The notes under the pieces are model-generated. The model was not told where the DNA came from. It searched no databases and saw nothing but the letters and a program-made list of their open reading frames with translations. A DNA stretch of 64,000 bases, taken from the IMG/VR virus record IMGVR_UViG_3300021963_000030; one strand, given 5' to 3'. A program made the position numbers and the translations under genes. Source of the stretch: a virus. Shown here piece after piece: positions 1 to 64,000 of this stretch (within the stretch, counting starts at the first letter, position 1; every line of letters starts with the position of its first letter).

Positions 1-474
1 GGGTCTAGTAGTGGTAAAATGACCATTAAGCCAGATGATGACATCTACAAGGTGTGGCATAATTGGATCAAAGAGAACAAGGCTGATAAATATAAACAAG
101 CCATGACTCAACGTGAAGGTGTTAGTGGACCCGTGACTGGTGCCAAGAACAGAGTGTTGAGCATGATTTTCTCTCAATGTGAAATTAAAGCATCCGAATA
201 TGTTCATGGTTACGAACGTGGAACCTACTATGCTTGTCCCTATCGTAATAGTAGAGAATTCTTGAAAGGTGAAATTGAAGAATCAAAGTTGGACCCCAAC
301 CCAATTTACAACGAAAAGTTTATTATTGATTGGTGGAGACAAAAGGCAATTGCACGATATCAAACTCTCAAGAATGAGAAACGATTGAAGGGAGATATTC
401 TATATTACAACAAAATGATTGGAATGTCGTATGAAGACTCAAAAAAACTTTACTTTGGTGAGGTAGGAAGATGA
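1..474 (+). CDS. 5'-truncated protein, probable DUF4338 (DruA-like) family of T4-like phages
   Basis: Frame is open from base 1 (GSSSGK MTIKP...). The C-terminus HGYERGTY...WWRQKAIARY...YFGEVGR resembles phage DUF4338 proteins as I recall them. Confidence 0.5.
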   Translation, partial: GSSSGKMTIKPDDDIYKVWHNWIKENKADKYKQAMTQREGVSGPVTGAKNRVLSMIFSQCEIKASEYVHGYERGTYYACPYRNSREFLKGEIEESKLDPNPIYNEKFIIDWWRQKAIARYQTLKNEKRLKGDILYYNKMIGMSYEDSKKLYFGEVGR

Positions 475-483
475 GATTTTTAC

Positions 484-490
484 TATTTAT
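484..490 (+). promoter_or_regulatory. TATTTAT motif, candidate late promoter
   Basis: 12 nt upstream of the ATG at 503; the same motif recurs before several genes. Confidence 0.4.
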
Positions 491-502
491 TATGGTAAAG
501 AC

Positions 503-919
503 ATGGGAAAAAGTAAAAATCCGTCCGTCAATTATACATTTGCAGATAGATATCAAAAATTTATATCTAAGCTGACGCAATTTGCCAAGTCTGCTAGAAC
601 AACCACAGAAAAAGATACTTCTCCCGATGGCGTATTCACTGGTGAACCTGGTGATTTGTTGGTAAAAAATGATAACTTAATTTGGTATAGAGACAATTCA
701 GACGCCGATTTTAATTCATTATCAGATCAATTTCCCGATCTTACCAAAAAAACTCAATACGTTTTAACCCAAGGCATCAATAAAAAGGCGTCTTGGGTTA
801 AAACAGCTGCTGGCCCTACCACTTGGAAACTTCTTGGATACTTCTGTCCAATATTAGGTGTTGATTGTTGTGCTACTGGTTCGTTTAGTGGAAGTCAAAG
901 CGGTAGTGGTAGCTTCTAA
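503..919 (+). CDS. hypothetical protein, possibly structural
   Basis: 138-aa ORF with PDGVFTGEPGD and a Gly/Ser/Cys-rich tail. Confidence 0.6.
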   Translation: MGKSKNPSVNYTFADRYQKFISKLTQFAKSARTTTEKDTSPDGVFTGEPGDLLVKNDNLIWYRDNSDADFNSLSDQFPDLTKKTQYVLTQGINKKASWVKTAAGPTTWKLLGYFCPILGVDCCATGSFSGSQSGSGSF

Positions 920-947
920 TTGACTTTGATCACGCTCATGGTATACT
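920..947 (+). promoter_or_regulatory. sigma70-type promoter with extended -10, likely leaderless
   Basis: TTGACT-16nt-TATACT preceded by TGn; ATG at 955 is 7 nt after the -10. Confidence 0.7.
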
Positions 948-954
948 AATTATC

Positions 955-1866
955 ATGAGAAAAAGTCTGTGTTGTATATCCCTAAAACTGCAAGAACGTG
1001 GTATCAAAGCAAATACCATGACAAAATCTAGGTTTCTTGCACTAGAACGTGTCGATTCACTGGAAATTCTTAGTAAACGTGTATTGAACAACGTTATTGT
1101 TACAAAAGAAACTATCAAGTATTGTATCAATAAAGGTTGGAACTACCGTGTAAGCAGTGATTTATTTCCTCTAAAAACTCTTCCAGAGGCTAATCTTGAC
1201 TTTGATTGTCTTCCAGATAAAGATAAAATTGATCAAGCATTTGATGAATGTGTTGTTCTTATCAAAAATAGTAAGATTCGTTGTAGCACACATCCTGACC
1301 AGTTTGTGGTTCCAGCTAGTGCAAATTCGACTGTAGCACAAAAGTCTATTGTGGAATTGACCTATCATGCGGATGTAATGGACCGTTTGGGTCTTCCTCG
1401 TTCGTATAATGCGCCTATAAACATCCATATGAACTGTTATAAAGGAGACCTCAAAGCTACGGCAAAACGGTTTATAGAGGTGTTTAGACAGCTTCCTGAT
1501 GGTGTTAAGAGCCGTTTGGTCTTAGAGAACGAAGACAAGCCCAACAGTTGGAATGTCAAACAACTGTATGATTATATTTATCAAGAAACCGGAATCCCAA
1601 TTACGTATGATAATCTGCATTTCAGATGCAATACTGGTGGATTGACTGCCAAGGATGCGGTGACACTGTGTAAGTCTACATGGGGTAGTTACGTTCCTCT
1701 ATTTCATTTCAGCGACAACGATGTCAAGAATCGTAATCCTCGTGCGCATGCGGACTATCCTACTGTGTTTCCCGATGAATATATTGGTGAAAATATCGAT
1801 TTGGACTTTGAGTTCAAGGCAAAGGACTATGCGATTGAATTTTTTGAACATAAACTCCAAAAATAA
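955..1866 (+). CDS. uvsE: UV-damage endonuclease (UvsE/UVDE, TIM barrel)
   Basis: Motifs YRVSSDLFP, STHPDQF, INIHM, LVLENEDK, ITYDNLH, PLFHFS, AHADY. Confidence 0.92.
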   Translation: MRKSLCCISLKLQERGIKANTMTKSRFLALERVDSLEILSKRVLNNVIVTKETIKYCINKGWNYRVSSDLFPLKTLPEANLDFDCLPDKDKIDQAFDECVVLIKNSKIRCSTHPDQFVVPASANSTVAQKSIVELTYHADVMDRLGLPRSYNAPINIHMNCYKGDLKATAKRFIEVFRQLPDGVKSRLVLENEDKPNSWNVKQLYDYIYQETGIPITYDNLHFRCNTGGLTAKDAVTLCKSTWGSYVPLFHFSDNDVKNRNPRAHADYPTVFPDEYIGENIDLDFEFKAKDYAIEFFEHKLQK

Positions 1867-1881
1867 AAAAAGTAGAAGTTG

Positions 1882-1909
1882 TTGACTTCTTCAAACTGTG
1901 TGTTAAGAT
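1882..1909 (+). promoter_or_regulatory. sigma70-type promoter with extended -10
   Basis: TTGACT-16nt-TAAGAT with TGn, in the intergenic gap before 1973. Confidence 0.6.
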
Positions 1910-1935
1910 TATTTCAAGTTGGTGATGAACTAACG

Positions 1936-1971
1936 AAACAAAAACAAAAAAACAAAAGAAAGAAAAATAAA
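1936..1971 (+). other. A-rich unstructured 5' leader
   Basis: aaacaaaaacaaaaaaacaaaagaaagaaaaataaa directly before the ATG at 1973; no Shine-Dalgarno. Confidence 0.6.
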
Positions 1972-1972
1972 T

Positions 1973-2176
1973 ATGTATACTCGTAAGAATGCTCGTAACA
2001 AGACTAACTTCGTCGGCCACAATACCACTGGTGTTGAGCTTTATCTCTCCACCCCCGTCGCCGGTGCTAAGAAGGCTTCCCGCCTCACCCTCCGTGCTGG
2101 TGATACCCGTCTTGACTTGAACGGTCGCCAGATCAAGGCTCTCCGTGAGGTTCTCGCTGCTGGTTACAATGCCTAA
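1973..2176 (+). CDS. small basic hypothetical protein with high-expression-type codon usage
   Basis: 67 aa; C-ending codons (ctc, acc, gtc, gcc, cgc, aag) unlike the AT-rich neighbours. Confidence 0.8.
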   Translation: MYTRKNARNKTNFVGHNTTGVELYLSTPVAGAKKASRLTLRAGDTRLDLNGRQIKALREVLAAGYNA

Positions 2177-2179
2177 TCA

Positions 2180-2473
2180 ATGACATTAGGAACAACAACG
2201 TTGATTGTTGGAATGTGGCTGCTGTCGATGGCAGCCACATTTTTTCTTTATATTAGTCTTCGTAAGCAAATCAACAATCTTAAACAAAATCTAGAAAATA
2301 CGAAGAACGAATCAAACAAGTTATTTACTACAATAACTGAAGCATTTGAATTGTTGTCTGGTGAACGCAGTAGGATGATAAAAGATGTTGAAGAACTGAA
2401 ACGACGTATTAGAATGTATGGCAATGAAACGAAAAGGCAAGGCTTCCAAAGAAGAAACCGTGGTCAAGAATAG
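2180..2473 (+). CDS. membrane-anchored coiled-coil hypothetical protein
   Basis: N-terminal hydrophobic helix (LIVGMWLLSMAATFFLYISL) followed by a heptad-like segment. Confidence 0.7.
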   Translation: MTLGTTTLIVGMWLLSMAATFFLYISLRKQINNLKQNLENTKNESNKLFTTITEAFELLSGERSRMIKDVEELKRRIRMYGNETKRQGFQRRNRGQE

Positions 2474-2912
2474 AGGATTGTTTGATCATGTTAAACACAT
2501 TCGACAAGTCCAAAAACCAGATTATTATGATTCATTGAATGAGACTGAACGTAAGTCATTCAGTAAGTATATGATTCTGCGGGTCTTGAGTATGGACCCA
2601 AATGTTATTGAAGAAATATCTTTGATATCAAAATACATGGAGGTCTTGCCTGAGAAGCAATTGTATACGCTGTTGATTCAATGTCTTCCCAAGGACTTTA
2701 AGTTTTATCCATATATCAAGAAGTCTACAAAAGATCCCAATCAGACTATTATTGATTGTATTTCGAAAAAATTTAAAGTGGGTAGCCGTGATTCCACAGA
2801 TTATTACAACCTACTTATTTCGACCGAGGGTGGTATCAAAGAACTACATTCATTGGTAACATCATTCGGCTATTCAGAAACAGAAGCAGAGGAACTATTT
2901 ACGAAAGAATAA
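2418..2912 (+). CDS. 62: clamp loader small subunit (T4 gp62-like)
   Basis: LFDH...YYDSLNETERKSFSKYMILRVLSMD...YIKK pattern typical of gp62-like proteins; start may be 2424. Confidence 0.65.
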   Translation: MAMKRKGKASKEETVVKNRGLFDHVKHIRQVQKPDYYDSLNETERKSFSKYMILRVLSMDPNVIEEISLISKYMEVLPEKQLYTLLIQCLPKDFKFYPYIKKSTKDPNQTIIDCISKKFKVGSRDSTDYYNLLISTEGGIKELHSLVTSFGYSETEAEELFTKE

Positions 2913-2916
2913 AAAT

Positions 2917-3579
2917 ATGAAAGTTATAGGTGTATCAGGTATTGCCAGAAGCGGAAAAGACTTATTTACCACAGTCGCACAAGATATTCTTGAAAAGGAA
3001 TATAAACTCAAAACAGAACGTCGTGCTCTCGCATACGAATTAAAGAGTGACCTTAAGGATCTTATTCGTGACAAAACGGGTATTGATGTATTTACAGAAG
3101 ATACCGCACAGAAAAACATTATTCGTCCACTGTTGGTTGCTTATGGCGACGTAATGAGAAAGACTAGTGAAGGCAAATATTGGACAACCAAGGTAGAAAA
3201 ACACATCGCAAAGTCTAAGGCGGATGTATTATTCGTCACAGATATTCGATACGATCATTATCCAGAGGATGAATGCACTTGGCTTCAACGTAAGATGGCC
3301 GGCAAGTTGGTTCATGTAACTCGTTATCAGTTAACTCAAGCACCATCTAAACGTAGAATTACTACAGCTAAACCAGTTAAGGTTTATGAAGCAGCTCCAA
3401 ACGAACATGAATTGTTTAATGACCCCAAAGTGAAGAAGCGTGCTGATTATGCTTTTGAATGGGAAGATATGTCTCAACAGTGCAAAACCAAAGAAGAACT
3501 GTTGGCAAACACTTACATTAGACAACAAGTTATGGATGCTTTGGTTGCAATAAAGATTATAATCAACCCAGCAAGTTAA
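2917..3579 (+). CDS. deoxynucleoside monophosphate kinase-like P-loop protein
   Basis: N-terminal P-loop GIARSGKD, RPLLVAYG, VTDIRY. Confidence 0.8.
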   Translation: MKVIGVSGIARSGKDLFTTVAQDILEKEYKLKTERRALAYELKSDLKDLIRDKTGIDVFTEDTAQKNIIRPLLVAYGDVMRKTSEGKYWTTKVEKHIAKSKADVLFVTDIRYDHYPEDECTWLQRKMAGKLVHVTRYQLTQAPSKRRITTAKPVKVYEAAPNEHELFNDPKVKKRADYAFEWEDMSQQCKTKEELLANTYIRQQVMDALVAIKIIINPAS

Positions 3580-3857
3580 CGTAATTTTAGTTTCAAAATA
3601 GTATGATGCGAGTTGTGGTTAAACACAATTTCCGCATCATTTGTTTTTGTGCGCATATATTCTGCAAGAGTATTTTGGTTATTCTTGATAAACTGAACGT
3701 ATATTGTGTTACACTCTTGAGATTTTTCTACTTTTCTAGTTTTGTTACATGAACATATTCTACCAAGACTAGATATACACTCACCCAGATTTATTGCAAT
3801 TGGGTTGTTGTCGTTCTTGATTAAGTTATAGAATGATTGATAGTCACCGATAATCAT
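3576..3857 (-). CDS. hypothetical protein (Cys-containing)
   Basis: 93-aa ORF with 4-nt overlaps to both neighbours. Confidence 0.65.
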   Translation of the reverse strand: MIIGDYQSFYNLIKNDNNPIAINLGECISSLGRICSCNKTRKVEKSQECNTIYVQFIKNNQNTLAEYMRTKTNDAEIVFNHNSHHTILKLKLR

Positions 3858-4231
3858 AGTAGTTTACGTATAATCAAATAGATAAACAAACTGCAAATAT
3901 AGTTAATTGGAAACAATAACAATGTATAGATCTGATGATAACCAGATCCAAATACTAATAAACCAACTGTCACTAGTGTTGACCAAAAACATAGACAAAT
4001 TGGACACGATATTAACTTGGTAAAGTAACTTGGATAATTACTATACAAAAAGTTAGGATAGTTTGACATTACGTCAACTTCTGCTTTGTATTTAGTAAAT
4101 TCATCTATTCTGAATAACCATTTTGTGTTGGTTAATGTAGCTATGGTTGTAACGATATCACTTTCAAACCAAACTACCAACATAAATGATATCCAACAAA
4201 TTAGAGGAATGTCAAGATCAGCGAGGTTCAT
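3854..4231 (-). CDS. membrane protein, DUF1360-like
   Basis: Hydrophobic helices and LISCPICLCFW, a DUF1360-like CxxC motif. Confidence 0.6.
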   Translation of the reverse strand: MNLADLDIPLICWISFMLVVWFESDIVTTIATLTNTKWLFRIDEFTKYKAEVDVMSNYPNFLYSNYPSYFTKLISCPICLCFWSTLVTVGLLVFGSGYHQIYTLLLFPINYICSLFIYLIIRKLL

Positions 4232-5025
4232 ACGTTTTTATTTAGTTGTTTTTCATTACTATCCAACACACTTTTTAGTATTTCTAGATTAACACCAACC
4301 TTGTCACCCAACTTAACAAGCGCTTTGGTATCTTTTGGAAAACACTTACCACCAAAACCACGTTCACCAGTAAATACAGCCGTATGTGATTTGGTTGTTC
4401 TTGGGTCCAATAACCATAGATCACGGACTTCATAGTAGTTTGTGCCTAACTTCTCACATAGGTCATAAATCTCATTACAATATGCAACCTTCATGGCCAA
4501 TTGTGTATTGGTCACATACTTCGCTAGTTCAGCATTGAGTGGTTCTGTAACCCTATAAGTTTTGCTTGGACCAGTAATTGGTGTATAAATTTCGATCATT
4601 TTATAACACAAATCTTTTTTACCACCAAAGATAAAGAACGGTGTTTGTTTGACATCGGTCGTGAATCCGTCTGGAGTCCAATACTTGGATTCACCAGCAA
4701 ATTCTGGACTAAACACAATTTCTTTATTATAGGTCTTGATCAATCTATCAGTTGTTCCAATTTCAACCGTAGATTTTAATAGTATCAATGGTGTATTTAA
4801 CCATGTGATTGTTTCTTCAACAATGCTTGTGTTACAACTACCATCTTTGTTTTCTGGTGTTGGCACACATATTACTCCTAGATCACACTTGTTGATTTCA
4901 TCTTTTGTGACTGAGTTTTCGAGTGCTGGGTCATAAATTTTTACGTTATAGTGACCCTTAAAAAAGTTATGAAACGCTTTACCAACGTAACCATAACCAA
5001 TTATTCCTATTGTAAACTTGTTCAT
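4228..5025 (-). CDS. ugd: UDP-glucose/GDP-mannose dehydrogenase family, short form lacking the C-terminal domain
   Basis: GIIGYGYVG Rossmann motif, ICVPTP, KSTV, FSPEF, catalytic GFGGKCFPKD; start placed at the ATG overlapping the upstream stop. Confidence 0.85.
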   Translation of the reverse strand: MNKFTIGIIGYGYVGKAFHNFFKGHYNVKIYDPALENSVTKDEINKCDLGVICVPTPENKDGSCNTSIVEETITWLNTPLILLKSTVEIGTTDRLIKTYNKEIVFSPEFAGESKYWTPDGFTTDVKQTPFFIFGGKKDLCYKMIEIYTPITGPSKTYRVTEPLNAELAKYVTNTQLAMKVAYCNEIYDLCEKLGTNYYEVRDLWLLDPRTTKSHTAVFTGERGFGGKCFPKDTKALVKLGDKVGVNLEILKSVLDSNEKQLNKNV

Positions 5026-6224
5026 ACTAATTTTTCTAGATACCACTTATCATTGATATCTATAAGTCCTTTGCTATAATCTTTCAAATTTTTTACTTTT
5101 AACTTGAATATATCAAATTCCACATTACCTATTTGACCGCTATCTTCAAGCATCAATTGAAGCATATTGAAGAATTCAAAGTTTTGAGTAGTCAACTTGT
5201 TTCCATCAAATTCAACGATGATGTCATTAACTTTTTGATCATCGTATCCCTTTAACTTTTTCTTCAGATTAAACTTGGTATTCTTTTGTTCTACGTTAAT
5301 ATAACGTTCATAAGGAACGTCTGTATAAATTGTGTCACACCATGGCTCCAAAAGCATTAACTTATATTCATCACAGTTGACTACTACAAATCCAACATCA
5401 TAACGTTTAGGCACAATTGGTTTCATAGTGTCATTATGTTTTACAAAATGACCCCACTTACGAATAAAGTTTCTGGCACTGCGATTGTTTTGTGCCAACC
5501 ACTCATCACTTTCTTTACCAACTGTAGTCAATGTAGGATTGTATCTGCTACCTCTGCATGTCATGTGATATACACAACCCTCCCACGTTTGAACAAATTT
5601 GTAACCGTTCAACAAGAATCGATTGAATATGTCACTGTCCTCTTTGCTTTGAGGAGCATACAAATCGTCATGACCACCAATTGATTGAAAGTCTTTCTTG
5701 TAAATTGCCCACGGAGCAAAGATACCTTCAGTAGTCTTATCACGCCTGCTGATTTTGCTTTCATTGAACCACTTCAAAAAGTTTTCTTCAGCAAACAATT
5801 CTGGTTCAGTTGCAAAATCCATCACAATCTTTTCTGGTCCAGGTGGATGTAACGGAGGTTCGATTCGGGTCAAACTCACAACTGTGCCTGGTTGTATGTG
5901 CTTTTCAACATATTTATCAAAATTAGGACAAGCATACATGTCTGCATGATAAATCATGACCACATCGTTAGTAGCAACAGTGTTAATTAAACGATCATAT
6001 AAAATGGTGTGTCCGAGTCTTGTAGGACCGTCATTACGAATGAATTTGAAGTATGGGTCTGTCTTACTAATTTCAGCACACCACTCACTTGTTCCATCGT
6101 TGCTAAAGTCATCTGCCACACATACTTCGTGTTGTTTATGACTTAGATTTTTTCTCAAAGCAGCATATGCCCACTTGAGATATTTTAGGTTGTTTCGGGA
6201 CGGAATGATAAAACTAATATTCAT
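5022..6224 (-). CDS. glycosyltransferase family 2
   Basis: ISFIIPSRNN, VADDFSNDGT, HADM (DxD-like), IGGHD...EDSD. Confidence 0.9.
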   Translation of the reverse strand: MNISFIIPSRNNLKYLKWAYAALRKNLSHKQHEVCVADDFSNDGTSEWCAEISKTDPYFKFIRNDGPTRLGHTILYDRLINTVATNDVVMIYHADMYACPNFDKYVEKHIQPGTVVSLTRIEPPLHPPGPEKIVMDFATEPELFAEENFLKWFNESKISRRDKTTEGIFAPWAIYKKDFQSIGGHDDLYAPQSKEDSDIFNRFLLNGYKFVQTWEGCVYHMTCRGSRYNPTLTTVGKESDEWLAQNNRSARNFIRKWGHFVKHNDTMKPIVPKRYDVGFVVVNCDEYKLMLLEPWCDTIYTDVPYERYINVEQKNTKFNLKKKLKGYDDQKVNDIIVEFDGNKLTTQNFEFFNMLQLMLEDSGQIGNVEFDIFKLKVKNLKDYSKGLIDINDKWYLEKLV

Positions 6225-6248
6225 ATGGTATACATAGATTTTTATATT

Positions 6249-7115
6249 TTAGATGTATTGCGTAGTTTCAACAAAATTACCTCCAAGTGGGAATTGTCGT
6301 TGTAATGTAATATTCTTGGTATATTTTGAAATAGTGTCGTTCATACCACTTTGATTTCCTATATTAACTAATGCTCTGGTCTTTATGTAGAGTTGAATTC
6401 TTAGAGGTAACATACTCATATCTAACACTTTGTTTATATTCGCAAAGTTTGTGTTCTCTATAGGTTTTGAAGTCCAATAATAATAAGGCAGATCATACAG
6501 TTTGAGATATTTCAATAACTTGTCATCGGACTGATAGTCGTATCTATTTGATAACAATAATGTCCCAAATGGGTTATCGCCTGTAAATCCACTGATGATT
6601 TTGTCTCCCAAACCTATTTCAGATTTGCTAAAATATAACTCTGGCAGAACATCGTCTAGGTCGTGATCTTTAAACTGCCAGAATTTCAATATTTGTTTTG
6701 CTAGAGGTTCATCGGGCAAATCAGTATTGTAGATTCTGTAATGATCATGAAATATATCCCCATCACAACTATCAACATAACCATCTACATATGGGTTATT
6801 AGCAAATATATCTTTGACCACGCTAAATGGCTTGTTGGTCAATGCAGATGGATTTAAAATGTCTGCAAATAACTTAAACATTAGTGCTTCTGATGGTAAA
6901 TACACTTTACAGTTTGGATATTTCTTTTTGAGCTTACGTGGTAGTGCTGATATGATTCCCCAATCACCAATACCAAAACAAGTTCGTAATATGACGAATT
7001 CTTGTTTTGATAGATAATCATCGGGAATGTATCTAGCATCGTTTTGAGGAAATCCCAAAGCGTCACATTCATGAACATTTATTCTTCGATTATTAAGTAT
7101 TCTCCAAAATATCAT
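6249..7115 (-). CDS. GT9 (heptosyltransferase)-like glycosyltransferase
   Basis: FGIGDWGII...LKKKYPNCKV, FANNPYVD, NIGNQSG. Confidence 0.7.
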   Translation of the reverse strand: MIFWRILNNRRINVHECDALGFPQNDARYIPDDYLSKQEFVILRTCFGIGDWGIISALPRKLKKKYPNCKVYLPSEALMFKLFADILNPSALTNKPFSVVKDIFANNPYVDGYVDSCDGDIFHDHYRIYNTDLPDEPLAKQILKFWQFKDHDLDDVLPELYFSKSEIGLGDKIISGFTGDNPFGTLLLSNRYDYQSDDKLLKYLKLYDLPYYYWTSKPIENTNFANINKVLDMSMLPLRIQLYIKTRALVNIGNQSGMNDTISKYTKNITLQRQFPLGGNFVETTQYI

Positions 7116-8064
7116 TGCACATGTCTCTCCATTGTTTTAACCAAACTTGTTCGGTGTAATATTTTTGATAATTTGATTTGGTAGTTTCTATACATTGATT
7201 GTAAAACTCTTTATCATCTCTCAAACGAATTGCTAACTTATTAGCACTTTCAATATCACCAACATCCACACTCAAGTCTGGATGTAAAATTTGTTGGGTA
7301 TCTAATCCTTTATATCCAATACATGGTATACCCCAATATGAACAATTCAATGCGAACGTTCCCGCAACTCTGGGTCTCATCAAATGAACACCATAACTAA
7401 ACTTAGACAATGCGATCATCCAATCAGTCCACTCTAAGAATGGTAAATGGTTTAGGTTAGGAGTGTGTTCTTCATTTTCAATTCTACGTCCCATGCTTGG
7501 AACCCAGATTGGTTTATTAAAGTTTCTAGCCACAAAGTAACTATCTATGCCGCTATACCAACTACAGAAGTTGCCGCCTATAATAACCTCACCATTGCGT
7601 GCCGGTGTTATATTCTTGGCTTTTAATCCATCATCTACAATCAACGTTTGAATGGTATACGTCTTCTTTTTGTATATACCACTGTAGTATGGAACGTCGG
7701 TCTTACTATGCGCAAACAATACGTCCATAGACCCAACAAAGTTTAGATATCGAATTTGGTCAATATATTTGTAGTCTTGATAATACCAATGACTACCTTC
7801 TTGCATGTGTCCAATCTTCTTACACAACTTTCTAGCATTTGTCAATAACAACTCTAAATTGAGGTTGGTAATATCTTTTGGTAAAATTATTACACCCAAA
7901 TCATATTGTTGTGATATCTGATTTCTATCTGCCATTGCAAGACCATACACGTTGATAATGTCGGAGTCAGATGCTGCTGGCCACGCTGATACCACACTTA
8001 AATTGTTGACGGTTCTTGAAACTTTACCGTTAATATTGATTGGACTTATAAAGCAAGTGTTCAT
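7093..8064 (-). CDS. GT-B fold (GT4-like) glycosyltransferase
   Basis: C-terminal HLMRPRVAGTFALNCSYWGIPCIG donor-binding-like motif. Confidence 0.7.
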   Translation of the reverse strand: MNTCFISPININGKVSRTVNNLSVVSAWPAASDSDIINVYGLAMADRNQISQQYDLGVIILPKDITNLNLELLLTNARKLCKKIGHMQEGSHWYYQDYKYIDQIRYLNFVGSMDVLFAHSKTDVPYYSGIYKKKTYTIQTLIVDDGLKAKNITPARNGEVIIGGNFCSWYSGIDSYFVARNFNKPIWVPSMGRRIENEEHTPNLNHLPFLEWTDWMIALSKFSYGVHLMRPRVAGTFALNCSYWGIPCIGYKGLDTQQILHPDLSVDVGDIESANKLAIRLRDDKEFYNQCIETTKSNYQKYYTEQVWLKQWRDMCNDILENT

Positions 8065-8065
8065 T

Positions 8066-8707
8066 TTACGGAGTTCCCATATTTTCTTCAGCAGTAAAGT
8101 TCTTCATGTATCGTTCATTACTCTCACGTTGTTTCTCAATCGTTTTTTCATGAACAATAGCATAATCTTTTTGAGGAGGAATAATTGTATAACTGTCATG
8201 ACCCTCAACACGTTCATGCAATCGCTTTTTGTAACGAATATTTGGCTTCCTCTTATACAATCGTGACTGATAGTCTGGAAAATTTACCATACCTTCGACC
8301 ATTTTCCAACCCCATTTATCTATATCCGATTGTTCTACACCCGTGAAATAATTGCATCTTGGCAACCAAATGACATCATTAACATCATTTTGTTTGATAA
8401 GCAATTCTATATGTTCTAACAATAGATCTGTTGGATATTCGTCTCCGTCTAATTGAAATATCCACTCACCACTACACGAATCAATACCAAAGTTCTTTTG
8501 TGCTCCATAATTGTTGTTAAGTCTATGAAGTCGCAGTTGTATGTGATTACTGTATTTCTCAAATATCTCCAGTGTTTTTGGATTGGTAGAATGATCATCA
8601 ATCACGACAATTTCTTGATTTGATTTGAGTGAAGAAACTAGCTTGGACAATAACTTATCCAAGCTGTCAGTTTCGTTGTGGGTAGTAATTAGATATGATA
8701 AGAACAT
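8066..8707 (-). CDS. glycosyltransferase family 2
   Basis: LSYLITTHNE, VIDDHST, WIFQLDGDE, FPDYQSRLY, LHE. Confidence 0.9.
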   Translation of the reverse strand: MFLSYLITTHNETDSLDKLLSKLVSSLKSNQEIVVIDDHSTNPKTLEIFEKYSNHIQLRLHRLNNNYGAQKNFGIDSCSGEWIFQLDGDEYPTDLLLEHIELLIKQNDVNDVIWLPRCNYFTGVEQSDIDKWGWKMVEGMVNFPDYQSRLYKRKPNIRYKKRLHERVEGHDSYTIIPPQKDYAIVHEKTIEKQRESNERYMKNFTAEENMGTP

Positions 8708-8708
8708 A

Positions 8709-10028
8709 TTAGATCTTTAATGTAGGCAATCCGCCGGATGCATCTGGAGAAATTGCGTTGAACTTTGGAAGAACAAACTTATTTTCAACTGCGAATTTGG
8801 GAACATATTGATCCAAGATAGCCCACAGTTTCTTGTCCATTGCATCCATACTAAACTTCTCGGCATTTTCTTGACGAAGTAGTTCTGCATTTTCAAATAT
8901 CTTCTTTGGCTTATTGTGGAACATTTCCTTGATTTTGTTCTCAGCCAATCCATAAGACACCTTGAACCACTTACTTTCTTTGATAATCCATTGATTGACT
9001 GACTTTTTATCAACGTCAACCAACTGACCTTGAAGAAGAGTAGCATACTTTGGATTCATAAAGTCGAGATGGCCACTCCAGTCTGGTGCGAGAACTGGTT
9101 TACCACTCAATGTTTGTAACAATAGTGGGTGACCATAACCTTCACCGTGAGTAAATGAAATGTGAACCTTTACCTTTGGATGGTTGAACAAAGCATTCAT
9201 TTCAACGTCGGTCAATTCACCGTGTAACAAATAGATGTTTGGAATTTGTCCCTTGAATGTCGAGGTAATTTTATTGATATTGTTTATAATCTCAAACCTA
9301 TCCATGGTCGAGAAACCAACACCCGAAGTCTTAAGAATGAGACATGGCTTGTTTGGAGTATTGTTATTGAAAGCTTCACAAAAGGTTTTTACAAGGTTTG
9401 CAATGTCCTTTCGATCTGCAAACAATCCACTGTGGGTCCACTGACCAACAAACAAATAGGCAAACTCTTCTGGAATAACAGATAATGCTTCATCAACTGA
9501 TGCAACACGTTCGTCTGTCTTTTTGTAGATTCTTGTATCAGCACCCCAGAAACATACTTCGATTGGTTTCTTTACTGCAATATCTTCACGTTTGCCATCA
9601 GGCGTTTGTTTCAACATCTTGGTATTTACCAACACATCCTTAGAATGTTTGGACAACGCAATCGTCAAATCGGTTCGGTTTACACCCTCAATAAATTCAC
9701 CAGACGCAACCGTAGTTTCGATACCAGCCGTCATACCAATATTATACTTACCAACACGTTGAAACTCGTTGGGAATACTCAATTGGATAAACAAATCTGG
9801 TTGCTTTTGAAGAGGTTGCAACAGAAACCTGGTTGTAAGGTTTTGATCTTCTGGATCGGTCAATTCTTCAATATATCGTTTTGGTTGACAATTACCCCAT
9901 CTAGTAGGTGCAATCTTTACATCGTATTTGTCATAACGAACAATACTCTTAGCAACAGCTGTTGCCCAGTCACCATACCCGCTTCGATTAAAGACGGGTC
10001 CAGAAATTAAACATAGTGGTTTACTCAT
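8709..10028 (-). CDS. glycosyltransferase family 4-like (GT-B)
   Basis: SGYG, AGIETT, FVGQW, HGEGYGHPLL; start placed at MSKP (10028). Confidence 0.85.
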   Translation of the reverse strand: MSKPLCLISGPVFNRSGYGDWATAVAKSIVRYDKYDVKIAPTRWGNCQPKRYIEELTDPEDQNLTTRFLLQPLQKQPDLFIQLSIPNEFQRVGKYNIGMTAGIETTVASGEFIEGVNRTDLTIALSKHSKDVLVNTKMLKQTPDGKREDIAVKKPIEVCFWGADTRIYKKTDERVASVDEALSVIPEEFAYLFVGQWTHSGLFADRKDIANLVKTFCEAFNNNTPNKPCLILKTSGVGFSTMDRFEIINNINKITSTFKGQIPNIYLLHGELTDVEMNALFNHPKVKVHISFTHGEGYGHPLLLQTLSGKPVLAPDWSGHLDFMNPKYATLLQGQLVDVDKKSVNQWIIKESKWFKVSYGLAENKIKEMFHNKPKKIFENAELLRQENAEKFSMDAMDKKLWAILDQYVPKFAVENKFVLPKFNAISPDASGGLPTLKI

Positions 10029-10029
10029 A

Positions 10030-10605
10030 TTATCTATTAAATTGTTGTTGTTCACGTTCACCAATCACTTGACTATACTTCTTTGCAGGAGTTGGAACCC
10101 CGCCTAGTTTATTGTATAATTCTTCCATCTTGGACATTTGTTTGGATGCTTGGTCTACAGTTTCACGTTTGTTGTCACTACTACCAAATCCACCATCACC
10201 ACGTTGCGTCGCGGTCAAATCATCAACTTCAGCGAATCCACCTTGAACTGTTCCATGTGCTTCAAAAATGATTTGAGCAATAGCTGTTTCTTTGCCATCC
10301 TTGATGATTGGTAGTTGAACCGGTTTGTCTCCAAGATTGATTAGAGCTACCAAGATTTCGCCACGATAATCACTATCAATAACACCGGCAAGAACGTCGA
10401 GGCCATGTTTTACAGCAAGTCCACTACGAGGTGCAACTCGACCATAAAATCCCTCTGGAATAGCCAAAGCAATATCTGTTTTGAATGCCTTACGTTCACC
10501 AGGCTTTAATTCATACGATTCTGTAGTGTATAGATCATAACCAGCTGCACCAACACTACCCTTACTAGGAATTACAGCTTTATCAGATAGTTTCTTAATA
10601 TTCAT
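10030..10605 (-). CDS. dut: trimeric dUTPase with C-terminal extension
   Basis: All five motifs: AGYDL, RSGLA, GVIDSDYRGEI, IAQ, RGDGGFGSS. Confidence 0.97.
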   Translation of the reverse strand: MNIKKLSDKAVIPSKGSVGAAGYDLYTTESYELKPGERKAFKTDIALAIPEGFYGRVAPRSGLAVKHGLDVLAGVIDSDYRGEILVALINLGDKPVQLPIIKDGKETAIAQIIFEAHGTVQGGFAEVDDLTATQRGDGGFGSSDNKRETVDQASKQMSKMEELYNKLGGVPTPAKKYSQVIGEREQQQFNR

Positions 10606-11570
10606 TGAATTTCCTTTTTGATAGATTCAACATCAATCTTGTGCATGTCAAATCCAAGTTTACCTTGAGGCAAATTGTCCATATTGAACTCTTCACTATA
10701 ACTGAATATACCAAACTTCTTGGGTGGTGTAAAGTTATCAATAGTAAAATCCATTGCTTTAATAAACTCACGACACATATGTTCAGAATTGATACCACCT
10801 TCGTTTAGTGCCCAACGTCTACCTTCAGCACCATATGATTCACGCTTTTCTGGACCAACCAAATACCAATACATGATAGCCTCTGAGATATCTTTATAAT
10901 CGGTAAAATCATCCATGATATAAGGTGTTGGAGGACTACCTTGTAGTGTTTGAATCTTGGTCCATATTGGCTTAGCCCAAACTCCATGTTTCTTGTATTT
11001 ACCAGTAACATTGGTGCCAAATTCCAAATTAAACTCATATGGATTACCATCGTTGTCTACCAATCCAAGTTGATCTTGTAGACCACCAGTGACCGTGGCG
11101 ATTACTGGGGTTCCACACATAATAGCTTCAGCAATACTCAAACCAAATCCTTCATTGGAACTTACGTTTGCTACTACGTCACAAATATTGTAAAATGCAA
11201 CCATGTCTTCTGGAGTTCTTCGACTTTCGTCAATGACCACAGTGTAGTTAGGACAAATAGCTTCAATAACTGCTAACAAGTTGGTTCCTTGATCACACAC
11301 CTTGTCGGTATGCATTAACAAAGCACACTCACTCGCTTGTTCTGGAGTCAAATGATCACAAAAGTTTTTGAATGCCAATATTAAATTAGCGGGATGCTTT
11401 CTATGAGTATTTCTACTGTTGAATCCTACAACAAACTTATAGTTGCGATCACCAAAGAACTCTTTCTTTAGTTTGGTCACCAAGTTGTTATTCTTTGGAA
11501 GTGTAGTAAATACCTTCGAATTGATTCCGTGGGGAACGTAGTGTAGTAGATGTTTTCCTTTTACTGGCAT
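10602..11570 (-). CDS. GT4 glycosyltransferase, C-terminal part of a split gene
   Basis: YVPHGIN, FNSRNTHRK, SNEGFGLSIAEAIMCGTP. Confidence 0.85.
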   Translation of the reverse strand: MPVKGKHLLHYVPHGINSKVFTTLPKNNNLVTKLKKEFFGDRNYKFVVGFNSRNTHRKHPANLILAFKNFCDHLTPEQASECALLMHTDKVCDQGTNLLAVIEAICPNYTVVIDESRRTPEDMVAFYNICDVVANVSSNEGFGLSIAEAIMCGTPVIATVTGGLQDQLGLVDNDGNPYEFNLEFGTNVTGKYKKHGVWAKPIWTKIQTLQGSPPTPYIMDDFTDYKDISEAIMYWYLVGPEKRESYGAEGRRWALNEGGINSEHMCREFIKAMDFTIDNFTPPKKFGIFSYSEEFNMDNLPQGKLGFDMHKIDVESIKKEIQ

Positions 11571-12106
11571 ATAATTTTTCCTTCCTTGTCAAAGTCTCCT
11601 TGAATACTGGTGCAAAACTCTGGTCCCAATACCCACTTATTAAGATTATCTGTTTGTTTACTAATTGCGAACAACGCATCACAACTCTTGTAGAATGGAC
11701 GATTCCACATTGGATATGGCAAATCATCCCAAATATCCAAATATGTAAGTGGAATCTTGCTTCGGATTTGATTCTCAATTAAATACAACCATGCCCAATA
11801 ACGAGGATCTGTAAAGTGTAGAATTGCATCAGGCTTCTCAGCTCCAATTACTCCAAACAATGTTTCTTCGTTACCATAACCATCAACTGGATACAACTTC
11901 AAATAAGCATCCTTTAGACCTGTCATTTTATTCGAAGCATCACACATATCTACAACCTTGCCACCTTCTGGATGTTTGATAGCACCAGCAATCTGAACCC
12001 AATCATAGTGGTGTAATGTTCCTAATACTAACTCTCTGCTCATAGTAGCAACGCCACTATGCATTCGCAAATCATCACTCAATAAGAGTATTTTTTTCTT
12101 CTTCAT
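11561..12106 (-). CDS. GT4 glycosyltransferase, N-terminal part of a split gene
   Basis: KILLLSDDLRMHSGVA, HFTDPR, IWDDLPYP, FAISKQ; a -1 shift in a 5-A run joins it to the next ORF. Confidence 0.8.
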   Translation of the reverse strand: MKKKKILLLSDDLRMHSGVATMSRELVLGTLHHYDWVQIAGAIKHPEGGKVVDMCDASNKMTGLKDAYLKLYPVDGYGNEETLFGVIGAEKPDAILHFTDPRYWAWLYLIENQIRSKIPLTYLDIWDDLPYPMWNRPFYKSCDALFAISKQTDNLNKWVLGPEFCTSIQGDFDKEGKIICQ

Positions 12107-12327
12107 GGTTTTTTATCCTTGGATTTTGAAAGTTGAAACGGCTGATTATAGCTAAGCTGTTGAACGACACTCTCGCTAATTTCATTACGAAAAGTGTCAT
12201 CCTCAATATACTTTTCAAGACACTTATTTACAAAGTCTTGAAACGATATACGTGCTCGCACATTTATTTCCTTGAACTGAGTATATAACTCGTTGTCAAG
12301 TTTTACTGTAGTAACAAATTGTTCCAT
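12103..12327 (-). CDS. ribbon-helix-helix DNA-binding protein
   Basis: Strand TTVKL, helix DNELYTQFKEIN and helix SFQDFVNKCLEKYI. Confidence 0.7.
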   Translation of the reverse strand: MEQFVTTVKLDNELYTQFKEINVRARISFQDFVNKCLEKYIEDDTFRNEISESVVQQLSYNQPFQLSKSKDKKP

Positions 12328-12329
12328 AA

Positions 12330-12359
12330 CATATTAACATATATACATATGTGAATATG
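12330..12359. promoter_or_regulatory. imperfect palindrome, candidate operator
   Basis: catatt-a-acatat-atac-atatgt-g-aatatg (6+6 bp arms), 2 nt upstream of the RHH start codon. Confidence 0.4.
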
Positions 12360-12375
12360 CCAGGTTTGTTAATTT

Positions 12376-13260
12376 TTATTTGGTAGCTTTGCCGTCACAT
12401 GCTTTCTTGTAGTGGATACAATACTTGCAGTTCTTTTTCGCATTGCCTGGAATCTTAGGATACTGATTATCCACATTATAAGATCCATCAGGTTTGAACC
12501 CATGATCCAAGAATTCAATGAAGTTATTGATAGATTCTTTGATATGATTTGAGCTATGCGGTGGGATAAACACCTGAATTCTGCTTTGAGGGAAACTTAC
12601 ATTCTCAAGCAACTTACGTTTAACAATGAAGAATTCAACGTCAATTGACTCCAACGGAACATTGAATTTCTTACTGTATACGCTTTTATACAAATGAAGC
12701 TGGGCATACTTACTCTCATCTTCTTTCTGGTATTTATTCCAACCTTGGGTGCTTGTCTTGAAGTCAATGATACGGTATTTCTCTTTGTTTACTTCTTTGA
12801 GAACAATATCAATAAACCCGACAAACTCCACGTTGTTTTTCAGAGGAATTTCCAACGGAACTTCAATACCAATCAGTTCATAATCCTTTGCAGGAAAATA
12901 CTTGAGTCGATTAGCAGTCTTACAGAATGTATTGATAATGTCTTGACCATCAAAACAAAAATCGGTGAACTCTTCTTCGTTATAATCTTCAGGCTTCAAC
13001 TTTTTGATTTCCTCGTTGAATTTATCCAAAAAGATTTTATTGAGATTGAGTGAATCAGCCTCAGTTACGCTTTTCTTATAGAGAATATCCAGATAGGTTT
13101 GAAACACATGATGAATTGCGGTTCCAAATGTGGTATTAATGTTATCATCTCTAACCCTAAGATTCTTGACATAATCCAAATACCATTTATGAGGACATTT
13201 CAAAAACGTTGAGTATTGACTAAAACTTACTCTATTCTTTTTTATTTCTTGATCAGACAT
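12376..13260 (-). CDS. PD-(D/E)XK nuclease (RecB-C/Cas4-like)
   Basis: SFSQYSTFLKCP, GFID, IIDFKT, QLHLY, CKYCIH (four Cys overall); start placed at ATG 13260. Confidence 0.85.
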   Translation of the reverse strand: MSDQEIKKNRVSFSQYSTFLKCPHKWYLDYVKNLRVRDDNINTTFGTAIHHVFQTYLDILYKKSVTEADSLNLNKIFLDKFNEEIKKLKPEDYNEEEFTDFCFDGQDIINTFCKTANRLKYFPAKDYELIGIEVPLEIPLKNNVEFVGFIDIVLKEVNKEKYRIIDFKTSTQGWNKYQKEDESKYAQLHLYKSVYSKKFNVPLESIDVEFFIVKRKLLENVSFPQSRIQVFIPPHSSNHIKESINNFIEFLDHGFKPDGSYNVDNQYPKIPGNAKKNCKYCIHYKKACDGKATK

Positions 13261-13266
13261 GTTATC

Positions 13267-13294
13267 ATGATACACTATAACCTACAACTGTCAA
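13267..13294 (-). promoter_or_regulatory. sigma70-type promoter, likely leaderless
   Basis: TTGACA-16nt-TATCAT; ATG at 13260 is 6 nt after the -10. Confidence 0.7.
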
Positions 13295-13305
13295 TTTATA
13301 ACAAC

Positions 13306-13312
13306 TATTTAT
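13306..13312 (+). promoter_or_regulatory. TATTTAT motif, candidate late promoter
   Basis: 6 nt upstream of the ATG at 13319. Confidence 0.45.
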
Positions 13313-13318
13313 TAGCAT

Positions 13319-14056
13319 ATGAAAAAACTACTAGCATTATTACTAACAAGTGTGTCATTGTTCGCAAATGATCTTTATCTATATGATTCAGCTGATAAGG
13401 TTGAATTGGGTGAGGTTATCGCAAATAAACTCAACGTATTGCCTACAGTAAATGGCAAGACGTATACTTTAACTAACAATTTATCTGTAACAATTAGCAC
13501 AAATGGATCTGCGACATACGCCCTGCCATATAGGGTTGCTGTGTATCAAAAGGAAAACTCATCGGCTTATTTCAATGAAACTCAGACTGAGTATGTAAAC
13601 AATTTTTCGCTACCTGAAGTGGTGAAAATCAAGGATCATTCTCTTAACTTTTCGACTCAAGGAGAGCTATATGTAATTAGCGAGTCTGAAAAACAAGTCA
13701 CCGTTGGAACATCAATGGCAATCATTATTTTTGACAAAGCAAAGATTTTTGTTAAGTCCGGTGAAAAGTTTACGCAAGTATATGTTGTGGAAGGCAAAGC
13801 CACTGTATTGGATGCTAAGAGCAGCAAGAAAAAGAAAGAGTTGAAAGAAGGAGATTTTTTGGTAATTACCCCTCAAGCATCGTTGAGTCCAAGAGAAGCA
13901 ACCATCAAGACATCGGGTAATAGCTTTAGCATAAAGGAAGTAGAAGATGTAGAAAAAGAAGTTCATACTGGCGAACTAAAGAATTTACAATCTAAACTTG
14001 ACAATGTTTTGTTTGTGAATTATGGTAATAACATATTTGGTTTTAAATTAAAGTAA
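13319..14056 (+). CDS. secreted protein with FecR-like domain
   Basis: Signal peptide MKKLLALLLTSVSLFA; beta-rich region ending TQVYVVEGKATV as in FecR domains. Confidence 0.6.
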   Translation: MKKLLALLLTSVSLFANDLYLYDSADKVELGEVIANKLNVLPTVNGKTYTLTNNLSVTISTNGSATYALPYRVAVYQKENSSAYFNETQTEYVNNFSLPEVVKIKDHSLNFSTQGELYVISESEKQVTVGTSMAIIIFDKAKIFVKSGEKFTQVYVVEGKATVLDAKSSKKKKELKEGDFLVITPQASLSPREATIKTSGNSFSIKEVEDVEKEVHTGELKNLQSKLDNVLFVNYGNNIFGFKLK

Positions 14057-14286
14057 TGACGTTACAGCAGCTTCATAGTCTTACAGAAGACGAATTATCA
14101 ATATTGTGGTATTGCGTGAACAAGGTCAACCCACCTGTATTAGCAGGAGTTGACCTTGAACCGTCTTTATTCACAAGCATTAATCATAGAAAATTGATGA
14201 ACCGTCTGACGAACTGCAGGATTTTGATCAAACCAGAACATCTTCCAGTTTTTGATGGACTTATGGACAAGTTGCGACTACCATAA
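14056..14286 (+). CDS. hypothetical protein
   Basis: 76-aa ORF with TAATG stop/start coupling. Confidence 0.65.
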   Translation: MTLQQLHSLTEDELSILWYCVNKVNPPVLAGVDLEPSLFTSINHRKLMNRLTNCRILIKPEHLPVFDGLMDKLRLP

Positions 14287-14297
14287 GATCATAGGTT

Positions 14298-16955
14298 ATG
14301 TATCAAAACATCTATTTCGACAAAAAGACAAATACGTGTCATCTGTGGGATGATAAAAAGGGTTATACGAGTTTCGTGTTTCGACCCTATGCTTATCGCA
14401 AGCGTCCGAACGGAAAGTATAAGAGTATCTTTGGAGACGATCTTGAGAAGGTCCACAGTTTCAATCCTAGAGATCCATCGTTGTTTGAGTCTGATGTTCC
14501 GATTGAAACCCGTATCTTGATCGATGCCTACGAGGATAGTGACGATTTGTCGGAGGGTCATCGTGTGTTGTATCTTGACATTGAGGTCAGCACTGAAGGT
14601 GGGTTTCCAAACGTAGAACAAGCGGACAAGGAAATCACAGCTATCGCAATTTGTGATGGTGTAACCGAAAAATATACCGCTTTCATTCTTGATAGAGATG
14701 GTAAACTAGAACAATTCTCAAAAGATAATGTTGAGGTATTGAGTTTTACTACAGAAGAAAGTTTGTTGTCTCACTTTGTGACCAAGTGGGAAGAAATTCA
14801 ACCAACTATTGTGACTGGTTGGAACAGTAATGACTTCGATATGCCTTATTTGTATCGGCGTATGAAGAGTGTGATTGGTGCGTCTCAAGCAAAACGTATG
14901 AGTCCTATTGGTGTGACTTATATCAACGATTGGAGTAAGAAACTTGTGATCGCTGGTGTAACTCATTTGGACTATATGCGTCTTTATGAAAAGTTGAACA
15001 TCAAGAAAGAGCCAAGTTACGCACTAAATGCGATTGGTAAGAAGATTGTAGGTATGGAGAAGATTACCTACAAGGGAAGTCTTGATGATCTTTACAAGTC
15101 TGATATCAACAAGTATATCGAATATAACTTGAACGACGTTCAGATCATTGTTGCTTTGGAAAAGAAACTTCAATTTATTGAGTTGGCTAGAGCTATTTGT
15201 CACAAGGGTCACGTTCCATATGACTGTTACCAAATGAGTTCACGATTCATTGAGGGTGCAATTCTTATGTATCTTCGCCGTAAGGGTCAAGTCGCTAAAA
15301 ACAAGCCTTTGGAAGGTCGTGAGGAATATGAACAACGAATGGATGAAAACGAAGAAGGATTTGAGGGTGCATATGTCAAGGCTCCTGTGCCTGGTCGTTA
15401 CGAGTGGGTTTTTGATTTGGACCTCACATCAATGTATCCGAATATCATCATCAGTCTTAACATCAGCCCTGAGACCAAGATAGGTGTTATTGATCGTATT
15501 GAATATGATGACAAGTTTGTTGATGATCGTAGAAAGGATCTGACCGACGATTGGCAGAATCTTAGTGATAATACTCAGAAAGATACTCCTCTGGAACAGT
15601 ATATTGAACAGAGATTGTATGGATACAGTGCCAAGATGTATACACAAAACCGTGTGTCTAAGTATCACATCGGTGGTAATGTATATTCTCAAGATGATTT
15701 CAAGAAACTTGTCAATGAATCCAAGTTGAGTATTGCCAGTAATGGTGTATTGTATTACAAAGAAACCACTGGTGTTATTCCAGAAATTCTTGTGAAGTGG
15801 TTCGATGAACGTAAGGAAATGCGTAAGTTGGCAAAGAAGTATCATGAACAAGGTGATGAAGGTATGTATGAATTCTATGAACAACGTCAGAAGGTTCAAA
15901 AGGTTCTACTCAACTCCATTTACGGTGTTTTGGGTCTGCCTATCTTCCGTTTCTATGATAAGGATAATGCGAGTGCCGTAACAATCACTGGTCAAGATAT
16001 TATCAAAACCACGGGTAAGGCAATCAACGAATATTTCAAGAAGACTCTGAATGAAACAGAAGGTGATTGGGTGATTTATACCGACACAGATTCGTGTTTC
16101 GCCAGTGCGTTGCCTATTATCCAAAAGAACATGCCTGAAATCGACCAGTCTGATGAAAAACAGATGACTGAGGCAATCTTGAAGGTAACGGGTGAGGTTC
16201 AGACATTCGTAAACAAGTTTTATGACATGATGGCGGTTCGTTTCTTCAATATTGATAAACATCGGTTTGATGCAAAACAAGAAGTTATTGCCAAGACTGG
16301 TTTTTGGTTGGCCAAGAAACGTTATGCCCAGTTTATCATCAACAAGGGTGGTATCGTGTGCGACGAAATGGAAGTAAAGGGTATTGACGTTGTTAGAACA
16401 TCATTCCCAATTCAATTCAGAAAGTTCATGCAACAGTTCTTGGATGATATTCTTCGTAAGACTGATAAAGAAATTATCGATCAAAATATCTTGAATTTCT
16501 TGGAGTCCAACTTGGTAAACTCACCAGTCATTGAAATTGCAAAGAATACTAGTGTTAAGTTCAAGAGTGGTGGTGAAACCAAGACTGATTACAATCCAAA
16601 GAGTCGTAGTAAGTTCAAGTATATCAAGGGAACTACAGCTCAGGCTAAGGCAGCTTTGTTTTACAACGATCTATTGCAACATTGGGAATTGGACAAGATT
16701 ATTCCTCCGATCTTTCATGGACAAAAGATCAAGTGGGTATATCTAAAGCCTAATGAGTTTGGATCTGACTGTATTGCCTTGAAGGCGGACGGAACCGATC
16801 CAGACAGAATTCTAGAGTTTATCAATCAATATGTTGATCGAAGTGCGATGTATGAACAAGAGTTGAAAGGTAAACTGCTTGATTTCTATCAAATTCTAAA
16901 CTGGGATTATCCTAATCAAACTGATAAGACGCTTGGTGAGTTCTTTAGTTTTTGA
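14298..16955 (+). CDS. 43: family B DNA polymerase (T4 gp43-like), no intein
   Basis: Exo motifs LDIEV, GWNSNDFD, YNLND; Pol motifs DLTSMYP, KVLLNSIYG, YTDTDS. Confidence 0.98.
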   Translation: MYQNIYFDKKTNTCHLWDDKKGYTSFVFRPYAYRKRPNGKYKSIFGDDLEKVHSFNPRDPSLFESDVPIETRILIDAYEDSDDLSEGHRVLYLDIEVSTEGGFPNVEQADKEITAIAICDGVTEKYTAFILDRDGKLEQFSKDNVEVLSFTTEESLLSHFVTKWEEIQPTIVTGWNSNDFDMPYLYRRMKSVIGASQAKRMSPIGVTYINDWSKKLVIAGVTHLDYMRLYEKLNIKKEPSYALNAIGKKIVGMEKITYKGSLDDLYKSDINKYIEYNLNDVQIIVALEKKLQFIELARAICHKGHVPYDCYQMSSRFIEGAILMYLRRKGQVAKNKPLEGREEYEQRMDENEEGFEGAYVKAPVPGRYEWVFDLDLTSMYPNIIISLNISPETKIGVIDRIEYDDKFVDDRRKDLTDDWQNLSDNTQKDTPLEQYIEQRLYGYSAKMYTQNRVSKYHIGGNVYSQDDFKKLVNESKLSIASNGVLYYKETTGVIPEILVKWFDERKEMRKLAKKYHEQGDEGMYEFYEQRQKVQKVLLNSIYGVLGLPIFRFYDKDNASAVTITGQDIIKTTGKAINEYFKKTLNETEGDWVIYTDTDSCFASALPIIQKNMPEIDQSDEKQMTEAILKVTGEVQTFVNKFYDMMAVRFFNIDKHRFDAKQEVIAKTGFWLAKKRYAQFIINKGGIVCDEMEVKGIDVVRTSFPIQFRKFMQQFLDDILRKTDKEIIDQNILNFLESNLVNSPVIEIAKNTSVKFKSGGETKTDYNPKSRSKFKYIKGTTAQAKAALFYNDLLQHWELDKIIPPIFHGQKIKWVYLKPNEFGSDCIALKADGTDPDRILEFINQYVDRSAMYEQELKGKLLDFYQILNWDYPNQTDKTLGEFFSF

Positions 16956-16968
16956 TACTTCTTATAAG

Positions 16969-16997
16969 TTGAAAGTGGATAGACTGTTTGTTATTAT
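16969..16997 (+). promoter_or_regulatory. sigma70-type promoter with extended -10, likely leaderless
   Basis: TTGAAA-17nt-TATTAT with TGn; ATG at 17004 is 6 nt after the -10. Confidence 0.5.
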
Positions 16998-17003
16998 TGA
17001 GCA

Positions 17004-17423
17004 ATGAGTTCCTACGAAAAATTGTTAAATATTCCAATTGATGGTGCTAAGATGTATTTATACTCGGCACTATCATCTATTCCAGTCGCAACACAGTATC
17101 AACGTGTAGTAATTGGTCAACGGGGACCATATATTGAATTTACCAAGAATCAGATTGTTGACACCGAACTTTATATACCAAAGTCACAGCTATATCGGTT
17201 GAGTGATCCGAAGGTGTATTACATTGAGTTTAGAACATTACAAAATAATGTAAAGGTATATTATCAAATGCGAAGTGTGGCATATGCCGACTACTTGATC
17301 AATCACTTTTACATATCGCCGAGTGATCTATATTTTGTAGAAGATGGTAACGTAAAAACTTGTATCAAAGAACAAGATGCCAAAGTTAGTATTATACCAG
17401 AAGAATTTTTTGAAACGGTTTGA
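17004..17423 (+). CDS. conserved-looking hypothetical protein
   Basis: 139 aa; RVVIGQRGPYIEF and VAYADY motifs. Confidence 0.75.
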   Translation: MSSYEKLLNIPIDGAKMYLYSALSSIPVATQYQRVVIGQRGPYIEFTKNQIVDTELYIPKSQLYRLSDPKVYYIEFRTLQNNVKVYYQMRSVAYADYLINHFYISPSDLYFVEDGNVKTCIKEQDAKVSIIPEEFFETV

Positions 17424-17448
17424 CAGTAACATAACAACATAGTAACAT
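17420..17448 (+). promoter_or_regulatory. sigma70-type promoter, likely leaderless
   Basis: TTGACA-17nt-TAACAT; ATG at 17456 is 7 nt after the -10. Confidence 0.6.
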
Positions 17449-17455
17449 AGAAAAC

Positions 17456-18193
17456 ATGAAGAAAGAAACATTAAATACATTCATCGACAAATACTCGCTA
17501 AACGGAACTATTGAGTCTGTAAAGTGGGTGGTAAGTGCAAAAGACAAAAATATCAAGACATCTGCGATTAGTGATGACAAGAACGTTTTGGGATTTGTCA
17601 CTATCAAGACTAATGATGGATTGGAAGATATGGAAATTGGTGTCAATGACACTGCCAAGCTGAAGAAGATGTTGACAGTCTTGGCAGAAGAGTTGACTAT
17701 TTCTCCAACCAAGACAAACGAAAAGGTTACATCTTTGACACTGGCAAGTGCAGAAACGGACGTTCAGTATGTTACGTCTGACTTGAGTGTGATTCCCAAG
17801 GCGGTTGAACTCAAGAAATTGCCTCCGTTCAACTTGGAGATTCCATTGACCAAGGAGTTCGTAACGACCTTTGTAAAGGCAAAGAGTGCGTTGAGTGACG
17901 TTGATATCTTTACTCTGACCACAGATAAGAAGGGTAAGATCAAGATGACTCTAGGATTTAGTAATGTAAACAGTAATCGTATCAATATTGAGGTAAAGCC
18001 TACCGCTGGTAAGGATAAGATTGGCAAGACTCTACATTTCAGTGCGAAGTATCTCAAGGAGATCTTGACTTCCAATACAGACTGTGATAATGCTGTATTG
18101 AAGATCAGTGACGCAGGTATTGCGAACGTTGAGTTTGATAACGATATGTTCAACAGCAATTACTTTCTGATCGAATTCAAGAACATTGACTAA
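17456..18193 (+). CDS. 45: sliding clamp (T4 gp45-like)
   Basis: 245 aa beta-rich protein between the polymerase and clamp loader; C-terminal FSAKYLKEIL...LKISDAGI..VEF pattern. Confidence 0.8.
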   Translation: MKKETLNTFIDKYSLNGTIESVKWVVSAKDKNIKTSAISDDKNVLGFVTIKTNDGLEDMEIGVNDTAKLKKMLTVLAEELTISPTKTNEKVTSLTLASAETDVQYVTSDLSVIPKAVELKKLPPFNLEIPLTKEFVTTFVKAKSALSDVDIFTLTTDKKGKIKMTLGFSNVNSNRINIEVKPTAGKDKIGKTLHFSAKYLKEILTSNTDCDNAVLKISDAGIANVEFDNDMFNSNYFLIEFKNID

Positions 18194-18201
18194 TATAAAT
18201 T

Positions 18202-19161
18202 ATGAGTTTCTTTACTGAAACAGAACAACCGCAGGTTTCGGATCATGGTGTTTGGGCAGAAAAGTATCGTCCAGACACACTTGAAGACTATATTTGTGAT
18301 GAGCGAGTCAGATCGATCATTACGGATTTTATCAACAAGAAGAATGTGCCTGGTCATTTGCTTTTTCACGGTAATGCGGGAACTGGCAAAACGACGTTGG
18401 CAAAGATTATCACCAAGAATATTCCTTGTGATGTGATGTATGTCAACGCATCGGATAATACTGGTGTGGACTTTGTTCGTGATAAGATCAAGCCATTCGC
18501 TTCGACGATGGGTTTCAATGACCTAAAGATTGTGATTTTGGATGAGTCTGATTATATGTCTCAGAACTCACAGGCATCACTTCGTAATTTGATGGAGACC
18601 TACAGTAAGACCACACGGTTCATTCTTACATGTAACTATATTGATAAGATTATTGAACCGTTGTTTAGTAGGACTCAAGTGTTCAAGTTGGAACCTCCCA
18701 CTATGAAGGATGTTGCGATGTATATCGTTAAGATCTTGACTAAGGAGAATATCTCTTATGATATGCCTGAGGTTGCGACTGTGGTTAAGGAATATTATCC
18801 AGATATCCGTAAGATTGTCAACGTGGTTCAACAGAGTTCTACTAGTGGCAAACTTGAGTTGGTCAAACTACAAAGTGCCAATGCGGATGTAAAGAACAAG
18901 ATGATTTCTATTCTTAAGACCGCAAAGACCAACAAGAAAGCGTTTACAGAGATCCGACAGTTGATCAACGATGTGGGTATTAAACACTTTGATGAATTGT
19001 ATTCTGAGTTGTATAACAAGGCTACGGAATATGACAATGGACATACAATTAGTGTGATCGTGGACATATCAGAAAGTCTGTATCAGAATTCGTTGGTTAT
19101 TGATAAAGAAATTACGTTTATGGCTTGTATTGCCAAGATCATAAAAGTCATATCCAAGTAA
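18202..19161 (+). CDS. 44: clamp loader AAA+ subunit (T4 gp44/RFC-like)
   Basis: WAEKYRP, GNAGTGKTT, NASD, ILDESD, FILTCN, SRT, YPDIRK. Confidence 0.97.
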   Translation: MSFFTETEQPQVSDHGVWAEKYRPDTLEDYICDERVRSIITDFINKKNVPGHLLFHGNAGTGKTTLAKIITKNIPCDVMYVNASDNTGVDFVRDKIKPFASTMGFNDLKIVILDESDYMSQNSQASLRNLMETYSKTTRFILTCNYIDKIIEPLFSRTQVFKLEPPTMKDVAMYIVKILTKENISYDMPEVATVVKEYYPDIRKIVNVVQQSSTSGKLELVKLQSANADVKNKMISILKTAKTNKKAFTEIRQLINDVGIKHFDELYSELYNKATEYDNGHTISVIVDISESLYQNSLVIDKEITFMACIAKIIKVISK

Positions 19162-19192
19162 ATGTAAAAAGTAGATAAATACCCACTCGGAC

Positions 19193-19199
19193 TATTTAT
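19193..19199 (+). promoter_or_regulatory. TATTTAT motif heading the glycan island
   Basis: 6 nt upstream of the ATG at 19206. Confidence 0.45.
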
Positions 19200-19205
19200 T
19201 TCCAA

Positions 19206-21857
19206 ATGAGTTACAGCAAAAAAGTTGTTTATTTTGGATCAGATGGTGCGAGTGGGTATGCTAATGCGGCTAAGGGATACATTTATGACTTAATACAAAG
19301 TGGTCATGAAGTATTTTTTGGAACATTATCTGGTGCTCCAGTAAAAGACGATACTGAGTTTTATAACTATTTTCATAAGAATGTTAAGAAAATTCCAGTC
19401 TTTTCCAAGAAAGAAAAACTTGAAGGTGCGGATGTAGTAATTCATTTTACTCCCGATATTTGGAATAAAGTAATTAATTCTCACAAAGACTGGATTGGCA
19501 ACAAGAAAGTTATTGGTAGAACCGTATGGGATTTTGATCCTGTTCCTGACAAGTGGGTAAAAGACATTAACGACAGTATTGTTAATGTTGTTAGCGTTCC
19601 ATCCGAATGGTGTAAAAATGTGTTTATTAAGTCTGGTGTAAAAAAGGATGTAATTGTAGAACCACACACTGTTCCAAACATTAATTATACTAAATATGGT
19701 TTGGTAGATCTATTAAATAATGCTAGAGTATTTAGTCCAGTCCCCATCAATTATCAACGGTATACAAAACGAGTAAAATTCTTAAATATATCTTCATTGG
19801 TAGCACGAAAGAATACTGGATTTTTGATCGAAGCATATTTGGATTCGTTTACATTTGATGATGAAACTCTACTAATATGCAAGTTCACTGATCACATCAA
19901 TAATATCTCTCATATTGAAAAACATATACAAGAGATAATTCTAAAGAAGATCAAGAATAAAGAAAAAGATTATGCCTATGCTCCAATTGTAGTAATAAGT
20001 GAACGATTGAGTTTCGATAAAATTCAAAGTCTACATGATGATACAGACATTTATGTTAATGTATCTAAGGGTGAGGGCTTCAATATACCATGTTATACTG
20101 CTTCAAGAAAAAATAAAGATATTGTTACTCTATTACACGGAGGTATGACAGATTATCTGACAAACTATCCGAAGTTATTTGAAGTTGACTATAACACTGT
20201 TAATATCAGTAGTGTAGATAAAAGTGTAGATTTATCTATGATGATGTGGATCAATATGAATACTAAGAGTGTTGATCCTTCATATGAAGATTTGTGTAAT
20301 AGTCTCAAATCCGCCTATTATTCCAACATCAAAAAATGTGTATACTTTGATTCGGTTGAACTTTATCAACCACATACAACTTTGACTGAAGAGTCATCGC
20401 TGTTTCCAATTTATTTTAAAAACGGATGGCACAATGAATTGTTGACGGCAGGTATTTGGTCTGAAAAACAATCTGAAATGGTGATCGGTCCAGATGTTCA
20501 TAAGATTGAGTTTTTATTAGAAAGTGTTCAAGATAACGTAATAACTTTGACTATAAACGATGTGGATCATGTTTATCAAGTAAAACGTGGTCAGTATTCA
20601 TTAAAGGTAATTTCTAAAGAAGAAAAACATATCGAATTCGACTGTCAAACCACAGTGAATGGGTCGTGTGTAGGTAGAAATGAGGATAAAGATTATGGTG
20701 TCAAAATTGTTGACATTTACGTTAATGGTATCAAAAACTCAACGAGTAAGCTTGTATTAAAAGATGCAAATTTCAACGAACGTGTGCTTGTAGATAGTGG
20801 ATTTATTATAGAAAAATCGAATGTCTTGAACAAGGGTGAATACGGAGATATTATCATTAAGTTCAAAGAGTTGACTGATAATAACAAATACCCAAAAAAG
20901 ATCAATCTTGGTAAACAACTTTCATTTTATTCACATAGATCTGGATGGAATTATGTGTTACACAACATGGCCGCACTCAATAGTAACAGCGGTGTATATT
21001 GCGATGGTTTTATAGAAAATAATTTTAGTTGGAGAAAAACAGAGTGCATTCTTCAAAAGACAATTCCATATAACAAGAGTTGGGTCGGATTTATTCACAA
21101 CCCACCAAACATGCCACCATGGTTTAGTGATAATAATGCGTTTTGTAACATCATATTGCAAGATCCATATTTTCTAGATAGTCTTAGAAAATGTAAAGGG
21201 TTATATACACTGTCAGAGTATCACGCCAAAGTAATACGACAGTATGTTCCATTTGTTCCAGTCGAGTCATTGTATCATCCAACTGAAATTCCAGAGTTAC
21301 AATTTGATTTCGAAAAATTTGTCAAGAATCCAGAAAAGAAACTTATCACTATTGGATGGTGGCTTCGTAAGTTAAATGCATTATATACCGTTAACCCCGA
21401 CGGATATCAGAAGGTAAGATTGCTGCCAAACAACAAGTGTAAAGATACAATTTTTAGATTGGAAAAAATAGAATCATTGGTCAACAATCAACAAATAACT
21501 GACGAACAAAGAAATTCTGTAAGAATACTTGACTTCTTACCTAATGATGAATATGATAAGATACTGACTGAAAATTTAGTATACCTTGATTTATATGATA
21601 GTAGTGCCAATAACGGTATCATTGAATGTATGGCTAGAGCAACCCCAATATTTATAAATCGACTTCCCGCAATTGTTGAGTATTTGGGAGAAGGATACCC
21701 ACTATATATTGACAGTCAATATGACTTGGAAGCTAAAATAAAAGATTTAGATTTGATAAAGAAAGCACATCTTTATCTAAAAACAATAAGATACAAAGTT
21801 GAAATTGGCCACTTTTTAGAGAGTATGGTCAATTCAAAGATATATAAGAGTTTATGA
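19206..21857 (+). CDS. multidomain glycosyltransferase (GT4-like, beta-sandwich, second GT-B-like domain)
   Basis: N-terminal SGYANAAKGY, HFTPD, SKGEGF; C-terminal HRSGW, GFIHNPP, IGWWLRK, DSSANNGIIECMARATP. Confidence 0.8.
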   Translation: MSYSKKVVYFGSDGASGYANAAKGYIYDLIQSGHEVFFGTLSGAPVKDDTEFYNYFHKNVKKIPVFSKKEKLEGADVVIHFTPDIWNKVINSHKDWIGNKKVIGRTVWDFDPVPDKWVKDINDSIVNVVSVPSEWCKNVFIKSGVKKDVIVEPHTVPNINYTKYGLVDLLNNARVFSPVPINYQRYTKRVKFLNISSLVARKNTGFLIEAYLDSFTFDDETLLICKFTDHINNISHIEKHIQEIILKKIKNKEKDYAYAPIVVISERLSFDKIQSLHDDTDIYVNVSKGEGFNIPCYTASRKNKDIVTLLHGGMTDYLTNYPKLFEVDYNTVNISSVDKSVDLSMMMWINMNTKSVDPSYEDLCNSLKSAYYSNIKKCVYFDSVELYQPHTTLTEESSLFPIYFKNGWHNELLTAGIWSEKQSEMVIGPDVHKIEFLLESVQDNVITLTINDVDHVYQVKRGQYSLKVISKEEKHIEFDCQTTVNGSCVGRNEDKDYGVKIVDIYVNGIKNSTSKLVLKDANFNERVLVDSGFIIEKSNVLNKGEYGDIIIKFKELTDNNKYPKKINLGKQLSFYSHRSGWNYVLHNMAALNSNSGVYCDGFIENNFSWRKTECILQKTIPYNKSWVGFIHNPPNMPPWFSDNNAFCNIILQDPYFLDSLRKCKGLYTLSEYHAKVIRQYVPFVPVESLYHPTEIPELQFDFEKFVKNPEKKLITIGWWLRKLNALYTVNPDGYQKVRLLPNNKCKDTIFRLEKIESLVNNQQITDEQRNSVRILDFLPNDEYDKILTENLVYLDLYDSSANNGIIECMARATPIFINRLPAIVEYLGEGYPLYIDSQYDLEAKIKDLDLIKKAHLYLKTIRYKVEIGHFLESMVNSKIYKSL

Positions 21858-22276
21858 ATATCAAAGAAATATATTACAATAACAAGATATACACAGTGCC
21901 AACAACATCAGTAAAGCACATTGATAATAGCGACGTAACACAAATAGAAGAAGATTTGATAGTTTATTATTCGGATCAACATCAAGCTTGGAGAGAAGCT
22001 TCGTTAGACCTACAAAAAATGTATACGAATAAGGTAGTTGTAAATGTTTTGTCTGGTGATGAGACTTTAAAATTAAAAGTGAATGCCGACGACGTAATTG
22101 AAATTTTAGATAAAAAAGTAGTTAAGGTGAAGTTGGAATCAATTGTAGTGTGTGACGATGATGTTAAAAATATTTGGAAAGTAGTAGACCAAAGTAATGA
22201 CCTATGTAAGCTTTATAAAATATTTGATCAAAACAAACATCGATTAAGTGCTGAAAACAAAATATTCAATGGATAA
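21854..22276 (+). CDS. hypothetical protein
   Basis: 140-aa ORF with ATGA overlap. Confidence 0.65.
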   Translation: MNIKEIYYNNKIYTVPTTSVKHIDNSDVTQIEEDLIVYYSDQHQAWREASLDLQKMYTNKVVVNVLSGDETLKLKVNADDVIEILDKKVVKVKLESIVVCDDDVKNIWKVVDQSNDLCKLYKIFDQNKHRLSAENKIFNG

Positions 22277-22281
22277 AGTTA

Positions 22282-23376
22282 ATGAAAGATTTGTCTAAAA
22301 AGTTTTGTTTCAAACCATGGGACCATCTAGAAATTGGACCTGGACAAACACACAGATTACCAACAGAATACACTGAAGATGTTGTTTATCCATGTTGTTC
22401 AAATTGGATAAACAGATATCATTTTGGCAAAATTGACAAAGATATCAAATTTAATGATGTGTGGAATAGTGATAAAGCAAAGAAATTTAGACAATCAATT
22501 TTAGATGGTAGTTACAAATATTGCAATAAAACACTATGTCCTTGGATACAGAATAACAATTTGCCAGATGTGGACGATGTAATTTCTGGAAAACATGGAG
22601 AAGAAAAAAAGAATATATATCTGACCAAAGAATTACATTCTGATTATCCAAACTATATCAATCTATGTTATGACAAAAGTTGCAATTTAAAATGTCCAAG
22701 TTGCAGAAAAGATTTTGAATTTTTGACCGAAAAAAGCGACAGTGAATTATATTTGTATAAACTAGCGCATCAGAAAAATTTGATTGAATATTTGTATACA
22801 TGTAAGACAAAAACATGTGTCAATATAACTGGATCTGGAGACCCATTTGCTAGTAGGTTGTTTTGGGAACTTATTACTTCATTTGATGGTATCAAAAATC
22901 CATTGTTACAATTTCAGTTTCAAACAAACGGCGTTCTTTTTACAGAAGAAAACTGGAACAAAATGAAGAACCTACACAATAACTGTATAACAGCTGTAAT
23001 TAGTTTGGATGCCGGAACTGAAGAAACATACAATTACACCAGACGAGGTGGAGACTGGAATAAACTCATGAACAATTTGCAATTTGTCAAACGTCTTTTT
23101 GATGAAAAGAAATTGTGGTATGTTAGATTAGATTTTGTTTGTCAACAGAAAAACTACAAGGAAATCCCGCTTTTTATTGATATAGCAAAAAAATACAATT
23201 TTCACTGTTATTTGTCAAGAATTGATAACTGGGGAACATACTCCGAAGAAGAGTTTAAAGTCCACAATATATTTGATAAACATCATCCAGAACATAGTGA
23301 ATTTCTGAAAATAGTTAATCAAACATATGATTATGAATTCATCGATTTTGGTAACCTAAGTGAGTTCAGAAAATAA
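22282..23376 (+). CDS. radical SAM protein with N-terminal SPASM-like Cys cluster
   Basis: CNLKCPSC (CxxxCxxC), GSGDPF, QTNG, SLDAG; N-terminal FC..PW, YPCC, YCNKTLCP. Confidence 0.9.
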   Translation: MKDLSKKFCFKPWDHLEIGPGQTHRLPTEYTEDVVYPCCSNWINRYHFGKIDKDIKFNDVWNSDKAKKFRQSILDGSYKYCNKTLCPWIQNNNLPDVDDVISGKHGEEKKNIYLTKELHSDYPNYINLCYDKSCNLKCPSCRKDFEFLTEKSDSELYLYKLAHQKNLIEYLYTCKTKTCVNITGSGDPFASRLFWELITSFDGIKNPLLQFQFQTNGVLFTEENWNKMKNLHNNCITAVISLDAGTEETYNYTRRGGDWNKLMNNLQFVKRLFDEKKLWYVRLDFVCQQKNYKEIPLFIDIAKKYNFHCYLSRIDNWGTYSEEEFKVHNIFDKHHPEHSEFLKIVNQTYDYEFIDFGNLSEFRK

Positions 23377-23380
23377 AGTT

Positions 23381-24508
23381 ATGTCAGAAGTAATTCATTT
23401 TAATTCAAATCCTCTAAAATGGCATGGTGACTTAACTTTGTGTCACGATAAAACAATCAACAAGTCGTATAGATCGTTGGAAGATATAGGATGGGAATTG
23501 GAAAATTATGCACCTCACTATTGGGGGCCGATTAATCCAGAATATTATCAGGCCTCGACGTTGTTTGTCAGAAAACATAATGGCAAAATGGAATATGGTC
23601 ATTATGGAGACAGTCGTGCTACAGAAACATCTCTGTTGTTTAATGATGTTGATGCCGAATTCAATTTTAAAGATTTTGATTGGATACAAATTTTCTTAGC
23701 AGATGCTGGACCAACAATCCGCATGTTAGAAAATATCAAAATTCCAGTATTTACTACTGCGTATTATAACTTTGAATTTAAGAATTATGAACCCGATCTG
23801 GGCGTTCCAAATCCAGAACGATATATGCCGGATGTTAAAAAATTGACACTACCATATCATTACAATCGTGGTTTATTGGTCAATAATACTTTGTCAGTTT
23901 TACCAACGTGTGCTTATAACAATTTCTTTGGTGTTAATTTTAAGAATCTAATCAAGTTTAAAAAAGAATACGCTAAACATCACCGAGGCCTTCAACAAAA
24001 AGTTGGATGGCGTGGATCTATGAACTGTCATCAAAGATACTTACTTGTCAAGTTATCCCATGACAATTTTGATATGATTGATGCAAAACAGTGGGTAGGG
24101 ATACCAAATTATTGTCCTCCGGCAAATAAAGACTTTTCAAATCAATTCATATACAATGAATATATGACACTAGAAGATCAGATTACACAATTTGATTATT
24201 TGATTGAAGTTGGGGCAGGAGGATTTAGTGGAAGAGTGCCACACCTTATACAGTCAAATAGAATAGTGTTATCTACTGACCATCCAGTTTGGTCTTATGC
24301 TGAACATCAACTAGTGTCTGATATACATTACGTTAGAATAAAAAAGGACTTAAGTAATTTAGTTGAAAAACTTCAAGATATGAAAAATAACCCTCAGAAG
24401 TATGAGGTTATTAGAGATAATATGTATAATTTGTCAGAAACACACTTTACATTGGAAAATATCCGTAAAATTGTATACGAAACAATGTGCATCAGACTAA
24501 ACTTATAA
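23381..24508 (+). CDS. GT90 (CAP10/POGLUT-like) glycosyltransferase
   Basis: GWRGS, FDYLIEVGAGGFSGRV, HYVRIKKDLSNLVEK. Confidence 0.8.
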   Translation: MSEVIHFNSNPLKWHGDLTLCHDKTINKSYRSLEDIGWELENYAPHYWGPINPEYYQASTLFVRKHNGKMEYGHYGDSRATETSLLFNDVDAEFNFKDFDWIQIFLADAGPTIRMLENIKIPVFTTAYYNFEFKNYEPDLGVPNPERYMPDVKKLTLPYHYNRGLLVNNTLSVLPTCAYNNFFGVNFKNLIKFKKEYAKHHRGLQQKVGWRGSMNCHQRYLLVKLSHDNFDMIDAKQWVGIPNYCPPANKDFSNQFIYNEYMTLEDQITQFDYLIEVGAGGFSGRVPHLIQSNRIVLSTDHPVWSYAEHQLVSDIHYVRIKKDLSNLVEKLQDMKNNPQKYEVIRDNMYNLSETHFTLENIRKIVYETMCIRLNL

Positions 24509-24512
24509 ATTT

Positions 24513-25520
24513 ATGTATAGAATCACAAATATAATTGATAAAGATATTCATTTATATACGTTTGAATTCAAAAAACGTTCCAGCATCATTTTTCGGGAAT
24601 TTCCAAAGTTTTTAAATATTTATGTCGAAAACACCGACTTCGCATATTTGTTGAAACGATCTTCTTGGTTAAAAAATGAAAACTTAACTCATGTGAAAGA
24701 AGACTTCACATTTGACAAAGAGGTAGAACATTTATCTCACGCATCATTATTTTTGTTTGATGATTATTTTGGTAATTATCTACATTACTTTCTAGAAACA
24801 TTTCCTAAATTGGAATATTTCATGCGAATAAAAGAAAGTATCCCAGATTTAAAGTTGATTGTTCCTGACTTTATGTGGGATGTATCATTTATCAAAGAAT
24901 CTATTCTTTTGTATTTTGATAATAACATGAATGATGTGGTAGTATTAAGTGGTTCTAAACATTATACATGTGATAGATTGTTAATACCCAGTAATGTATA
25001 TCTATGGCCTGATAAGGGATATTTTTCAAGTATCATACATGACAGTTTTAAGACATTATCAAACAAGGTTACTATTGACGATAAAAAAGAAGGTGTGTAT
25101 ATTTCGAGACAAGATATTGTCAAACTTGGTTGGAGACACAATAGACATTTACAAAATGAACTAGAATTGATTGATAAGATCAAAACCAAATTCGATTACG
25201 ATATAATTGAGCTATATGATTTGAACATGTATGATAAAATCAAAGTATTCAAGTCATACAATAATATAATACAGACAAATGGTGCTGCTATGATAAATTT
25301 ATTGGTATGTCAACCAAATACAAACTATCACATCATTTCACATCCATTGTATGGTCCATGGGCAAACCCAATATTGAGAGACTCGGCAAATAGATTGGGC
25401 GTCAATTTTTATGATTACGATTATGCTAAATTACTTGAAGATCATGAACCTATTGTAGGTGATACCAATAATAGACCATGGCGATTGGAAAACATAGACC
25501 ACATGTTATCAAGACTATAA
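24513..25520 (+). CDS. GT61 (DUF563) glycosyltransferase
   Basis: NYLHYFLE, VYISRQ...R.LQNE.EL, QTNGAAMINLL. Confidence 0.8.
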   Translation: MYRITNIIDKDIHLYTFEFKKRSSIIFREFPKFLNIYVENTDFAYLLKRSSWLKNENLTHVKEDFTFDKEVEHLSHASLFLFDDYFGNYLHYFLETFPKLEYFMRIKESIPDLKLIVPDFMWDVSFIKESILLYFDNNMNDVVVLSGSKHYTCDRLLIPSNVYLWPDKGYFSSIIHDSFKTLSNKVTIDDKKEGVYISRQDIVKLGWRHNRHLQNELELIDKIKTKFDYDIIELYDLNMYDKIKVFKSYNNIIQTNGAAMINLLVCQPNTNYHIISHPLYGPWANPILRDSANRLGVNFYDYDYAKLLEDHEPIVGDTNNRPWRLENIDHMLSRL

Positions 25521-25523
25521 TTT

Positions 25524-26498
25524 ATGGAAAAGATAAAACTCAAAGGCGGATCATTAAGCGGCGTATATCTCATCAAGGATGACAAAAAAACATATGTGAG
25601 AAAAGAAGTTTCGGTGTTACACAATAGAGAATATGGATTTCAAAGATGGTATTCGCAACTTAAAAAGATTCAGAGATATAACTCATTGTTTCCAAATTTG
25701 TTTCCAGAGTTAATATCATACGGATTAGAAGAAGACATTGCATATTTTGATATGGAGTATTTAGAAAACGCCATATCAGCACATAAGTTTGTATGTTCAA
25801 CCACCGATCCCAAAAAGATTGAAATATTTCTAGAAAATCTATTATCGTCGATGAACAGACTTCATTCTGTTAAATTGAAATCTAACACGAACTCTCTCGA
25901 TCTATACATAAAAGAAGAAGTATTACAGAAGTTAAATGATGCTATAATTGATGATATATTTTTACAGTTTGTCAAACATAAAACAGTTAATGTTAATGGT
26001 TATGACATAAACGCTTTTTATTATGAAGTGGATAACTATACATCATTATTTAAAAAAGTATACAATAATCCAGTTGAGTGTTTTACTCACGGAAATATAA
26101 CATTGGAAAATTTATTATACGATGAAGAGAATGATAAATTATACTTCATAGATCCATACGAAGAAAACATAATCGACTCTTCTTTAACAGAGTATTCTCA
26201 GATATTTCAATCAACTAATTCAAAATATGAGATATATAATAACCTAGATATAGATGTGGTCAACAACAATTTGATTATAAACAACGTTGATAATTTTGGA
26301 GTAGACTATTTGAATAAATTGTTCGATGACCATCTACGCAAAACAATCAGTAATGATCAATACATAAGTGTAAAATTGTTTGAAGTATCTCAGTTTGTAA
26401 GAATGCTCCCATTTAAAAAAGAAATTGACAAAAATAAGATGTTATTTTTCTACATATTAGCATCGAAGTTATTTAATGATGTTAAAATCCTATTATGA
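25524..26498 (+). CDS. APH/choline-kinase-fold protein, candidate cyclitol/sugar kinase
   Basis: LKGGSLS Gly-loop, VRK, DMEY, HGNITLEN (Brenner-like motif with Asn), FIDP. Confidence 0.7.
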   Translation: MEKIKLKGGSLSGVYLIKDDKKTYVRKEVSVLHNREYGFQRWYSQLKKIQRYNSLFPNLFPELISYGLEEDIAYFDMEYLENAISAHKFVCSTTDPKKIEIFLENLLSSMNRLHSVKLKSNTNSLDLYIKEEVLQKLNDAIIDDIFLQFVKHKTVNVNGYDINAFYYEVDNYTSLFKKVYNNPVECFTHGNITLENLLYDEENDKLYFIDPYEENIIDSSLTEYSQIFQSTNSKYEIYNNLDIDVVNNNLIINNVDNFGVDYLNKLFDDHLRKTISNDQYISVKLFEVSQFVRMLPFKKEIDKNKMLFFYILASKLFNDVKILL

Positions 26499-27613
26499 CA
26501 GAATATGAGATAAATACTACATTGTCTGTAAATTATAAAATTAAAAACTCTCCGGGGATTTTTAATATGAATAATTTGGATTTATTGTATTGTAATTCGG
26601 ATGTATTTTCAAACCGAAGATTCCTTGTCATCGATGAAAAAATATATAAATTGTTTGCAAGCGAGATAAAACAATATTTTGAACATCACAATATATACAC
26701 AAAAATTGTGACGCTGGACTCGGAAGAGATTTCAAAAACAGATTCAAAGTTGATTGAGTTGTTGGAAGAAATTGAGAACTTTAACTTAAATAGAAGAAGT
26801 GAACCTATTATTTGTATAGGTGGCGGAATAATACTTGATATAGCTGGGTTAGCATCATCGTTATATAGAAGAGGTATACCATACATAAGAGTTCCTACTA
26901 CATTATTGGGAATTGTGGATGTATCTGTCGCAGCTAAAACCGCAGTCAACTTTAAGAATAGACGAAATAGACTTGGATCGTATTATCCACCAATACTAAG
27001 TTTAATAGACAAATCATTTATATACACACAGACGTTGAGTGACATAAGTTCTGGTATGGGTGAAATTCTTAAGATGGCGGTAATCAAGGACCATGATCTG
27101 TTTTGTATTTTGGAAAAATATGGTTCCGAAATAATGCACAACAAGTTTAATCATCCACAATCCGATCACGTTATTCATCTGTCAATAAAAGGAATGATAG
27201 AGGAGTTAGAAAATAATTTGTGGGAGAAGAATTTAAAGAGACTTGTAGATTTCGGTCATACATTTAGTCCAATTATTGAAATGCGATCTCTTGGAACAGA
27301 TTGTGAATTAAAACATGGTCAAGCTGTGGCATTGGATGTTGTATTCTCTTCGATAATATCATATAATAGAAATATTTTATCGTATGACGAATTGGTAAGA
27401 ATTATAAACACATCAAAAAATCTTGACTTGCCAACGGCACATGAATATTTTTGTAACTTTTCATTTTTGAGAGAATCATTAAATGATGCTACTAAACATA
27501 GAAATGGAAATCAAAACATGCCTATTCCAACAAAAATTGGTGTGGGGAGTTTTGTAAATGATTTAACCGATGATGAAATAATAAAAGCAATCGAAGTTTT
27601 TAAAACTATATGA
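26495..27613 (+). CDS. sedoheptulose-7-phosphate cyclase, 2-epi-5-epi-valiolone synthase (ValA/AcbC) type
   Basis: IGGGIILD, RRGIPYIRVPTTLLGIVD, KTAVN, RNRLGSYYPP, GEILK, MIEELENNLWE, RLVDFGHTFSP, LKHGQAV. Confidence 0.85.
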   Translation: MTEYEINTTLSVNYKIKNSPGIFNMNNLDLLYCNSDVFSNRRFLVIDEKIYKLFASEIKQYFEHHNIYTKIVTLDSEEISKTDSKLIELLEEIENFNLNRRSEPIICIGGGIILDIAGLASSLYRRGIPYIRVPTTLLGIVDVSVAAKTAVNFKNRRNRLGSYYPPILSLIDKSFIYTQTLSDISSGMGEILKMAVIKDHDLFCILEKYGSEIMHNKFNHPQSDHVIHLSIKGMIEELENNLWEKNLKRLVDFGHTFSPIIEMRSLGTDCELKHGQAVALDVVFSSIISYNRNILSYDELVRIINTSKNLDLPTAHEYFCNFSFLRESLNDATKHRNGNQNMPIPTKIGVGSFVNDLTDDEIIKAIEVFKTI

Positions 27614-28287
27614 AAAAAACAGTAATAATAACAGGAGTTAGCAGTGGTGTTGGAAAAAAGGCGGTCGAAAAGTTCTTGTCAAAGAAATGGAATGTGATAG
27701 GGCTTTCTAGAAACAAAGTTGATTTTTCCAGTAAAAATTATTTGCATATAGAGACAGATTTGAAGAGCGTCGAGTCGATAAAAAAAACATTTGACGTTAT
27801 ATCCGATAAATTTGATTCGATTGATTTATTGATTAACAATGCTGCTATATTTAAAATGAAACCCTTTACTGAGTTTTCAGAACAAGAGATCAATGACATT
27901 ATAGATACAAATATCAAAGGGGTCATTTTTTGCACACTGAATACATTGAAAATTATGAAACAGGGTAGAATAGTGAATATAAGCTCTGTATCTGGAACGC
28001 ATGGAATAGAAAATCAATCAGTATACAGTTCGACCAAATATGCTCTAAATGGATTTTCTGAGTCTTTAAATCAAGAACTTATAAAGAAAAATATATTAAT
28101 CACTACAATTTGTCCTGGCGGAATAAATACCCCTTTGTGGAATGAGAAAAATAAATACCCAGGTGGTGACACAAACAAACTTTTGAAAGATGAAGATGTT
28201 GTGAACATGATAGAGTATGTATCTGAATTGCCTAAAAATGTAGTTTTGAAAAATGTAGTTTTGTTTCCAACATGCGAATGGCATTAA
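27610..28287 (+). CDS. short-chain dehydrogenase/reductase
   Basis: TGVSSGVG, LINNAA, NISS, YSSTK (YxxxK), ICPGGINT. Confidence 0.95.
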   Translation: MKKTVIITGVSSGVGKKAVEKFLSKKWNVIGLSRNKVDFSSKNYLHIETDLKSVESIKKTFDVISDKFDSIDLLINNAAIFKMKPFTEFSEQEINDIIDTNIKGVIFCTLNTLKIMKQGRIVNISSVSGTHGIENQSVYSSTKYALNGFSESLNQELIKKNILITTICPGGINTPLWNEKNKYPGGDTNKLLKDEDVVNMIEYVSELPKNVVLKNVVLFPTCEWH

Positions 28288-28291
28288 TATT

Positions 28292-28996
28292 ATGAATCTT
28301 ATACTAACGATGGCCGGTAAATACTCTCGGTTTGTCAACGAGGGATTTAAAATTCCAAAGTATCTATTACCTTGGGCAAATCACACGATATTGTCCGAAA
28401 TATTGTTTAATCTGACAAATCAAAATGTGTTCAAGAATGTATTTTTGGTTGCCAACAAAAACGATAAAAATTTCATGTATCAAATTTTGTATACAATGAA
28501 ATACTATAATATCCCGCAAGAAAACTTAGTCTTTATAGGTGATACAAAAAGTCAATGTGAAACCGCCTTACACGGCATTGATAGATTTAAAAATAGATTG
28601 GTGAACGGACCTATATGTTTTCATAATATAGACACTATATTGTATGAACGAGATTTACACCACATTTCAAATAGTTTGAATAAGTATGATGGATATATCG
28701 ATATATTTACTTCAAATAATCATGAATATAGTTACATATTAACTGATGACATATATGTAAAGGACATACAAGAAAAAATACTGATATCTTCTGTAGCCAG
28801 TTCTGGATTTTATGGATTTTCTAACACAGATACGTTTTTTAAATATTACGAGGATGACTACTTCAGCAAGACATATAGAAATATGATAAATGATGATAAA
28901 AAAGTAGTTTTTGGTAATTTACACAATGAGAATAATACTCTAGTGTTAGGAACTCCAAAAGAGTATTTTTACTTATCTAGTAAACACATCGTTTAG
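28292..28996 (+). CDS. nucleotidyltransferase (GT-A/NTP_transferase fold)
   Basis: LTMAGKYSRF...PKYLLP, HNIDT, ASSGFYGF, LGTPKEY. Confidence 0.85.
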   Translation: MNLILTMAGKYSRFVNEGFKIPKYLLPWANHTILSEILFNLTNQNVFKNVFLVANKNDKNFMYQILYTMKYYNIPQENLVFIGDTKSQCETALHGIDRFKNRLVNGPICFHNIDTILYERDLHHISNSLNKYDGYIDIFTSNNHEYSYILTDDIYVKDIQEKILISSVASSGFYGFSNTDTFFKYYEDDYFSKTYRNMINDDKKVVFGNLHNENNTLVLGTPKEYFYLSSKHIV

Positions 28997-29811
28997 TTGG
29001 AAAAGTAGTTTTTCCAAAACTTGTATACATCCACAATGTTACTTTCGTTAACATTGTTGTTTTCAATAATATATTTCCATGATCTAAAACATTCGACATC
29101 GACTGGAGTTCCAAGACATGCGTATTTTGTGGCATCATATTGGGTTACTTTTAGTCCATCTTGAATCATTAGGTTGTAAGGAACAGTAACATAGTATTCA
29201 CCATTGACGCAAATCTTTTCATTCATTAGACGATTGAAATAGTGTTTCATCAATTTACCAGTCTTAAAGTAATAGATACCATTTGATGCTGGTTCATTTG
29301 GTTTTACTAATTCCATGGGTTTCTTTTCATGCACATACGATACAAAACCCTTTTCATCCACCGTGAGAAATGCAAATGACTTGTTATACAATTTATGTGG
29401 CACAAAACCAGTGTGAGTCACAACAACACCATCTGAATTTGATTCTCGACAGTGTTTAAGAAAATCTGTAAAGTCCCAATTTTGTGTGAGATCACAATAG
29501 CTTACAATTACTTCTTCGTCATCGGGGATGTTGTCAAAAGCATTTGAAATCGAATATACAGGACCCAGTGTATTTTTGTCGATAGCTACAATCTTTGACA
29601 CCTTGGATTCTAATATGGCCCTTTCAATAGCGTTAGCTGACAAATCATCTTTTCTGACAATGAATATAAAGTCTTTGTCTTCTACGGTGGGAAACATGTC
29701 CAACACATAATCCAATATCTTTTTACCCTCGATCTTTATCAAAGCCTTAATTGGATATCCCTTTGATGTAAAACGTTCACTATTTCCCGAAAGTGTTATA
29801 ACAATCTTCAT
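28993..29811 (-). CDS. nucleotidyltransferase (dTDP-glucose pyrophosphorylase-like)
   Basis: LSGNSERF...IKALIK, VSYCD, ASNGIYYF, NGEYYV, LGTPVD; start placed at ATG 29811. Confidence 0.88.
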   Translation of the reverse strand: MKIVITLSGNSERFTSKGYPIKALIKIEGKKILDYVLDMFPTVEDKDFIFIVRKDDLSANAIERAILESKVSKIVAIDKNTLGPVYSISNAFDNIPDDEEVIVSYCDLTQNWDFTDFLKHCRESNSDGVVVTHTGFVPHKLYNKSFAFLTVDEKGFVSYVHEKKPMELVKPNEPASNGIYYFKTGKLMKHYFNRLMNEKICVNGEYYVTVPYNLMIQDGLKVTQYDATKYACLGTPVDVECFRSWKYIIENNNVNESNIVDVYKFWKNYFSN

Positions 29812-30250
29812 AAAATTTAATGTTGTCACTTATTATGCCATCAAACTGTAAAATTTCATCGACAGTATAGTTTGACATTTCTGGCATCATTAATATGCCT
29901 TTTCTATAAGTAGTAACTGTGTGCGGATTTATTAGAATTTTTCCTTTACTAGATAGTGTAAATTTATCATTGGTGTGACTGAATATGTCCAATACTGGTA
30001 ATGAACTCAATTTGAACAATGAAGCATCATCTTTACAGTGGATCAGTAATCTTGTATAATGTTTTTTCAAAAACTGGTCATTAATTTTCCACACGGGTTC
30101 ATCGTGACCTAAATATAATACATCATCTTTACACCAAATATCAATTTCGACATCATATCCCTCTGATATCACGTTTTCGATAACGGATGGAACGTTTTCG
30201 TTGATCTTATGACGACCCTGTAAGTTTCCTCTATGACTAATGAATTTCAT
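29780..30250 (-). CDS. GDPD/PLC-like phosphodiesterase-fold protein
   Basis: ISHRGN...EN, GYDVEID, LYLGHD, IHCK; start placed at MKFISHRG (30250). Confidence 0.8.
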   Translation of the reverse strand: MKFISHRGNLQGRHKINENVPSVIENVISEGYDVEIDIWCKDDVLYLGHDEPVWKINDQFLKKHYTRLLIHCKDDASLFKLSSLPVLDIFSHTNDKFTLSSKGKILINPHTVTTYRKGILMMPEMSNYTVDEILQFDGIISDNIKFYEDCYNTFGK

Positions 30251-30317
30251 TTTTACAATATATATTTGAAAGTCAAATTCCAAAACAACTATATCCAAAA
30301 TATAATAATTCATCAAA

Positions 30318-30345
30318 TTGACATGTCGTCTAGTTATGGTATGAT
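30318..30345 (+). promoter_or_regulatory. sigma70-type promoter with extended -10
   Basis: TTGACA-16nt-TATGAT with TGn, 15 nt before ATG 30361. Confidence 0.65.
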
Positions 30346-30360
30346 TGAATCTAAACTAAT

Positions 30361-30795
30361 ATGAAAGTTATTACAATACAACAACCGTTTTATTTAAAGT
30401 ATGTTTCGGCTCTCAAGAAGTTGACAAAAAAGTTATCTAGAATCAAGACCGAACCAAAAATTCAAAGAGAGTCTGATCTGTGGTATGGTCTTGAACAAGC
30501 AAATGACAAACCATTTAGGTGGTCTCATCCACTAACAAAGGTTAATATTCAAAACGTAGACAAGGTTGTATTTGTTTTTTCTGATCCAATTGGTCGAGAA
30601 ATGACTTTCAAATCAAAAGAGGTAGACCACACTATCAAGTTGGCACCAGGGGAAGAATACAAGGTAATTGTATCTACGTATGATGCAAATGAAATCTCCA
30701 TCAGAATAGATCCATTTAATCCAGATAACGACACACGTTCACTTGGTGCTCAATATTATTCTATCACTTCTGAAGATACATTGGTATTGAACTAA
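30361..30795 (+). CDS. GT-associated beta-sandwich-like domain protein (paralog A)
   Basis: WYGLE...FRWS...DP.GRE...NDTRSLG, shared with 32223-32648. Confidence 0.7.
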   Translation: MKVITIQQPFYLKYVSALKKLTKKLSRIKTEPKIQRESDLWYGLEQANDKPFRWSHPLTKVNIQNVDKVVFVFSDPIGREMTFKSKEVDHTIKLAPGEEYKVIVSTYDANEISIRIDPFNPDNDTRSLGAQYYSITSEDTLVLN

Positions 30796-30796
30796 T

Positions 30797-32215
30797 ATGG
30801 AGAAATACAATCAGAACAGTATTGATTTCTTACGAGAACGTAGTAATTCTTTGGTGTTGATATCCAAAGATAAAACTGTTCTTGATAGTTTGAAGTCTGA
30901 AAAAGACATTGAACTATATTTGATCGATGATATGGATGCTTTGAATGGTATTGGTATCTATAATGAATTGATCAAGAAACTTGGCAAAACGTTTGTATTT
31001 GTCAATAGTAGTTTCGAAGAAAATAAGTTCTTAAGGTTTGTAGTCAATAGAACGCTGAATGTATTTGAAAAGGAAAAGATTTTTTGTAATATTATCGTAT
31101 ATCCAAAATATGATTTTCCTCGTAAAGAGACCCTCAAGAAGATCAGTCTAATCAAGTTGTTCAATCGATCAAATATCGAATTGGACATCGTGGACTCGGT
31201 ATATTACGTTGGTCAGTATGGAACAAGTGGTTATGCTACCGCAGCTAAAGGTTACATCGCAGAATATGTTACAAAAGGTGTTCCAATTTGTTGGCACACG
31301 TTACGGTTTGATAGTAGTAAACTCGATACCACAAACTACGTCAATGCTCTTGCTGAAAGCGCAATGAATCGATCTTTGCCTGGTAAAGATCAAATTACGT
31401 TACATTCGACTCCCGATTTGTGGCCCGAGTTCATAAGAAAGTATGAATGTTCTAAATACAAACGTGTTGTGGGATATTGTGCTTGGGAAAGTAGTAAGTT
31501 ACCTTCTAAGTGGGTTGATTGTATTAACATGATACCTGAGGTATGGGTTCCGTCTGTATACAACAAAGAGGTTTATGAAAAATGTGGTGTCAAATCCAAA
31601 GTAGAAGTTGTGCCTCACGTATGGTTTGATCAAAAACTCTTGGATAAGAGTAAGATTAATATTACCGACTGTTTCGGAACTGAACTAAGCAAGACCAAAT
31701 ATACATTTTATAGCATTGGTGAGTTGACCGCACGTAAGAGTATTGAAGAGTTGGTTAAGGTATTTGACAAGTTAAATAATAAGTATCCTAATACCCAACT
31801 TCTTTTAAAGGTTCACTATAAAGATTATACTCTAAACAACATTAATTATATCGTTAACAAGTTGAGTGTATTGACTGATAAAATCGGTAAAAGTGTTCAC
31901 TTGTTGTTGATGAATCTTAACGAACGTGAAATGTTAAGTTTGCACAGTTTTGGTGACTGTTATGTAAGTCTTACTAAGTCAGAAGGATTTGGATTGACTA
32001 TCTTTGAAGCATTTCATCTTAAAAAGGATGTTATTGCTACTGGATATAGTGGTCACATCGACTTTCTTGGCAAAGACCATCCTGGATTGGTAAAATATAA
32101 AATTGGATCAATTCAAGGTATGGAAACGTTCAGTGCTAATTATACTAGTGACCAAGAATGGGCATACCCAGATTTGGAACATACTTATGCTTTAATGGAA
32201 TCAAAAGTGAAATAA
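30797..32215 (+). CDS. GT4-like glycosyltransferase with N-terminal extension
   Basis: SGYATAAKGY, HSTPD, WESSKLP, VWVPS, KSEGFGL. Confidence 0.88.
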   Translation: MEKYNQNSIDFLRERSNSLVLISKDKTVLDSLKSEKDIELYLIDDMDALNGIGIYNELIKKLGKTFVFVNSSFEENKFLRFVVNRTLNVFEKEKIFCNIIVYPKYDFPRKETLKKISLIKLFNRSNIELDIVDSVYYVGQYGTSGYATAAKGYIAEYVTKGVPICWHTLRFDSSKLDTTNYVNALAESAMNRSLPGKDQITLHSTPDLWPEFIRKYECSKYKRVVGYCAWESSKLPSKWVDCINMIPEVWVPSVYNKEVYEKCGVKSKVEVVPHVWFDQKLLDKSKINITDCFGTELSKTKYTFYSIGELTARKSIEELVKVFDKLNNKYPNTQLLLKVHYKDYTLNNINYIVNKLSVLTDKIGKSVHLLLMNLNEREMLSLHSFGDCYVSLTKSEGFGLTIFEAFHLKKDVIATGYSGHIDFLGKDHPGLVKYKIGSIQGMETFSANYTSDQEWAYPDLEHTYALMESKVK

Positions 32216-32222
32216 AAAAGTT

Positions 32223-32648
32223 ATGGATGACGCAATTATAATCAATCAATCATTTTGGAATAGACTCAAGAATATTTTGAGTGTCAAATCATTCAATAGT
32301 GCTAGCACATTGTCCTTGAGTGGAACTGACTGGCACGAAGTTGAAAAAGACTTGGATGGCAACAAGTTCAGATGGTCTTTTCCAAAAACTACAATCACAT
32401 ACGAAAATATATCAGCATTAAGAGTTAAATTCACATGTCCAGTAGGTCGAGAAGTTCGTATATACAATGACCGTATTAACTTCAAACAAAAGTTGACTCC
32501 AAACAAACCATACATATTTATAATTAACTGTGTTGGCACTAAAGACTTGACTATTGAGACAGATTCGTATATGCCAGAGAATGACACTCGTTCACTGGGT
32601 CTGTGCTTTGCTCAAGTGTGTGAACATCCAAGTCTATCTTGCCTGTAA
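32223..32648 (+). CDS. GT-associated beta-sandwich-like domain protein (paralog B)
   Basis: WHEVE...FRWS...CPVGRE...NDTRSLG. Confidence 0.7.
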   Translation: MDDAIIINQSFWNRLKNILSVKSFNSASTLSLSGTDWHEVEKDLDGNKFRWSFPKTTITYENISALRVKFTCPVGREVRIYNDRINFKQKLTPNKPYIFIINCVGTKDLTIETDSYMPENDTRSLGLCFAQVCEHPSLSCL

Positions 32649-32652
32649 AATA

Positions 32653-33690
32653 ATGAAAAAATTACTATATCTCTGTTGTCACTGTGTGTTGGAATATGAC
32701 GAACTCCGACTTCTTCATGAATTAGGTTATGATGTATTTACCAATGACGCATATCACCGTCCAAAAACGCCGGTAGTAAATAGAAGACCACCTCTGAATA
32801 TTGAAGATAAGCCAGATTATCTCCAGAAGTTTTACGATATGTGTCATGTCAATTCACATAATCCAGACGTTAAGCCAGAACAATACAATAACTTGTTGAC
32901 TGATGCCATGATTGATTCATTTGACACAATCATGATCATGCATCTTCCTAGATTCATTGAACAAAACTGGGATCGTATCAAACACAAGAATGTTATCTGG
33001 AGAACTATTGGACAATCTACTGCTGATGTTGAAGCCAAGATGCAAAAGTATCGTGCTGAAGGTCTGAAGATTGTTCGTTATAGTCCAAGTGAACGTGAAC
33101 TGGGTAATTACTGTGGTGAAGATGCGATGATTCGATTTGCCAAGTATAAGAACGATTATCTACCATATGTTGGCGATCAAAATTATGTGATGACGTTTGG
33201 TCAGAACGTGGTTGGTAGAGGTGATCATTGCAGATACGATTTGATTCGTCATGTTGCAAAAGATTTCAATTTCAAGTTGTTTGGACCAGGCAATCAAGCT
33301 GCTCCTATGGACTGTGGTGAATTGGACTACAAGGATCAGTTGGTTGAACTATCAAAGAACAAAGTCTATTTGTATAGTGGAACCTGGCCAGCATCTTATA
33401 CATTAAATTTCATGGAAGCCTGGATGAGTGGAATTCCAGTTGTTGCTCTCGGTGATGAACTCGCTAGCAAAGTTGGTAAGTTCCCATACGAAGTTAACAA
33501 GTTGATCAAACACGGAGAAAACGGATTCTGTTGCAACAATGTTGCTGAACTCAAGGAATGTATTCGTGAAATAATGACCGATACAAATTTTAGAAAGAAG
33601 ATCAGTGAGAATGGTAGAAAAGCTGCTATTGAATATTTTGATGCAGAATCTATCAAACCTCAATGGAAAGCATTTTTTGACAAACTATGA
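32653..33690 (+). CDS. GT4-like glycosyltransferase
   Basis: YTLNFMEAWMSGIPVV, IKHGENGF, ISENGRK; start placed at 32653. Confidence 0.85.
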   Translation: MKKLLYLCCHCVLEYDELRLLHELGYDVFTNDAYHRPKTPVVNRRPPLNIEDKPDYLQKFYDMCHVNSHNPDVKPEQYNNLLTDAMIDSFDTIMIMHLPRFIEQNWDRIKHKNVIWRTIGQSTADVEAKMQKYRAEGLKIVRYSPSERELGNYCGEDAMIRFAKYKNDYLPYVGDQNYVMTFGQNVVGRGDHCRYDLIRHVAKDFNFKLFGPGNQAAPMDCGELDYKDQLVELSKNKVYLYSGTWPASYTLNFMEAWMSGIPVVALGDELASKVGKFPYEVNKLIKHGENGFCCNNVAELKECIREIMTDTNFRKKISENGRKAAIEYFDAESIKPQWKAFFDKL

Positions 33691-34844
33691 AAGTATTTTG
33701 TGATTTTCACCATCGTGATTTAGTTAACTCAATGTGTCACCTATTCGAAAAAAGAATGGGTGCCGAACTGTATGTTCCTTATGGAATGGATTATTACAAA
33801 CAAGGATACTGGAGAATTGTTGATGCAAATATTGACAGTGTTGCGGAACAATTCTTGATAAACCAATTTGGTAATGATGGTCTACAAGAATTTACAGATA
33901 ATGAAGATGGAACAGTGTTGGTAAAGTCTAATGATGGTAAATTGCCATATAAAGGTATGGACTTTGAAACGTTCTGTAAAACTAAGTTCGACATCATTAT
34001 TGCTACTGTTCCAGCGCACATTCCTCTTTATATGAAGTTGTTGAAGGATCATCAACCTCAAGCCAAGTTTATTTTTGAAGCGGGTAACAATTGGGGTAAC
34101 ATCAACACCAACGTTCCCAACTTCTTGAATTCAACAACATATACATTTGTTTCGGGTGAAGATATACATGGGTTGACCATGACATCTCTTTACAAGAAAT
34201 TCCAAAAGAAGGACTTGTATAAGGGTATGCACAAGATATTCCAGAACAGACGTAATGGCAAGAAATGTAACATGGTTTTCTTCCATCCAGAATTTGATCT
34301 GAACATCTTTAAGAATAACAATAGTATCAAAAACATCAAGAGTATTAGTAACATACGTCATAACTGTAATACTCTTGGTGGGTTATATGAACTTGAACGT
34401 CGTTTACCAGATTGGACTATCAAAGCGTATGGTGTTGGTAATAGAGATGGCGAACTAAAGACAGATTATGACATTGCTAGAGTGATGAATGAATCTGGAT
34501 TTGTGTATCACGTTAAGCCTGTGGGTGACGGTTATGGATACAACGTTCACCAAACTTATGCTGTTGGTAGTATTTTGATTACAGACAGCAGTCACATGAC
34601 CAGCGCGGGAAATCCAGAAGAATGGTTTACGTCGCAACTATTATTGGACACTGAGAATTATGGAACCAAACCAACATTTGTTGATTGGGGTAAGTATAAC
34701 TACGACAGTGTGGTAAACAGATTGAAGTGGTGTGCCGATAACTATCCGACCATGCAAGAAAACGTCATAAATAAATTCAAAGAAGTTGTGGACTTTGATG
34801 AAGAATACCAAAAGATTCGTGTATTTATTGAAAGACTAATATGA
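33687..34844 (+). CDS. GT-B-like glycosyltransferase (paralog of 34841)
   Basis: MKVFCDFHH, GVGNRDG, HVKPVGDGYGYNVH. Confidence 0.7.
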   Translation: MKVFCDFHHRDLVNSMCHLFEKRMGAELYVPYGMDYYKQGYWRIVDANIDSVAEQFLINQFGNDGLQEFTDNEDGTVLVKSNDGKLPYKGMDFETFCKTKFDIIIATVPAHIPLYMKLLKDHQPQAKFIFEAGNNWGNINTNVPNFLNSTTYTFVSGEDIHGLTMTSLYKKFQKKDLYKGMHKIFQNRRNGKKCNMVFFHPEFDLNIFKNNNSIKNIKSISNIRHNCNTLGGLYELERRLPDWTIKAYGVGNRDGELKTDYDIARVMNESGFVYHVKPVGDGYGYNVHQTYAVGSILITDSSHMTSAGNPEEWFTSQLLLDTENYGTKPTFVDWGKYNYDSVVNRLKWCADNYPTMQENVINKFKEVVDFDEEYQKIRVFIERLI

Positions 34845-35836
34845 AAGTTTTAGCTGATTACCACCATTTATCTTTACTTAGATCCATTTACATTTTATTC
34901 AGTCAACGACTTAACTACGAATTGGAAATTCCTAGTGGTTGGGATTGGTATTTTGAAGGATCATTGTATAGTTCATATGCACCAGAAGTTGGGTCTTATA
35001 CAATACATCCCGAATTCGATAATGCATATTTTAAACAATACATGCCTAAACTAGGTGGTGGCAGTTTTGAAAAGTTCAAGAACAATGAATATGATATTGT
35101 TGTATGCACTTTGCTTGAAAACTATATCACTTGGCAAACATTGATCAAACACTACAACCTAAAATGTAAGTTGATCTTTCAAATAGGCAATAACATTCCA
35201 CTATGGTGTCAACCTACACAATTTGAAAACTTATTGTCTAGTTCATGGCCATGTTATGTAAACTACCCATGTAAGAACAAGGTGTTTTATCATCAAGAAT
35301 TTGACACAACCAAGTTTACCCAAAAGTTAGATTGTAATAGAAAGTCAATAGCTAACCTTCAACATTTTATGCAAATGCCTGAATTGTTTTATGGTCTTGA
35401 AAAAGCTATGCCGGACTATACATTCAAAGCACATGGTGCGGGTAATAGAGACGGATATATTCCAAACGGTGAAGATGAAATGTCTAATTTTATCAAAAAC
35501 CTTGGCTTCTTGTTTCACTGTAAGGTTGTAGATGAAGGTTATGGACATAATGTTCACAACGCATTTGCTTGTGGTAAGCCTGTGATCGTAGATTCTACGC
35601 ACATGGGTGTGGATTGGAATGGTTGGATTGGTAATACTGCGTCATTAATGTTTGAAGATGGTAAAACTGTTATTGATGTGAATGGTAAGACTCAAAAAGA
35701 AATTGAATTCAAAATCAGAGAAATGACAGAAAACTACGAAGAAGTTAGTAATTATGTTATGAAGAAGTTTAAACAAGTCAGTGATTTTGATTATGAGTTT
35801 CTTCAAATTAAGTCATTTTTGGCAAATCTAGTATGA
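34841..35836 (+). CDS. GT-B-like glycosyltransferase (paralog of 33687)
   Basis: MKVLADYHH, GAGNRDG, HCKVVDEGYGHNVHNAFACGKPVI. Confidence 0.7.
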   Translation: MKVLADYHHLSLLRSIYILFSQRLNYELEIPSGWDWYFEGSLYSSYAPEVGSYTIHPEFDNAYFKQYMPKLGGGSFEKFKNNEYDIVVCTLLENYITWQTLIKHYNLKCKLIFQIGNNIPLWCQPTQFENLLSSSWPCYVNYPCKNKVFYHQEFDTTKFTQKLDCNRKSIANLQHFMQMPELFYGLEKAMPDYTFKAHGAGNRDGYIPNGEDEMSNFIKNLGFLFHCKVVDEGYGHNVHNAFACGKPVIVDSTHMGVDWNGWIGNTASLMFEDGKTVIDVNGKTQKEIEFKIREMTENYEEVSNYVMKKFKQVSDFDYEFLQIKSFLANLV

Positions 35837-37038
35837 ACAACGACAAAAAAATCTCCCTACTGTTACCTGCAACTGGCGAACCACTACTGATGTATTGTTG
35901 GATGACTAACTTGCAAAAGTATAGTCATCACTTCGACAACATATTTGTATCGGTCGATTGTATGGGTCGATTGAACAGAATGGAGTTCATTTTTATTCAG
36001 AATTATCTCACCAGACTGTATAGAAAGTTTCCTAACCTACGTGACAATAGTGAATATCTGGTTGCGCAACACGGACTCAATATTGATCTATTGTTAAACA
36101 AGTATGAGCCTGATATCCGAGATAATGTATTGTTGATGGAAGAAGATGACTTTATCATCAATCCAAAGTTTGTCACAGAAAACATCAACGAGTATTTTGA
36201 TAAAGGATATGATGTCTTAGGTGTTGGTCGAGGATCAGCAACTCCATATTTGTTGGATACACTTTTGCCTTTGGTAAAACGTAGACCAAATCTTCAAATA
36301 GATACAACGTTAGCTCCAGACGATTCTGCTATAAGTTTTTGGCCAACTTTCTTTTTGACCAAGAAAAATTTGTTGGTAAAATCGTCAAGAGAATTTTATT
36401 CCAAAACTTGGCCTGCTGGGTCTGTTATTAAAATCGGAGACGAACAAGTAACTTTGGACAGAGAATGTAGTGGTGATACATTCGTAAGTTATGCTTATGA
36501 ATTGTATGGTAATCCAGAAGTCAAAAAGGTAAAATTATTGTCTAATACACCAGAAAAGTTGTTTACTTCAGAACATGCTTACCCTGTGGATCACTTGTAT
36601 AGAACATATCATTCTAGTCTACATGATAACGAACTATTGGATAAAGTGATACCAACATCGATGGACTTCCACGTTGGTTCTTTATCTACATTCATTTCAA
36701 ACAAGTTCTGGAAACCATTCAAAGGTGAATATGAAGAACATTCATACATGAAGGCAATGTATGCACAGAAGTCACAAGAAGGTTCTAACCATAACAATCT
36801 GTCTATCGTAGAACCGTATCGTAGATGTTTGTTGATGCGAGAGATGTTGAATGCAATCAAAAATCCAAAAGATTTTGAATACTACGACATTTATCAAGAG
36901 AATTTAAACAGAACCATAAACACATACGAAACTGAGAATGATATGGAAGCTATACTGAAAGCATACAATATCAATGGATTGACCGATGGAAAAATTGATA
37001 TTGACAAATATCGAACTATTGCTAAAATGATACTATGA
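35833..37038 (+). CDS. divergent GT-A-like glycosyltransferase
   Basis: ISLLLP, HG, LLMEEDDFI (DxD-like), FWPTFF, GDTF, FHVGS. Confidence 0.55.
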   Translation: MNNDKKISLLLPATGEPLLMYCWMTNLQKYSHHFDNIFVSVDCMGRLNRMEFIFIQNYLTRLYRKFPNLRDNSEYLVAQHGLNIDLLLNKYEPDIRDNVLLMEEDDFIINPKFVTENINEYFDKGYDVLGVGRGSATPYLLDTLLPLVKRRPNLQIDTTLAPDDSAISFWPTFFLTKKNLLVKSSREFYSKTWPAGSVIKIGDEQVTLDRECSGDTFVSYAYELYGNPEVKKVKLLSNTPEKLFTSEHAYPVDHLYRTYHSSLHDNELLDKVIPTSMDFHVGSLSTFISNKFWKPFKGEYEEHSYMKAMYAQKSQEGSNHNNLSIVEPYRRCLLMREMLNAIKNPKDFEYYDIYQENLNRTINTYETENDMEAILKAYNINGLTDGKIDIDKYRTIAKMIL

Positions 37039-37913
37039 ACAAAGTTGATTTATTTGTTATATCTAATCCGACGTTTGATAGTCCTCTTATAAGAGACTTT
37101 ATTCACAAGTATTATACAAGATTCAACAAAGTATTTTATGTGTTTTCTTACTCGCAAGATTTTAATGAAAATTGGAGACCCTATACCAACTTCATTGAAA
37201 ATGACTTAAAAGATAAGTGTGAGATTATATACTCCAGAATGTCTGGAGCATTAAATTCAGACTGGCGTGACGAAGCGGTTCATGAAGTTCTCAAACGATC
37301 AACAGGTGACTATATTTTTAGTATGGAGCCTGATTTTATTGGTGACTGGGAAAAGATAGTGAATATCATGTTGAATGTAGACTATTCACTATTTTCGGTG
37401 ATAGAACACAATCTTACTGGTATAAGAATGTGGCCATCTTTTTGGGGGTGTAAGAAGTCATTGATGTCACAAATAAAATATCTTAATTTTGGTGCTACTG
37501 TAGATCAACGTGTCAAAGATTTATTTGGTGTTGATTACAATAAACGTTTAAAATTTGATAATGATCAATTGAAGTATCTTAACGCAGATGCTGTTAAAAA
37601 CTTCTACAAAGAACACAAAATTATAACCGAAGAAATGTCAGTTCCTCATTTTTACGACCACTTTGATTTGGTGTCTACACAGTTGATGGATATTGTTCAA
37701 GATGATGGAAAACAGTTGTTGTTGCTTGATAGACTGGATGTGTATTTTAAACACTTTGCGGGCATCACCCACGATTATCTGATGATGTATGAACATGGTC
37801 GTAAAGCTAGAAATGGTCCGGCATATAGGCTATTTCATGAACAGTGTATGAAAACAACTGTTCAATTGTTTCCAGAGTGGGTGACCATTTCAAATAAAAT
37901 ACTAGAAGAATGA
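37035..37913 (+). CDS. divergent GT-A-like protein
   Basis: WRDEAV, FSMEPDF (ExD), MWPSFW, DHFD, HFAG. Confidence 0.5.
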   Translation: MNKVDLFVISNPTFDSPLIRDFIHKYYTRFNKVFYVFSYSQDFNENWRPYTNFIENDLKDKCEIIYSRMSGALNSDWRDEAVHEVLKRSTGDYIFSMEPDFIGDWEKIVNIMLNVDYSLFSVIEHNLTGIRMWPSFWGCKKSLMSQIKYLNFGATVDQRVKDLFGVDYNKRLKFDNDQLKYLNADAVKNFYKEHKIITEEMSVPHFYDHFDLVSTQLMDIVQDDGKQLLLLDRLDVYFKHFAGITHDYLMMYEHGRKARNGPAYRLFHEQCMKTTVQLFPEWVTISNKILEE

Positions 37914-38914
37914 ATTACATCATTATTCCATTTATAAGTTACTCTCATGGTGATAGAAAACTGGGCGAAATGTTGCATGATTATATTTTGTCAAGAATAT
38001 CTAGATTTCCATGTGATAATTTCATTTTTGTCGGAACATTGATGTCATGGAAAAGTAAGACAGTAAATATACATGGCAAAACTATTGAGTATATAGCAAC
38101 CGGTGCATGTCATCAAGAAAATTTGCAAATCGCAATCGATAAGTTAAACGATGACGATAAATTCATTATATTAGACAGTGACTTGATGATATACGACCAC
38201 AGTATTTTTACTCGTATATTCAATGATTTAGATCAACACGATGTTGTATCAAACATAGATGGGGGTTGCACAATAACTCCCACATATTTTCATACTTGGC
38301 AAAAAGGTCATTTTCCAGAAGATGAATATCGAAATTTCATGTATACATCTCCAATATTTGCGCCAAATGAATTTCGTGGTGGCAGAGGCCGATTTGCTGC
38401 AACTTTGTTTGGATGCACAAAAAAGTTTTGGATGACATATTGTGGTGAAAGTGAACAGTATAATTCACACGAATCCATGGAGATATTTTCCAGAAACGTT
38501 ATAAAACACTATCCACATGTAAAGTTTAAAGAGTTGAAGGATTATAGGTTCAACTTGTGGATCAATTTTGAAAATAACACTATTGATAAATATCAAAACT
38601 CGGACGATTCTAGATGCGATGAAGGTGCTACTAGATCAGGCGAATATTATCACATTAGAAACTTTGGTGAAACTATAAAAACTATAGAATATGTAAAGTC
38701 AAATACATCACATGTTCATTACAATCGACAAGAATCACAACGATTACTTTCGTGGTTCACAATTGTTTTGGAAAAGTTGATAGAAATTGATGCAAGTTAT
38801 TCTGAGTATACTAGTTATATAGACAGAATTCGTGAAGATATAGGTATCTCAAAAGAACTGTTTGACGATTACCAAAATCAATTTAAAGAATTTCATAGAA
38901 CTAATATGTTATGA
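37910..38914 (+). CDS. divergent GT-A-like protein
   Basis: YIIIP, HQENL, ILDSD (DxD), YYHIRN. Confidence 0.55.
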   Translation: MNYIIIPFISYSHGDRKLGEMLHDYILSRISRFPCDNFIFVGTLMSWKSKTVNIHGKTIEYIATGACHQENLQIAIDKLNDDDKFIILDSDLMIYDHSIFTRIFNDLDQHDVVSNIDGGCTITPTYFHTWQKGHFPEDEYRNFMYTSPIFAPNEFRGGRGRFAATLFGCTKKFWMTYCGESEQYNSHESMEIFSRNVIKHYPHVKFKELKDYRFNLWINFENNTIDKYQNSDDSRCDEGATRSGEYYHIRNFGETIKTIEYVKSNTSHVHYNRQESQRLLSWFTIVLEKLIEIDASYSEYTSYIDRIREDIGISKELFDDYQNQFKEFHRTNML

Positions 38915-40041
38915 GTGAGGTTATAAAACAAAAAACTAGAGCAGTAGGTTTGACATCGATTGGAAATCCACTGACACTTATTGCGTCATTTGAAAAGTTT
39001 AAACGGTTGTGTAAGGGGTATAAAATATATGTGATGTTGAACGTTGCTAGAGAATGTAACAATCCACAAAATATTAAACATCTTACTGAACAAACATATA
39101 AGATTTGTCAATACTATCAAAAGTTTTTTTCTGAAGTGTTAATCATAGAAAACACCACACGTGATTGGATGACACACGGATTATGTTTGGATACATTATT
39201 TACGTTGACCACAGAAGATGAAATGGTATTCTTTGAAGAAGATGCTTTCTTGACTGATAAGGTGACGTTTGACAATTGGTTCAATCAACTAAAAGATAAT
39301 CATTTACATTGCGTAGTTGCTCCACAAAATCCAAACAACTTTGGTCAGTTGTTTAGTAAACTGGGTATATTTCATGGTGCTGTAAACATGCCTGGTAAAG
39401 AAAGTATATTCTTTGTGAGAAGAGATATACTAGAGTTGTATGATTGGCCTGCTTTTGATTATATTAAGTGGGAAAATCATTTTGTATATAAACCAAATTC
39501 ACACCTTGAATTAAAGTTTAATGAGGAAATACACTTTGATACATTCGAATTCTTTTCTTTAAACTGTTGGATGAACAAGAGTATCAAGAAGAGTGTGTAT
39601 GAAGAACACAACTTTGACTATTGGGTGAGTGAAGGACGAGGAAACATAGATGAGTTCTTCAGAAAGCACGCTTCTCCACCACCATACATTCATTATTTCA
39701 ACGGAGCGTTATTTCAGTATCTAGATTACCACGATAAAGGAAATAGAAAGTTCTACTATGATATGGTGCACGAAGCGCCTCACTTCGGACAGTTTATGTA
39801 TCATATGTCTACATTCTTGCTCCACTATTCTATTATGTTAACAATCAAGAAGAGGTATGTGGAAATTTGTGGTATAGAAGAATATAAACGTCACAAAAAG
39901 TCGTTAAAGAACTCAATAACGATGTTGTTCAATTACTTTGGATATTATACAATCAAGAAAAAATTCAAGATGCACTTGTATTTTAAATTTGCTTGTAGAC
40001 ACTCAAGAAAAGTTCACTATTTGAGTGAGGAGATTGTATAA
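38911..40041 (+). CDS. divergent GT-A-like protein (paralog of 41228)
   Basis: RAVGLTSIGNPLTLIAS, THGLCLD, FEEDAF, FDTFEFFSL, HYFNGALFQYL. Confidence 0.55.
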   Translation: MSEVIKQKTRAVGLTSIGNPLTLIASFEKFKRLCKGYKIYVMLNVARECNNPQNIKHLTEQTYKICQYYQKFFSEVLIIENTTRDWMTHGLCLDTLFTLTTEDEMVFFEEDAFLTDKVTFDNWFNQLKDNHLHCVVAPQNPNNFGQLFSKLGIFHGAVNMPGKESIFFVRRDILELYDWPAFDYIKWENHFVYKPNSHLELKFNEEIHFDTFEFFSLNCWMNKSIKKSVYEEHNFDYWVSEGRGNIDEFFRKHASPPPYIHYFNGALFQYLDYHDKGNRKFYYDMVHEAPHFGQFMYHMSTFLLHYSIMLTIKKRYVEICGIEEYKRHKKSLKNSITMLFNYFGYYTIKKKFKMHLYFKFACRHSRKVHYLSEEIV

Positions 40042-40057
40042 TAATCTATATATCTTT

Positions 40058-40750
40058 ATGGAAGCAAATTATATCTTGAATTTAATTTTTGATTACAAAG
40101 AATATGCTGTAAGTGCAAGTGCCTCTGCATTCGCTACAATGTTCTTTACCTTCATCAAGTCTCTAAAATCGTCATATCAAAAACATAACTATTGGGTCAA
40201 GTTTTATCAGTTGGTATTAAACAAAAAGCCAGATCTTATTGTTGAGATGGGAATTTTAGAAGGTTATTCTCTATTCAGTTTTGCAAGAGGATGTGTTGAA
40301 AACAGAAAAGGTAAGATCATTGCAATTGATTTATTTGAAGACTATCCATACCATCACGCTAGATACGATGACATCAAATCTAAGTTGGAACATTGGGGTA
40401 TGGACAAATGTGTGTATCTTCACAAAGGAGATGCATTAGACTTGGATCTTAAGTTTGATGACAAGTCAATTGATATTCTTCACATCGATATTTCAAACAC
40501 AGGCGACAAAGTTGAAAAACTGTTGTTGGAGTATAATTCAAAGATGAAAGACGACGGTATTATCATATTTGAAGGTGGTAGTAAGTCCCGAGATAACGTT
40601 CCATGGATGATTGACTACAACTGTGTTCCTATTGCTCCAATTCTAGAAAAAGAAGAATTGACTAGACTTTATGATTTCTTTGTGATAGAAAACTATCCAT
40701 CATTAACAATTTGTTACAAAAAAAATGAACAGTCCAAGATTATTCTTTGA
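40058..40750 (+). CDS. class I SAM-dependent methyltransferase (Methyltransf_24-like)
   Basis: VEMGILEGYS, AIDLF, LHIDISN, GIIIFEG; start placed at 40058. Confidence 0.82.
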   Translation: MEANYILNLIFDYKEYAVSASASAFATMFFTFIKSLKSSYQKHNYWVKFYQLVLNKKPDLIVEMGILEGYSLFSFARGCVENRKGKIIAIDLFEDYPYHHARYDDIKSKLEHWGMDKCVYLHKGDALDLDLKFDDKSIDILHIDISNTGDKVEKLLLEYNSKMKDDGIIIFEGGSKSRDNVPWMIDYNCVPIAPILEKEELTRLYDFFVIENYPSLTICYKKNEQSKIIL

Positions 40751-41231
40751 TCTATATAAGATCTACGCCAACTACAAAGATGTTGAAAATCTTGTGGTTT
40801 TGGAATATAACACCACAGGCAAACTGTCTTCACAAATGTGGACACAGATTTTTAAACATATTCATGTCGAGACCGATATAACCAAACTTAACAGCTATGA
40901 GTTCGACATCTTCTTTTTGAACATCGAAGATTGGTCAACTGCAGAATCTATACTATCCGTTTTAAATTATTCTGTTAGACCCAGAGGGTATCATGAAATT
41001 ATAGTTGCTAATAAAGCAAAATTTTGGCCGTATTTTTTACCAGCACCAAAAGACGGAATTTGTCCAGAAGGTATTTGTCAAAGAGCAAAACTTTGGGGTG
41101 GTGAAGAGGACAAGAGACAACTTTATGTTCAAGGTGATCTTGGACTATTTCCATATAAAATCAAGAGACCTGATCAAACGGTTGTTGCAGAAAGTCTAGA
41201 AAACGAATCGACAATATTTCAGTATAGATGA
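40725..41231 (+). CDS. hypothetical protein, possibly a degenerate methyltransferase fold
   Basis: 168-aa ORF in operon context; FDIFFL, VRPRG. Confidence 0.55.
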   Translation: MNSPRLFFDLYKIYANYKDVENLVVLEYNTTGKLSSQMWTQIFKHIHVETDITKLNSYEFDIFFLNIEDWSTAESILSVLNYSVRPRGYHEIIVANKAKFWPYFLPAPKDGICPEGICQRAKLWGGEEDKRQLYVQGDLGLFPYKIKRPDQTVVAESLENESTIFQYR

Positions 41232-42358
41232 ATGACGGTTCTAGAGCAGTGGGGCTTACTACTCTCGGTAACCCTCTTACATTGATCGCATCGTTGGATA
41301 GACTTAGTAAGTTGTGTCCACAATACAAACTTTACATTTGTCTTAATCCACAACGAGAATACATTTCTGCGGAACAATTGCAGTATATCTATGACGTATC
41401 CTATAAAGTGATACGTTCATACGAACATTTATTCAAAGAGATTGTTGTAATTGAAGCACATTACAAAGCATGGTGGGGAACACCTTTATGGGCTACCCAT
41501 GGTTTTTGTATGGACTCAATTTTGTTTTTATCTGAAGAACAAAATATAGTCATATTTGAAGAAGACGCTTTTGTATTTGATAGAGAATTGTTTTACAATT
41601 GGTTTGACAAACTCAACGACGTTCATGTTGTATGTGGTATGAATCGTGTTACTCCAAACAACTGTGATGTATTTGAAAAGATTCGTTTGTTTTCATGTGT
41701 TCCAGATGTTCCTGGTCCCGGCAAAGAAAGTGTATTATTTGTTAATAAGTCTATAAAACAACATTGGGATTGGATGTCTGTAGACTATGTTAAGTTAGAA
41801 AATGGAATCGATTTTAGACCACAGTTATTGCCTACTTATTTAAACTTCAAACGAGAGGTTAGCTTTGATACATTTGAATTTTTCTCATTAATGTGTTATT
41901 TGAACCCCAACATCAAGATACATTTTTATGAAGAAAATTCTTTTGATTACTGGTGGTTTCAAGGGTTAAGTAAAACACAAGAATTTTACGATAAACATAG
42001 TCAACTGGATAAATACGTTCATTACTTCAATGGTGCTTTGTTTCAATATCTTGAGTTTAATGATAAGACCAATAGAAAAGTTTATTATGATCGTATCATG
42101 AAATCAAAGGACTGGTCACCTTTTGTTCATCATTTATCAACGTATATACTAGGTATGGCATTGATACAAACTTTCAAGCAAAAGTATATTGAATTGTTGG
42201 GTAATGAACAATATATAAAGCACAGAAAAGCGTTGAAAAACTATATATTATTATTGATACAGTATTATGGTTATGGACGAATCAATTTGGAGTTCGATTT
42301 GAATAAATTTGTCAAATTTACATATCGATACGTTCATAAACACCATAGACTAAACTGA
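41228..42358 (+). CDS. divergent GT-A-like protein (paralog of 38911)
   Basis: RAVGLTTLGNPLTLIAS, THGFCMD, FEEDAF, FDTFEFFSL, HYFNGALFQYL. Confidence 0.55.
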   Translation: MNDGSRAVGLTTLGNPLTLIASLDRLSKLCPQYKLYICLNPQREYISAEQLQYIYDVSYKVIRSYEHLFKEIVVIEAHYKAWWGTPLWATHGFCMDSILFLSEEQNIVIFEEDAFVFDRELFYNWFDKLNDVHVVCGMNRVTPNNCDVFEKIRLFSCVPDVPGPGKESVLFVNKSIKQHWDWMSVDYVKLENGIDFRPQLLPTYLNFKREVSFDTFEFFSLMCYLNPNIKIHFYEENSFDYWWFQGLSKTQEFYDKHSQLDKYVHYFNGALFQYLEFNDKTNRKVYYDRIMKSKDWSPFVHHLSTYILGMALIQTFKQKYIELLGNEQYIKHRKALKNYILLLIQYYGYGRINLEFDLNKFVKFTYRYVHKHHRLN

Positions 42359-42360
42359 AT

Positions 42361-43254
42361 ATGAATCCAATTTTTACTTTTGACGAACTTAACGTAGAGA
42401 TGTTGAAACAGTTTGATGGGACCAACAATTATTTTAATTGTTCTCATTTGAATGGTAAAACGATATTTCGTAAAGAACATAAACTGAGTAGAGACTTTCA
42501 TGCTTGTGATATCGTAGACCAAGATGGGGTCGTATTATTACAAAATTATGCGGATGAAGAATATCACTATAGTTTTGAGGACGCACGTTGGATAGACGAC
42601 AAACATATCAGTGTATGTGTTGCCAAATTTGATATTGAAGATCTTGCTAAACTTGAAGGTGTTCATTTCAAGAAATACAATATCGAAACCAAGAAGTTGT
42701 ATCATTATGCAACTAGAAAAGCACACTTTGAAAAACACTGGCAGTTTTATAACAACTACATAATTTATCACGTTAATCCATATACGATTATGGATTCTTC
42801 TGAACAACAGGTATTTGTCAAGAACATCAATTGGAAACCATGGATTGAAAAGTATGGTAATCCAGGACTAAGCACTAACGTATTTGATGTTCATGGAGAA
42901 AAGTTTTTGTTGTATCACAGTTATGTTTATTATGGACCTGCACTCATGAAATACTTTGTGGGACTTATGAAAGTAAAGAACGACCTAACACCAGTTGGAT
43001 ATTGCATAAATCCACTGTTGGTGTCTGATCGAAACTATTCAAGTTCTTATGTATTGAATCGCCTGTGGTCTTGGAGAAATACCACACACAGAAATGCTAT
43101 CAAGTATGAAGTGATTTTTCCAATGAATGTGGTGACCGACGATAAATCAATTCACATTTATGGTGGTTTAAACGATTGTTCCGCAGTCAAGATGAGTATT
43201 GATAAATCCATGTTTGTAGAAAGATTCAAGAGTCAACCATTTATTATTCACTAA
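42361..43254 (+). CDS. five-bladed beta-propeller, GH130-like glycosidase/phosphorylase
   Basis: FEKHWQFY, LSTN, C-terminal VIFPMN...IHIYGGLND pattern of GH130-like propellers. Confidence 0.6.
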   Translation: MNPIFTFDELNVEMLKQFDGTNNYFNCSHLNGKTIFRKEHKLSRDFHACDIVDQDGVVLLQNYADEEYHYSFEDARWIDDKHISVCVAKFDIEDLAKLEGVHFKKYNIETKKLYHYATRKAHFEKHWQFYNNYIIYHVNPYTIMDSSEQQVFVKNINWKPWIEKYGNPGLSTNVFDVHGEKFLLYHSYVYYGPALMKYFVGLMKVKNDLTPVGYCINPLLVSDRNYSSSYVLNRLWSWRNTTHRNAIKYEVIFPMNVVTDDKSIHIYGGLNDCSAVKMSIDKSMFVERFKSQPFIIH

Positions 43255-43269
43255 ATTATAAAGGTAAAC

Positions 43270-43299
43270 TTGAAGATAAATTACGAGAGGGTATATACT
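43270..43299 (+). promoter_or_regulatory. weak sigma70-type promoter
   Basis: TTGAAG followed by overlapping TATATA/TATACT at 16/18 nt spacing. Confidence 0.35.
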
Positions 43300-43318
43300 C
43301 CGTGTTATTTGAATATAA

Positions 43319-43897
43319 ATGAGAACTTTGGTAGTAACAAGATATGATGAAAATTTGAGTTGGATTGACAACATCAAAGACGATGTGGTCATTTATAACA
43401 AAGGTTTTCCCTTACTACCATATGAGTTCAAAGAGTTACCAAACGTAGGTCGTGAGGCGGACAGTATGTTGTATCACATCGTCAACAACTATCATAACCT
43501 AAGTGATGAACTTGTTTTTCTACAAGGCGATCCATTTGACCACTGTTGGGATCTTTTGAAACTCTTAGAAGAAAATAGAAATGTCGAAGACGTTGTGTGG
43601 TTGGGAAGCAATTGGGGTCCAGTTACAAAAAACTATGACGGTGGACCTGGACATGGTTGTTTTCTACCAATGATAAAGATATCAAAACTATTATTTGAGA
43701 ATTGTGACTTTGACAAAAGCACAACGTTCACGTTTTCTGCTGGAGCGCAATATATTGTTCCAAGACACAAGATTACATCCAAGAGTTTAGAGTGGTGGAT
43801 ACATGCCTACAAAGTGTTTACAGATAATCTACCTACAACTCCTTGGGTATATGAACGATTGTGGCCGCTGATTTGGAGTTATTCTACAAACCACTGA
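43319..43897 (+). CDS. DUF3431 family (GT-associated) protein
   Basis: VVTRYDENLSWI, NVGRE...YHIVNNY, FLQGDPFDH, GAQYIV, ERLW. Confidence 0.85.
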   Translation: MRTLVVTRYDENLSWIDNIKDDVVIYNKGFPLLPYEFKELPNVGREADSMLYHIVNNYHNLSDELVFLQGDPFDHCWDLLKLLEENRNVEDVVWLGSNWGPVTKNYDGGPGHGCFLPMIKISKLLFENCDFDKSTTFTFSAGAQYIVPRHKITSKSLEWWIHAYKVFTDNLPTTPWVYERLWPLIWSYSTNH

Positions 43898-44703
43898 TTA
43901 CAGTCTTTCATAAACTGTATTTTGTTACTTGTGAACGTAGGATGATAAGTTTTGGGTCTTAGTTTCAATACTTGATCGTGTGTATAATTAACTCCAACAT
44001 CACTCAATAAATTCAATTGATCTTTTATCGATGTGATATTGAGATTGGTTTGTCTGAAGTATTCGGTCATGATATTTTCATCCAAATTGTTTAACGCGTC
44101 GAAGTGTGGAAAAAATAGTTTAGTATAGTTGTTTATATGGTCTAATGTAATATCTGATTGTCGAACATACATAAATCCTGTGTTTATGATTTGTTCTTTA
44201 CCCACCCACTGATATAATGACTCTGGATGATTCAAGCTTGTCGCAGTTCTTATTTGAAGGTAATATTTAAATCCAAACAAAGCAGGTCCATTATGATGAA
44301 ACTTACCTTCATAATCAGTCCAGTATATGAGTTCATCAATAAAATCTTCAAATACAATCATATCAGCATCCAACAAACATACACGGTCATTTTGTAATAA
44401 TGTTTGAAACACCACATCGTGTTTTATAAACTGATATACAGCATATGAGTTACTCGATTTATATGTTGCGGCTAAATCTTTATTATCTAAATGTGGATTG
44501 AGTCTTTCTGATATACTTTCGAACAACATTGGTTTGAACTTTCTGATATCACAGTCTAAGTTTTTAGAACTTATAGATTTGTATGTTAATTCATCCGTGC
44601 AAAATATAATTAAGTCGGTGTGACGGGAGAACTTTTTCAATTGTAAGTATAAATTATGACAGATGTCCGTGTATGCCAGATTTATAAATGTAACCAACTT
44701 CAT
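43879..44703 (-). CDS. nucleotide-diphospho-sugar transferase (GT77-like)
   Basis: FIKHDVV, LLDADMIV, INTGFMY, DENIM. Confidence 0.75.
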   Translation of the reverse strand: MKLVTFINLAYTDICHNLYLQLKKFSRHTDLIIFCTDELTYKSISSKNLDCDIRKFKPMLFESISERLNPHLDNKDLAATYKSSNSYAVYQFIKHDVVFQTLLQNDRVCLLDADMIVFEDFIDELIYWTDYEGKFHHNGPALFGFKYYLQIRTATSLNHPESLYQWVGKEQIINTGFMYVRQSDITLDHINNYTKLFFPHFDALNNLDENIMTEYFRQTNLNITSIKDQLNLLSDVGVNYTHDQVLKLRPKTYHPTFTSNKIQFMKDCNQWFVE

Positions 44704-44713
44704 GTCAATATAT

Positions 44714-45466
44714 ATGAGTATGAATGAGGTTACAATAGTTGCTCCTGTTTATTTGGGTAAACCACATCGACTTGAATATTTTGAGACATACATAAAGTCA
44801 TGTTTGGCCCAACGTGATTTTGACAAAATGAACTTTGTGTTTATGGTCGAACCTGATGTAATGAATTTTGACTTACTCACAAAGTTACGACTGTATCCAA
44901 ATATTCGTATCATGGTCAACCCATACAAATACGGGTTATTGTTGAATCAATATATGACATTGTATTACAGTTTTGAAATACTTGGGCTAGAACACGTAAT
45001 TTATACCGAAGACGATTGTTTGATGTCGAATGATATGTATGACATCACCAAGTTTTATGTCAACTCACAGTATTATGACAACAATACTATACTGACGTAT
45101 TTAAACAAAGATAATTTGGTTGACCCACCACAAAATGATGACGGTAAGGATATACTAGAAGTTAAGTCGAACTTTCATCCAATTAGAACAGGTATGGTAT
45201 ACTTTGCTACATGGGGTTACTTATGCACACGTAAAATGTGGTTTGATTGTATGAAGAAGTGGCCACATCAATGGTGTTTCTCTGAACATCTTTTGCCTCA
45301 CTATTTGGATAAAATCAAAACGGTGACCCCAAGACTTTCAAGACTAAATCATATAGGAGTATTAGGTGCATCCTACAATGAAGAAATATACAAGAGTCAC
45401 GAATTTACCAATTATATGCCACCTATATTTTCAGAAAGGATAGAATACAAGTTTAATGAAATATGA
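44714..45466 (+). CDS. GT2-like glycosyltransferase
   Basis: TIVAPVY, IYTEDDC, TWGY, PRLSRLNHIG; start 44714 or 44720. Confidence 0.7.
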   Translation: MSMNEVTIVAPVYLGKPHRLEYFETYIKSCLAQRDFDKMNFVFMVEPDVMNFDLLTKLRLYPNIRIMVNPYKYGLLLNQYMTLYYSFEILGLEHVIYTEDDCLMSNDMYDITKFYVNSQYYDNNTILTYLNKDNLVDPPQNDDGKDILEVKSNFHPIRTGMVYFATWGYLCTRKMWFDCMKKWPHQWCFSEHLLPHYLDKIKTVTPRLSRLNHIGVLGASYNEEIYKSHEFTNYMPPIFSERIEYKFNEI

Positions 45467-46550
45467 TTATTTGATTGTTGGTAGTGGTTTGTTTGGTGCT
45501 ACATTTGCTAATCTTGCAAAAGAATCAGGCAAGTCATGTTTAATACTTGAAAAAAGAAATCACGTTGCTGGTAATTGTTATACCGAGAAACGTCGTGATA
45601 TTAATGTTCACATGTATGGTCCCCACATCTTTCATACGTCCAATAAAGAAATATGGGATTATGTGAACAAGTTTGCGACGTTCAATGGTTTTGTTAATCG
45701 ACCAAAAGTGAGATACAACAATGAACTCTATTCTTTCCCAATTAATTTGTTTACCCTTTACCAGTTGTGGGGATGTAAGACTCCAACTGAAGCAAAACAA
45801 AAATTAGATTCGGTGCGAGTTAAAATTGATAATCCGCAAAACTTGGAAGAGTGGGTATTGAGTCAAGTAGGCGAAGAGTTGTATAATATTTTTATAAAAG
45901 GGTATACTACAAAACAATGGGGTAGAGATCCTAAAGATCTACCGACATTCATCATAAAAAGGTTACCAATAAGACTAACTTATGATGACAATTACTATTA
46001 TGACAGATATCAAGGAATTCCTATTGGTGGTTATACACAAATGATAAAAAACATGATTGGTGATACTCCAGTAGAAATGGGAGTGGACTTTTTACAAGAT
46101 GTCGATTACTGGTCAAATAAAGCGAACAAAGTAGTATATACAGGAGCTCTCGACGAACTGTTTAATTACAGTAAAGGAGAACTTGAATACAGAAGTCTTA
46201 AATTCGAACATTCAGAAGTATGGGAATCAGATTATCAAGGTAATGCTGTAGTGAATTATACGTCGTTAGATGTTCCATTTACACGTATTATAGAACATAA
46301 ACATTTTGAACAAACAGAATCAGATACTACATTTATTACCCGTGAATATCCTCAAACGTGGAACAGATCATTGGAAAAGTATTATCCAATCAATAATGAA
46401 CAAAATCATAGTCTATACACTCACTATAAGAACCAGTGTGTGGAACATTTTCCAAATATGATATTGGGTGGAAGACTAGCATGTTATCAGTATTTTGATA
46501 TGCATCAAGCGATTGGACAAGCAATGCACAAGTTTACAAACGTTGGTTAA
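45456..46550 (+). CDS. glf: UDP-galactopyranose mutase
   Basis: GSGLFGA, HVAGNCY, YGPHIFHT, YTTKQW, RLTYDDNY, YQGIPIGGY, GRLACYQYFDMHQAI. Confidence 0.97.
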   Translation: MKYDYLIVGSGLFGATFANLAKESGKSCLILEKRNHVAGNCYTEKRRDINVHMYGPHIFHTSNKEIWDYVNKFATFNGFVNRPKVRYNNELYSFPINLFTLYQLWGCKTPTEAKQKLDSVRVKIDNPQNLEEWVLSQVGEELYNIFIKGYTTKQWGRDPKDLPTFIIKRLPIRLTYDDNYYYDRYQGIPIGGYTQMIKNMIGDTPVEMGVDFLQDVDYWSNKANKVVYTGALDELFNYSKGELEYRSLKFEHSEVWESDYQGNAVVNYTSLDVPFTRIIEHKHFEQTESDTTFITREYPQTWNRSLEKYYPINNEQNHSLYTHYKNQCVEHFPNMILGGRLACYQYFDMHQAIGQAMHKFTNVG

Positions 46551-47250
46551 TAACGTTGTTTATATGGTGCATGTATGAGTATTTTGTTTCTTTCTTAATT
46601 GCACAATTTGCATGGTATAACACAACTTCTTTTATTTCTTTGTGTATATGATGTAATCCAACCGATGTTGAGAAAAATTCTGGTGGAAGTAATTCCCATT
46701 GCAAATCATAATTGTGTTGTGAATATAAAACTGTATTGATCAATGCTTGTTCCCACACACCAGTTTCTTTGACCGATTCAAGTATGTCTGAAAAAAACTT
46801 GTGTGTTTGCTCACACGCTTTAATCACGTTGAATCCAAAGTTTATATTTCCATCTTGTGTTTTATACGGAATTTCATTAGCATCGTAATATTCTTGAGTT
46901 CTTTGTTTGTCTTGATCGTCGTAAAACTCTCTCAAAAACAATACATCTTGATCTTTGATTATTTTGTTAAGTGCTGGTAGTAATGGTTTGTAAAACACAA
47001 TATCCACATCTGAAAATATAAAATATTCGTTGGGATCAGACTTTTTGATTATATCAATGATGTAAGATAGTCTCAATTTCCATATATCTATACCCCCGCC
47101 ATTCTTGAGATGTTCTGGACATTCTGTGTCAAACCTCGGTGTGTCTATTGATATGTCTACAATTGTGAAATTATCTTTATCTTTTAGACTGTTGATAAAG
47201 TTATCACGCATATCATGAAATTCTGTATCACATATGTAATATAACTTCAT
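46534..47250 (-). CDS. nucleotide-diphospho-sugar transferase (GT77-like), paralog A
   Basis: GGGIDIWK, FSDVDIVF, INFGF, WEQALIN, YHAN. Confidence 0.78.
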   Translation of the reverse strand: MKLYYICDTEFHDMRDNFINSLKDKDNFTIVDISIDTPRFDTECPEHLKNGGGIDIWKLRLSYIIDIIKKSDPNEYFIFSDVDIVFYKPLLPALNKIIKDQDVLFLREFYDDQDKQRTQEYYDANEIPYKTQDGNINFGFNVIKACEQTHKFFSDILESVKETGVWEQALINTVLYSQHNYDLQWELLPPEFFSTSVGLHHIHKEIKEVVLYHANCAIKKETKYSYMHHINNVINQRL

Positions 47251-47951
47251 AACACTTTTTGTTTAAATCGACTTATTATGTCTATTTTTTCTTCCATTTT
47301 AACTACGCATGTTGCGTGATATACCACTGTATGTTTGTTTATTAACCCATAATTGTCGTATGCGGTTGTGGTAAATGTAAGAGGTAAAGTTCCCCACTTT
47401 ATGTCATAGTTTGGATTGGAAAACAAAATCCTATTGACACATGTTTGATCCATTAAACCATCTGGCCACAAAGCATGATTGTGTGAGTCTACAAAGTTTT
47501 TTGTATTCTCTATCATGTGTAAAACATCTTGAAAAAACTTACGAGATCTATCACACGATTTGACCACACAAAATCCAAAGTTACAATATCCACTAACGTC
47601 ACCACCTTGTTGTGGCAAAGATCCATAAGGTATTTCTCGGATAAACATCACATCTTTGTTCATCAACACTTTGTCTAATATAGGAATGATTGGTTTGAAA
47701 AACATCACATCAACGTCTGAATATACAAAGTATTCGTTTGGATCACATTTGTCGATGACCTCCAACAGAAAATTTACTTTGTCTTTCCAAATTTGGATGC
47801 CTCCACCAAATAGTCTATGTAAATAAAAGTCTTCACCGAATACAGGAGTTTCCAACCTTTTTTCAATTAATTCAAATGTATCTTTGAGATTTGAAAGAAA
47901 ATGATCTCGTAACGGTATGAACTTATCATCATACATGTAACACAACTTCAT
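47247..47951 (-). CDS. nucleotide-diphospho-sugar transferase (GT77-like), paralog B
   Basis: GGGIQIWK, YSDVDVMF, CNFGF, MDQTCVN, YHAT. Confidence 0.78.
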   Translation of the reverse strand: MKLCYMYDDKFIPLRDHFLSNLKDTFELIEKRLETPVFGEDFYLHRLFGGGIQIWKDKVNFLLEVIDKCDPNEYFVYSDVDVMFFKPIIPILDKVLMNKDVMFIREIPYGSLPQQGGDVSGYCNFGFCVVKSCDRSRKFFQDVLHMIENTKNFVDSHNHALWPDGLMDQTCVNRILFSNPNYDIKWGTLPLTFTTTAYDNYGLINKHTVVYHATCVVKMEEKIDIISRFKQKVL

Positions 47952-48886
47952 ATGTTTTTGAAAAATTCTATAAGTCGTTTTGTGTTTTTTGACATAATGT
48001 CATGAAACATATCCCTACGTTGTTGTTCTTTTCCAATTGGTTCAAAGTTATCAATCACATGTTTCAACTTTTGTTCATCCACAAAGAATGATTTTCTCAA
48101 TGGAAATGTTCCTGATAAATTGTCGTTACAGTAGTGATAATTCAAGTCTATTTTTTCTTCGGTGGGAATTATATGAACCAACGAAGGATCTAAGTGTTCT
48201 GAAAAAGAAGGTATGTCACTACAAATTATTTCTGCTCCAGTCGAAAGTCCCTCATATAAATAATGACCCCAACTTTCATATATACTCGGACAAATATGAA
48301 CTGAATGTCTATTGAGCGTTTTCTTGATCTCTCGCTTGATCATGTATGTTGTCATGTAATTGATATTTGACGGTGGCACGAAACGTTTTGTTGTATCAAA
48401 TACAGTTATTGGCGCCGTCTGTTTCATTACAACCTCTGTGTTTTTCTGTATGGCTCTACCGTTCAAATGCAAAAACTTTTGATCACGTTGAATAGCCGGA
48501 TCATAAAAGTCATATGATAACAATGGAAGACATACTACATCAGGACGTATTGGTTCCAATAATTTTCTAGCATATTCAGTTTTTACAACGATGTAATCAA
48601 ATTGGTCTATCTTTTTTAGATCGTCTGCTCCCGCCCATTCTTCGTTGATAAACCATATGTTCTTTTTAAAGTTGCTTAGATTACTATACAGTGGGTTTTG
48701 AATCCAAATACCCAAGTCACCGGTTTCGTCTGGCACATAGTTTGGAACTGCCCAGTTTTTATTCAAATGTTCTATGAATAAAATATCAGTGTTTTCGGCT
48801 ACGTTTTTTTGAATCAAATTTTGAAGCAACATCGCATCAATTACAATGCCTGCTCTATTATTATATGTAAGAATCTTGACTTTCAT
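47948..48886 (-). CDS. GT4-like glycosyltransferase
   Basis: INEEW, FLHLNG, HICPSIYESWGHYLYEG; start placed at MKVKIL (48886). Confidence 0.78.
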   Translation of the reverse strand: MKVKILTYNNRAGIVIDAMLLQNLIQKNVAENTDILFIEHLNKNWAVPNYVPDETGDLGIWIQNPLYSNLSNFKKNIWFINEEWAGADDLKKIDQFDYIVVKTEYARKLLEPIRPDVVCLPLLSYDFYDPAIQRDQKFLHLNGRAIQKNTEVVMKQTAPITVFDTTKRFVPPSNINYMTTYMIKREIKKTLNRHSVHICPSIYESWGHYLYEGLSTGAEIICSDIPSFSEHLDPSLVHIIPTEEKIDLNYHYCNDNLSGTFPLRKSFFVDEQKLKHVIDNFEPIGKEQQRRDMFHDIMSKNTKRLIEFFKNI

Positions 48887-48947
48887 GACGTTATAACGGA
48901 CTATTATATATGTATCAATATGATTCCAAAGGTCATTCATTATAATT

Positions 48948-49616
48948 TTGGAATATATAACATTGATTAATACTATGCACCCAAATGTAGGAATATATAC
49001 GTGTTATTTACCAAACATACCAGATGAAATGGTTAATCTACAACGTCTGGTATTTGAAAAGTTTGGATTAAAAATTCAACAAGATAAACTTCCACCATTT
49101 GATCGTAATACCGATGATGAATTTGTAGACTTTCTTTATTATCAACACGTAGTAGATACATCAGATAAAGATTACATAATATTTTTTGATATCGATTGTA
49201 TACCGTTGACCAGAGACTTTTATGATATCATATACAACGATATGGTGAATGGAACTTTAAGTGGAGCTATTGGCTGTTCTAATCATATAAGTCCAAATGA
49301 ATCATATGTTCACGCGTGTTTTATAGGTTTTAGTATGAAATTATACAATGAATGTGGCAGACCTTATTTGGGACGTATAAATGGCGTTTGTGATGTTGTT
49401 GAACTTTTCACCAAAGTATGTAAAAAACTTAATAAACCTATAAAATATTGGGAAATAACAGACGAAGGTGATAAGTGTTGGCCATTAGCTGTTAGAAATA
49501 TGCATTTTGGCCATGGAACTATATATGAAAACATGATATATCATCAGTATCATGGTCGTTTGTCAGAATATCAAAAATTATTTATGGACAAATGTAAATC
49601 TGTATTGATGGACTGA
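48948..49616 (+). CDS. GT-A-like hypothetical glycosyltransferase
   Basis: IFFDIDCIPL (DxD), HACF, DV, FGHGT, YHQY. Confidence 0.6.
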   Translation: MEYITLINTMHPNVGIYTCYLPNIPDEMVNLQRLVFEKFGLKIQQDKLPPFDRNTDDEFVDFLYYQHVVDTSDKDYIIFFDIDCIPLTRDFYDIIYNDMVNGTLSGAIGCSNHISPNESYVHACFIGFSMKLYNECGRPYLGRINGVCDVVELFTKVCKKLNKPIKYWEITDEGDKCWPLAVRNMHFGHGTIYENMIYHQYHGRLSEYQKLFMDKCKSVLMD

Positions 49617-49654
49617 ACACATCAAGTTATTCGAGGTTTTATTCGACATTGACA

Positions 49655-49662
49655 TATTTATA
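49655..49662 (+). promoter_or_regulatory. TATTTATA motif, candidate late promoter
   Basis: 5 nt upstream of the ATG at 49668. Confidence 0.45.
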
Positions 49663-49667
49663 TACAT

Positions 49668-50174
49668 ATGTCTAAAATCAACGAATTGGGAGATACTGGC
49701 GATAGAATGATGCAAGGACTTCCTTATGGTCAAGGAGGCGCTATAACAGGTGCATCAAGTCTAGATACATTCAGTAGTCCAGACGTTACGCAAGATCCTC
49801 GTAAATTTGGAACACTAGATGACAAGAGTAAGTTGACCGCCAGTTCCAAAGATTCGGTTGAAAAGATTTCTCCATTCGCACCCTACACTGGACAAGATCC
49901 TTGGGATTATGTAAAAGACGTAGAAAACATCAAATATAAGGTTACACCAGACGAAGTAATCATGGGCATTGATTATGAAATGAAGAAATTAGTCTTGAAG
50001 GATCGTCAAGTAGCAAAAGCATTGGTTGTCAAGAATTTGAAGAAAGATCCTAAGTATTACAGTAAACTTCATATGTTGGGTGTTTATCCAGACGAAAAAG
50101 ATGAAGCACTTATGGAAATCATGACAATATTGAAAGCTCGTAAGTATGCTTTAAAACGTAACGAATATTATTGA
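49668..50174 (+). CDS. putative internal virion protein with DUF5661-like module
   Basis: MSKINE N-terminus; GIDYEMK...KNLKKDPKYYSKL resembles the module in 50963. Confidence 0.55.
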   Translation: MSKINELGDTGDRMMQGLPYGQGGAITGASSLDTFSSPDVTQDPRKFGTLDDKSKLTASSKDSVEKISPFAPYTGQDPWDYVKDVENIKYKVTPDEVIMGIDYEMKKLVLKDRQVAKALVVKNLKKDPKYYSKLHMLGVYPDEKDEALMEIMTILKARKYALKRNEYY

Positions 50175-50192
50175 TAGAACATAAATATTGTT

Positions 50193-50744
50193 ATGGAACA
50201 TGTATATACCGAGGAGAAGTTCGACGAAAATTGGTTTAACTACGCAGATGTCTATAAATCGATTGTAGAACAAGCAAAAGACAACAGTAAGTTTGTCGAG
50301 GTAGGATCATGGAAGGGTCGGTCGACATCTTACATGTTGGTCGAAATAATAAATTCGAAAAAGAATATTCAACTCACATCTGTAGATAATTGGTTTGCAA
50401 CTGGCATTTTTGATATATACGTCAATAACATGGCTGAGTTTTTGAAGAACCCAAATTTATATCGATATATTCGTGAATCGTCAGTTGACGGATCGGCTCA
50501 ATTTGAAGACAACTCATTAGACTTTGTTTTTATTGATGCTTGTCATTTGTATGAATGTGTTGTTCTTGACGTTGAATCTTGGTTACCAAAAGTCAAAAAA
50601 GGTGGTATAATTGCGGGTCACGATTACAACTTGGATGATCCTACCAACCCAGAACATGCTGGTGTAATTAAAGCAGTCAACGAACTGTTTCCGATGGACA
50701 AAGTAACTATTAAGGATACTTGCTGGATTTACCAAGTTATTTAA
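50193..50744 (+). CDS. class I SAM-dependent methyltransferase (Methyltransf_24)
   Basis: VEVGSWKGRST, SVDNW, FVFIDACH, KGGIIAGHDY. Confidence 0.92.
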   Translation: MEHVYTEEKFDENWFNYADVYKSIVEQAKDNSKFVEVGSWKGRSTSYMLVEIINSKKNIQLTSVDNWFATGIFDIYVNNMAEFLKNPNLYRYIRESSVDGSAQFEDNSLDFVFIDACHLYECVVLDVESWLPKVKKGGIIAGHDYNLDDPTNPEHAGVIKAVNELFPMDKVTIKDTCWIYQVI

Positions 50745-50751
50745 TATTTAT
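50745..50751 (+). promoter_or_regulatory. TATTTAT motif, candidate late promoter
   Basis: 8 nt upstream of the ATG at 50760. Confidence 0.4.
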
Positions 50752-50759
50752 TAAATATC

Positions 50760-50966
50760 ATGAGTAACAACTTTGCCAACTCACAGAAACCACAGTATAG
50801 AAGTCCATCCAAATTGCCAGCTGATTGGACTTATGTTGGTCAAGGTGGAAAACTAAACGATCCTATCATAGGTCACCCAGCAATGCATGGTCGTAGATGG
50901 ATGATTGATTATGGGTATGACAGTGGCAAAGGATTTCAAAAATTTCAGCAAGGACTTAAGAAATGA
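50760..50966 (+). CDS. small hypothetical protein
   Basis: 68-aa Gly-rich ORF; ATGA overlap with the next gene. Confidence 0.65.
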   Translation: MSNNFANSQKPQYRSPSKLPADWTYVGQGGKLNDPIIGHPAMHGRRWMIDYGYDSGKGFQKFQQGLKK

Positions 50967-52672
50967 AGATAAATTATTTAGGTGGCGGTAAAGGTGATCT
51001 TTTACCAACTGACAAAGTTGATCCCACTCAACTCAGCATAGGTGTTCAAGTTGAAATGGAACACACCAACGATCCAAAAATTGCGCAAGAAATTGCTTTG
51101 GACCATCTATCTGAAGATCCAGAATATTATACCAAGTTAATTAAAGCTGGTCTCGCAGATGAATTTGGTGGGTCTGCTGGGTCAGGTTTAGGAGATCCAG
51201 ATCAAAGTTTCAACGATCCAGCTAGAGTTGGTGAAGATGGTGTTACCCCAGGCAATATAAAGGGTAGTATCGGAGGCACATCTGATGGACAAGTAGCAGG
51301 AAGAGCAAGTATGCCAATCATTGATAAATCAAACAATCCATTTGATGGTGAGGGTAAACACAACAAAACTATCGATATACAACTACAAGAAGCTAAGAAA
51401 AAGAAGAAACCAAAGCCAACAAATCCCGCATTATGGGCTAGAGCTAAGGCAGCTGCAAGATCAAAGTTTGATGTTTATCCAAGTGCTTATGCAAATGGTT
51501 GGGCAGCTAAGTGGTATAAGAGCAAAGGTGGTGGTTGGAGAATGAGCGAAGACTTTGATGTAAGTAAGTTTATGCCTGGATCACCATCAATGTTTGGAAG
51601 TTTTGGTTTACCAGATAAAGATCAAACTTCTATTGATGTTAAAAATGTAGCAAACGCACTTAAGAATAAGTTGGTTAATGGTGCAAAAGAGCTGAAGAGA
51701 ATATTTTCAGAAGAACATTTTGAAACAAAAGAAATGTTGTCTATATTGCATAAAATTCATAACAATATAGAAGTTACTCCCGAACAAAGAAAGAAAGCAA
51801 CACAACAATTTTTTGATCTACTAAAATTGGTCGGTTTAGCAGGAGTATTTAAATTGACGTTTAAAATCCCGTTTAGTTCAGAAGCTATATATGGTGTAGC
51901 ACACTTACTCAACAAATATACAGGCATACAAATACTACCTAGTTCAATGATGCCTAAAAAGGTGAAAGAAGAAAGTGTTGTTAGTCAAGTATTTGATGGT
52001 CCAAGTCCAGCGGAAGCAGGCCCTGAAGGGCTTGGCACTTATGGTAGTGGATATGATTTTGTCGGATATGCAGAAAACAAAAATTACTCTATGAAAGAAA
52101 AACAATTAAAGGAATCGATTAAAAGAATCATTCGTAAACATCTTACTGAACAAGAAGGTGGCGACGAACCAGTAGAAGTTGGTGCTGATCAAGAATCAGT
52201 GACAATTACTCTTGATAAAGATCTTGCTAAAAAGTTGCATGATCTTTTAATGACACAACTTGCACCTGAACAATCAGGTAATTTACCATCAAGTGACCAA
52301 CCACAATCATCTGCTCCAACTCAAGATGATGATCAATTACCACCATCTGACAGTGAAGTAGAAACTGGTGGTGATGAAACCGAACAAACTCCATCAACCC
52401 AAATGTCATCTGATACAGGCGACGAAGGTGCTGATGAAGATGCTCTTGGTGAAATCACATTTGAACAGTCAAAGGAAATCGAAGAGACCAAGAAACAATG
52501 GATCAAGAATGCTATTAAGCCAGCCAAGAAGGGTGCTCTTCACAAACAATTGAATGTTCCAGCTGGACAAAAAATTCCAAAGACTAAGTTGGCAGCAGCT
52601 GCTAAGAAGGGTGGCAAACTAGGTAAACGTGCTCGTTTGGCTATGACTCTTAGTAAGTTGAAGAAGAAGTAA
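50963..52672 (+). CDS. modular mosaic protein (DUF5661-like module, basic modules, acidic linkers), putative internal head protein
   Basis: GVQVEMEHT...ALDHLSEDPEYYTKL; PTNPALWARAK...YPSAYANGWAAKWYKSKGGGW; WIKNAIKP..KGALHKQL; acidic spacers. Confidence 0.7.
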   Translation: MKINYLGGGKGDLLPTDKVDPTQLSIGVQVEMEHTNDPKIAQEIALDHLSEDPEYYTKLIKAGLADEFGGSAGSGLGDPDQSFNDPARVGEDGVTPGNIKGSIGGTSDGQVAGRASMPIIDKSNNPFDGEGKHNKTIDIQLQEAKKKKKPKPTNPALWARAKAAARSKFDVYPSAYANGWAAKWYKSKGGGWRMSEDFDVSKFMPGSPSMFGSFGLPDKDQTSIDVKNVANALKNKLVNGAKELKRIFSEEHFETKEMLSILHKIHNNIEVTPEQRKKATQQFFDLLKLVGLAGVFKLTFKIPFSSEAIYGVAHLLNKYTGIQILPSSMMPKKVKEESVVSQVFDGPSPAEAGPEGLGTYGSGYDFVGYAENKNYSMKEKQLKESIKRIIRKHLTEQEGGDEPVEVGADQESVTITLDKDLAKKLHDLLMTQLAPEQSGNLPSSDQPQSSAPTQDDDQLPPSDSEVETGGDETEQTPSTQMSSDTGDEGADEDALGEITFEQSKEIEETKKQWIKNAIKPAKKGALHKQLNVPAGQKIPKTKLAAAAKKGGKLGKRARLAMTLSKLKKK

Positions 52673-52673
52673 T

Positions 52674-54914
52674 ATGGACAAAGCATATCCGATCAAAATA
52701 GGAGGCTCCGAGTATATGATGAGTGGCTTCGGTGATAGACTGGGGACACCACCATCTGCTCGGGGCTTCAACCTTAAAGCATTTTCTTTGGGTCTCAAGA
52801 AATACGAAACTGTATATCAAGCAACCGAAGAAAATGGTTATGCTTTTATCATTTATGCGGATGGTGATAAAAAATTGATATTAAAAGGTGGTCAAGGATC
52901 GGATCATAAAGAAACTGTTATGGCAAGCAGTAAAGAACTGCAATCCATAAGAACAGAAAAGTATGCGGATCAAGATGACATGAACTTCTTGAGAAAGATA
53001 TGTTTGAGTGGTCGTGCATGGCTTGTTACATTAAAAGGTAAGAACTATTATTTTGTTGGTATTTGGAATACAACCATTACACAAAATCAGTATGATGCTT
53101 TGAAAGAATATCTCACTAAGTTTCCAGCGAGTGCTACATACATTCAAATGGGTATGGCGGGAACTGGACCGTCAAGTGAGTTTCAATTATTGAGTGGATT
53201 TAGTCCGAAGATTGCTTCCGAAAAACCAAAAGTTGCTTCTGATAAACCAAAACTTTCCAAGAAAGAAAAAGAATTTGTGAGAACCGCACACATGAGAGCA
53301 TCCGAATTACCCGCTGGTTACGCCAAACAATTACAGAAACTTAGAAATATGACTGAAACAGATACATTTATGTCGAATTATCAAGCATATGAAAAATACA
53401 AAAACTATGCATTGAAAATGATTCCTAAATTGGAAAAGATCAAAATGTTGGGTAAAGCAAAGACTGCGGCTCGTGATATTGTCACACAGAGTTCAGTCGA
53501 AAGCATCATCATAGGTCTTGGTAAGAATTATCCAGAGTTGACCAAGAAGCTTCAAAGTTTGTTGAAGTATTCATTTCATTATAGTGAATTGATCAAGTTA
53601 CACAATAAAGGAAAAATTGATTCTACAAATTGGAGAGATCCATCTATGGACGGTGTAATCAATGAAAATGCTGAGATGGCAAAAAGCGATTTGACCAAAC
53701 TAGTTGATTATAGTGAAAAACTACAATCGATGTTTGATGTTAACGATAATTTAGAAGATTGGGTAAAAGCCAAATTGAATCATGCCGCTGACTATGTTGC
53801 CACTGTAAGAGATTATTTGAAGTTCTATCGTGATGAAAAAGATGCGGGAACTCCAGACGATCAAATCGATGAAAAGTGGAGTATGAAATACAAGAGAAGT
53901 ATTGACTGTAGTAATCCAAAGGGATTTGGTCAAAAAGCTCATTGTAGGGCTAGACAACTGAGAAAGGCTGGTAAACATACAAAGAGTAAACCAGTCAGAG
54001 AGATTTATAAAGAAGTCACCAATCAGTTGTTGAACGAGTTTGATAGTTCAATGGCTATGGGTGCGTTGAAACAAATTAATAGTGATGCTAAAGAATTGCA
54101 ATCGATGTTGCAACCAGACACCAAGTTAGAGGATTGGGTAAAGGCTAAATTAAACTTGGCTGGAGAATACTTGGATGATGTATATCACCACTTGGATCAT
54201 TTTGGACCAGAAGGCAGAAAGTTGGACGAAGTAAGAATTGCTCGTGAATTAGAGGAAGGTTGGAAAGACTGGGTTGCTGCCGGTGCAATTGGTTTGGGAG
54301 CATTGAGTGGAAGCCCCGCTCTTGCCGCAAAACAAGCTGTAAAACCCGCAATCACAAAAGCAGTCACCAAAGGTTCAGAAGCTTCGTTATTAAACAAAAA
54401 GACCAGTGATTATATTGGTCAGTGGGAGGGTAGACGTAATGCAATGTATTTGGATACGGAAAAGAAACCCACGATTGGTATTGGTCATTATTTGAATAAT
54501 ACACAACAAGACCGTGATTTGTTTAAAGCATTGTTTGGTAATGCTGTGAACTATGACGCTGTTTTGAAAGGTAAACAAAAATTGACCGATGATCAAATCG
54601 AAAAATTGTTCAATGTCGATGTGAAAGTAAAAGAAAAATTGGCAAGTAGCAAAATCAACAATTTTACATCACTTCCACAATATGTCAAAAATGCAATAAT
54701 CAACGCATTTTATCGTGGTGACATGGGACCAAAAACAGTTAAGTTGATGAATAGTGGTAATTGGGGTGCTGCTGCCAAGGAATATCTAAATCATCAAAAT
54801 GCACGCAGTGGTCCAGACCAAATTCAACGACGTATGAAAACCAACGCTTTGGCATTTGCACAATTTGCTAAAAACAAAAGTGAGTATTTTGGATTTAACT
54901 ACGCAATTGGTTAA
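52674..54914 (+). CDS. modular protein with C-terminal T4-type (GH24-like) lysozyme
   Basis: E-x8-D-x5-T triad (WEGRRNAMYLDTEKKPTIGIGH); duplicated LEDWVKAKLN module; KWSMKYKRSIDCSNPKGFGQKAHC module. Confidence 0.8.
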   Translation: MDKAYPIKIGGSEYMMSGFGDRLGTPPSARGFNLKAFSLGLKKYETVYQATEENGYAFIIYADGDKKLILKGGQGSDHKETVMASSKELQSIRTEKYADQDDMNFLRKICLSGRAWLVTLKGKNYYFVGIWNTTITQNQYDALKEYLTKFPASATYIQMGMAGTGPSSEFQLLSGFSPKIASEKPKVASDKPKLSKKEKEFVRTAHMRASELPAGYAKQLQKLRNMTETDTFMSNYQAYEKYKNYALKMIPKLEKIKMLGKAKTAARDIVTQSSVESIIIGLGKNYPELTKKLQSLLKYSFHYSELIKLHNKGKIDSTNWRDPSMDGVINENAEMAKSDLTKLVDYSEKLQSMFDVNDNLEDWVKAKLNHAADYVATVRDYLKFYRDEKDAGTPDDQIDEKWSMKYKRSIDCSNPKGFGQKAHCRARQLRKAGKHTKSKPVREIYKEVTNQLLNEFDSSMAMGALKQINSDAKELQSMLQPDTKLEDWVKAKLNLAGEYLDDVYHHLDHFGPEGRKLDEVRIARELEEGWKDWVAAGAIGLGALSGSPALAAKQAVKPAITKAVTKGSEASLLNKKTSDYIGQWEGRRNAMYLDTEKKPTIGIGHYLNNTQQDRDLFKALFGNAVNYDAVLKGKQKLTDDQIEKLFNVDVKVKEKLASSKINNFTSLPQYVKNAIINAFYRGDMGPKTVKLMNSGNWGAAAKEYLNHQNARSGPDQIQRRMKTNALAFAQFAKNKSEYFGFNYAIG
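53724..54155 (+). repeat. intragenic domain duplication
   Basis: caatcgatgtt...ttagaagattgggtaaaagccaaattgaat versus caatcgatgtt...ttagaggattgggtaaaggctaaattaaac, about 375 nt apart. Confidence 0.85.
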
Positions 54915-54917
54915 TTT

Positions 54918-55271
54918 ATGGATGAATGGCCTGTCATGAATTCTGGGATGCTAAAAACAATGGCATCCCTTAATTCTATGTATAACCAAATTGGTTCTAA
55001 ACCCGTTTCTGGCTTTGATCCATATCAAACCATGGTCAATAGAAGAAAACGTCAGGAAGACCCTATTACGGACCAGGAACCAGTGGTTAAACAGCACAGT
55101 GATAGTGATATAAAGGCTTTGGAAGAGTTTTGTCAACAATATGGTATTCTTGGATTTAATTGTGGAACTATGAGTCCTAAAGCGGCTCTTATGTTTTTAA
55201 AAGCAAAAATGGGAGTGAGAGAGACCGAGAATACTAGTTATAGTCAGAATAAATCAATGTTATATGGATAA
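54918..55271 (+). CDS. hypothetical protein
   Basis: 117-aa ORF in operon context. Confidence 0.65.
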   Translation: MDEWPVMNSGMLKTMASLNSMYNQIGSKPVSGFDPYQTMVNRRKRQEDPITDQEPVVKQHSDSDIKALEEFCQQYGILGFNCGTMSPKAALMFLKAKMGVRETENTSYSQNKSMLYG

Positions 55272-55938
55272 AACAGATTGCCCACTAGATAAACTTGCTG
55301 AAGGAAATAATTTTGCCACTGATAAATCGAAGTTCGGTCACAACTTCAATAAATTATATCATAAATATTTTCAAGAATTACGTGATGATCCACTCAATCT
55401 ATTAGAGGTGGGTGTAGCAGCTGGTCACTCAATTCAAATGTGGGCCAAATATTTTACCAATGCAAAGTTGGTTTCATTAGATCACGACATAAAAGGTTAT
55501 CACTATCCACCAAATGATCGTATAACCATAGTAAAAGGAGATCAACGTGACACCAATTTACTAATGGACCTTCACACAAACCACGGTCCATTTGATATTA
55601 TTATTGACGACGGGTCTCATATTGATTCATATACTAAAACTACATTTGACACATTATTTCCGTTACTTAAATCTGGTGGTCTTTATATTGTTGAAGATCT
55701 ACACACATCATATCACAGTGTGGTTCATGGTATCGATAACACGCCTGACTTTATAAATCATGTCAAGGAATTGGTAGACTGTGTAAACTCACACGGTTAT
55801 TGTATGTCTGGCAACGTAGTAAATTGTTCCAAGAACGAAGACTATCAATGGTGTGAACATCGTAAAATGAAAGAAATGGATAAACTCATTGAATTTATCC
55901 ATTTCTACAAAAGTATTGTTTTTATCAAAAAGTATTAA
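55264..55938 (+). CDS. SAM-dependent sugar O-methyltransferase-like (MycE/ElmM-type)
   Basis: LLEVGV, GDQ, FDIIIDDGSH, LKSGGLYIVEDL. Confidence 0.85.
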   Translation: MDKTDCPLDKLAEGNNFATDKSKFGHNFNKLYHKYFQELRDDPLNLLEVGVAAGHSIQMWAKYFTNAKLVSLDHDIKGYHYPPNDRITIVKGDQRDTNLLMDLHTNHGPFDIIIDDGSHIDSYTKTTFDTLFPLLKSGGLYIVEDLHTSYHSVVHGIDNTPDFINHVKELVDCVNSHGYCMSGNVVNCSKNEDYQWCEHRKMKEMDKLIEFIHFYKSIVFIKKY

Positions 55939-56210
55939 ACTGCATCGATAATCTCAATCTTTGACTTTCTTAATTCAATAGGAAGTAACTCGTTCAATGG
56001 TTCCAAACAGTTTACACAGTATGGAATGTTGATAGGAATTAGTCCGTCTTTATCGGTTCCTGCGAGGATCTTACTTACCTTACGAAAGATAACACCGTTT
56101 TGAAACACAGTGTTCTTACATTCTGGACATTCTACTGCGGTTGTATCTTTGATTCCAAAGTTTTGCTTTGGAGCAGGCATATTCATGCCTTCAATTTTGT
56201 TGTTAAACAT
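55935..56210 (-). CDS. zinc-finger hypothetical protein
   Basis: CPEC ... CVNC pairs. Confidence 0.75.
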   Translation of the reverse strand: MFNNKIEGMNMPAPKQNFGIKDTTAVECPECKNTVFQNGVIFRKVSKILAGTDKDGLIPINIPYCVNCLEPLNELLPIELRKSKIEIIDAV

Positions 56211-56213
56211 AAC

Positions 56214-56615
56214 TTAGTTTTTTCCTTTTCTTTTTTTGTAATCTTCTAGAGCGGCTTGTAGGGCTTCATGAGCCAACACACTACAATGAATTTTGACTGG
56301 AGGTAGACCACCAAGAGCTTCAACGATCTGATCATTACTGAAGTTTTGTTCTAGTTCGTCAATTGATCTACCCTTGATAAGTTCAGTTGCCATGCTTGAT
56401 GCTGCTATGGCACTACCACAACCAAATGTCTTGAATCGAGCATCAACAACTTTTCTGGTTGTGTCATCGATCTTGAGACTAATCTTCATGATATCACCAC
56501 AAGCAGCTGCTCCTACTTCACCAATCGCATCAGCTTCTTTTATATCACCCATGTTACGTGGGTTGATAAAGTGATCCATTACTGTTTCGTTGTATAGTGT
56601 ATAAGACTCGCTCAT
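56214..56615 (-). CDS. iscU: Fe-S cluster scaffold IscU/NifU-N
   Basis: DHFINPRN, ACGD, FKTFGCGSAIA, LPPVKIHCS. Confidence 0.96.
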   Translation of the reverse strand: MSESYTLYNETVMDHFINPRNMGDIKEADAIGEVGAAACGDIMKISLKIDDTTRKVVDARFKTFGCGSAIAASSMATELIKGRSIDELEQNFSNDQIVEALGGLPPVKIHCSVLAHEALQAALEDYKKRKGKN

Positions 56616-56625
56616 ATACCTATAA

Positions 56626-57816
56626 TTATACCGTAAGTCCGAGTAAACTCAAGTCATTTTTACTCATCTTAGCGACTAGTTGTTCAAACGAAGTCTTTGG
56701 GGTCCACTTAAGATCTGTTCGTGCCAAGTTACTATTACCCAACAACAGGTCAACTTCAGCCGGACGATAGAACTTTGGATTGATTCTTACCAACACACTT
56801 GAAGCAGCTTCATACTTTTCCAAACATGCTGGTGTCACACTAAACTCTTCTGCAGTTCCATTACCATGCCAACCACCTTCAATACCAGCATGTTTGAATG
56901 CAAGTTCAACAAACTCCTTGATGGTGTGAGTCTCATTGCTGCTGAGAACATATTCTTTAATCTTAGAAACCAATTCTTTTTGAGCGCCCTTTGAAGTTTC
57001 TCCACTTCGAACGGTTTGTAAATCCTTGAGGTCTTCACGATATTGTTCTTGATTAAGCATACGCCAAATGCCATCTACAAAGTCTTCAGCGTCACTCCAG
57101 TCACGTTTAGCATATACGTTACCAAGTTCAATTGCGTCAAATGTCTTACCATTGACAAGTGCTTGTTTGATACGTGATACACCCTTGGTAATCTTACGAG
57201 TAACAAACTCTTCACCTCGACGGGTTCCTTCATGGTTAAACAATAGACCTTGAACAGCATACATGTTATAACTTTCACGATATACCTTTACCAATTGACG
57301 AGCAGCACTCTTACTAGCACCATATGGACTGCGTGGACGAGCTGGATGTTCTTCGTCTTGTGGGGTATAAGCTACGTTGCCGTATTCTTCACTACTACCA
57401 GCGTTGTAGAATCTACAAGATGGCTTGTGTTGTCGAATTGCTTCAAGAATGTGAATAATGCCAGTGGTATTACACTCCCAAGTTTGGGCTGGGAAATCCC
57501 AACTACTACCCACAAATGTTTGAGCAGCTAGGTTGATGAAATAATCTGGTTTGATTTGTTCAATTGTCTTGGAGATACTATGAGCATCACTCAAATCAAA
57601 ATTGATCAATTGAAATCGTGGATTACTTTCAAGATGTTTGATGTTCTCATGGTTCTTGATACTCAAACGTCTTGCACCACCAAAGATGGTATAGTCCGTA
57701 TTTTTCAATAGATAGTCTACCATGTGGCTGCCATCTTGACCAGTAACACCAGTCACAAAAACAGTTTTCTTGTCGTTCATAAATTTCTTAGCGTCTGATA
57801 TGTTATAGATTTCCAT
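56626..57816 (-). CDS. gmd: GDP-mannose 4,6-dehydratase
   Basis: TGVTGQDGSH, NLAAQTFV, SSEEYG, PRSPYGASK, FNHEG, FVTRKIT, RDW, FYRPAEVD. Confidence 0.97.
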   Translation of the reverse strand: MEIYNISDAKKFMNDKKTVFVTGVTGQDGSHMVDYLLKNTDYTIFGGARRLSIKNHENIKHLESNPRFQLINFDLSDAHSISKTIEQIKPDYFINLAAQTFVGSSWDFPAQTWECNTTGIIHILEAIRQHKPSCRFYNAGSSEEYGNVAYTPQDEEHPARPRSPYGASKSAARQLVKVYRESYNMYAVQGLLFNHEGTRRGEEFVTRKITKGVSRIKQALVNGKTFDAIELGNVYAKRDWSDAEDFVDGIWRMLNQEQYREDLKDLQTVRSGETSKGAQKELVSKIKEYVLSSNETHTIKEFVELAFKHAGIEGGWHGNGTAEEFSVTPACLEKYEAASSVLVRINPKFYRPAEVDLLLGNSNLARTDLKWTPKTSFEQLVAKMSKNDLSLLGLTV

Positions 57817-57824
57817 AAAACTAA

Positions 57825-58319
57825 TTAAGGTTGATCGTTATCTTCGTTTTCGTCGTCCTCGTCATTATCTAAATAGTCTTCGTCAACGAATGATTTTAAT
57901 TTATATTTTTTGTTAAACTGAATAATGTCGTTTTTAGTAATTTTATTTTGTGTCAAAAACAGTTGTGCGATAACCAATATCAGTTCTTTATTTAGTTTTT
58001 CTGAACTGACGATGTGTGTGAAATACATCACCATCTGTATGATTTTTTGTTTTAGTTTCTCAGGTAAGTTGTTAAACGGATCAATCTGTGTCTTGTTGTC
58101 GGACTTGTTGATTATTCCGGGTATTTCTTGATTGTGTAGTGAATTTTTAATTTGAAGAACAATCAACTTTTCCAACTGTTCATTGATTTCTTCTTCAGAG
58201 TTACAAGTTTCCTTCAACTTCTTTCTGATTTTGTTGATATCGGACTGTTTGACTTTCTTAGCAATATTAAATGCCACTAAAACTCCATGTTTAGATAAAA
58301 TGTGTCCAAATTCATTCAT
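57825..58319 (-). CDS. hypothetical protein with acidic tail
   Basis: 164-aa helical ORF ending DNDEDDENEDNDQP. Confidence 0.65.
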   Translation of the reverse strand: MNEFGHILSKHGVLVAFNIAKKVKQSDINKIRKKLKETCNSEEEINEQLEKLIVLQIKNSLHNQEIPGIINKSDNKTQIDPFNNLPEKLKQKIIQMVMYFTHIVSSEKLNKELILVIAQLFLTQNKITKNDIIQFNKKYKLKSFVDEDYLDNDEDDENEDNDQP

Positions 58320-58324
58320 GGTGG

Positions 58325-59089
58325 TTAGAATCTTTGTTTTAGTATCTTTTTACTATCTTGTAAAATGTCTGGATCAAAGGCTTTTGGTCCACGATTTATA
58401 TATCCTTTGCCTGAGGTAAATGTGCAGTTATAACACAATAGTCTCATGTTTTCCAACTTGTGATTTTTATTGTTACCATCTTCAAAGTTTAACAACAAAG
58501 GCAATTTACCATCGGTCAATCTACGTTCGCCATAACCACATTGTTCACACTCTGGCTTTTTGATACCAGCACGTATAAGTTTATCCTTCAAACGATGAAC
58601 TGGAAATTCTGGATACAATCCCTTGACAATTTCTGTGACTGGATATTTGCCTTTGTAAGGATCAATTGGACCACGATGTTTTCTGGTAGGATCGGCTGGA
58701 TCTTTCTTTTTGATAGGCCAACCAGGTGTTTTGTGAATGCCATATATTCTGGCATACTTTTTGAATGTTGGATAACTAACACCCAATCGCTTTGCTGCCT
58801 TTCGTGCGGATGGAGATTTTTCCAATGCTTCACGCACTTCACTTTCCATGAGGGGTCTTGTCTTAGGACCGTTAGCACCTCTTCTTGGATACAATTGGTC
58901 ACTGAACTCTTTGTCCAAGTGTGGTATCTCGACCCCACGGTCTCTAAGAACTTTGTATTGGTCCAATTCTTTTCTAACATCTTCACCAATCCTATTGAGT
59001 GAATACAACTCTTCAACCTTGGCCTTTAATGCCTCAAGTTCTTGTAACTTACTATTGATCTCTTTTATATCAAATTCTTCGGTGTTCAT
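58325..59089 (-). CDS. coiled-coil, HTH and degenerate HNH zinc-finger protein
   Basis: SARKAAKRLGVSYPTFKKYA; CEQC...LLLNFEDGNNKNHKLENMRLLCYNC. Confidence 0.75.
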   Translation of the reverse strand: MNTEEFDIKEINSKLQELEALKAKVEELYSLNRIGEDVRKELDQYKVLRDRGVEIPHLDKEFSDQLYPRRGANGPKTRPLMESEVREALEKSPSARKAAKRLGVSYPTFKKYARIYGIHKTPGWPIKKKDPADPTRKHRGPIDPYKGKYPVTEIVKGLYPEFPVHRLKDKLIRAGIKKPECEQCGYGERRLTDGKLPLLLNFEDGNNKNHKLENMRLLCYNCTFTSGKGYINRGPKAFDPDILQDSKKILKQRF

Positions 59090-59463
59090 GATTTCAAAGA
59101 TGCTGATAGAGGTTCGTATGCCAGATCCACTTTCACGTTTTGTAAAAATACTCGTCGTAAATTTTCTGCTCTTTTAGGCATCCCAGCGTTTTGTAATACC
59201 TTGTATGTGTTGATATATCTTTCTTTTTCTTTTGGATTGGTTAGATTGTGACATACCATTATTGGATTTACAAATAAATTAGAATGGTTTGCAGCTTCGA
59301 ATAAAAATGGATTGTTACTTACTTTTTGTATTTTTTGTTCGATTGCTTGTGTGCATGCCTCTACATAACAATCATCAAAAATACTACCGTCCACCTCTAT
59401 TACAGATGCCCAATCAGCAGTCAACACTTTGTATTTTTTGATATTACTCTTTTTCTTTGACAT
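59086..59463 (-). CDS. hypothetical protein
   Basis: 125-aa ORF in operon context. Confidence 0.65.
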   Translation of the reverse strand: MSKKKSNIKKYKVLTADWASVIEVDGSIFDDCYVEACTQAIEQKIQKVSNNPFLFEAANHSNLFVNPIMVCHNLTNPKEKERYINTYKVLQNAGMPKRAENLRRVFLQNVKVDLAYEPLSASLKS

Positions 59464-61069
59464 AGGTTAAATCTCCATCGTTCAATAAATCAAGGTTTTC
59501 TAGTTTTTGATTAACGATTTTACATACTTCTTCTTCGATAGTATTAGCAACGAATACAATTTTTTGTATACTCTTTGTCTTGGCACTATCACGCCAAACT
59601 CTACCAGTAGATTGACGCATCAATACCGCTGAATATGATGGACATATGAGTGAGATTCTAGGATATTTTCCGTTCAAATCATGCAAACTCAATCCTGCAC
59701 CACCAGCTGCAATATTAATCAAAATTATTCTTTCTTTGTCTGCTTGAAAATCATCAACAGCTTGTTGACGTTTCTTGTCACTTACAACACCGTTGACAAT
59801 ACACTTGGTATTTAGTCTATCACTCAACGCATTTATAGTCTCGGTAAAATTACAGAATATTGCAACACTCATACCATTTTCGATTGCTTCTTCTGCCATT
59901 TCTATAATCAAAGGAACCTTGAACATTTCGACCTTTTGTCGTGCTCTCAAGATAGCAGTCATCTTGGTTTGACCTTTGTCTTTCTTAAGCAACTTTTCGA
60001 TCTTCAATAATTCCAATCGCATTTCGTCATAAACGGTATTGATCTTCTCAACATCTTCCTTATCCATTTCGTAGGTTTCAGCAGATATTTGACTTTCTGG
60101 AAAGTTTGGAATTGTGTCACGGGTAAGTCTTACACCACGGTTGACAAATATGTCTTCATGTAGTTTCATCAACGATTTTTTGTCACCGGTAAATTCTAAA
60201 CCAAATCGACCCTTTACAACACCATGATCATATAACCAATTGTAATATTGTTGATTACCTTTGAATAATTGAATACCTTGTCCTACAGTTCGTAACTCAA
60301 GTGGATTGGTTGCCATTGTTGCAGAACAAAACAACATCTTATATCCCGATTTCAATGCAGCTAAACAAGTTTCACTATTTTTCGTCTTGGCATTCTTTAA
60401 CTTTTGTGCTTCGTCCCAAACTATCAATGTAGATTTTGGTATCTTCCAGACAAACTCTTTGCGACGAGTGTCTCTACGTTTTACATACGAAGCAATCAAA
60501 CTATCGGTTTTTCCTATACGTAGGGCTTCATAATTGATAATGCCAACACACTTACCCCACATCTTAAAGTGGTTCTTGATGACTCGTTTCCAACTTTCCT
60601 TAACTGCTTTAGGACATACAACCAGTATATCCATGTCTAGTTCTCTTGCTACACCACAAGCAGTATAGGTCTTGCCAACGCCTACATCACTTCCGTCAAC
60701 ACCAGCACCCCATTTTTGTATAGAAGATACCAACTTACCTACAGCTGTGACTTGCCATGGACGTAATCCGTCTTGGTGTTTTACATCGTAATTTGGTAAT
60801 GGTTCTACCTTTTTTGACGTTTGTTTTGATTCTTTCTTACTGAAGAAATCGTTTGGATCATCATGAACTTCTAACAACACCCAATCTAGATCACGTTTAA
60901 CTACGGCAAATCCTCGTTCTTTCATGGTGAACTTGTTTGCTTTCCACCATGAAAAGAAGTGGGGACGATATTGAATGGGAATAACCCACTCACGGACATA
61001 ATATGTTTTGCCGCCTTCGTCTATCTTAATTGGATCTGTCCATTTGATGTCCAAATTAATCATACTCAA
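59444..61069 (-). CDS. SF2 (SNF2/DEAD-like) helicase
   Basis: DVGVGKT, WDEAQ, SAT, AAGGAGLSL, QSTGRVWR. Confidence 0.92.
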   Translation of the reverse strand: MSMINLDIKWTDPIKIDEGGKTYYVREWVIPIQYRPHFFSWWKANKFTMKERGFAVVKRDLDWVLLEVHDDPNDFFSKKESKQTSKKVEPLPNYDVKHQDGLRPWQVTAVGKLVSSIQKWGAGVDGSDVGVGKTYTACGVARELDMDILVVCPKAVKESWKRVIKNHFKMWGKCVGIINYEALRIGKTDSLIASYVKRRDTRRKEFVWKIPKSTLIVWDEAQKLKNAKTKNSETCLAALKSGYKMLFCSATMATNPLELRTVGQGIQLFKGNQQYYNWLYDHGVVKGRFGLEFTGDKKSLMKLHEDIFVNRGVRLTRDTIPNFPESQISAETYEMDKEDVEKINTVYDEMRLELLKIEKLLKKDKGQTKMTAILRARQKVEMFKVPLIIEMAEEAIENGMSVAIFCNFTETINALSDRLNTKCIVNGVVSDKKRQQAVDDFQADKERIILINIAAGGAGLSLHDLNGKYPRISLICPSYSAVLMRQSTGRVWRDSAKTKSIQKIVFVANTIEEEVCKIVNQKLENLDLLNDGDLTYVKEKE

Positions 61070-61368
61070 TCACCCATTTCAGTCTTAAACTTCTGATTAC
61101 GAGCGTATTCATGGATGTTGCAACGTTTTAGTCTGCCATCTTTTGTAACAATACCAAAATCAACATTCTTGGACATTAATTCTGCGAAGTAAGCACCTTG
61201 ATTGTCATCATAACCATGACCAAGACTTACCATTTCAACCATGTAGTCTTTACGGGTTTGACGGTGAATTCGTGGACAAAGTGTTTCGAGATAAGAAACT
61301 ACTTCTTGAACTGTTTGCTTAAAAACAAGTTGCTTGTTTATATCATCTTTTATATAGTAACGATTCAT
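61066..61368 (-). CDS. hypothetical protein
   Basis: 100-aa ORF with ATGA overlap. Confidence 0.65.
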   Translation of the reverse strand: MNRYYIKDDINKQLVFKQTVQEVVSYLETLCPRIHRQTRKDYMVEMVSLGHGYDDNQGAYFAELMSKNVDFGIVTKDGRLKRCNIHEYARNQKFKTEMGD

Positions 61369-61438
61369 ATATGATAGTGTTTACCATATAAATAGGCATA
61401 AATCAAGAACTATTGATATTATAATTTACAACCGTTAT

Positions 61439-62038
61439 TTAGTCTTGTTCAATTGGAACTGGAGAATACATGTCTCGTTCTGTCTGACCTCTAATAGTTT
61501 GAAAATAACTTACTAGTTTATTTACCAAGTCATCTGCCATAGGTTCTAACCAATCAGCTGCATTAAAATCGGTTGTGCTTGGACCAGCATGAATGGGTTG
61601 TATATTACCTTTTTGAAATTCACTTTGTAGAAACTGTATCAAGTCTGCTTTCAATTCCTGCGCATGACGAATTGTAAATATCTCACTCAAACATTCTTTG
61701 GTATAACTTACTCTTACTGGTGCTTGACCTTTACCACCACTACCTTTTTCTCCTCTACCAGCTTTACGTTGCGCAGACTTTTTTCGTTTTACCCAATTGG
61801 CAATTGCTTTCTTACCACCCTTTGCTCTTAATCTAGCCGCATACTTTTTACCTAAACATGCACTGTAACTACTGCCTTTCTTTGCATCACCACACTTACC
61901 AGCTTTTTTGCCTGTAGAATCGTATCTATCCCACCCACCTCCACTAGCACTACCTACAGATCCTTTACCAAACCAAGCACGCAATCCACCTCTGTAGGTT
62001 TCGTTGATTTGTTTTTCATATTTGGAATAGATGTCCAT
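61439..62038 (-). CDS. basic Gly/Lys-rich modular protein, putative internal virion protein
   Basis: INE|TYRGGLRAWFG...GGWDRY...KCG...CL basic module followed by LSE and an acidic C-terminal module. Confidence 0.65.
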   Translation of the reverse strand: MDIYSKYEKQINETYRGGLRAWFGKGSVGSASGGGWDRYDSTGKKAGKCGDAKKGSSYSACLGKKYAARLRAKGGKKAIANWVKRKKSAQRKAGRGEKGSGGKGQAPVRVSYTKECLSEIFTIRHAQELKADLIQFLQSEFQKGNIQPIHAGPSTTDFNAADWLEPMADDLVNKLVSYFQTIRGQTERDMYSPVPIEQD

Positions 62039-62045
62039 ACTTTGA

Positions 62046-62053
62046 TATAAATA
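62046..62053 (-). promoter_or_regulatory. TATTTATA motif, candidate late promoter
   Basis: 7 nt upstream of the ATG at 62038 on the minus strand. Confidence 0.45.
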
Positions 62054-62104
62054 TGAAAAAGTATAATTAGCGTGTTTATTTTCGTGAATATAGTTGATCT
62101 AAGA

Positions 62105-62117
62105 TATTTATATTTAT
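62105..62117 (+). promoter_or_regulatory. tandem TATTTATATTTAT motif, candidate late promoter
   Basis: 10 nt upstream of the ATG at 62128. Confidence 0.45.
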
Positions 62118-62127
62118 TACTTGAGAT

Positions 62128-62541
62128 ATGCCAAACAAATATGATGTAGTATTTCAACAGAGAGATCCAAACAATACAAGGTTCTTGGAACGTATTGTTT
62201 CGGGATCTAATTTGATAGTTCAGACCAACGCTCAAGGTGTTTTGGTGGGCAGTGTTAATTTACCACCATTTAATATTTCAGGCAGTATTATTTCTGCTTC
62301 GGGTCTATACGTTGATGGTCCTACAAATTTAAATTCCGATCCTGCAAATCCTGTTATAATTTCAAACTTAACAGGACAAACAGGATCGTTTGATAGTATG
62401 TTCTTAAATCCAAACGGATCTGTTTCAGCACCATTGAGTAGTAGTGATTATGGCACAGAAGGAGAATTAAGAACTGACAATAATTTCTTGTATCTATATT
62501 TGAATGGTGCATGGAGACGTGCGCCATACACTTTGTTCTAA
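62128..62541 (+). CDS. putative structural (tail/fibre-type) protein
   Basis: G/S/N-rich; C-terminal GTEGELRTDNNFLYLYLNGAWRR resembles phage fibre terminal motifs. Confidence 0.6.
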   Translation: MPNKYDVVFQQRDPNNTRFLERIVSGSNLIVQTNAQGVLVGSVNLPPFNISGSIISASGLYVDGPTNLNSDPANPVIISNLTGQTGSFDSMFLNPNGSVSAPLSSSDYGTEGELRTDNNFLYLYLNGAWRRAPYTLF

Positions 62542-62617
62542 GAAATATTCTCTGTAAAGTGTTTTACCAAATTACTAAAGAACTTTTCTAGTGACTTTTT
62601 AGTTGGCGCACGTCTCC
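62513..62617. repeat. perfect 14-bp inverted repeat with 77-nt spacer
   Basis: GGAGACGTGCGCCA (62513-62526) and TGGCGCACGTCTCC (62604-62617). Confidence 0.9.
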
Positions 62618-62714
62618 TCGTTTCTTTGAGATAAAAGATGATACGATCTTTTGGCAATTCTACTTCTTGACCCAAGATATTGAGTAGGTATGTTTCTTTT
62701 TGTGATGAAGGCAT
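62538..62714 (-). CDS. small hypothetical protein (58 aa, not in the ORF track)
   Basis: Manual translation MPSSQKETYLLNILGQEVELPKDRIIFYLKETRRRAPTKKSLEKFFSNLVKHFTENIS fills the gap between genes. Confidence 0.55.
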   Translation of the reverse strand: MPSSQKETYLLNILGQEVELPKDRIIFYLKETRRRAPTKKSLEKFFSNLVKHFTENIS

Positions 62715-62758
62715 ATTATCATATATACGATCATCACAAAAATTAAATTCAAATCAAA

Positions 62759-63403
62759 TCAAGTTTTGATCAAAAAGTGATTCCAGTCAATGTGCTTAGC
62801 GTCCTTGATAAGAGCATACATAGGAACTGGTGAAGGAGCCACAGGCTGCTTGAGCAACTTTAGACCCACCTCATTGTTCATACGGTTACCCTTCTTGGAA
62901 TTAACATCCTTGGAACACAACACAAGGTTGGTCCAAGTGTCCTCACCACCCTTACTACGAGGAACAACGTGGTCCACAGTAGCAGAGTGACGGTCAACCT
63001 TCTTACCAGTGTATTGGCAAACACCACCATCACGGTTGTAGATTGCATCCTTGGAAGGCTTGCCCTTGAAGCTCTTGACAGGCATCTTGGTGAAGTTGGT
63101 AGCTATGATGACTGTAGGGACACGAATCATCCTAGTAGGAGTATTGATACTCAAATCCCAACTACGAACTGGAAGAGTCATCCACTCACTCCAAGTGACC
63201 GGATTCATACTCTTTGCCTCATCCAAAATAGGATCACCGTTGGCATCGATCTCATAGTCAATATCTATTGCCAACGAAGTAGGCTTTCCATGGGAGTCAG
63301 CACCACAAAGATCCACGATAGCATCCTTGACGGTCTTGAAACCAACTGGCTGCCAGTTAGCATTAAGATTTAGACAGATTAACTTGTTCGCAACATTGTT
63401 CAT
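62759..63403 (-). CDS. HNH endonuclease (McrA-like)
   Basis: CLNLNANWQP, RDGGVCQYTG, TVDHVVPRSKGG..TWTNLVLC...NSKKGN. Confidence 0.92.
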   Translation of the reverse strand: MNNVANKLICLNLNANWQPVGFKTVKDAIVDLCGADSHGKPTSLAIDIDYEIDANGDPILDEAKSMNPVTWSEWMTLPVRSWDLSINTPTRMIRVPTVIIATNFTKMPVKSFKGKPSKDAIYNRDGGVCQYTGKKVDRHSATVDHVVPRSKGGEDTWTNLVLCSKDVNSKKGNRMNNEVGLKLLKQPVAPSPVPMYALIKDAKHIDWNHFLIKT

Positions 63404-63413
63404 AACTTTATCT

Positions 63414-63441
63414 ATGATACCTCACTTTTTATAAATGTCAA
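63414..63441 (-). promoter_or_regulatory. sigma70-type promoter
   Basis: TTGACA-16nt-TATCAT, 10 nt before ATG 63403. Confidence 0.7.
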
Positions 63442-63751
63442 TAGGAAATTTTTCTTCTGGGTCCAAAGTTTCATCCAACCTTGATTTTGCTATGTTTAAG
63501 TCAATCTTAAACCATTCATTTCGAATTTCCAATGCAAAATGTTTCATCATTTCTTTGATCTTTAGTTCAGCGCCATAACAATCTGGGTGCTGAATATAGT
63601 ATTCTATACGATAATCACGATGTGGTGATGAAGTTTGATAGGTGCGCAAACGACTCTTTATATCATTAGTAACCCCAATCTTGTAGAAATCGGGGAATGC
63701 ACTGTTGCTAATTATATAAATAAACCCTTCTTTGGAACGTTGTTTACCCAT
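63422..63751 (-). CDS. GIY-YIG-like (T5orf172/MUG113) endonuclease
   Basis: GFIYII, YKIGVT, RLRTYQT, AELKIK, RNEWF. Confidence 0.85.
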   Translation of the reverse strand: MGKQRSKEGFIYIISNSAFPDFYKIGVTNDIKSRLRTYQTSSPHRDYRIEYYIQHPDCYGAELKIKEMMKHFALEIRNEWFKIDLNIAKSRLDETLDPEEKFPIDIYKK

Positions 63752-63787
63752 GCTAATAAGTATCCAACAGTCTCCAAAGAAGGGTTT
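63722..63787 (-). promoter_or_regulatory. long RNA hairpin sequestering the start codon of the GIY-YIG-like gene
   Basis: Perfect 15-bp arms (63722-63736 and 63773-63787) plus inner pairing UACUUAU/AUGGGUA covering the AUG. Confidence 0.75.
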
Positions 63788-63821
63788 GGGTGGTTTATTT
63801 ATCTATTACATTGTAACGGAT

Positions 63822-63995
63822 TTAATTATTTTTAAATAGTTCTTTTATACTGACACCGTGTTTGTTTTCTTTGAAAGACCAAATTGATGGTTTCTTTTTT
63901 AGATATAAATCTTGGTTAGCATACACTTCTTTTACACAATTGTCTGTTTTGACAATTACTACTTTGTGTTTACCATATTCATCAAGATGATTCAT
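63822..63995 (-). CDS. small hypothetical protein, possibly 5'-truncated by the window edge
   Basis: Manual translation MNHLDEYGKHKVVIVKTDNC...KELFKNN; frame open to the window end. Confidence 0.5.
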   Translation of the reverse strand: MNHLDEYGKHKVVIVKTDNCVKEVYANQDLYLKKKPSIWSFKENKHGVSIKELFKNN

Positions 63996-64000
63996 AAATT

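Follow-up and report, generated by a model that had tools for sequence, protein, structure and literature searches.

The analysed window is a stretch of 64,000 nucleotides from the IMG/VR virus record IMGVR_UViG_3300021963_000030, and most of it is occupied by glycan genes. A GT90 gene (23360-24508; Pfam PF05686, 7.8e-8) is followed on the plus strand by a gene of the GT61 glycosyltransferase family (24513-25520; PF04577, 1.6e-17) and by genes for an APH/choline-kinase-type kinase-fold protein (KIN, 25524-26498), a predicted EEVS-type sedoheptulose-7-phosphate cyclase (SPC, 26495-27613), a classical short-chain ketoreductase (SDR, 27610-28287; adh_short, 9.5e-47) and a small sugar-phosphate nucleotidyltransferase (NT1, 28292-28996). 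KIN gives weak Pfam/NCBIfam matches to choline kinase and APH models, and SPC matches the N- and C-terminal domains of DHQ_synthase. The plus-strand junctions consist of gaps of 3 nt and 4 nt and two ATGA overlaps. On the minus strand, a second nucleotidyltransferase (NT2, 28993-29829; NTP_transf_3, 2.9e-10) is convergent with NT1, overlapping it by 4 nt, and lies next to a gene encoding a compact GDPD-fold protein of 156 aa (29780-30250) that has no Pfam match. GT4 genes are found downstream, at 30797-32215 and elsewhere. The preliminary description of this DNA reported the same tightly coupled run, converging on NT2 and a GDPD-like gene; the layout was confirmed, as were the GT61 and GT90 families upstream (both by Pfam) and the GT4 genes downstream.

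The contig bearing this glycan island belongs to an uncultured T4-like phage. The island is flanked by genes for a T4-like PolB, clamp-loader subunits, a dNMP kinase, a lysozyme-domain protein and an HNH endonuclease, and the PolB matches phrog_262 (8e-177) and is 43% identical to that of Microcystis phage Mel-JY01. Among 13 Logan contigs, the six independent assemblies inspected repeat the gene order, and three of these six (L004-L006) include the junction between clamp loader and cassette. Furthermore, relatives were found on virus-like contigs of 56 kb and 190 kb, and the window lacks tRNA genes as well as the multi-pass membrane proteins that typify O-antigen loci. All this makes it hardly credible that bacterial or chimeric DNA was miscalled as viral, the cassette being merely part of a host O-antigen locus, even if the CheckV completeness estimate is only 22% and a window filled mainly with glycan genes revealed neither a capsid nor a terminase gene. 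The flanking genes and the recurring junction thus agree with the earlier view that the genes are phage-encoded.

Comparison with related contigs delimits the unit. A close relative, L099, retains the island backbone and can be aligned to the window over 21588-24506 and 29002-34000, with no alignment between, where it carries other genes in place of 24507-29001. In a second relative, L010, the aligned part is 24744-28984, apart from which only some 0.8 kb (20898-21712) matches, and GT61 is retained directly upstream of KIN at 55% amino acid identity. Since L099 lacks the interval and L010 shares it alone, GT61 and the four following genes move as one, and 24513-28996 is a five-gene swappable cassette within the glycan island.

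The NT2/GDPD-like pair, a radical SAM gene and GT90 are part of the backbone. NT2 is kept at 88% identity in L099, which is without the cassette, and the pair is present in other phages without a cyclase, so the earlier assignment of both genes to the cyclitol unit does not hold. NT2 is a distant NT1 paralogue (hhalign against the NT1 family, 96% probability across 220 columns). With an upstream TTG as start codon, the GDPD-fold reading frame would extend to 30316. Its family comprises about 645 proteins with invariant HRGN, EN.P, VEIDV and GHD motifs, the family profile matches the GDPD 7E0V (1.3e-4), and the top 20 or so Foldseek neighbours of the AF2 model (pLDDT 94.2) are nearly all GDPDs, in agreement with the first annotation. 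In L003, L099 and L100 the gene is paired with an NT or HAD-NT gene.

The four genes downstream of GT61 recur as a set. Among 82 loci fetched via the cyclase, KIN is adjacent to it in 80, SDR is a neighbour in all 82 and NT1 lies in the module in 71, and most loci missing a core member are cut by contig ends. Such an arrangement is far beyond chance, and it bears out the co-occurrence in other genomes that had been proposed as a check. The KIN-SPC-SDR-NT1 core is a conserved module; counted by contigs carrying a cyclase relative, it occurs in at least 106 from IMG/VR. We did not find it in any deposited phage genome, nor did we find a paper describing it in a virus.

The same gene order was observed in four cellular loci (Polynucleobacter, a Kofleriaceae MAG, another bacterial contig, and a contig whose cyclase is labelled Woesearchaeota by NCBI), in each case among Wzx, Wzy, Wzz, GT2, GT4 or GT9 genes. 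A polysaccharide setting thereby applies to four out of five cellular loci sampled; in the bacterial locus L094 all four core genes are present but their surroundings contain no polysaccharide genes. In one bacterial locus the module adjoins a gene for a 651-aa Sulfatase-family protein (PF00884). The phage copies sit in GT-rich islands. Because the core is found in cellular surface-polysaccharide loci, a role in supplying an activated donor for a glycan would fit. GT61 is linked to the module only in the lineage of the window and L010, and is the best candidate for the transferase of the activated cyclitol in this phage lineage.

Against solved structures SPC scores 285 bits with ValA (4P53, its best match), 191 with the DDGS 5TPR and at most 117 with DHQS; for the family profile the values are 397, 271 and at most 171 bits. 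A GHTFSPIIE motif, which includes the SH7P-cyclase motif GHTFSP, is invariant in 28 family members. Equally invariant are the ValA-type Asp in VDFGH and His in KHR; from the alignment we take these sites to discriminate EEVS from DDGS, which has Ala and Thr there. Assignments as DDGS, with its lower score and other residues at both sites, and as DHQS were therefore rejected, and SPC is predicted to be EEVS-type. The comparison also speaks against the conversion of DAHP to dehydroquinate, which the preliminary description had named as a competing activity. Given the large margin by which ValA outscores DDGS, EVS (6C5C), DOIS and DHQS, the ValA-type residues at both sites and the NCBI name of the relatives, sedoheptulose 7-phosphate cyclase, it is very unlikely that the enzyme forms another ring or takes another sugar phosphate, with a product not derived from 2-epi-5-epi-valiolone. 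Such a reading would draw on the only moderate similarity of the family to ValA across its length, and on the fact that trees have misplaced sugar phosphate cyclase clades before (PMC5133447).

The AF2 model of KIN (pLDDT 93.9) has as Foldseek neighbours 5-methylthioribose kinase, N-acetylhexosamine 1-kinase (NahK), fructosamine-3-kinase, LicA, APHs and maltokinase. K27, N196 and D210 are invariant in the family, and N191 lies within an HGN motif that is present in every core member where the motif was found, whereas the nearest relatives have HGD. We take HGD to be the canonical motif and its Asp presumably to be catalytic, and since HGN replaces it the usual catalytic base would be missing. 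KIN is thus a presumed cyclitol kinase with an atypical catalytic loop. AmgK, NahK and MtnK are likewise APH-fold kinases acting on a ring hydroxyl by the ring junction, and in AmgK/MurU a nucleotidyltransferase of about 230 aa then acts; KIN differs in the Asn and in that its substrate would be a carbocycle instead of a sugar.

SDR contains both TGVSSGVG (TGxxxGxG) and Ser...YxxxK motifs, and its nearest solved relatives are FabG-type ketoreductases. Its presumed reaction is reduction of the cyclase product at the C1 ketone. NT1 carries the motif MAGxxxRF...PKYLLP, and its family profile matches the NDP-sugar pyrophosphorylase 4EVW (9e-33), RmlA (about 1e-6) and TarI (2e-4), reaching also ribitol-5-phosphate cytidylyltransferase and IspD-like enzymes. 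It is presumed to make an NDP-cyclitol.

Taken together, the core four probably turn sedoheptulose 7-phosphate into an NDP-C7-cyclitol for transfer onto a glycoconjugate. SPC would convert host sedoheptulose 7-phosphate to 2-epi-5-epi-valiolone with loss of the phosphate, and SDR would reduce the ring ketone to a hydroxyl. With the phosphate lost at cyclization, a nucleotidyltransferase step first requires a kinase; KIN would phosphorylate the cyclitol, most simply on the new pseudo-anomeric hydroxyl, and NT1 would link the phosphorylated cyclitol to a nucleoside monophosphate. A single fusion of KIN with the cyclase and a single NT-kinase-like fusion also favour this kinase and nucleotidyltransferase logic. 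Finally, a transferase, here preferably the co-inherited GT61, would attach the cyclitol, with or without its phosphate, to a glycoconjugate. All chemical steps of this scheme are inferred, as are the phosphorylation site, the nucleotide, the way of transfer and the acceptor (virion or host surface).

The cassette would be a variant of known C7-cyclitol chemistry. AcbM and ValC of the acarbose and validamycin pathways are described as ROK-type sugar kinases, and AcbN is an SDR-type reductase. The GDP-valienol branch of these pathways comprises the cyclase AcbC/ValA, the 7-kinases AcbM/ValC, AcbO, AcbL and AcbN, the 1-kinase AcbU, the phosphatase AcbJ, the nucleotidyltransferase AcbR/VldB and the pseudoglycosyltransferases AcbS/ValL/VldE (PMC9200736, PMC3441724). 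The phage route would share the sedoheptulose 7-phosphate start, the EEVS-type cyclase, an SDR-type reductase, and phosphorylation followed by nucleotidylation to an NDP-carbasugar. Unlike that branch it has four core enzymes instead of about nine, a kinase of APH/choline-kinase fold and a small 4EVW/RmlA-like nucleotidyltransferase; its genes reside in phage glycan islands or in cellular loci for surface polysaccharides instead of in actinomycete antibiotic clusters. No equivalent of the epimerase, dehydratase, HAD phosphatase or GT-B pseudoglycosyltransferase accompanies the core. Of the enzymes likened to Acb/Val in the preliminary description, the ValA-like cyclase resembles its counterpart, and the remaining partners do not look orthologous.

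Since the core is without a dehydratase, its cyclitol is probably saturated. For the known pseudoglycosyltransferases a dependence on the olefin of GDP-valienol has been proposed (PMC3441724), and a saturated NDP-carbasugar has neither ring oxygen nor olefin, which makes an ordinary pseudo-glycosyl transfer doubtful on chemical grounds. The suggestion that a pseudo-sugar is installed via an NDP-carbasugar thus keeps its first half, through the linkage of an EEVS-type cyclase to kinase, SDR and NT genes and the cellular glycan loci, and is insecure in the transfer by a GT.

Differing from our preferred scheme in the last step only, the NDP-cyclitol could instead serve as a cyclitol-phosphate donor, like CDP-glycerol, CDP-ribitol or CDP-choline, leaving the cyclitol phosphodiester-linked to the glycan. 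The saturated product, the resemblance of the KIN fold to choline kinase LicA, the reach of NT1 to the ribitol-5-phosphate and IspD-like enzymes, the adjoining Sulfatase-family protein and a GDPD-fold phosphodiesterase gene few genes from the module in the window and L003 would all be consistent with this. However, NT1 scores better against sugar-1-phosphate enzymes than against polyol-phosphate cytidylyltransferases, the conserved neighbours scanned included no member of the LicD, TagF or CDP-alcohol transferase families, and the GDPD-like gene is backbone. We regard such a linkage as possible but unlikely.

Nucleotide activation usually precedes transfer. The module lies among flippase, polymerase, chain-length or GT genes in most sampled cellular loci, and the phage copies are swapped together with a GT, so that a product acting outside a glycan, as inhibitor, signal or protectant in infection, is decidedly improbable, be it free cyclitol, cyclitol phosphate or NDP-cyclitol. 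Validamycin, acarbose, streptol, kirkamide and gadusol are nevertheless free bioactive C7-cyclitols (PMC4426668, PMC9200736, PMC12904256). L094 would also suit such a product, and the Asn of KIN leaves room for non-standard chemistry.

The cyclases of the ebo (EboD) and MAA/gadusol pathways (DDGS; EEVS with MT-Ox) belong to the same part of the superfamily, which uses sedoheptulose 7-phosphate, and likewise occur outside classical antibiotic clusters (PMC5133447, PMC4426668). Their partners, a prenyltransferase and a TIM-barrel protein in ebo, and an O-methyltransferase, ATP-grasp or MT-Ox in the sunscreen pathways, are absent from the phage core, and they involve no nucleotide activation of the cyclitol, unlike the proposed module. 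NDP-heptose pathways proceed through GmhA, the kinase HddA/HldE, GmhB and the nucleotidyltransferase HddC/HldE. They share with the module the sedoheptulose 7-phosphate start, the order of kinase and nucleotidyltransferase and the setting in LPS or capsule loci, whereas the module has a cyclase and a reductase for the isomerase, a carbocyclic ring and another kinase fold family, and needs no phosphatase because the cyclase removes the phosphate. The proposed route would thus be a carbocyclic parallel of the NDP-heptose route.

All genes named in the preliminary description are present in the order and on the strands described there, and their tight coupling was borne out. On the plus strand, a GT61 glycosyltransferase gene (24513-25520) is followed by a kinase-fold gene, KIN (25524-26498), a cyclase gene, SPC (26495-27613), an SDR gene (27610-28287) and a nucleotidyltransferase gene, NT1 (28292-28996). 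A second nucleotidyltransferase gene, NT2 (28993-29829), and a GDPD-like gene (29780-30250) lie on the minus strand. The proposal that 25524-30250 is one cyclitol cassette holds for the core of KIN, SPC, SDR and NT1; the NT2/GDPD-like pair is a separate unit.

The cyclase has the fold and domains of the DHQS superfamily (PF01761 at 2.9e-28, PF24621 at 2.1e-23). Its top solved match, at 285 bits over residues 8-366, is 4P53, the structure of ValA, the EEVS of validamycin biosynthesis (PMC4426668). The other solved sugar phosphate cyclase classes scored lower, with 191 bits for DDGS (5TPR), at most 117 for true DHQS, 87 for DOIS and 78 for EVS (6C5C). A 28-member family profile left the ranking unchanged and widened the margins (ValA 397, DDGS 271, DHQS at most 171, DOIS 116, EVS 108). 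The metal-site region reads GHTFSPIIE, a pattern common to ValA and DDGS, where DHQS has GHxxGHAxE.

From work by Kean in 2014 and Osborn in 2015, two positions (ValA 281 and 360), which are Asp and His in EEVS, reportedly separate EEVS from DDGS. D252 (in VDFGH) and H335 (in KHR) of the cyclase align with this Asp and His of ValA, and both are invariant across 28 family members; the corresponding DDGS residues are Ala and Thr. Counted along the 4P53 chain, the aligned ValA residues are D287 and H366, which would equal 281 and 360 given a 6-residue tag on that chain; the comparison covers two of the 14 residues of the Kean 2014 fingerprint. By scores and motifs the cyclase is closer to characterised EEVS than to DDGS, EVS, DOIS or DHQS, and on the same grounds both a DDGS/mycosporine and a DHQS/shikimate reading were rejected. 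The earlier expectation of a sedoheptulose-7-phosphate-type rather than a DAHP-type cyclase is thus supported as a prediction from sequence. Several cyclase relatives carry the NCBI name 'sedoheptulose 7-phosphate cyclase', and the public names of the partner genes are generic.

A profile scan of IMG/VR, made with the family profile instead of a single protein, confirmed 106 contigs with cyclase relatives at 44-77% identity. The partners co-occur with the cyclase in phage and cellular genomes alike, as had been anticipated: in the loci examined SDR lies beside it in 82 of 82, KIN in 80 and NT1 in 71, and most loci missing a member are truncated by contig ends. Two gene orders were found. NT1-KIN-SPC-SDR characterizes a large clade of viruses only, and KIN-SPC-SDR-NT1 is shared by the window, its relative L010, the loci L003 and L016, and every cellular locus. 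The cellular loci include a Polynucleobacter chromosome, where the four genes lie amid Wzz, ManC, GT2, GT9 and dTDP-sugar genes; a bacterial contig with Wzx, Wzy, GT2 and GT4; a Kofleriaceae MAG with GT4, GT2, a pyruvyl transferase and Wzx; and a contig whose cyclase is labelled Woesearchaeota by NCBI, with Wzx, PMT_2, GtrA and GT2. On one further bacterial contig the four module genes stand alone.

The module is rare in cells; among 301 sampled genomes of the order to which the Polynucleobacter strain belongs, only that strain gave a match. A single-protein search of genome contigs returned only ordinary DHQS genes (27-33% identity). The cyclase is absent from 50,697 records of deposited phage genomes, where seven matches, at most 30% identical and DHQS-looking, fall in host-derived or misfiled records. 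A literature search linking valiolone or S7P cyclase to phages, viruses, O-antigens or capsules gave nothing relevant, in line with the earlier statement that no characterised viral carbasugar pathway is known, and no published description of the four-gene module was found.

In a FastTree phylogeny of the cyclases, rooted on three DHQS sequences, 62 IMG/VR cyclases form a viral-only clade. A second clade unites the window, L010, L003 and L016 with proteins from metagenomes and with the sequence labelled Woesearchaeota, and a third consists of four bacterial sequences. Since the first two clades both hold phage sequences, phage cyclases fall in at least two separate clades. In most IMG/VR loci of the main viral clade (L017-L081, e.g. 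L067:58-11065) the module sits within a larger conserved block. It is preceded by DUF6267, a small ORF, an Fe-S assembly-like gene, a GT-like gene, a methyltransferase and a DUF7796-like gene, and NT1-KIN-SPC-SDR is followed by a 236-aa protein of unknown type and an 853-aa cytidylyltransferase/zeta-toxin-like ATPase fusion. On L003, a 394-kb huge-phage-like contig also represented in IMG/VR as L015, the module occurs alongside Thg1, PTH2, IF3 and an Acb5-family gene, with a HAD-NT fusion and a GDPD-like gene nearby.

Comparison with two relatives of the window phage delimits the cassette. The 190-kb contig L099, from a close relative (identities to the window of 95% for GT4, 88% for NT2 and 85% for a 144-aa ORF), aligns with the window at 21588-24506 and 29002-34000. 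The intervening 24507-29001 is replaced there by 3.3 kb encoding a DUF6492 protein, two unknown proteins and a GT61 that is just 27% identical. L010 aligns with the window from GT61 to NT1 (24744-28984), and its only other alignment spans about 0.8 kb, at 20898-21712. Because L099 swaps this segment and L010 shares mainly this segment, GT61 and the four-gene core behave as a single mobile unit, and GT61, which moves with the core, is therefore the best candidate for the transferase using the product. The same alignments assign the radical SAM, GT90, NT2, GDPD-like, 144-aa and GT4 genes to the backbone of the island. G+C reaches its minimum for the window in the cassette (24001-28000), at about 0.30 compared with 0.33-0.39 in other parts. 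The radical SAM gene (22282-23376), with an N-terminal SPASM-type domain, was considered as a cyclitol-modifying partner by analogy with BtrN. A role tied to the cassette was rejected, because both this gene (64% identity) and GT90 (66%) persist in L099, where the cassette is missing.

NT2 and NT1 are distantly related paralogues. The GDPD-like ORF beside NT2 encodes 156 aa, fewer than the roughly 220-250 aa of a complete GDPD, and had no Pfam match. The GDPD-like call nevertheless holds, the fold being a compact one: in its family of about 645 proteins the HRGN, EN.P, VEIDV and GHD motifs are invariant in 29 sequences, the family profile reaches the solved GDPD 7E0V at 1.3e-4, and nearly all of the top 20 or so Foldseek neighbours of the model (pLDDT 94.2) are GDPDs (TMq 0.43-0.63). 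A general link of the pair to the cyclitol pathway was rejected, as it occurs in only 2 of 82 cyclase loci and is found without any cyclase in L099 and in a further contig, L100. It recurs in cyclase-less phages, at times with a HAD domain.

The model of KIN is confident (pLDDT 93.9) and indicates a bilobal fold of the APH/choline-kinase type. Its structural neighbours are small-molecule kinases of this type, with a Foldseek probability of 1.00 to MTR kinase, NahK, LicA and APHs. 5-Methylthioribose kinase and N-acetylhexosamine 1-kinase rank first, then fructosamine-3-kinase, LicA, aminoglycoside kinases and maltokinase. The family invariably keeps K27, the Lys that binds ATP, and N196 and D210, which bind metal. 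The Asp of the HGD loop is taken as the canonical catalytic base of such kinases, but in KIN the catalytic-base Asp of the HxDxxxxN loop is absent. In a survey of the family representatives P0248-P0364, every core-family member in which the loop was located reads HGNxT[LI]EN, running into IDPYEE, whereas the closest outlying relatives have HGDLT[LF][EG]N. The KIN profile also reaches JAK2 chains with HGN at the same loop. The missing Asp lowers our confidence that KIN acts as an ordinary kinase, and its fixed loss is an enzymological puzzle that is directly testable.

Some KIN relatives occur in other protein contexts. In P0253 (480 aa), a KIN homologue and a GIY-YIG/NUMOD3 homing endonuclease are either fused or run together, which hints at endonuclease-mediated mobility beside the module in some phages. 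In P0361, P0370, P0377 and P0392, remoter KIN-like domains are joined to an MprF-type membrane domain (LPG_synthase_TM).

NT1 carries the motif MAGxxxRF...PKYLLP, with an N-terminal G-x-G-x-R-type loop and PK.L.P, which places it by sequence among the sugar-phosphate nucleotidyltransferases (NTP_transferase, GT-A-like). Its best solved relatives are NDP-sugar pyrophosphorylases, namely 4EVW (9e-33 over 230 positions) followed by RmlA entries; an ADP-glucose-pyrophosphorylase-family entry matched at only 3.6e-4. NT1 is presumably unlike AcbR/VldB.

In the simplest reading, the cyclase would form the ring, the SDR would reduce the ring ketone, KIN would phosphorylate the new hydroxyl, and NT1 would yield an NDP-cyclitol. 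Since the cyclase removes the phosphate, the nucleotidyltransferase could act only after a kinase, which would explain the fixed trio. Two fusions, one KIN-cyclase protein and a distant NT-kinase-like one, agree with this pathway but are weak evidence, the first of them (P0281) because it is known from just one 4.2-kb contig of one sample.

The proposed parallel with the acarbose and validamycin (Acb/Val) enzymes stands for the EEVS-type cyclase and fails for the fold of KIN, the olefin-forming enzymes and the coupling enzyme. Those pathways reach GDP-valienol via about nine enzymes, and ValC has been described as ROK-like (PMC9200736). Where they use a ROK-type cyclitol 7-kinase (AcbM/ValC), KIN has an APH/choline-kinase-type fold instead, and no ROK-family match was found for it in Pfam or NCBIfam. 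No epimerase or dehydratase for the valienol olefin (AcbO, AcbL) occurs in the conserved core or its annotated conserved neighbours, and no OtsA/GT20-type pseudoglycosyltransferase (AcbS, ValL, VldE) was seen, the adjacent transferases being GT61, GT90 and GT4 by Pfam. Among the features tested, nothing but the cyclase places the module in the Acb/Val system. As the core lacks an epimerase and a dehydratase, the cyclitol product is probably saturated. The pseudoglycosyltransferases of acarbose and validamycin biosynthesis have been proposed to depend on the olefin, as an oxonium ion cannot form (PMC3441724). Transfer of a cyclitol phosphate, by analogy with CDP-polyols, would for these two reasons be a serious alternative to transfer of the cyclitol itself. 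We rate the module as a previously undescribed variant of known chemistry, which would work like a shortened GDP-valienol or NDP-heptose pathway and be a carbocyclic parallel of the latter.

Known C7-cyclitols are free compounds that serve as antibiotics, enzyme inhibitors or sunscreens. We found no paper placing them in a virus or a surface polysaccharide. Tentatively, and with more doubt than confidence, we suggest that many aquatic phages, along with scattered bacteria and archaea, assemble glycoconjugates containing a carbocyclic mimic of heptose that derives from sedoheptulose 7-phosphate. Such a mimic would represent a new class of building block in natural glycans, with a linkage that could not be cleaved as glycosidic bonds are. 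Four enzymes, an atypical Asp-less kinase among them, would make it, and they would be encoded on a cassette, transferase included, that is traded from phage to phage. If so, phages would make a pseudo-sugar beyond removal by ordinary glycosidases, which would matter for surface interactions between phage and host, for superinfection exclusion and for how virions are decorated. The compact four-enzyme route to nucleotide-activated carbasugars would furthermore be of interest to glycobiology and inhibitor chemistry. Polynucleobacter sp. 80A-SIGWE, with the same four genes in an O-antigen-like locus, may serve as a cellular test system.

The window makes up nearly all of an IMG/VR virus record with a completeness of about 22% (CheckV). 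Genes for a family B DNA polymerase, two clamp-loader subunits, a dNMP kinase, a UvdE endonuclease, a lysozyme-domain protein, an SNF2-type helicase and an HNH endonuclease flank the glycan island. The polymerase matches phrog_262 at 8e-177, and its closest deposited relative is that of Microcystis phage Mel-JY01 (43%). Thirteen Logan contigs carry the identical cyclase protein; the gene order is repeated in the six of these examined, which come from different sequencing runs, and a clamp-loader gene lies upstream of the cassette in three of the six (L004-L006). From the phage genes on its flanks and the recurrence of the junction in independent Logan contigs, we conclude that the island belongs to the phage genome and did not arise as a chimera during assembly.

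A tRNA scan of the window found no genes. The remaining ORFs are mostly glycan genes, encoding GT2, GT4, GT61, GT90 and GT77-like transferases, UDP-galactopyranose mutase, GDP-mannose 4,6-dehydratase and sugar-type methyltransferases. GT61, GT90, GT77 and DUF3431 are families more familiar from eukaryotes. A simple hydropathy scan of the 64-kb window gave no multi-pass membrane protein except a 125-aa ORF (3854-4231) with three predicted TM segments; the stretch scanned accordingly shows neither a flippase (Wzx) nor a polymerase (Wzy) or ligase. At 45456-47951, UDP-galactopyranose mutase is followed by two GT77-like Nucleotid_trans proteins, which suggests that the phage-made glycan may contain galactofuranose. 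Two small paralogous ORFs of 144 and 141 aa (30361-30795 and 32223-32648; 30% identity, E = 2e-19), without a match in a family search, each lie immediately 5' of a GT4 gene, and the pair is kept in L099.

Follow-up and report, generated by a model that had tools for sequence, protein, structure and literature searches.

The locus described here raises the question of what a cyclase of the DHQS superfamily, encoded among genes for glycan synthesis, would make, and what use a virus would have for the product. The gene lies in the window, by which we mean the whole 64-kb stretch of DNA that was analyzed, and its gene content assigns this stretch to a large T4-like phage and not to cellular DNA. 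The PolB in the window matches phrog_262 (E 8e-177) and its clamp loader matches phrog_168 in PHROGs, while the nearest deposited phage is Microcystis phage Mel-JY01 (43%). In a related phage contig, L002, the run of genes that extends from the clamp loader to the cyclase-containing cassette follows the same order. A fragment of a giant virus (NCLDV) was suggested by the family-B polymerase, the RFC-like clamp loader and a completeness estimate of 22%, and was ruled out by the T4-type replication genes identified with PHROGs and the phage collection.

The cyclase gene is an open frame with an ATG start, and stops occur throughout the opposite strand:

26495 to 27613, plus strand: predicted EEVS-type sedoheptulose-7-phosphate cyclase, 372 aa (Pfam DHQ_synthase and DHQS_C, match to ValA 4P53, fingerprint residues, tree)

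Both domains of the superfamily fold were found in the translation, with matches well above chance level (Pfam DHQ_synthase, E 2.9e-28; DHQS_C, E 2.1e-23). The motif strings quoted in the initial annotation were all recovered in the 372-residue translation, NRLGSYYPP at residues 158-166, MIEELENNLWE at 234-244 and RLVDFGHTFSP at 249-259, and alignment confirmed its claim that the metal ligands are intact. These ligands, E190 (EILK), H255 (HTF) and H274 (HGQ), align with those of ValA and AroB and are kept across all three EEVS-like clades. Selection on the gene is strongly purifying; relative to the L002 homolog, pN was 0.146 and pS was 0.716, with a dN/dS of ~0.07 and dS near saturation.

In a PDB comparison, the best solved relative of the cyclase was ValA (4P53; E 7.8e-84, 285 bits, 359 residues aligned), and the other solved relatives were DDGS (E 3.6e-55, 190 bits), DHQS (E 7.9e-33 or weaker, at most 117 bits) and DOIS (87 bits). 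With the AroB equivalog model of NCBIfam, TIGR01357, the cyclase scored 200 bits, below the cut-off of 305 bits, a value exceeded in 10 of 14 control genomes. The sites that form the EEVS fingerprint were reportedly set out by Kean in 2014; we derived their numbering from the 4P53 alignment, which fits these sites, and rebuilt the key positions from the ValA and DDGS alignments. At these sites the cyclase has D252, P259 and H335, which correspond to D281, P288 and H360 of ValA. Two AroB proteins (from Salmonella and Acinetobacter) carry N, H and V there, and in DDGS 5TPR the first site is Ala and the third Thr. We take the third fingerprint residue of DHQS to be Lys, although the two AroB sequences compared show V. 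The cyclase also reads VDFGHTFSP and, in the C-terminal region of the phosphate-binding Lys of AroB, KHRNG, as opposed to LNLGHTFGH and KKVL[AN]G in the same two proteins, and lacks the AroB motif LNxGHTxGH. Similarly, the DDGS motifs PNLHE and YGHTWSP are not found in the cyclase, which reads NNLWE and FGHTFSP. EboD and the NCBIfam family 'P_lya_rel_AroB' were tried for the cyclase and rejected, as it scored 166 bits where the cut-off is 400 and the gene has no ebo-type neighbors.

In a tree rooted on AroB, using two aroK-linked aroB genes from phage-collection records as outgroups, and with clades anchored by PDB scores and motif states rather than by characterized EEVS, DDGS or EVS sequences, the cyclase fell within the EEVS-like group. 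There it belongs to a 25-member clade (SH-aLRT 95) that lies beside the ValA clade, whose representative scored 439 bits to ValA, and not within it. Thus, in the phylogenetic check proposed earlier, the cyclase did not group with AroB, from which it is set apart by a branch of ~3.3 substitutions per site. That it might nevertheless be a true AroB, serving as an aromatic amino acid auxiliary metabolic gene, or a DDGS for mycosporine-like sunscreens, we regard as extremely improbable. The AroB reading draws on the label '3-dehydroquinate synthase', which databases often give to relatives of the cyclase and which prasinovirus genes carry as well (PMC5371798). It is opposed by the equivalog score, by the replacement of the AroB N/H/V residues with D252/P259/H335, and by the absence of shikimate genes near the cyclase, while a DDGS is opposed by differences at both of its fingerprint sites and by a score 95 bits below that of ValA. 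With AroB the cyclase has in common the superfamily, the NAD+ and metal sites and the general mechanism; it differs in falling below the equivalog threshold, in three changed substrate-binding positions and in the long intervening branch. The class proposed in the initial annotation, a ValA-like EEVS that is neither a shikimate DHQS nor a DDGS, is therefore upheld by the solved relatives, the AroB cut-off, the fingerprint residues and the rooted tree, and the cyclase is very probably a sedoheptulose-7-phosphate (S7P) cyclase of the EEVS type, the kind with which validamycin and acarbose biosynthesis begins.

The residue before the active-site Asn158 is Arg157 (RRNRLG) in the cyclase, at a site that reads HKNRLG in ValA, LKNRLG in DDGS and GKNM[IL]G in the two AroB proteins, and that presumably falls outside the 14 published fingerprint residues even though it adjoins the active-site Asn. 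This Lys-to-Arg change had been taken as an alteration of a conserved position that could point to a new cyclitol stereoisomer. The change itself is real, but it is not peculiar to this gene: RRNR[LI]G is invariant in 25/25 members of the cyclase clade, and a separate clade, from actinomycetes, has Arg fixed as well ([YF]RNRLG). In the 2015 SPC reference set, in which the 25-member clade is not represented, Lys occupies the site in 145 of 148 published xNRLG-bearing sequences and Arg in 3; the two of these whose names were checked are labeled EEVS. Because Arg is fixed in both clades and present in EEVS-labeled sequences, the Lys of KNRLG is, on these alignments, not a strict EEVS criterion. 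Only four sites show fixed differences between the cyclase clade and the ValA clade (R157, S144, E94 and F253), and the catalytic core is otherwise identical. Since Arg is not private to the gene and none of the four sites is a metal ligand or fingerprint residue, the idea of a new stereoisomer is weakly supported, and the Lys-to-Arg change is a clade marker of minor interest, not evidence for new chemistry.

It also seems improbable to us that the S7P cyclase uses these four clade-specific residues to release a product other than that of ValA, for example 2-epi-valiolone or a stereoisomer not yet described. In favor of such a product are the near-universal Lys elsewhere (AroB, ValA, DDGS and most of the reference set), the separation of the clade from that of ValA together with its absence from the 2015 set, and the known redirection of SPC products by small active-site changes (PMC4426668, PMC5133447). 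However, the substitution of Arg for Lys is conservative and occurs in EEVS-labeled sequences, the metal ligands and the Asp/Pro/His fingerprint all agree with ValA, with only 4 clade-fixed differences, and confirmed EVS enzymes cluster with DHQS-like sequences, far from the cyclase (PMC5133447). Our literature search found no biochemistry on any cyclase of the 25-member clade. The cyclase and ValA agree in fold, family, metal ligands and the NLWE and VD[FY]GH[ST]FSP motifs, and they carry the same Asp/Pro/His where EEVS and DHQS diverge and the same Asp and His where EEVS and DDGS diverge. They differ in that the cyclase belongs to a separate clade, with Arg for Lys before the active-site Asn and three other clade-fixed changes, and is phage-encoded and situated in a glycan island rather than an antibiotic cluster. 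Most likely, the cyclase would convert S7P to 2-epi-5-epi-valiolone, or to a very close isomer, in an NAD+- and metal-dependent reaction.

The cyclase gene stands second in a cassette of four genes that is translationally coupled and horizontally mobile, and the other members of which are predicted to be:

25524 to 26498, plus strand: kinase-like partner with a protein-kinase-like fold, 324 aa (AF2 and Foldseek); its stop overlaps the cyclase start (ATGA)
27610 to 28287, plus strand: classical SDR ketoreductase, 225 aa (Pfam adh_short, E 9.5e-47); its start overlaps the cyclase stop (ATGA)
28292 to 28996, plus strand: nucleotidyltransferase NT1, 234 aa (PDB profile match to 4EVW; NCBIfam sugar-1-phosphate nucleotidylyltransferase, E 1.5e-5)

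The overlaps at gene junctions of the cassette are of 4 nt, and in all four genes pN was far below pS relative to L002. The four genes were co-located in 8 of 9 viral loci, and the same cassette, at 37-80% identity, was found in loci of Polynucleobacter, Woesearchaeota, Myxococcota, Desulfobulbaceae, Balneolaceae and Fibrobacteria. Across the 21 loci of the cassette clade, the kinase-like gene adjoins the cyclase in every case, NT1 is present in 20, being only 24-29% identical in L028, L029 and L033, and the SDR is present in 17 and absent from 4. No dehydratase, epimerase, phosphomutase, or ValL/AcbS-like or other transferase was conserved with the cassette in these 21 loci, nor did a fifth gene, ideally a transferase, constantly accompany it there. 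The author of the initial annotation could see neither the phage location nor the cassette.

Neither single-sequence nor profile searches with the kinase-like protein gave a match in the PDB, and its family was resolved by fold search alone. The AF2 model (pLDDT 93) had as its top Foldseek matches N-acetylhexosamine 1-kinase (NahK, 4OCJ), 5-methylthioribose kinase (MtnK, 2PUN), fructosamine-3-kinase (3JR1), LicA (4R7B) and APH(2'')/APH(4), and its homologs (n=23) matched the Pfam families Choline_kinase (12), APH (6) and Fructosamin_kin (8). In 22 of the 23 homologs, Asn stands at the usual catalytic Asp of the Brenner motif; therefore, the kinase-like protein may not be an ordinary phosphotransferase, and with this substitution it might carry out unconventional chemistry. 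In the SDR, TGxxxGxG, S126, Y139 and K143 are invariant, and its PDB relatives are FabG-like. The NT1 profile matched 4EVW, a 'nucleoside-diphosphate-sugar pyrophosphorylase' (E 8.3e-19), and ribitol-5-phosphate cytidylyltransferase 4JIS (E 7.5e-4), and NT1 also gave weak matches to Pfam IspD/NTP_transf_3.

Around the cassette, the window contains a glycan island, for which the following features were predicted:

19206 to 24508, plus strand: upstream part of the island, with an 883-aa glycosyltransferase-like protein, a 140-aa ORF, a radical SAM/twitch protein and a GT90-like protein (PHROGs, Pfam, NCBIfam)
24513 to 25520, plus strand: GT61-family glycosyltransferase directly upstream of the cassette (Pfam Glyco_transf_61, E 1.6e-17)
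28993 to 29829, minus strand: second nucleotidyltransferase NT2, GlmU/RmlA/MobA-like and convergent, accessory and not core (Pfam NTP_transf_3, E 2.9e-10; NCBIfam glmU N-terminal part, E 4.8e-10)
29780 to 30316, minus strand: 178-aa accessory protein (homologs beside the cassette in L003, 37%, and in the Balneolaceae locus L025, 44%)

The upstream part includes matches to glycosyltransferase phrog_2170 (E 2e-13), to Radical_SAM and SPASM with N_Twi_rSAM (E 2.6e-18), and to Glyco_transf_90 (E 7.8e-8). The GT61 gene has a homolog in the same position in L002 (55% identical), and GT61 genes also occur in 2 cellular flanks. Homologs of NT2 were found near the cassette only in L003, L010, L025 and L033, and the 178-aa protein had no match in Pfam or NCBIfam. 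In cells and viruses alike, genes for GT2, GT1, GT61, Wzx-type flippases, GDP-mannose dehydratase and DegT abound in the cassette flanks. The bacterial and archaeal copies sit in polysaccharide loci; that of Polynucleobacter lies between Wzz/ManC/GT2 and GT9/DegT genes, and the culturable strain Polynucleobacter sp. 80A-SIGWE (GCA_018882295.1) carries it in a locus of LPS type.

The enzyme class, the intact catalytic residues, the conservation of the cassette, the folds or families of the partners and the glycan-type neighborhood are directly supported, and from them we infer the substrate, product, step order, nucleotide and acceptor of a pathway. In this pathway, the cyclase would yield a free keto-cyclitol, the SDR would reduce the ring ketone, the kinase-like protein, the fold of which matches anomeric sugar 1-kinases, would phosphorylate a hydroxyl, and NT1 would join the cyclitol phosphate to an NMP. 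The resulting nucleotide-activated C7 cyclitol could then serve as donor for the variable glycosyltransferases around the cassette. In the T4-like phage it would decorate a surface polysaccharide of the infected cell, or the virion; its bacterial and archaeal targets would be LPS or capsule-type glycans. The best explanation overall, and in our judgment a probable one, is an EEVS-type cyclase in a cassette that supplies a nucleotide-activated C7 cyclitol to glycans. Taken by its parts, production of a nucleotide-activated cyclitol by the cassette is likewise rather likely, whereas for its final incorporation into a glycan we consider the chances evenly balanced. Ordinary glycosyltransferases make poor use of a saturated carbasugar nucleotide as donor, and the donor of the known pseudoglycosyltransferases, GDP-valienol, is unsaturated. 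This poor-donor chemistry counts against a glycan-donor pathway, as do the lack of a conserved dehydratase, epimerase or ValL/AcbS-like enzyme, the lack of a universal transferase and the missing SDR in 4 of 21 loci.

Two other fates of the cyclitol have to be weighed against a glycosyl donor. As a variant that differs in the transfer chemistry, the cyclitol could be activated as a CDP-alcohol-type donor, by the logic of the choline kinase LicA with the cytidylyltransferase LicC or of the reductase TarJ with the ribitol-phosphate cytidylyltransferase TarI, and a phosphotransferase would add cyclitol-phosphate to a glycan through a phosphodiester in place of a glycosidic-type bond. By our own reasoning this would sidestep the chemical obstacle to glycosyl-type transfer when the carbocycle is saturated, and it is consistent with the high rank of LicA in the fold search with the kinase-like protein and with the 4JIS and weak IspD/NTP_transf_3 matches of NT1. 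It is nonetheless unlikely, given that the match of NT1 to an NDP-sugar pyrophosphorylase is far stronger (E 8e-19), that the kinase-like protein finds its closest folds among anomeric sugar kinases, and that no LicD-, TagF- or Stealth-type phosphotransferase was present among the scanned window genes or the listed commonest flank families. Alternatively, the pathway could end not in a glycan unit but in a free small molecule, for instance an inhibitor of glycosidases or trehalase, a signal or a compound resembling a sunscreen, like the known EEVS pathways of actinomycetes, Burkholderia and vertebrates. Small molecules are indeed the endpoint of all characterized EEVS pathways (PMC12904256, PMC4426668). 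This outcome appears very unlikely here, since the conserved core includes a nucleotidyltransferase and the neighbors are glycosyltransferases, flippases and NDP-sugar-modifying enzymes. Furthermore, the cassette has no conserved association with MT-Ox, ATP-grasp or pseudoglycosyltransferase-like genes, or with the DegT aminotransferases that lie in some flanks.

The supply of a nucleotide-activated cyclitol to glycans can be compared with two known systems. The activation branch of the validamycin, acarbose and pyralomicin pathways, in which a cyclase, a cyclitol kinase, a reductase and a nucleotidyltransferase lead to GDP-valienol and then to a pseudoglycosyltransferase, resembles the cassette in that an S7P cyclase, a kinase, a reductase and a nucleotidyltransferase are encoded together. 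However, the cassette partners appear to be non-orthologous when compared with the families of ValC, AcbM, ValB and ValL. ValC and AcbM are ROK/glucokinase-type kinases, whereas the cassette kinase has a protein-kinase-like fold, and NT1 is a 234-aa, 4EVW-like protein and not GlgC-like. The cassette also lacks a conserved epimerase, dehydratase, phosphomutase or ValL/AcbS-like transferase, and its context is that of surface polysaccharides. The LicA/LicC and TarJ/TarI systems, which decorate bacterial glycans, resemble it in that a kinase for small molecules with this fold, and/or a reductase, is combined with a nucleotidyltransferase of ~230 aa within glycan loci; proteins of the LicA and TarI types are detectable relatives of the cassette proteins, though at the fold or superfamily level only. 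These systems differ in acting on choline or ribitol phosphate and in having no cyclase.

The phage location and the conserved four-gene cassette are the more interesting part of this locus, compared with the Lys-to-Arg change. No virus-encoded S7P cyclase pathway was found in 50,697 deposited phage genomes, and no report of one was found in the literature searched; if the cassette acts as its parts suggest, this would be the first such pathway on any record that we found. The label '3-dehydroquinate synthase' on viral and metagenomic genes of the 25-member clade is wrong, and these genes do not belong in counts of auxiliary genes for aromatic amino acids. It is possible, though we advance it only tentatively, that C7 cyclitols (carbasugars), so far known only in antibiotics, enzyme inhibitors and sunscreens, are ordinary surface-glycan units in many uncultured bacteria and archaea, and that large phages carry the complete four-gene supply module and so equip the infected cell, or their own particles, with a pseudo-sugar that cannot be hydrolyzed. 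If so, the phage might use the pseudo-sugar, for example, to block superinfection or to resist glycosidases. Carbocyclic sugar mimics would then gain a new role as structural glycan units instead of secreted bioactives, and such glycosidase-proof units would matter for phage-host recognition, serotype diversity and glycoengineering.

The cyclase gene is the second of four co-oriented genes, referred to here as the cassette:

25524-26498, + strand, kinase-like protein
26495-27613, + strand, cyclase P0001, open ORF with an ATG start, 372 aa
27610-28287, + strand, SDR
28292-28996, + strand, nucleotidyltransferase NT1

The opposite strand is closed across the cyclase locus, and both DHQS domains were matched in P0001 (Pfam). 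The motifs quoted in the initial annotation are all present (MIEELENNLWE, residues 234-244; RLVDFGHTFSP, 249-259; NRLGSYYPP, 158-166), the metal ligands E190, H255 and H274 are intact, and Arg157, in place of the Lys of KNR, directly precedes Asn158. Among all solved structures, the top match was ValA, the EEVS of the validamycin pathway (4P53, E 7.8e-84, 285 bits), followed by Anabaena DDGS (5TPR, 190 bits); solved DHQSs gave at most 117 bits and DOIS 87 bits. With the NCBI AroB equivalog model, P0001 reached 200 bits, short of the 305-bit cut-off. We mapped sites from pairwise alignments with ValA and DDGS (native ValA numbering is chain numbering minus 6). Asp252, Pro259 and His335 of P0001 align with ValA Asp281, Pro288 and His360, which are reportedly class-discriminating positions published by Kean 2014. 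DDGS has Ala and Thr at the sites of Asp281 and His360; in two genuine AroB proteins whose genes are linked to aroK, the three residues are Asn, His and Val. A class-discriminating residue fingerprint for S7P cyclases has been described (eLife 2015, PMC4426668). EVS enzymes with confirmed activity cluster among DHQS-like sequences (PMC5133447), with which P0001, in contrast, does not group. Because ValA is by far the best structure, the AroB score is below cut-off, the Asp/Pro/His sites are ValA-like and EVS enzymes group elsewhere, these comparisons support the earlier assignment of P0001 to the EEVS (ValA-like) class, not DHQS.

The cyclase gene shares an ATGA overlap with each neighbour: its start codon with the stop codon of the gene before it, and its stop codon with the start codon of the gene after it. 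The same four-gene set, encoding proteins of ~325 aa, the cyclase, ~225 aa (SDR) and ~235 aa, was recurrent. Among viral contigs, it was found on one from a related phage (L002, 71-80% identity), on one of 394 kb (L003/L008) and on four others (L009-L014, of which L012 and L013 are identical; gene order is rearranged in L011-L014). It is also present on two assembly contigs (L004, L005) of unknown origin. Cellular carriers were Polynucleobacter sp. 80A-SIGWE, a Woesearchaeota MAG and several Myxococcota, Desulfobulbaceae, Balneolaceae and Fibrobacteria MAGs. In the 21 cassette-clade loci, the kinase-like gene was present in all, NT1 in 20 and the SDR in 17, and no other gene was common to more than 4. 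Between the window and L002, all four genes gave pN of 0.12-0.17 and pS of 0.72-0.77. On the 394-kb contig (IMGVR_UViG_3300047994_000374), Thg1, the peptidyl-tRNA hydrolase PTH2 and IF3 lie within 8 kb of the cassette, and a homolog of the window's second nucleotidyltransferase, NT2, is fused to a HAD hydrolase domain.

The window derives from an IMG/VR virus record of 64.5 kb, ~22% complete. Its polymerase matched phrog_262 (E 8e-177) and its clamp loader phrog_168, and the closest deposited phage was Microcystis phage Mel-JY01 (43%), followed by T4-like cyanophage gp43 (28-30%). By these markers the genome is that of a phage, and a giant-virus (NCLDV) reading is rejected. No EEVS-type gene was found among 50,697 deposited phage records; matches there were AroB-like only (25-32% identity), and those with an annotation are aroB genes from records that are bacterial or look bacterial. 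Of the viral loci, only one, in a giant-virus MAG (L015:6001-7038, IMGVR_UViG_GVMAG-M-3300023184-117_000001), has a solitary, divergent EEVS-like cyclase and no cassette; this cyclase has 44% identity, the motif FKNRIG and the fingerprint Asp and His. This protein may bear on whether prasinovirus '3-dehydroquinate synthase' genes, which have been interpreted as aromatic amino acid genes (PMC5371798), encode S7P cyclases.

It had also been proposed that Arg157 could signal a new cyclitol stereoisomer. RRNR was invariant in an alignment of 21 homologs (51-76% identity). A set of 91 EEVS-like sequences, taken from both viral and cellular contigs, showed three motif states, which formed separate clades in a maximum-likelihood tree rooted on AroB.

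Motif states, clades and presence of the cassette
RRNR[LI]G; clade holding P0001; cassette present
HKNRLG; large actinomycete clade, representative with 439 bits to ValA; cassette absent
[YF]RNRLG; second actinomycete clade, 348 bits to ValA; cassette absent

In this tree the P0001 clade had 25 members (SH-aLRT 95), and P0001 paired with the L002 cyclase (support 100). Only four differences from the ValA clade are fixed (E94/D, S144/G, R157/K and F253/Y), the remaining conserved motif residues being identical; the second actinomycete clade also has S144 and R157. In the published eLife 2015 sequence file there are 145 occurrences of KNRLG, two of YRNRLG and one of ARNRLG, RRNR[LI]G is absent, and both Arg-bearing entries whose names were inspected are labelled EEVS. 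Since RRNR is clade-wide and Arg occurs in EEVS-labelled entries, the Arg before the active-site Asn is, judged by these alignments, a clade marker tolerated in sequences labelled EEVS. With the rest of the core ValA-like, it is not good evidence for a new stereoisomer.

The kinase-like protein gave weak Pfam matches (Choline_kinase in 12, Fructosamin_kin in 8 and APH in 6 of 23 homologs) and no PDB match by sequence search. The top structural matches of its model (pLDDT 93) were the anomeric C1 kinases N-acetylhexosamine 1-kinase (NahK) and 5-methylthioribose kinase (MtnK), followed by fructosamine-3-kinase, LicA and APHs. Lys27, Asn196 and Asp210 are invariant among homologs. Residues 189-196 read H-G-N-x-T-L-E-N, compared with HxDxxxxN in small-molecule kinases of the same fold, and Asn replaces the catalytic Asp in 22 of the 23 homologs, which may mean that another residue (the invariant E195) serves as the base or that the chemistry is non-classical. 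The SDR has a complete glycine motif and the Ser-Tyr-Lys residues. The NT1 profile matched a nucleoside-diphosphate-sugar pyrophosphorylase (PDB 4EVW, E 8e-19) and ribitol-5-phosphate cytidylyltransferase (E 7.5e-4), and NT1 matched an archaeal sugar-1-phosphate nucleotidylyltransferase model (1.5e-5).

Upstream of the cassette, the window encodes a large GT-like protein, a radical SAM/twitch protein, a GT90-like protein and a GT61; downstream are NT2 (28993-29829, - strand) and GT1-family proteins. Surface-polysaccharide functions predominate among the 81 flanking ORFs of cellular loci (GT2, Wzx-type flippases, GDP-mannose dehydratase/epimerases, DegT aminotransferases, GT61, PMT_2), and the Polynucleobacter cassette lies between Wzz/ManC/GT2 and GT9/DegT/dTDP-sugar isomerase genes. 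The 74 viral flanking ORFs are of the same kinds, with GT1, methyltransferases and NodZ in addition. Genes of PKS, NRPS, ATP-grasp, MT-Ox or pseudoglycosyltransferase type were not found among the scanned window genes or the commonest families of the censused flanks.

The radical SAM protein (22282-23376), encoded between glycosyltransferase genes, has a SPASM/twitch-type match at residues 35-82, N-terminal to the radical SAM core (134-274); it matched NCBIfam N_Twi_rSAM (E 2.6e-18) and had a homolog in only one compared locus (L029, 30%). Downstream of the GT1 genes, six co-oriented overlapping ORFs (33687-40041, 292-401 aa) without a Pfam match at E 1e-3 may extend the glycan island with proteins of unknown families. 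GC content is 30-33% across the island (20001-32000) and 35-38% in the replication-gene regions on both sides, which would fit acquisition of the island by horizontal transfer. A GDP-mannose 4,6-dehydratase-like gene outside the cassette island (56626-57816, - strand; 311 bits against an equivalog cut-off of 415, in two stretches) indicates that the phage has more NDP-sugar genes.

In the proposed pathway, the cyclase would convert S7P into a keto-cyclitol, whose ring ketone would be reduced by the SDR. The kinase-like protein would then phosphorylate a hydroxyl, for which its NahK/MtnK-like fold makes the new pseudo-anomeric hydroxyl the most plausible choice, and NT1 would join the cyclitol phosphate to an NMP. 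The activated C7 cyclitol would be used by the variable transferases of the surrounding island. In the main variant, the cassette would make a CDP-alcohol-type donor from which cyclitol phosphate is transferred, by LicA/LicC or TarJ/TarI logic; this would be easier chemistry and agrees with the fold relatives of the cassette proteins, but a matching phosphotransferase was not seen among the scanned window genes or the commonest flank families. In the phage, the cassette could serve to change the surface of the infected host or to decorate virions.

As a fixed core inside a variable glycan locus, the cassette is like rmlABCD-type building-block cassettes, and its pathway logic is similar to that of the branch leading to GDP-valienol in validamycin, acarbose and pyralomicin biosynthesis. 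Unlike that branch, it has no conserved epimerase, dehydratase or pseudoglycosyltransferase, and ValC/AcbM and ValB/AcbR presumably belong to other families than its kinase and nucleotidyltransferase. The cassette is thus a distinct variant of cyclitol-activation logic: the enzyme family is known, but the clade is distinct and its partners apparently non-orthologous, in glycan loci and phages. In the literature searched, no report was found that ties phages or giant viruses to an S7P cyclase. The main interest lies in a phage-borne, widely shared cassette with predicted chemistry, rather than in the Lys-to-Arg change.
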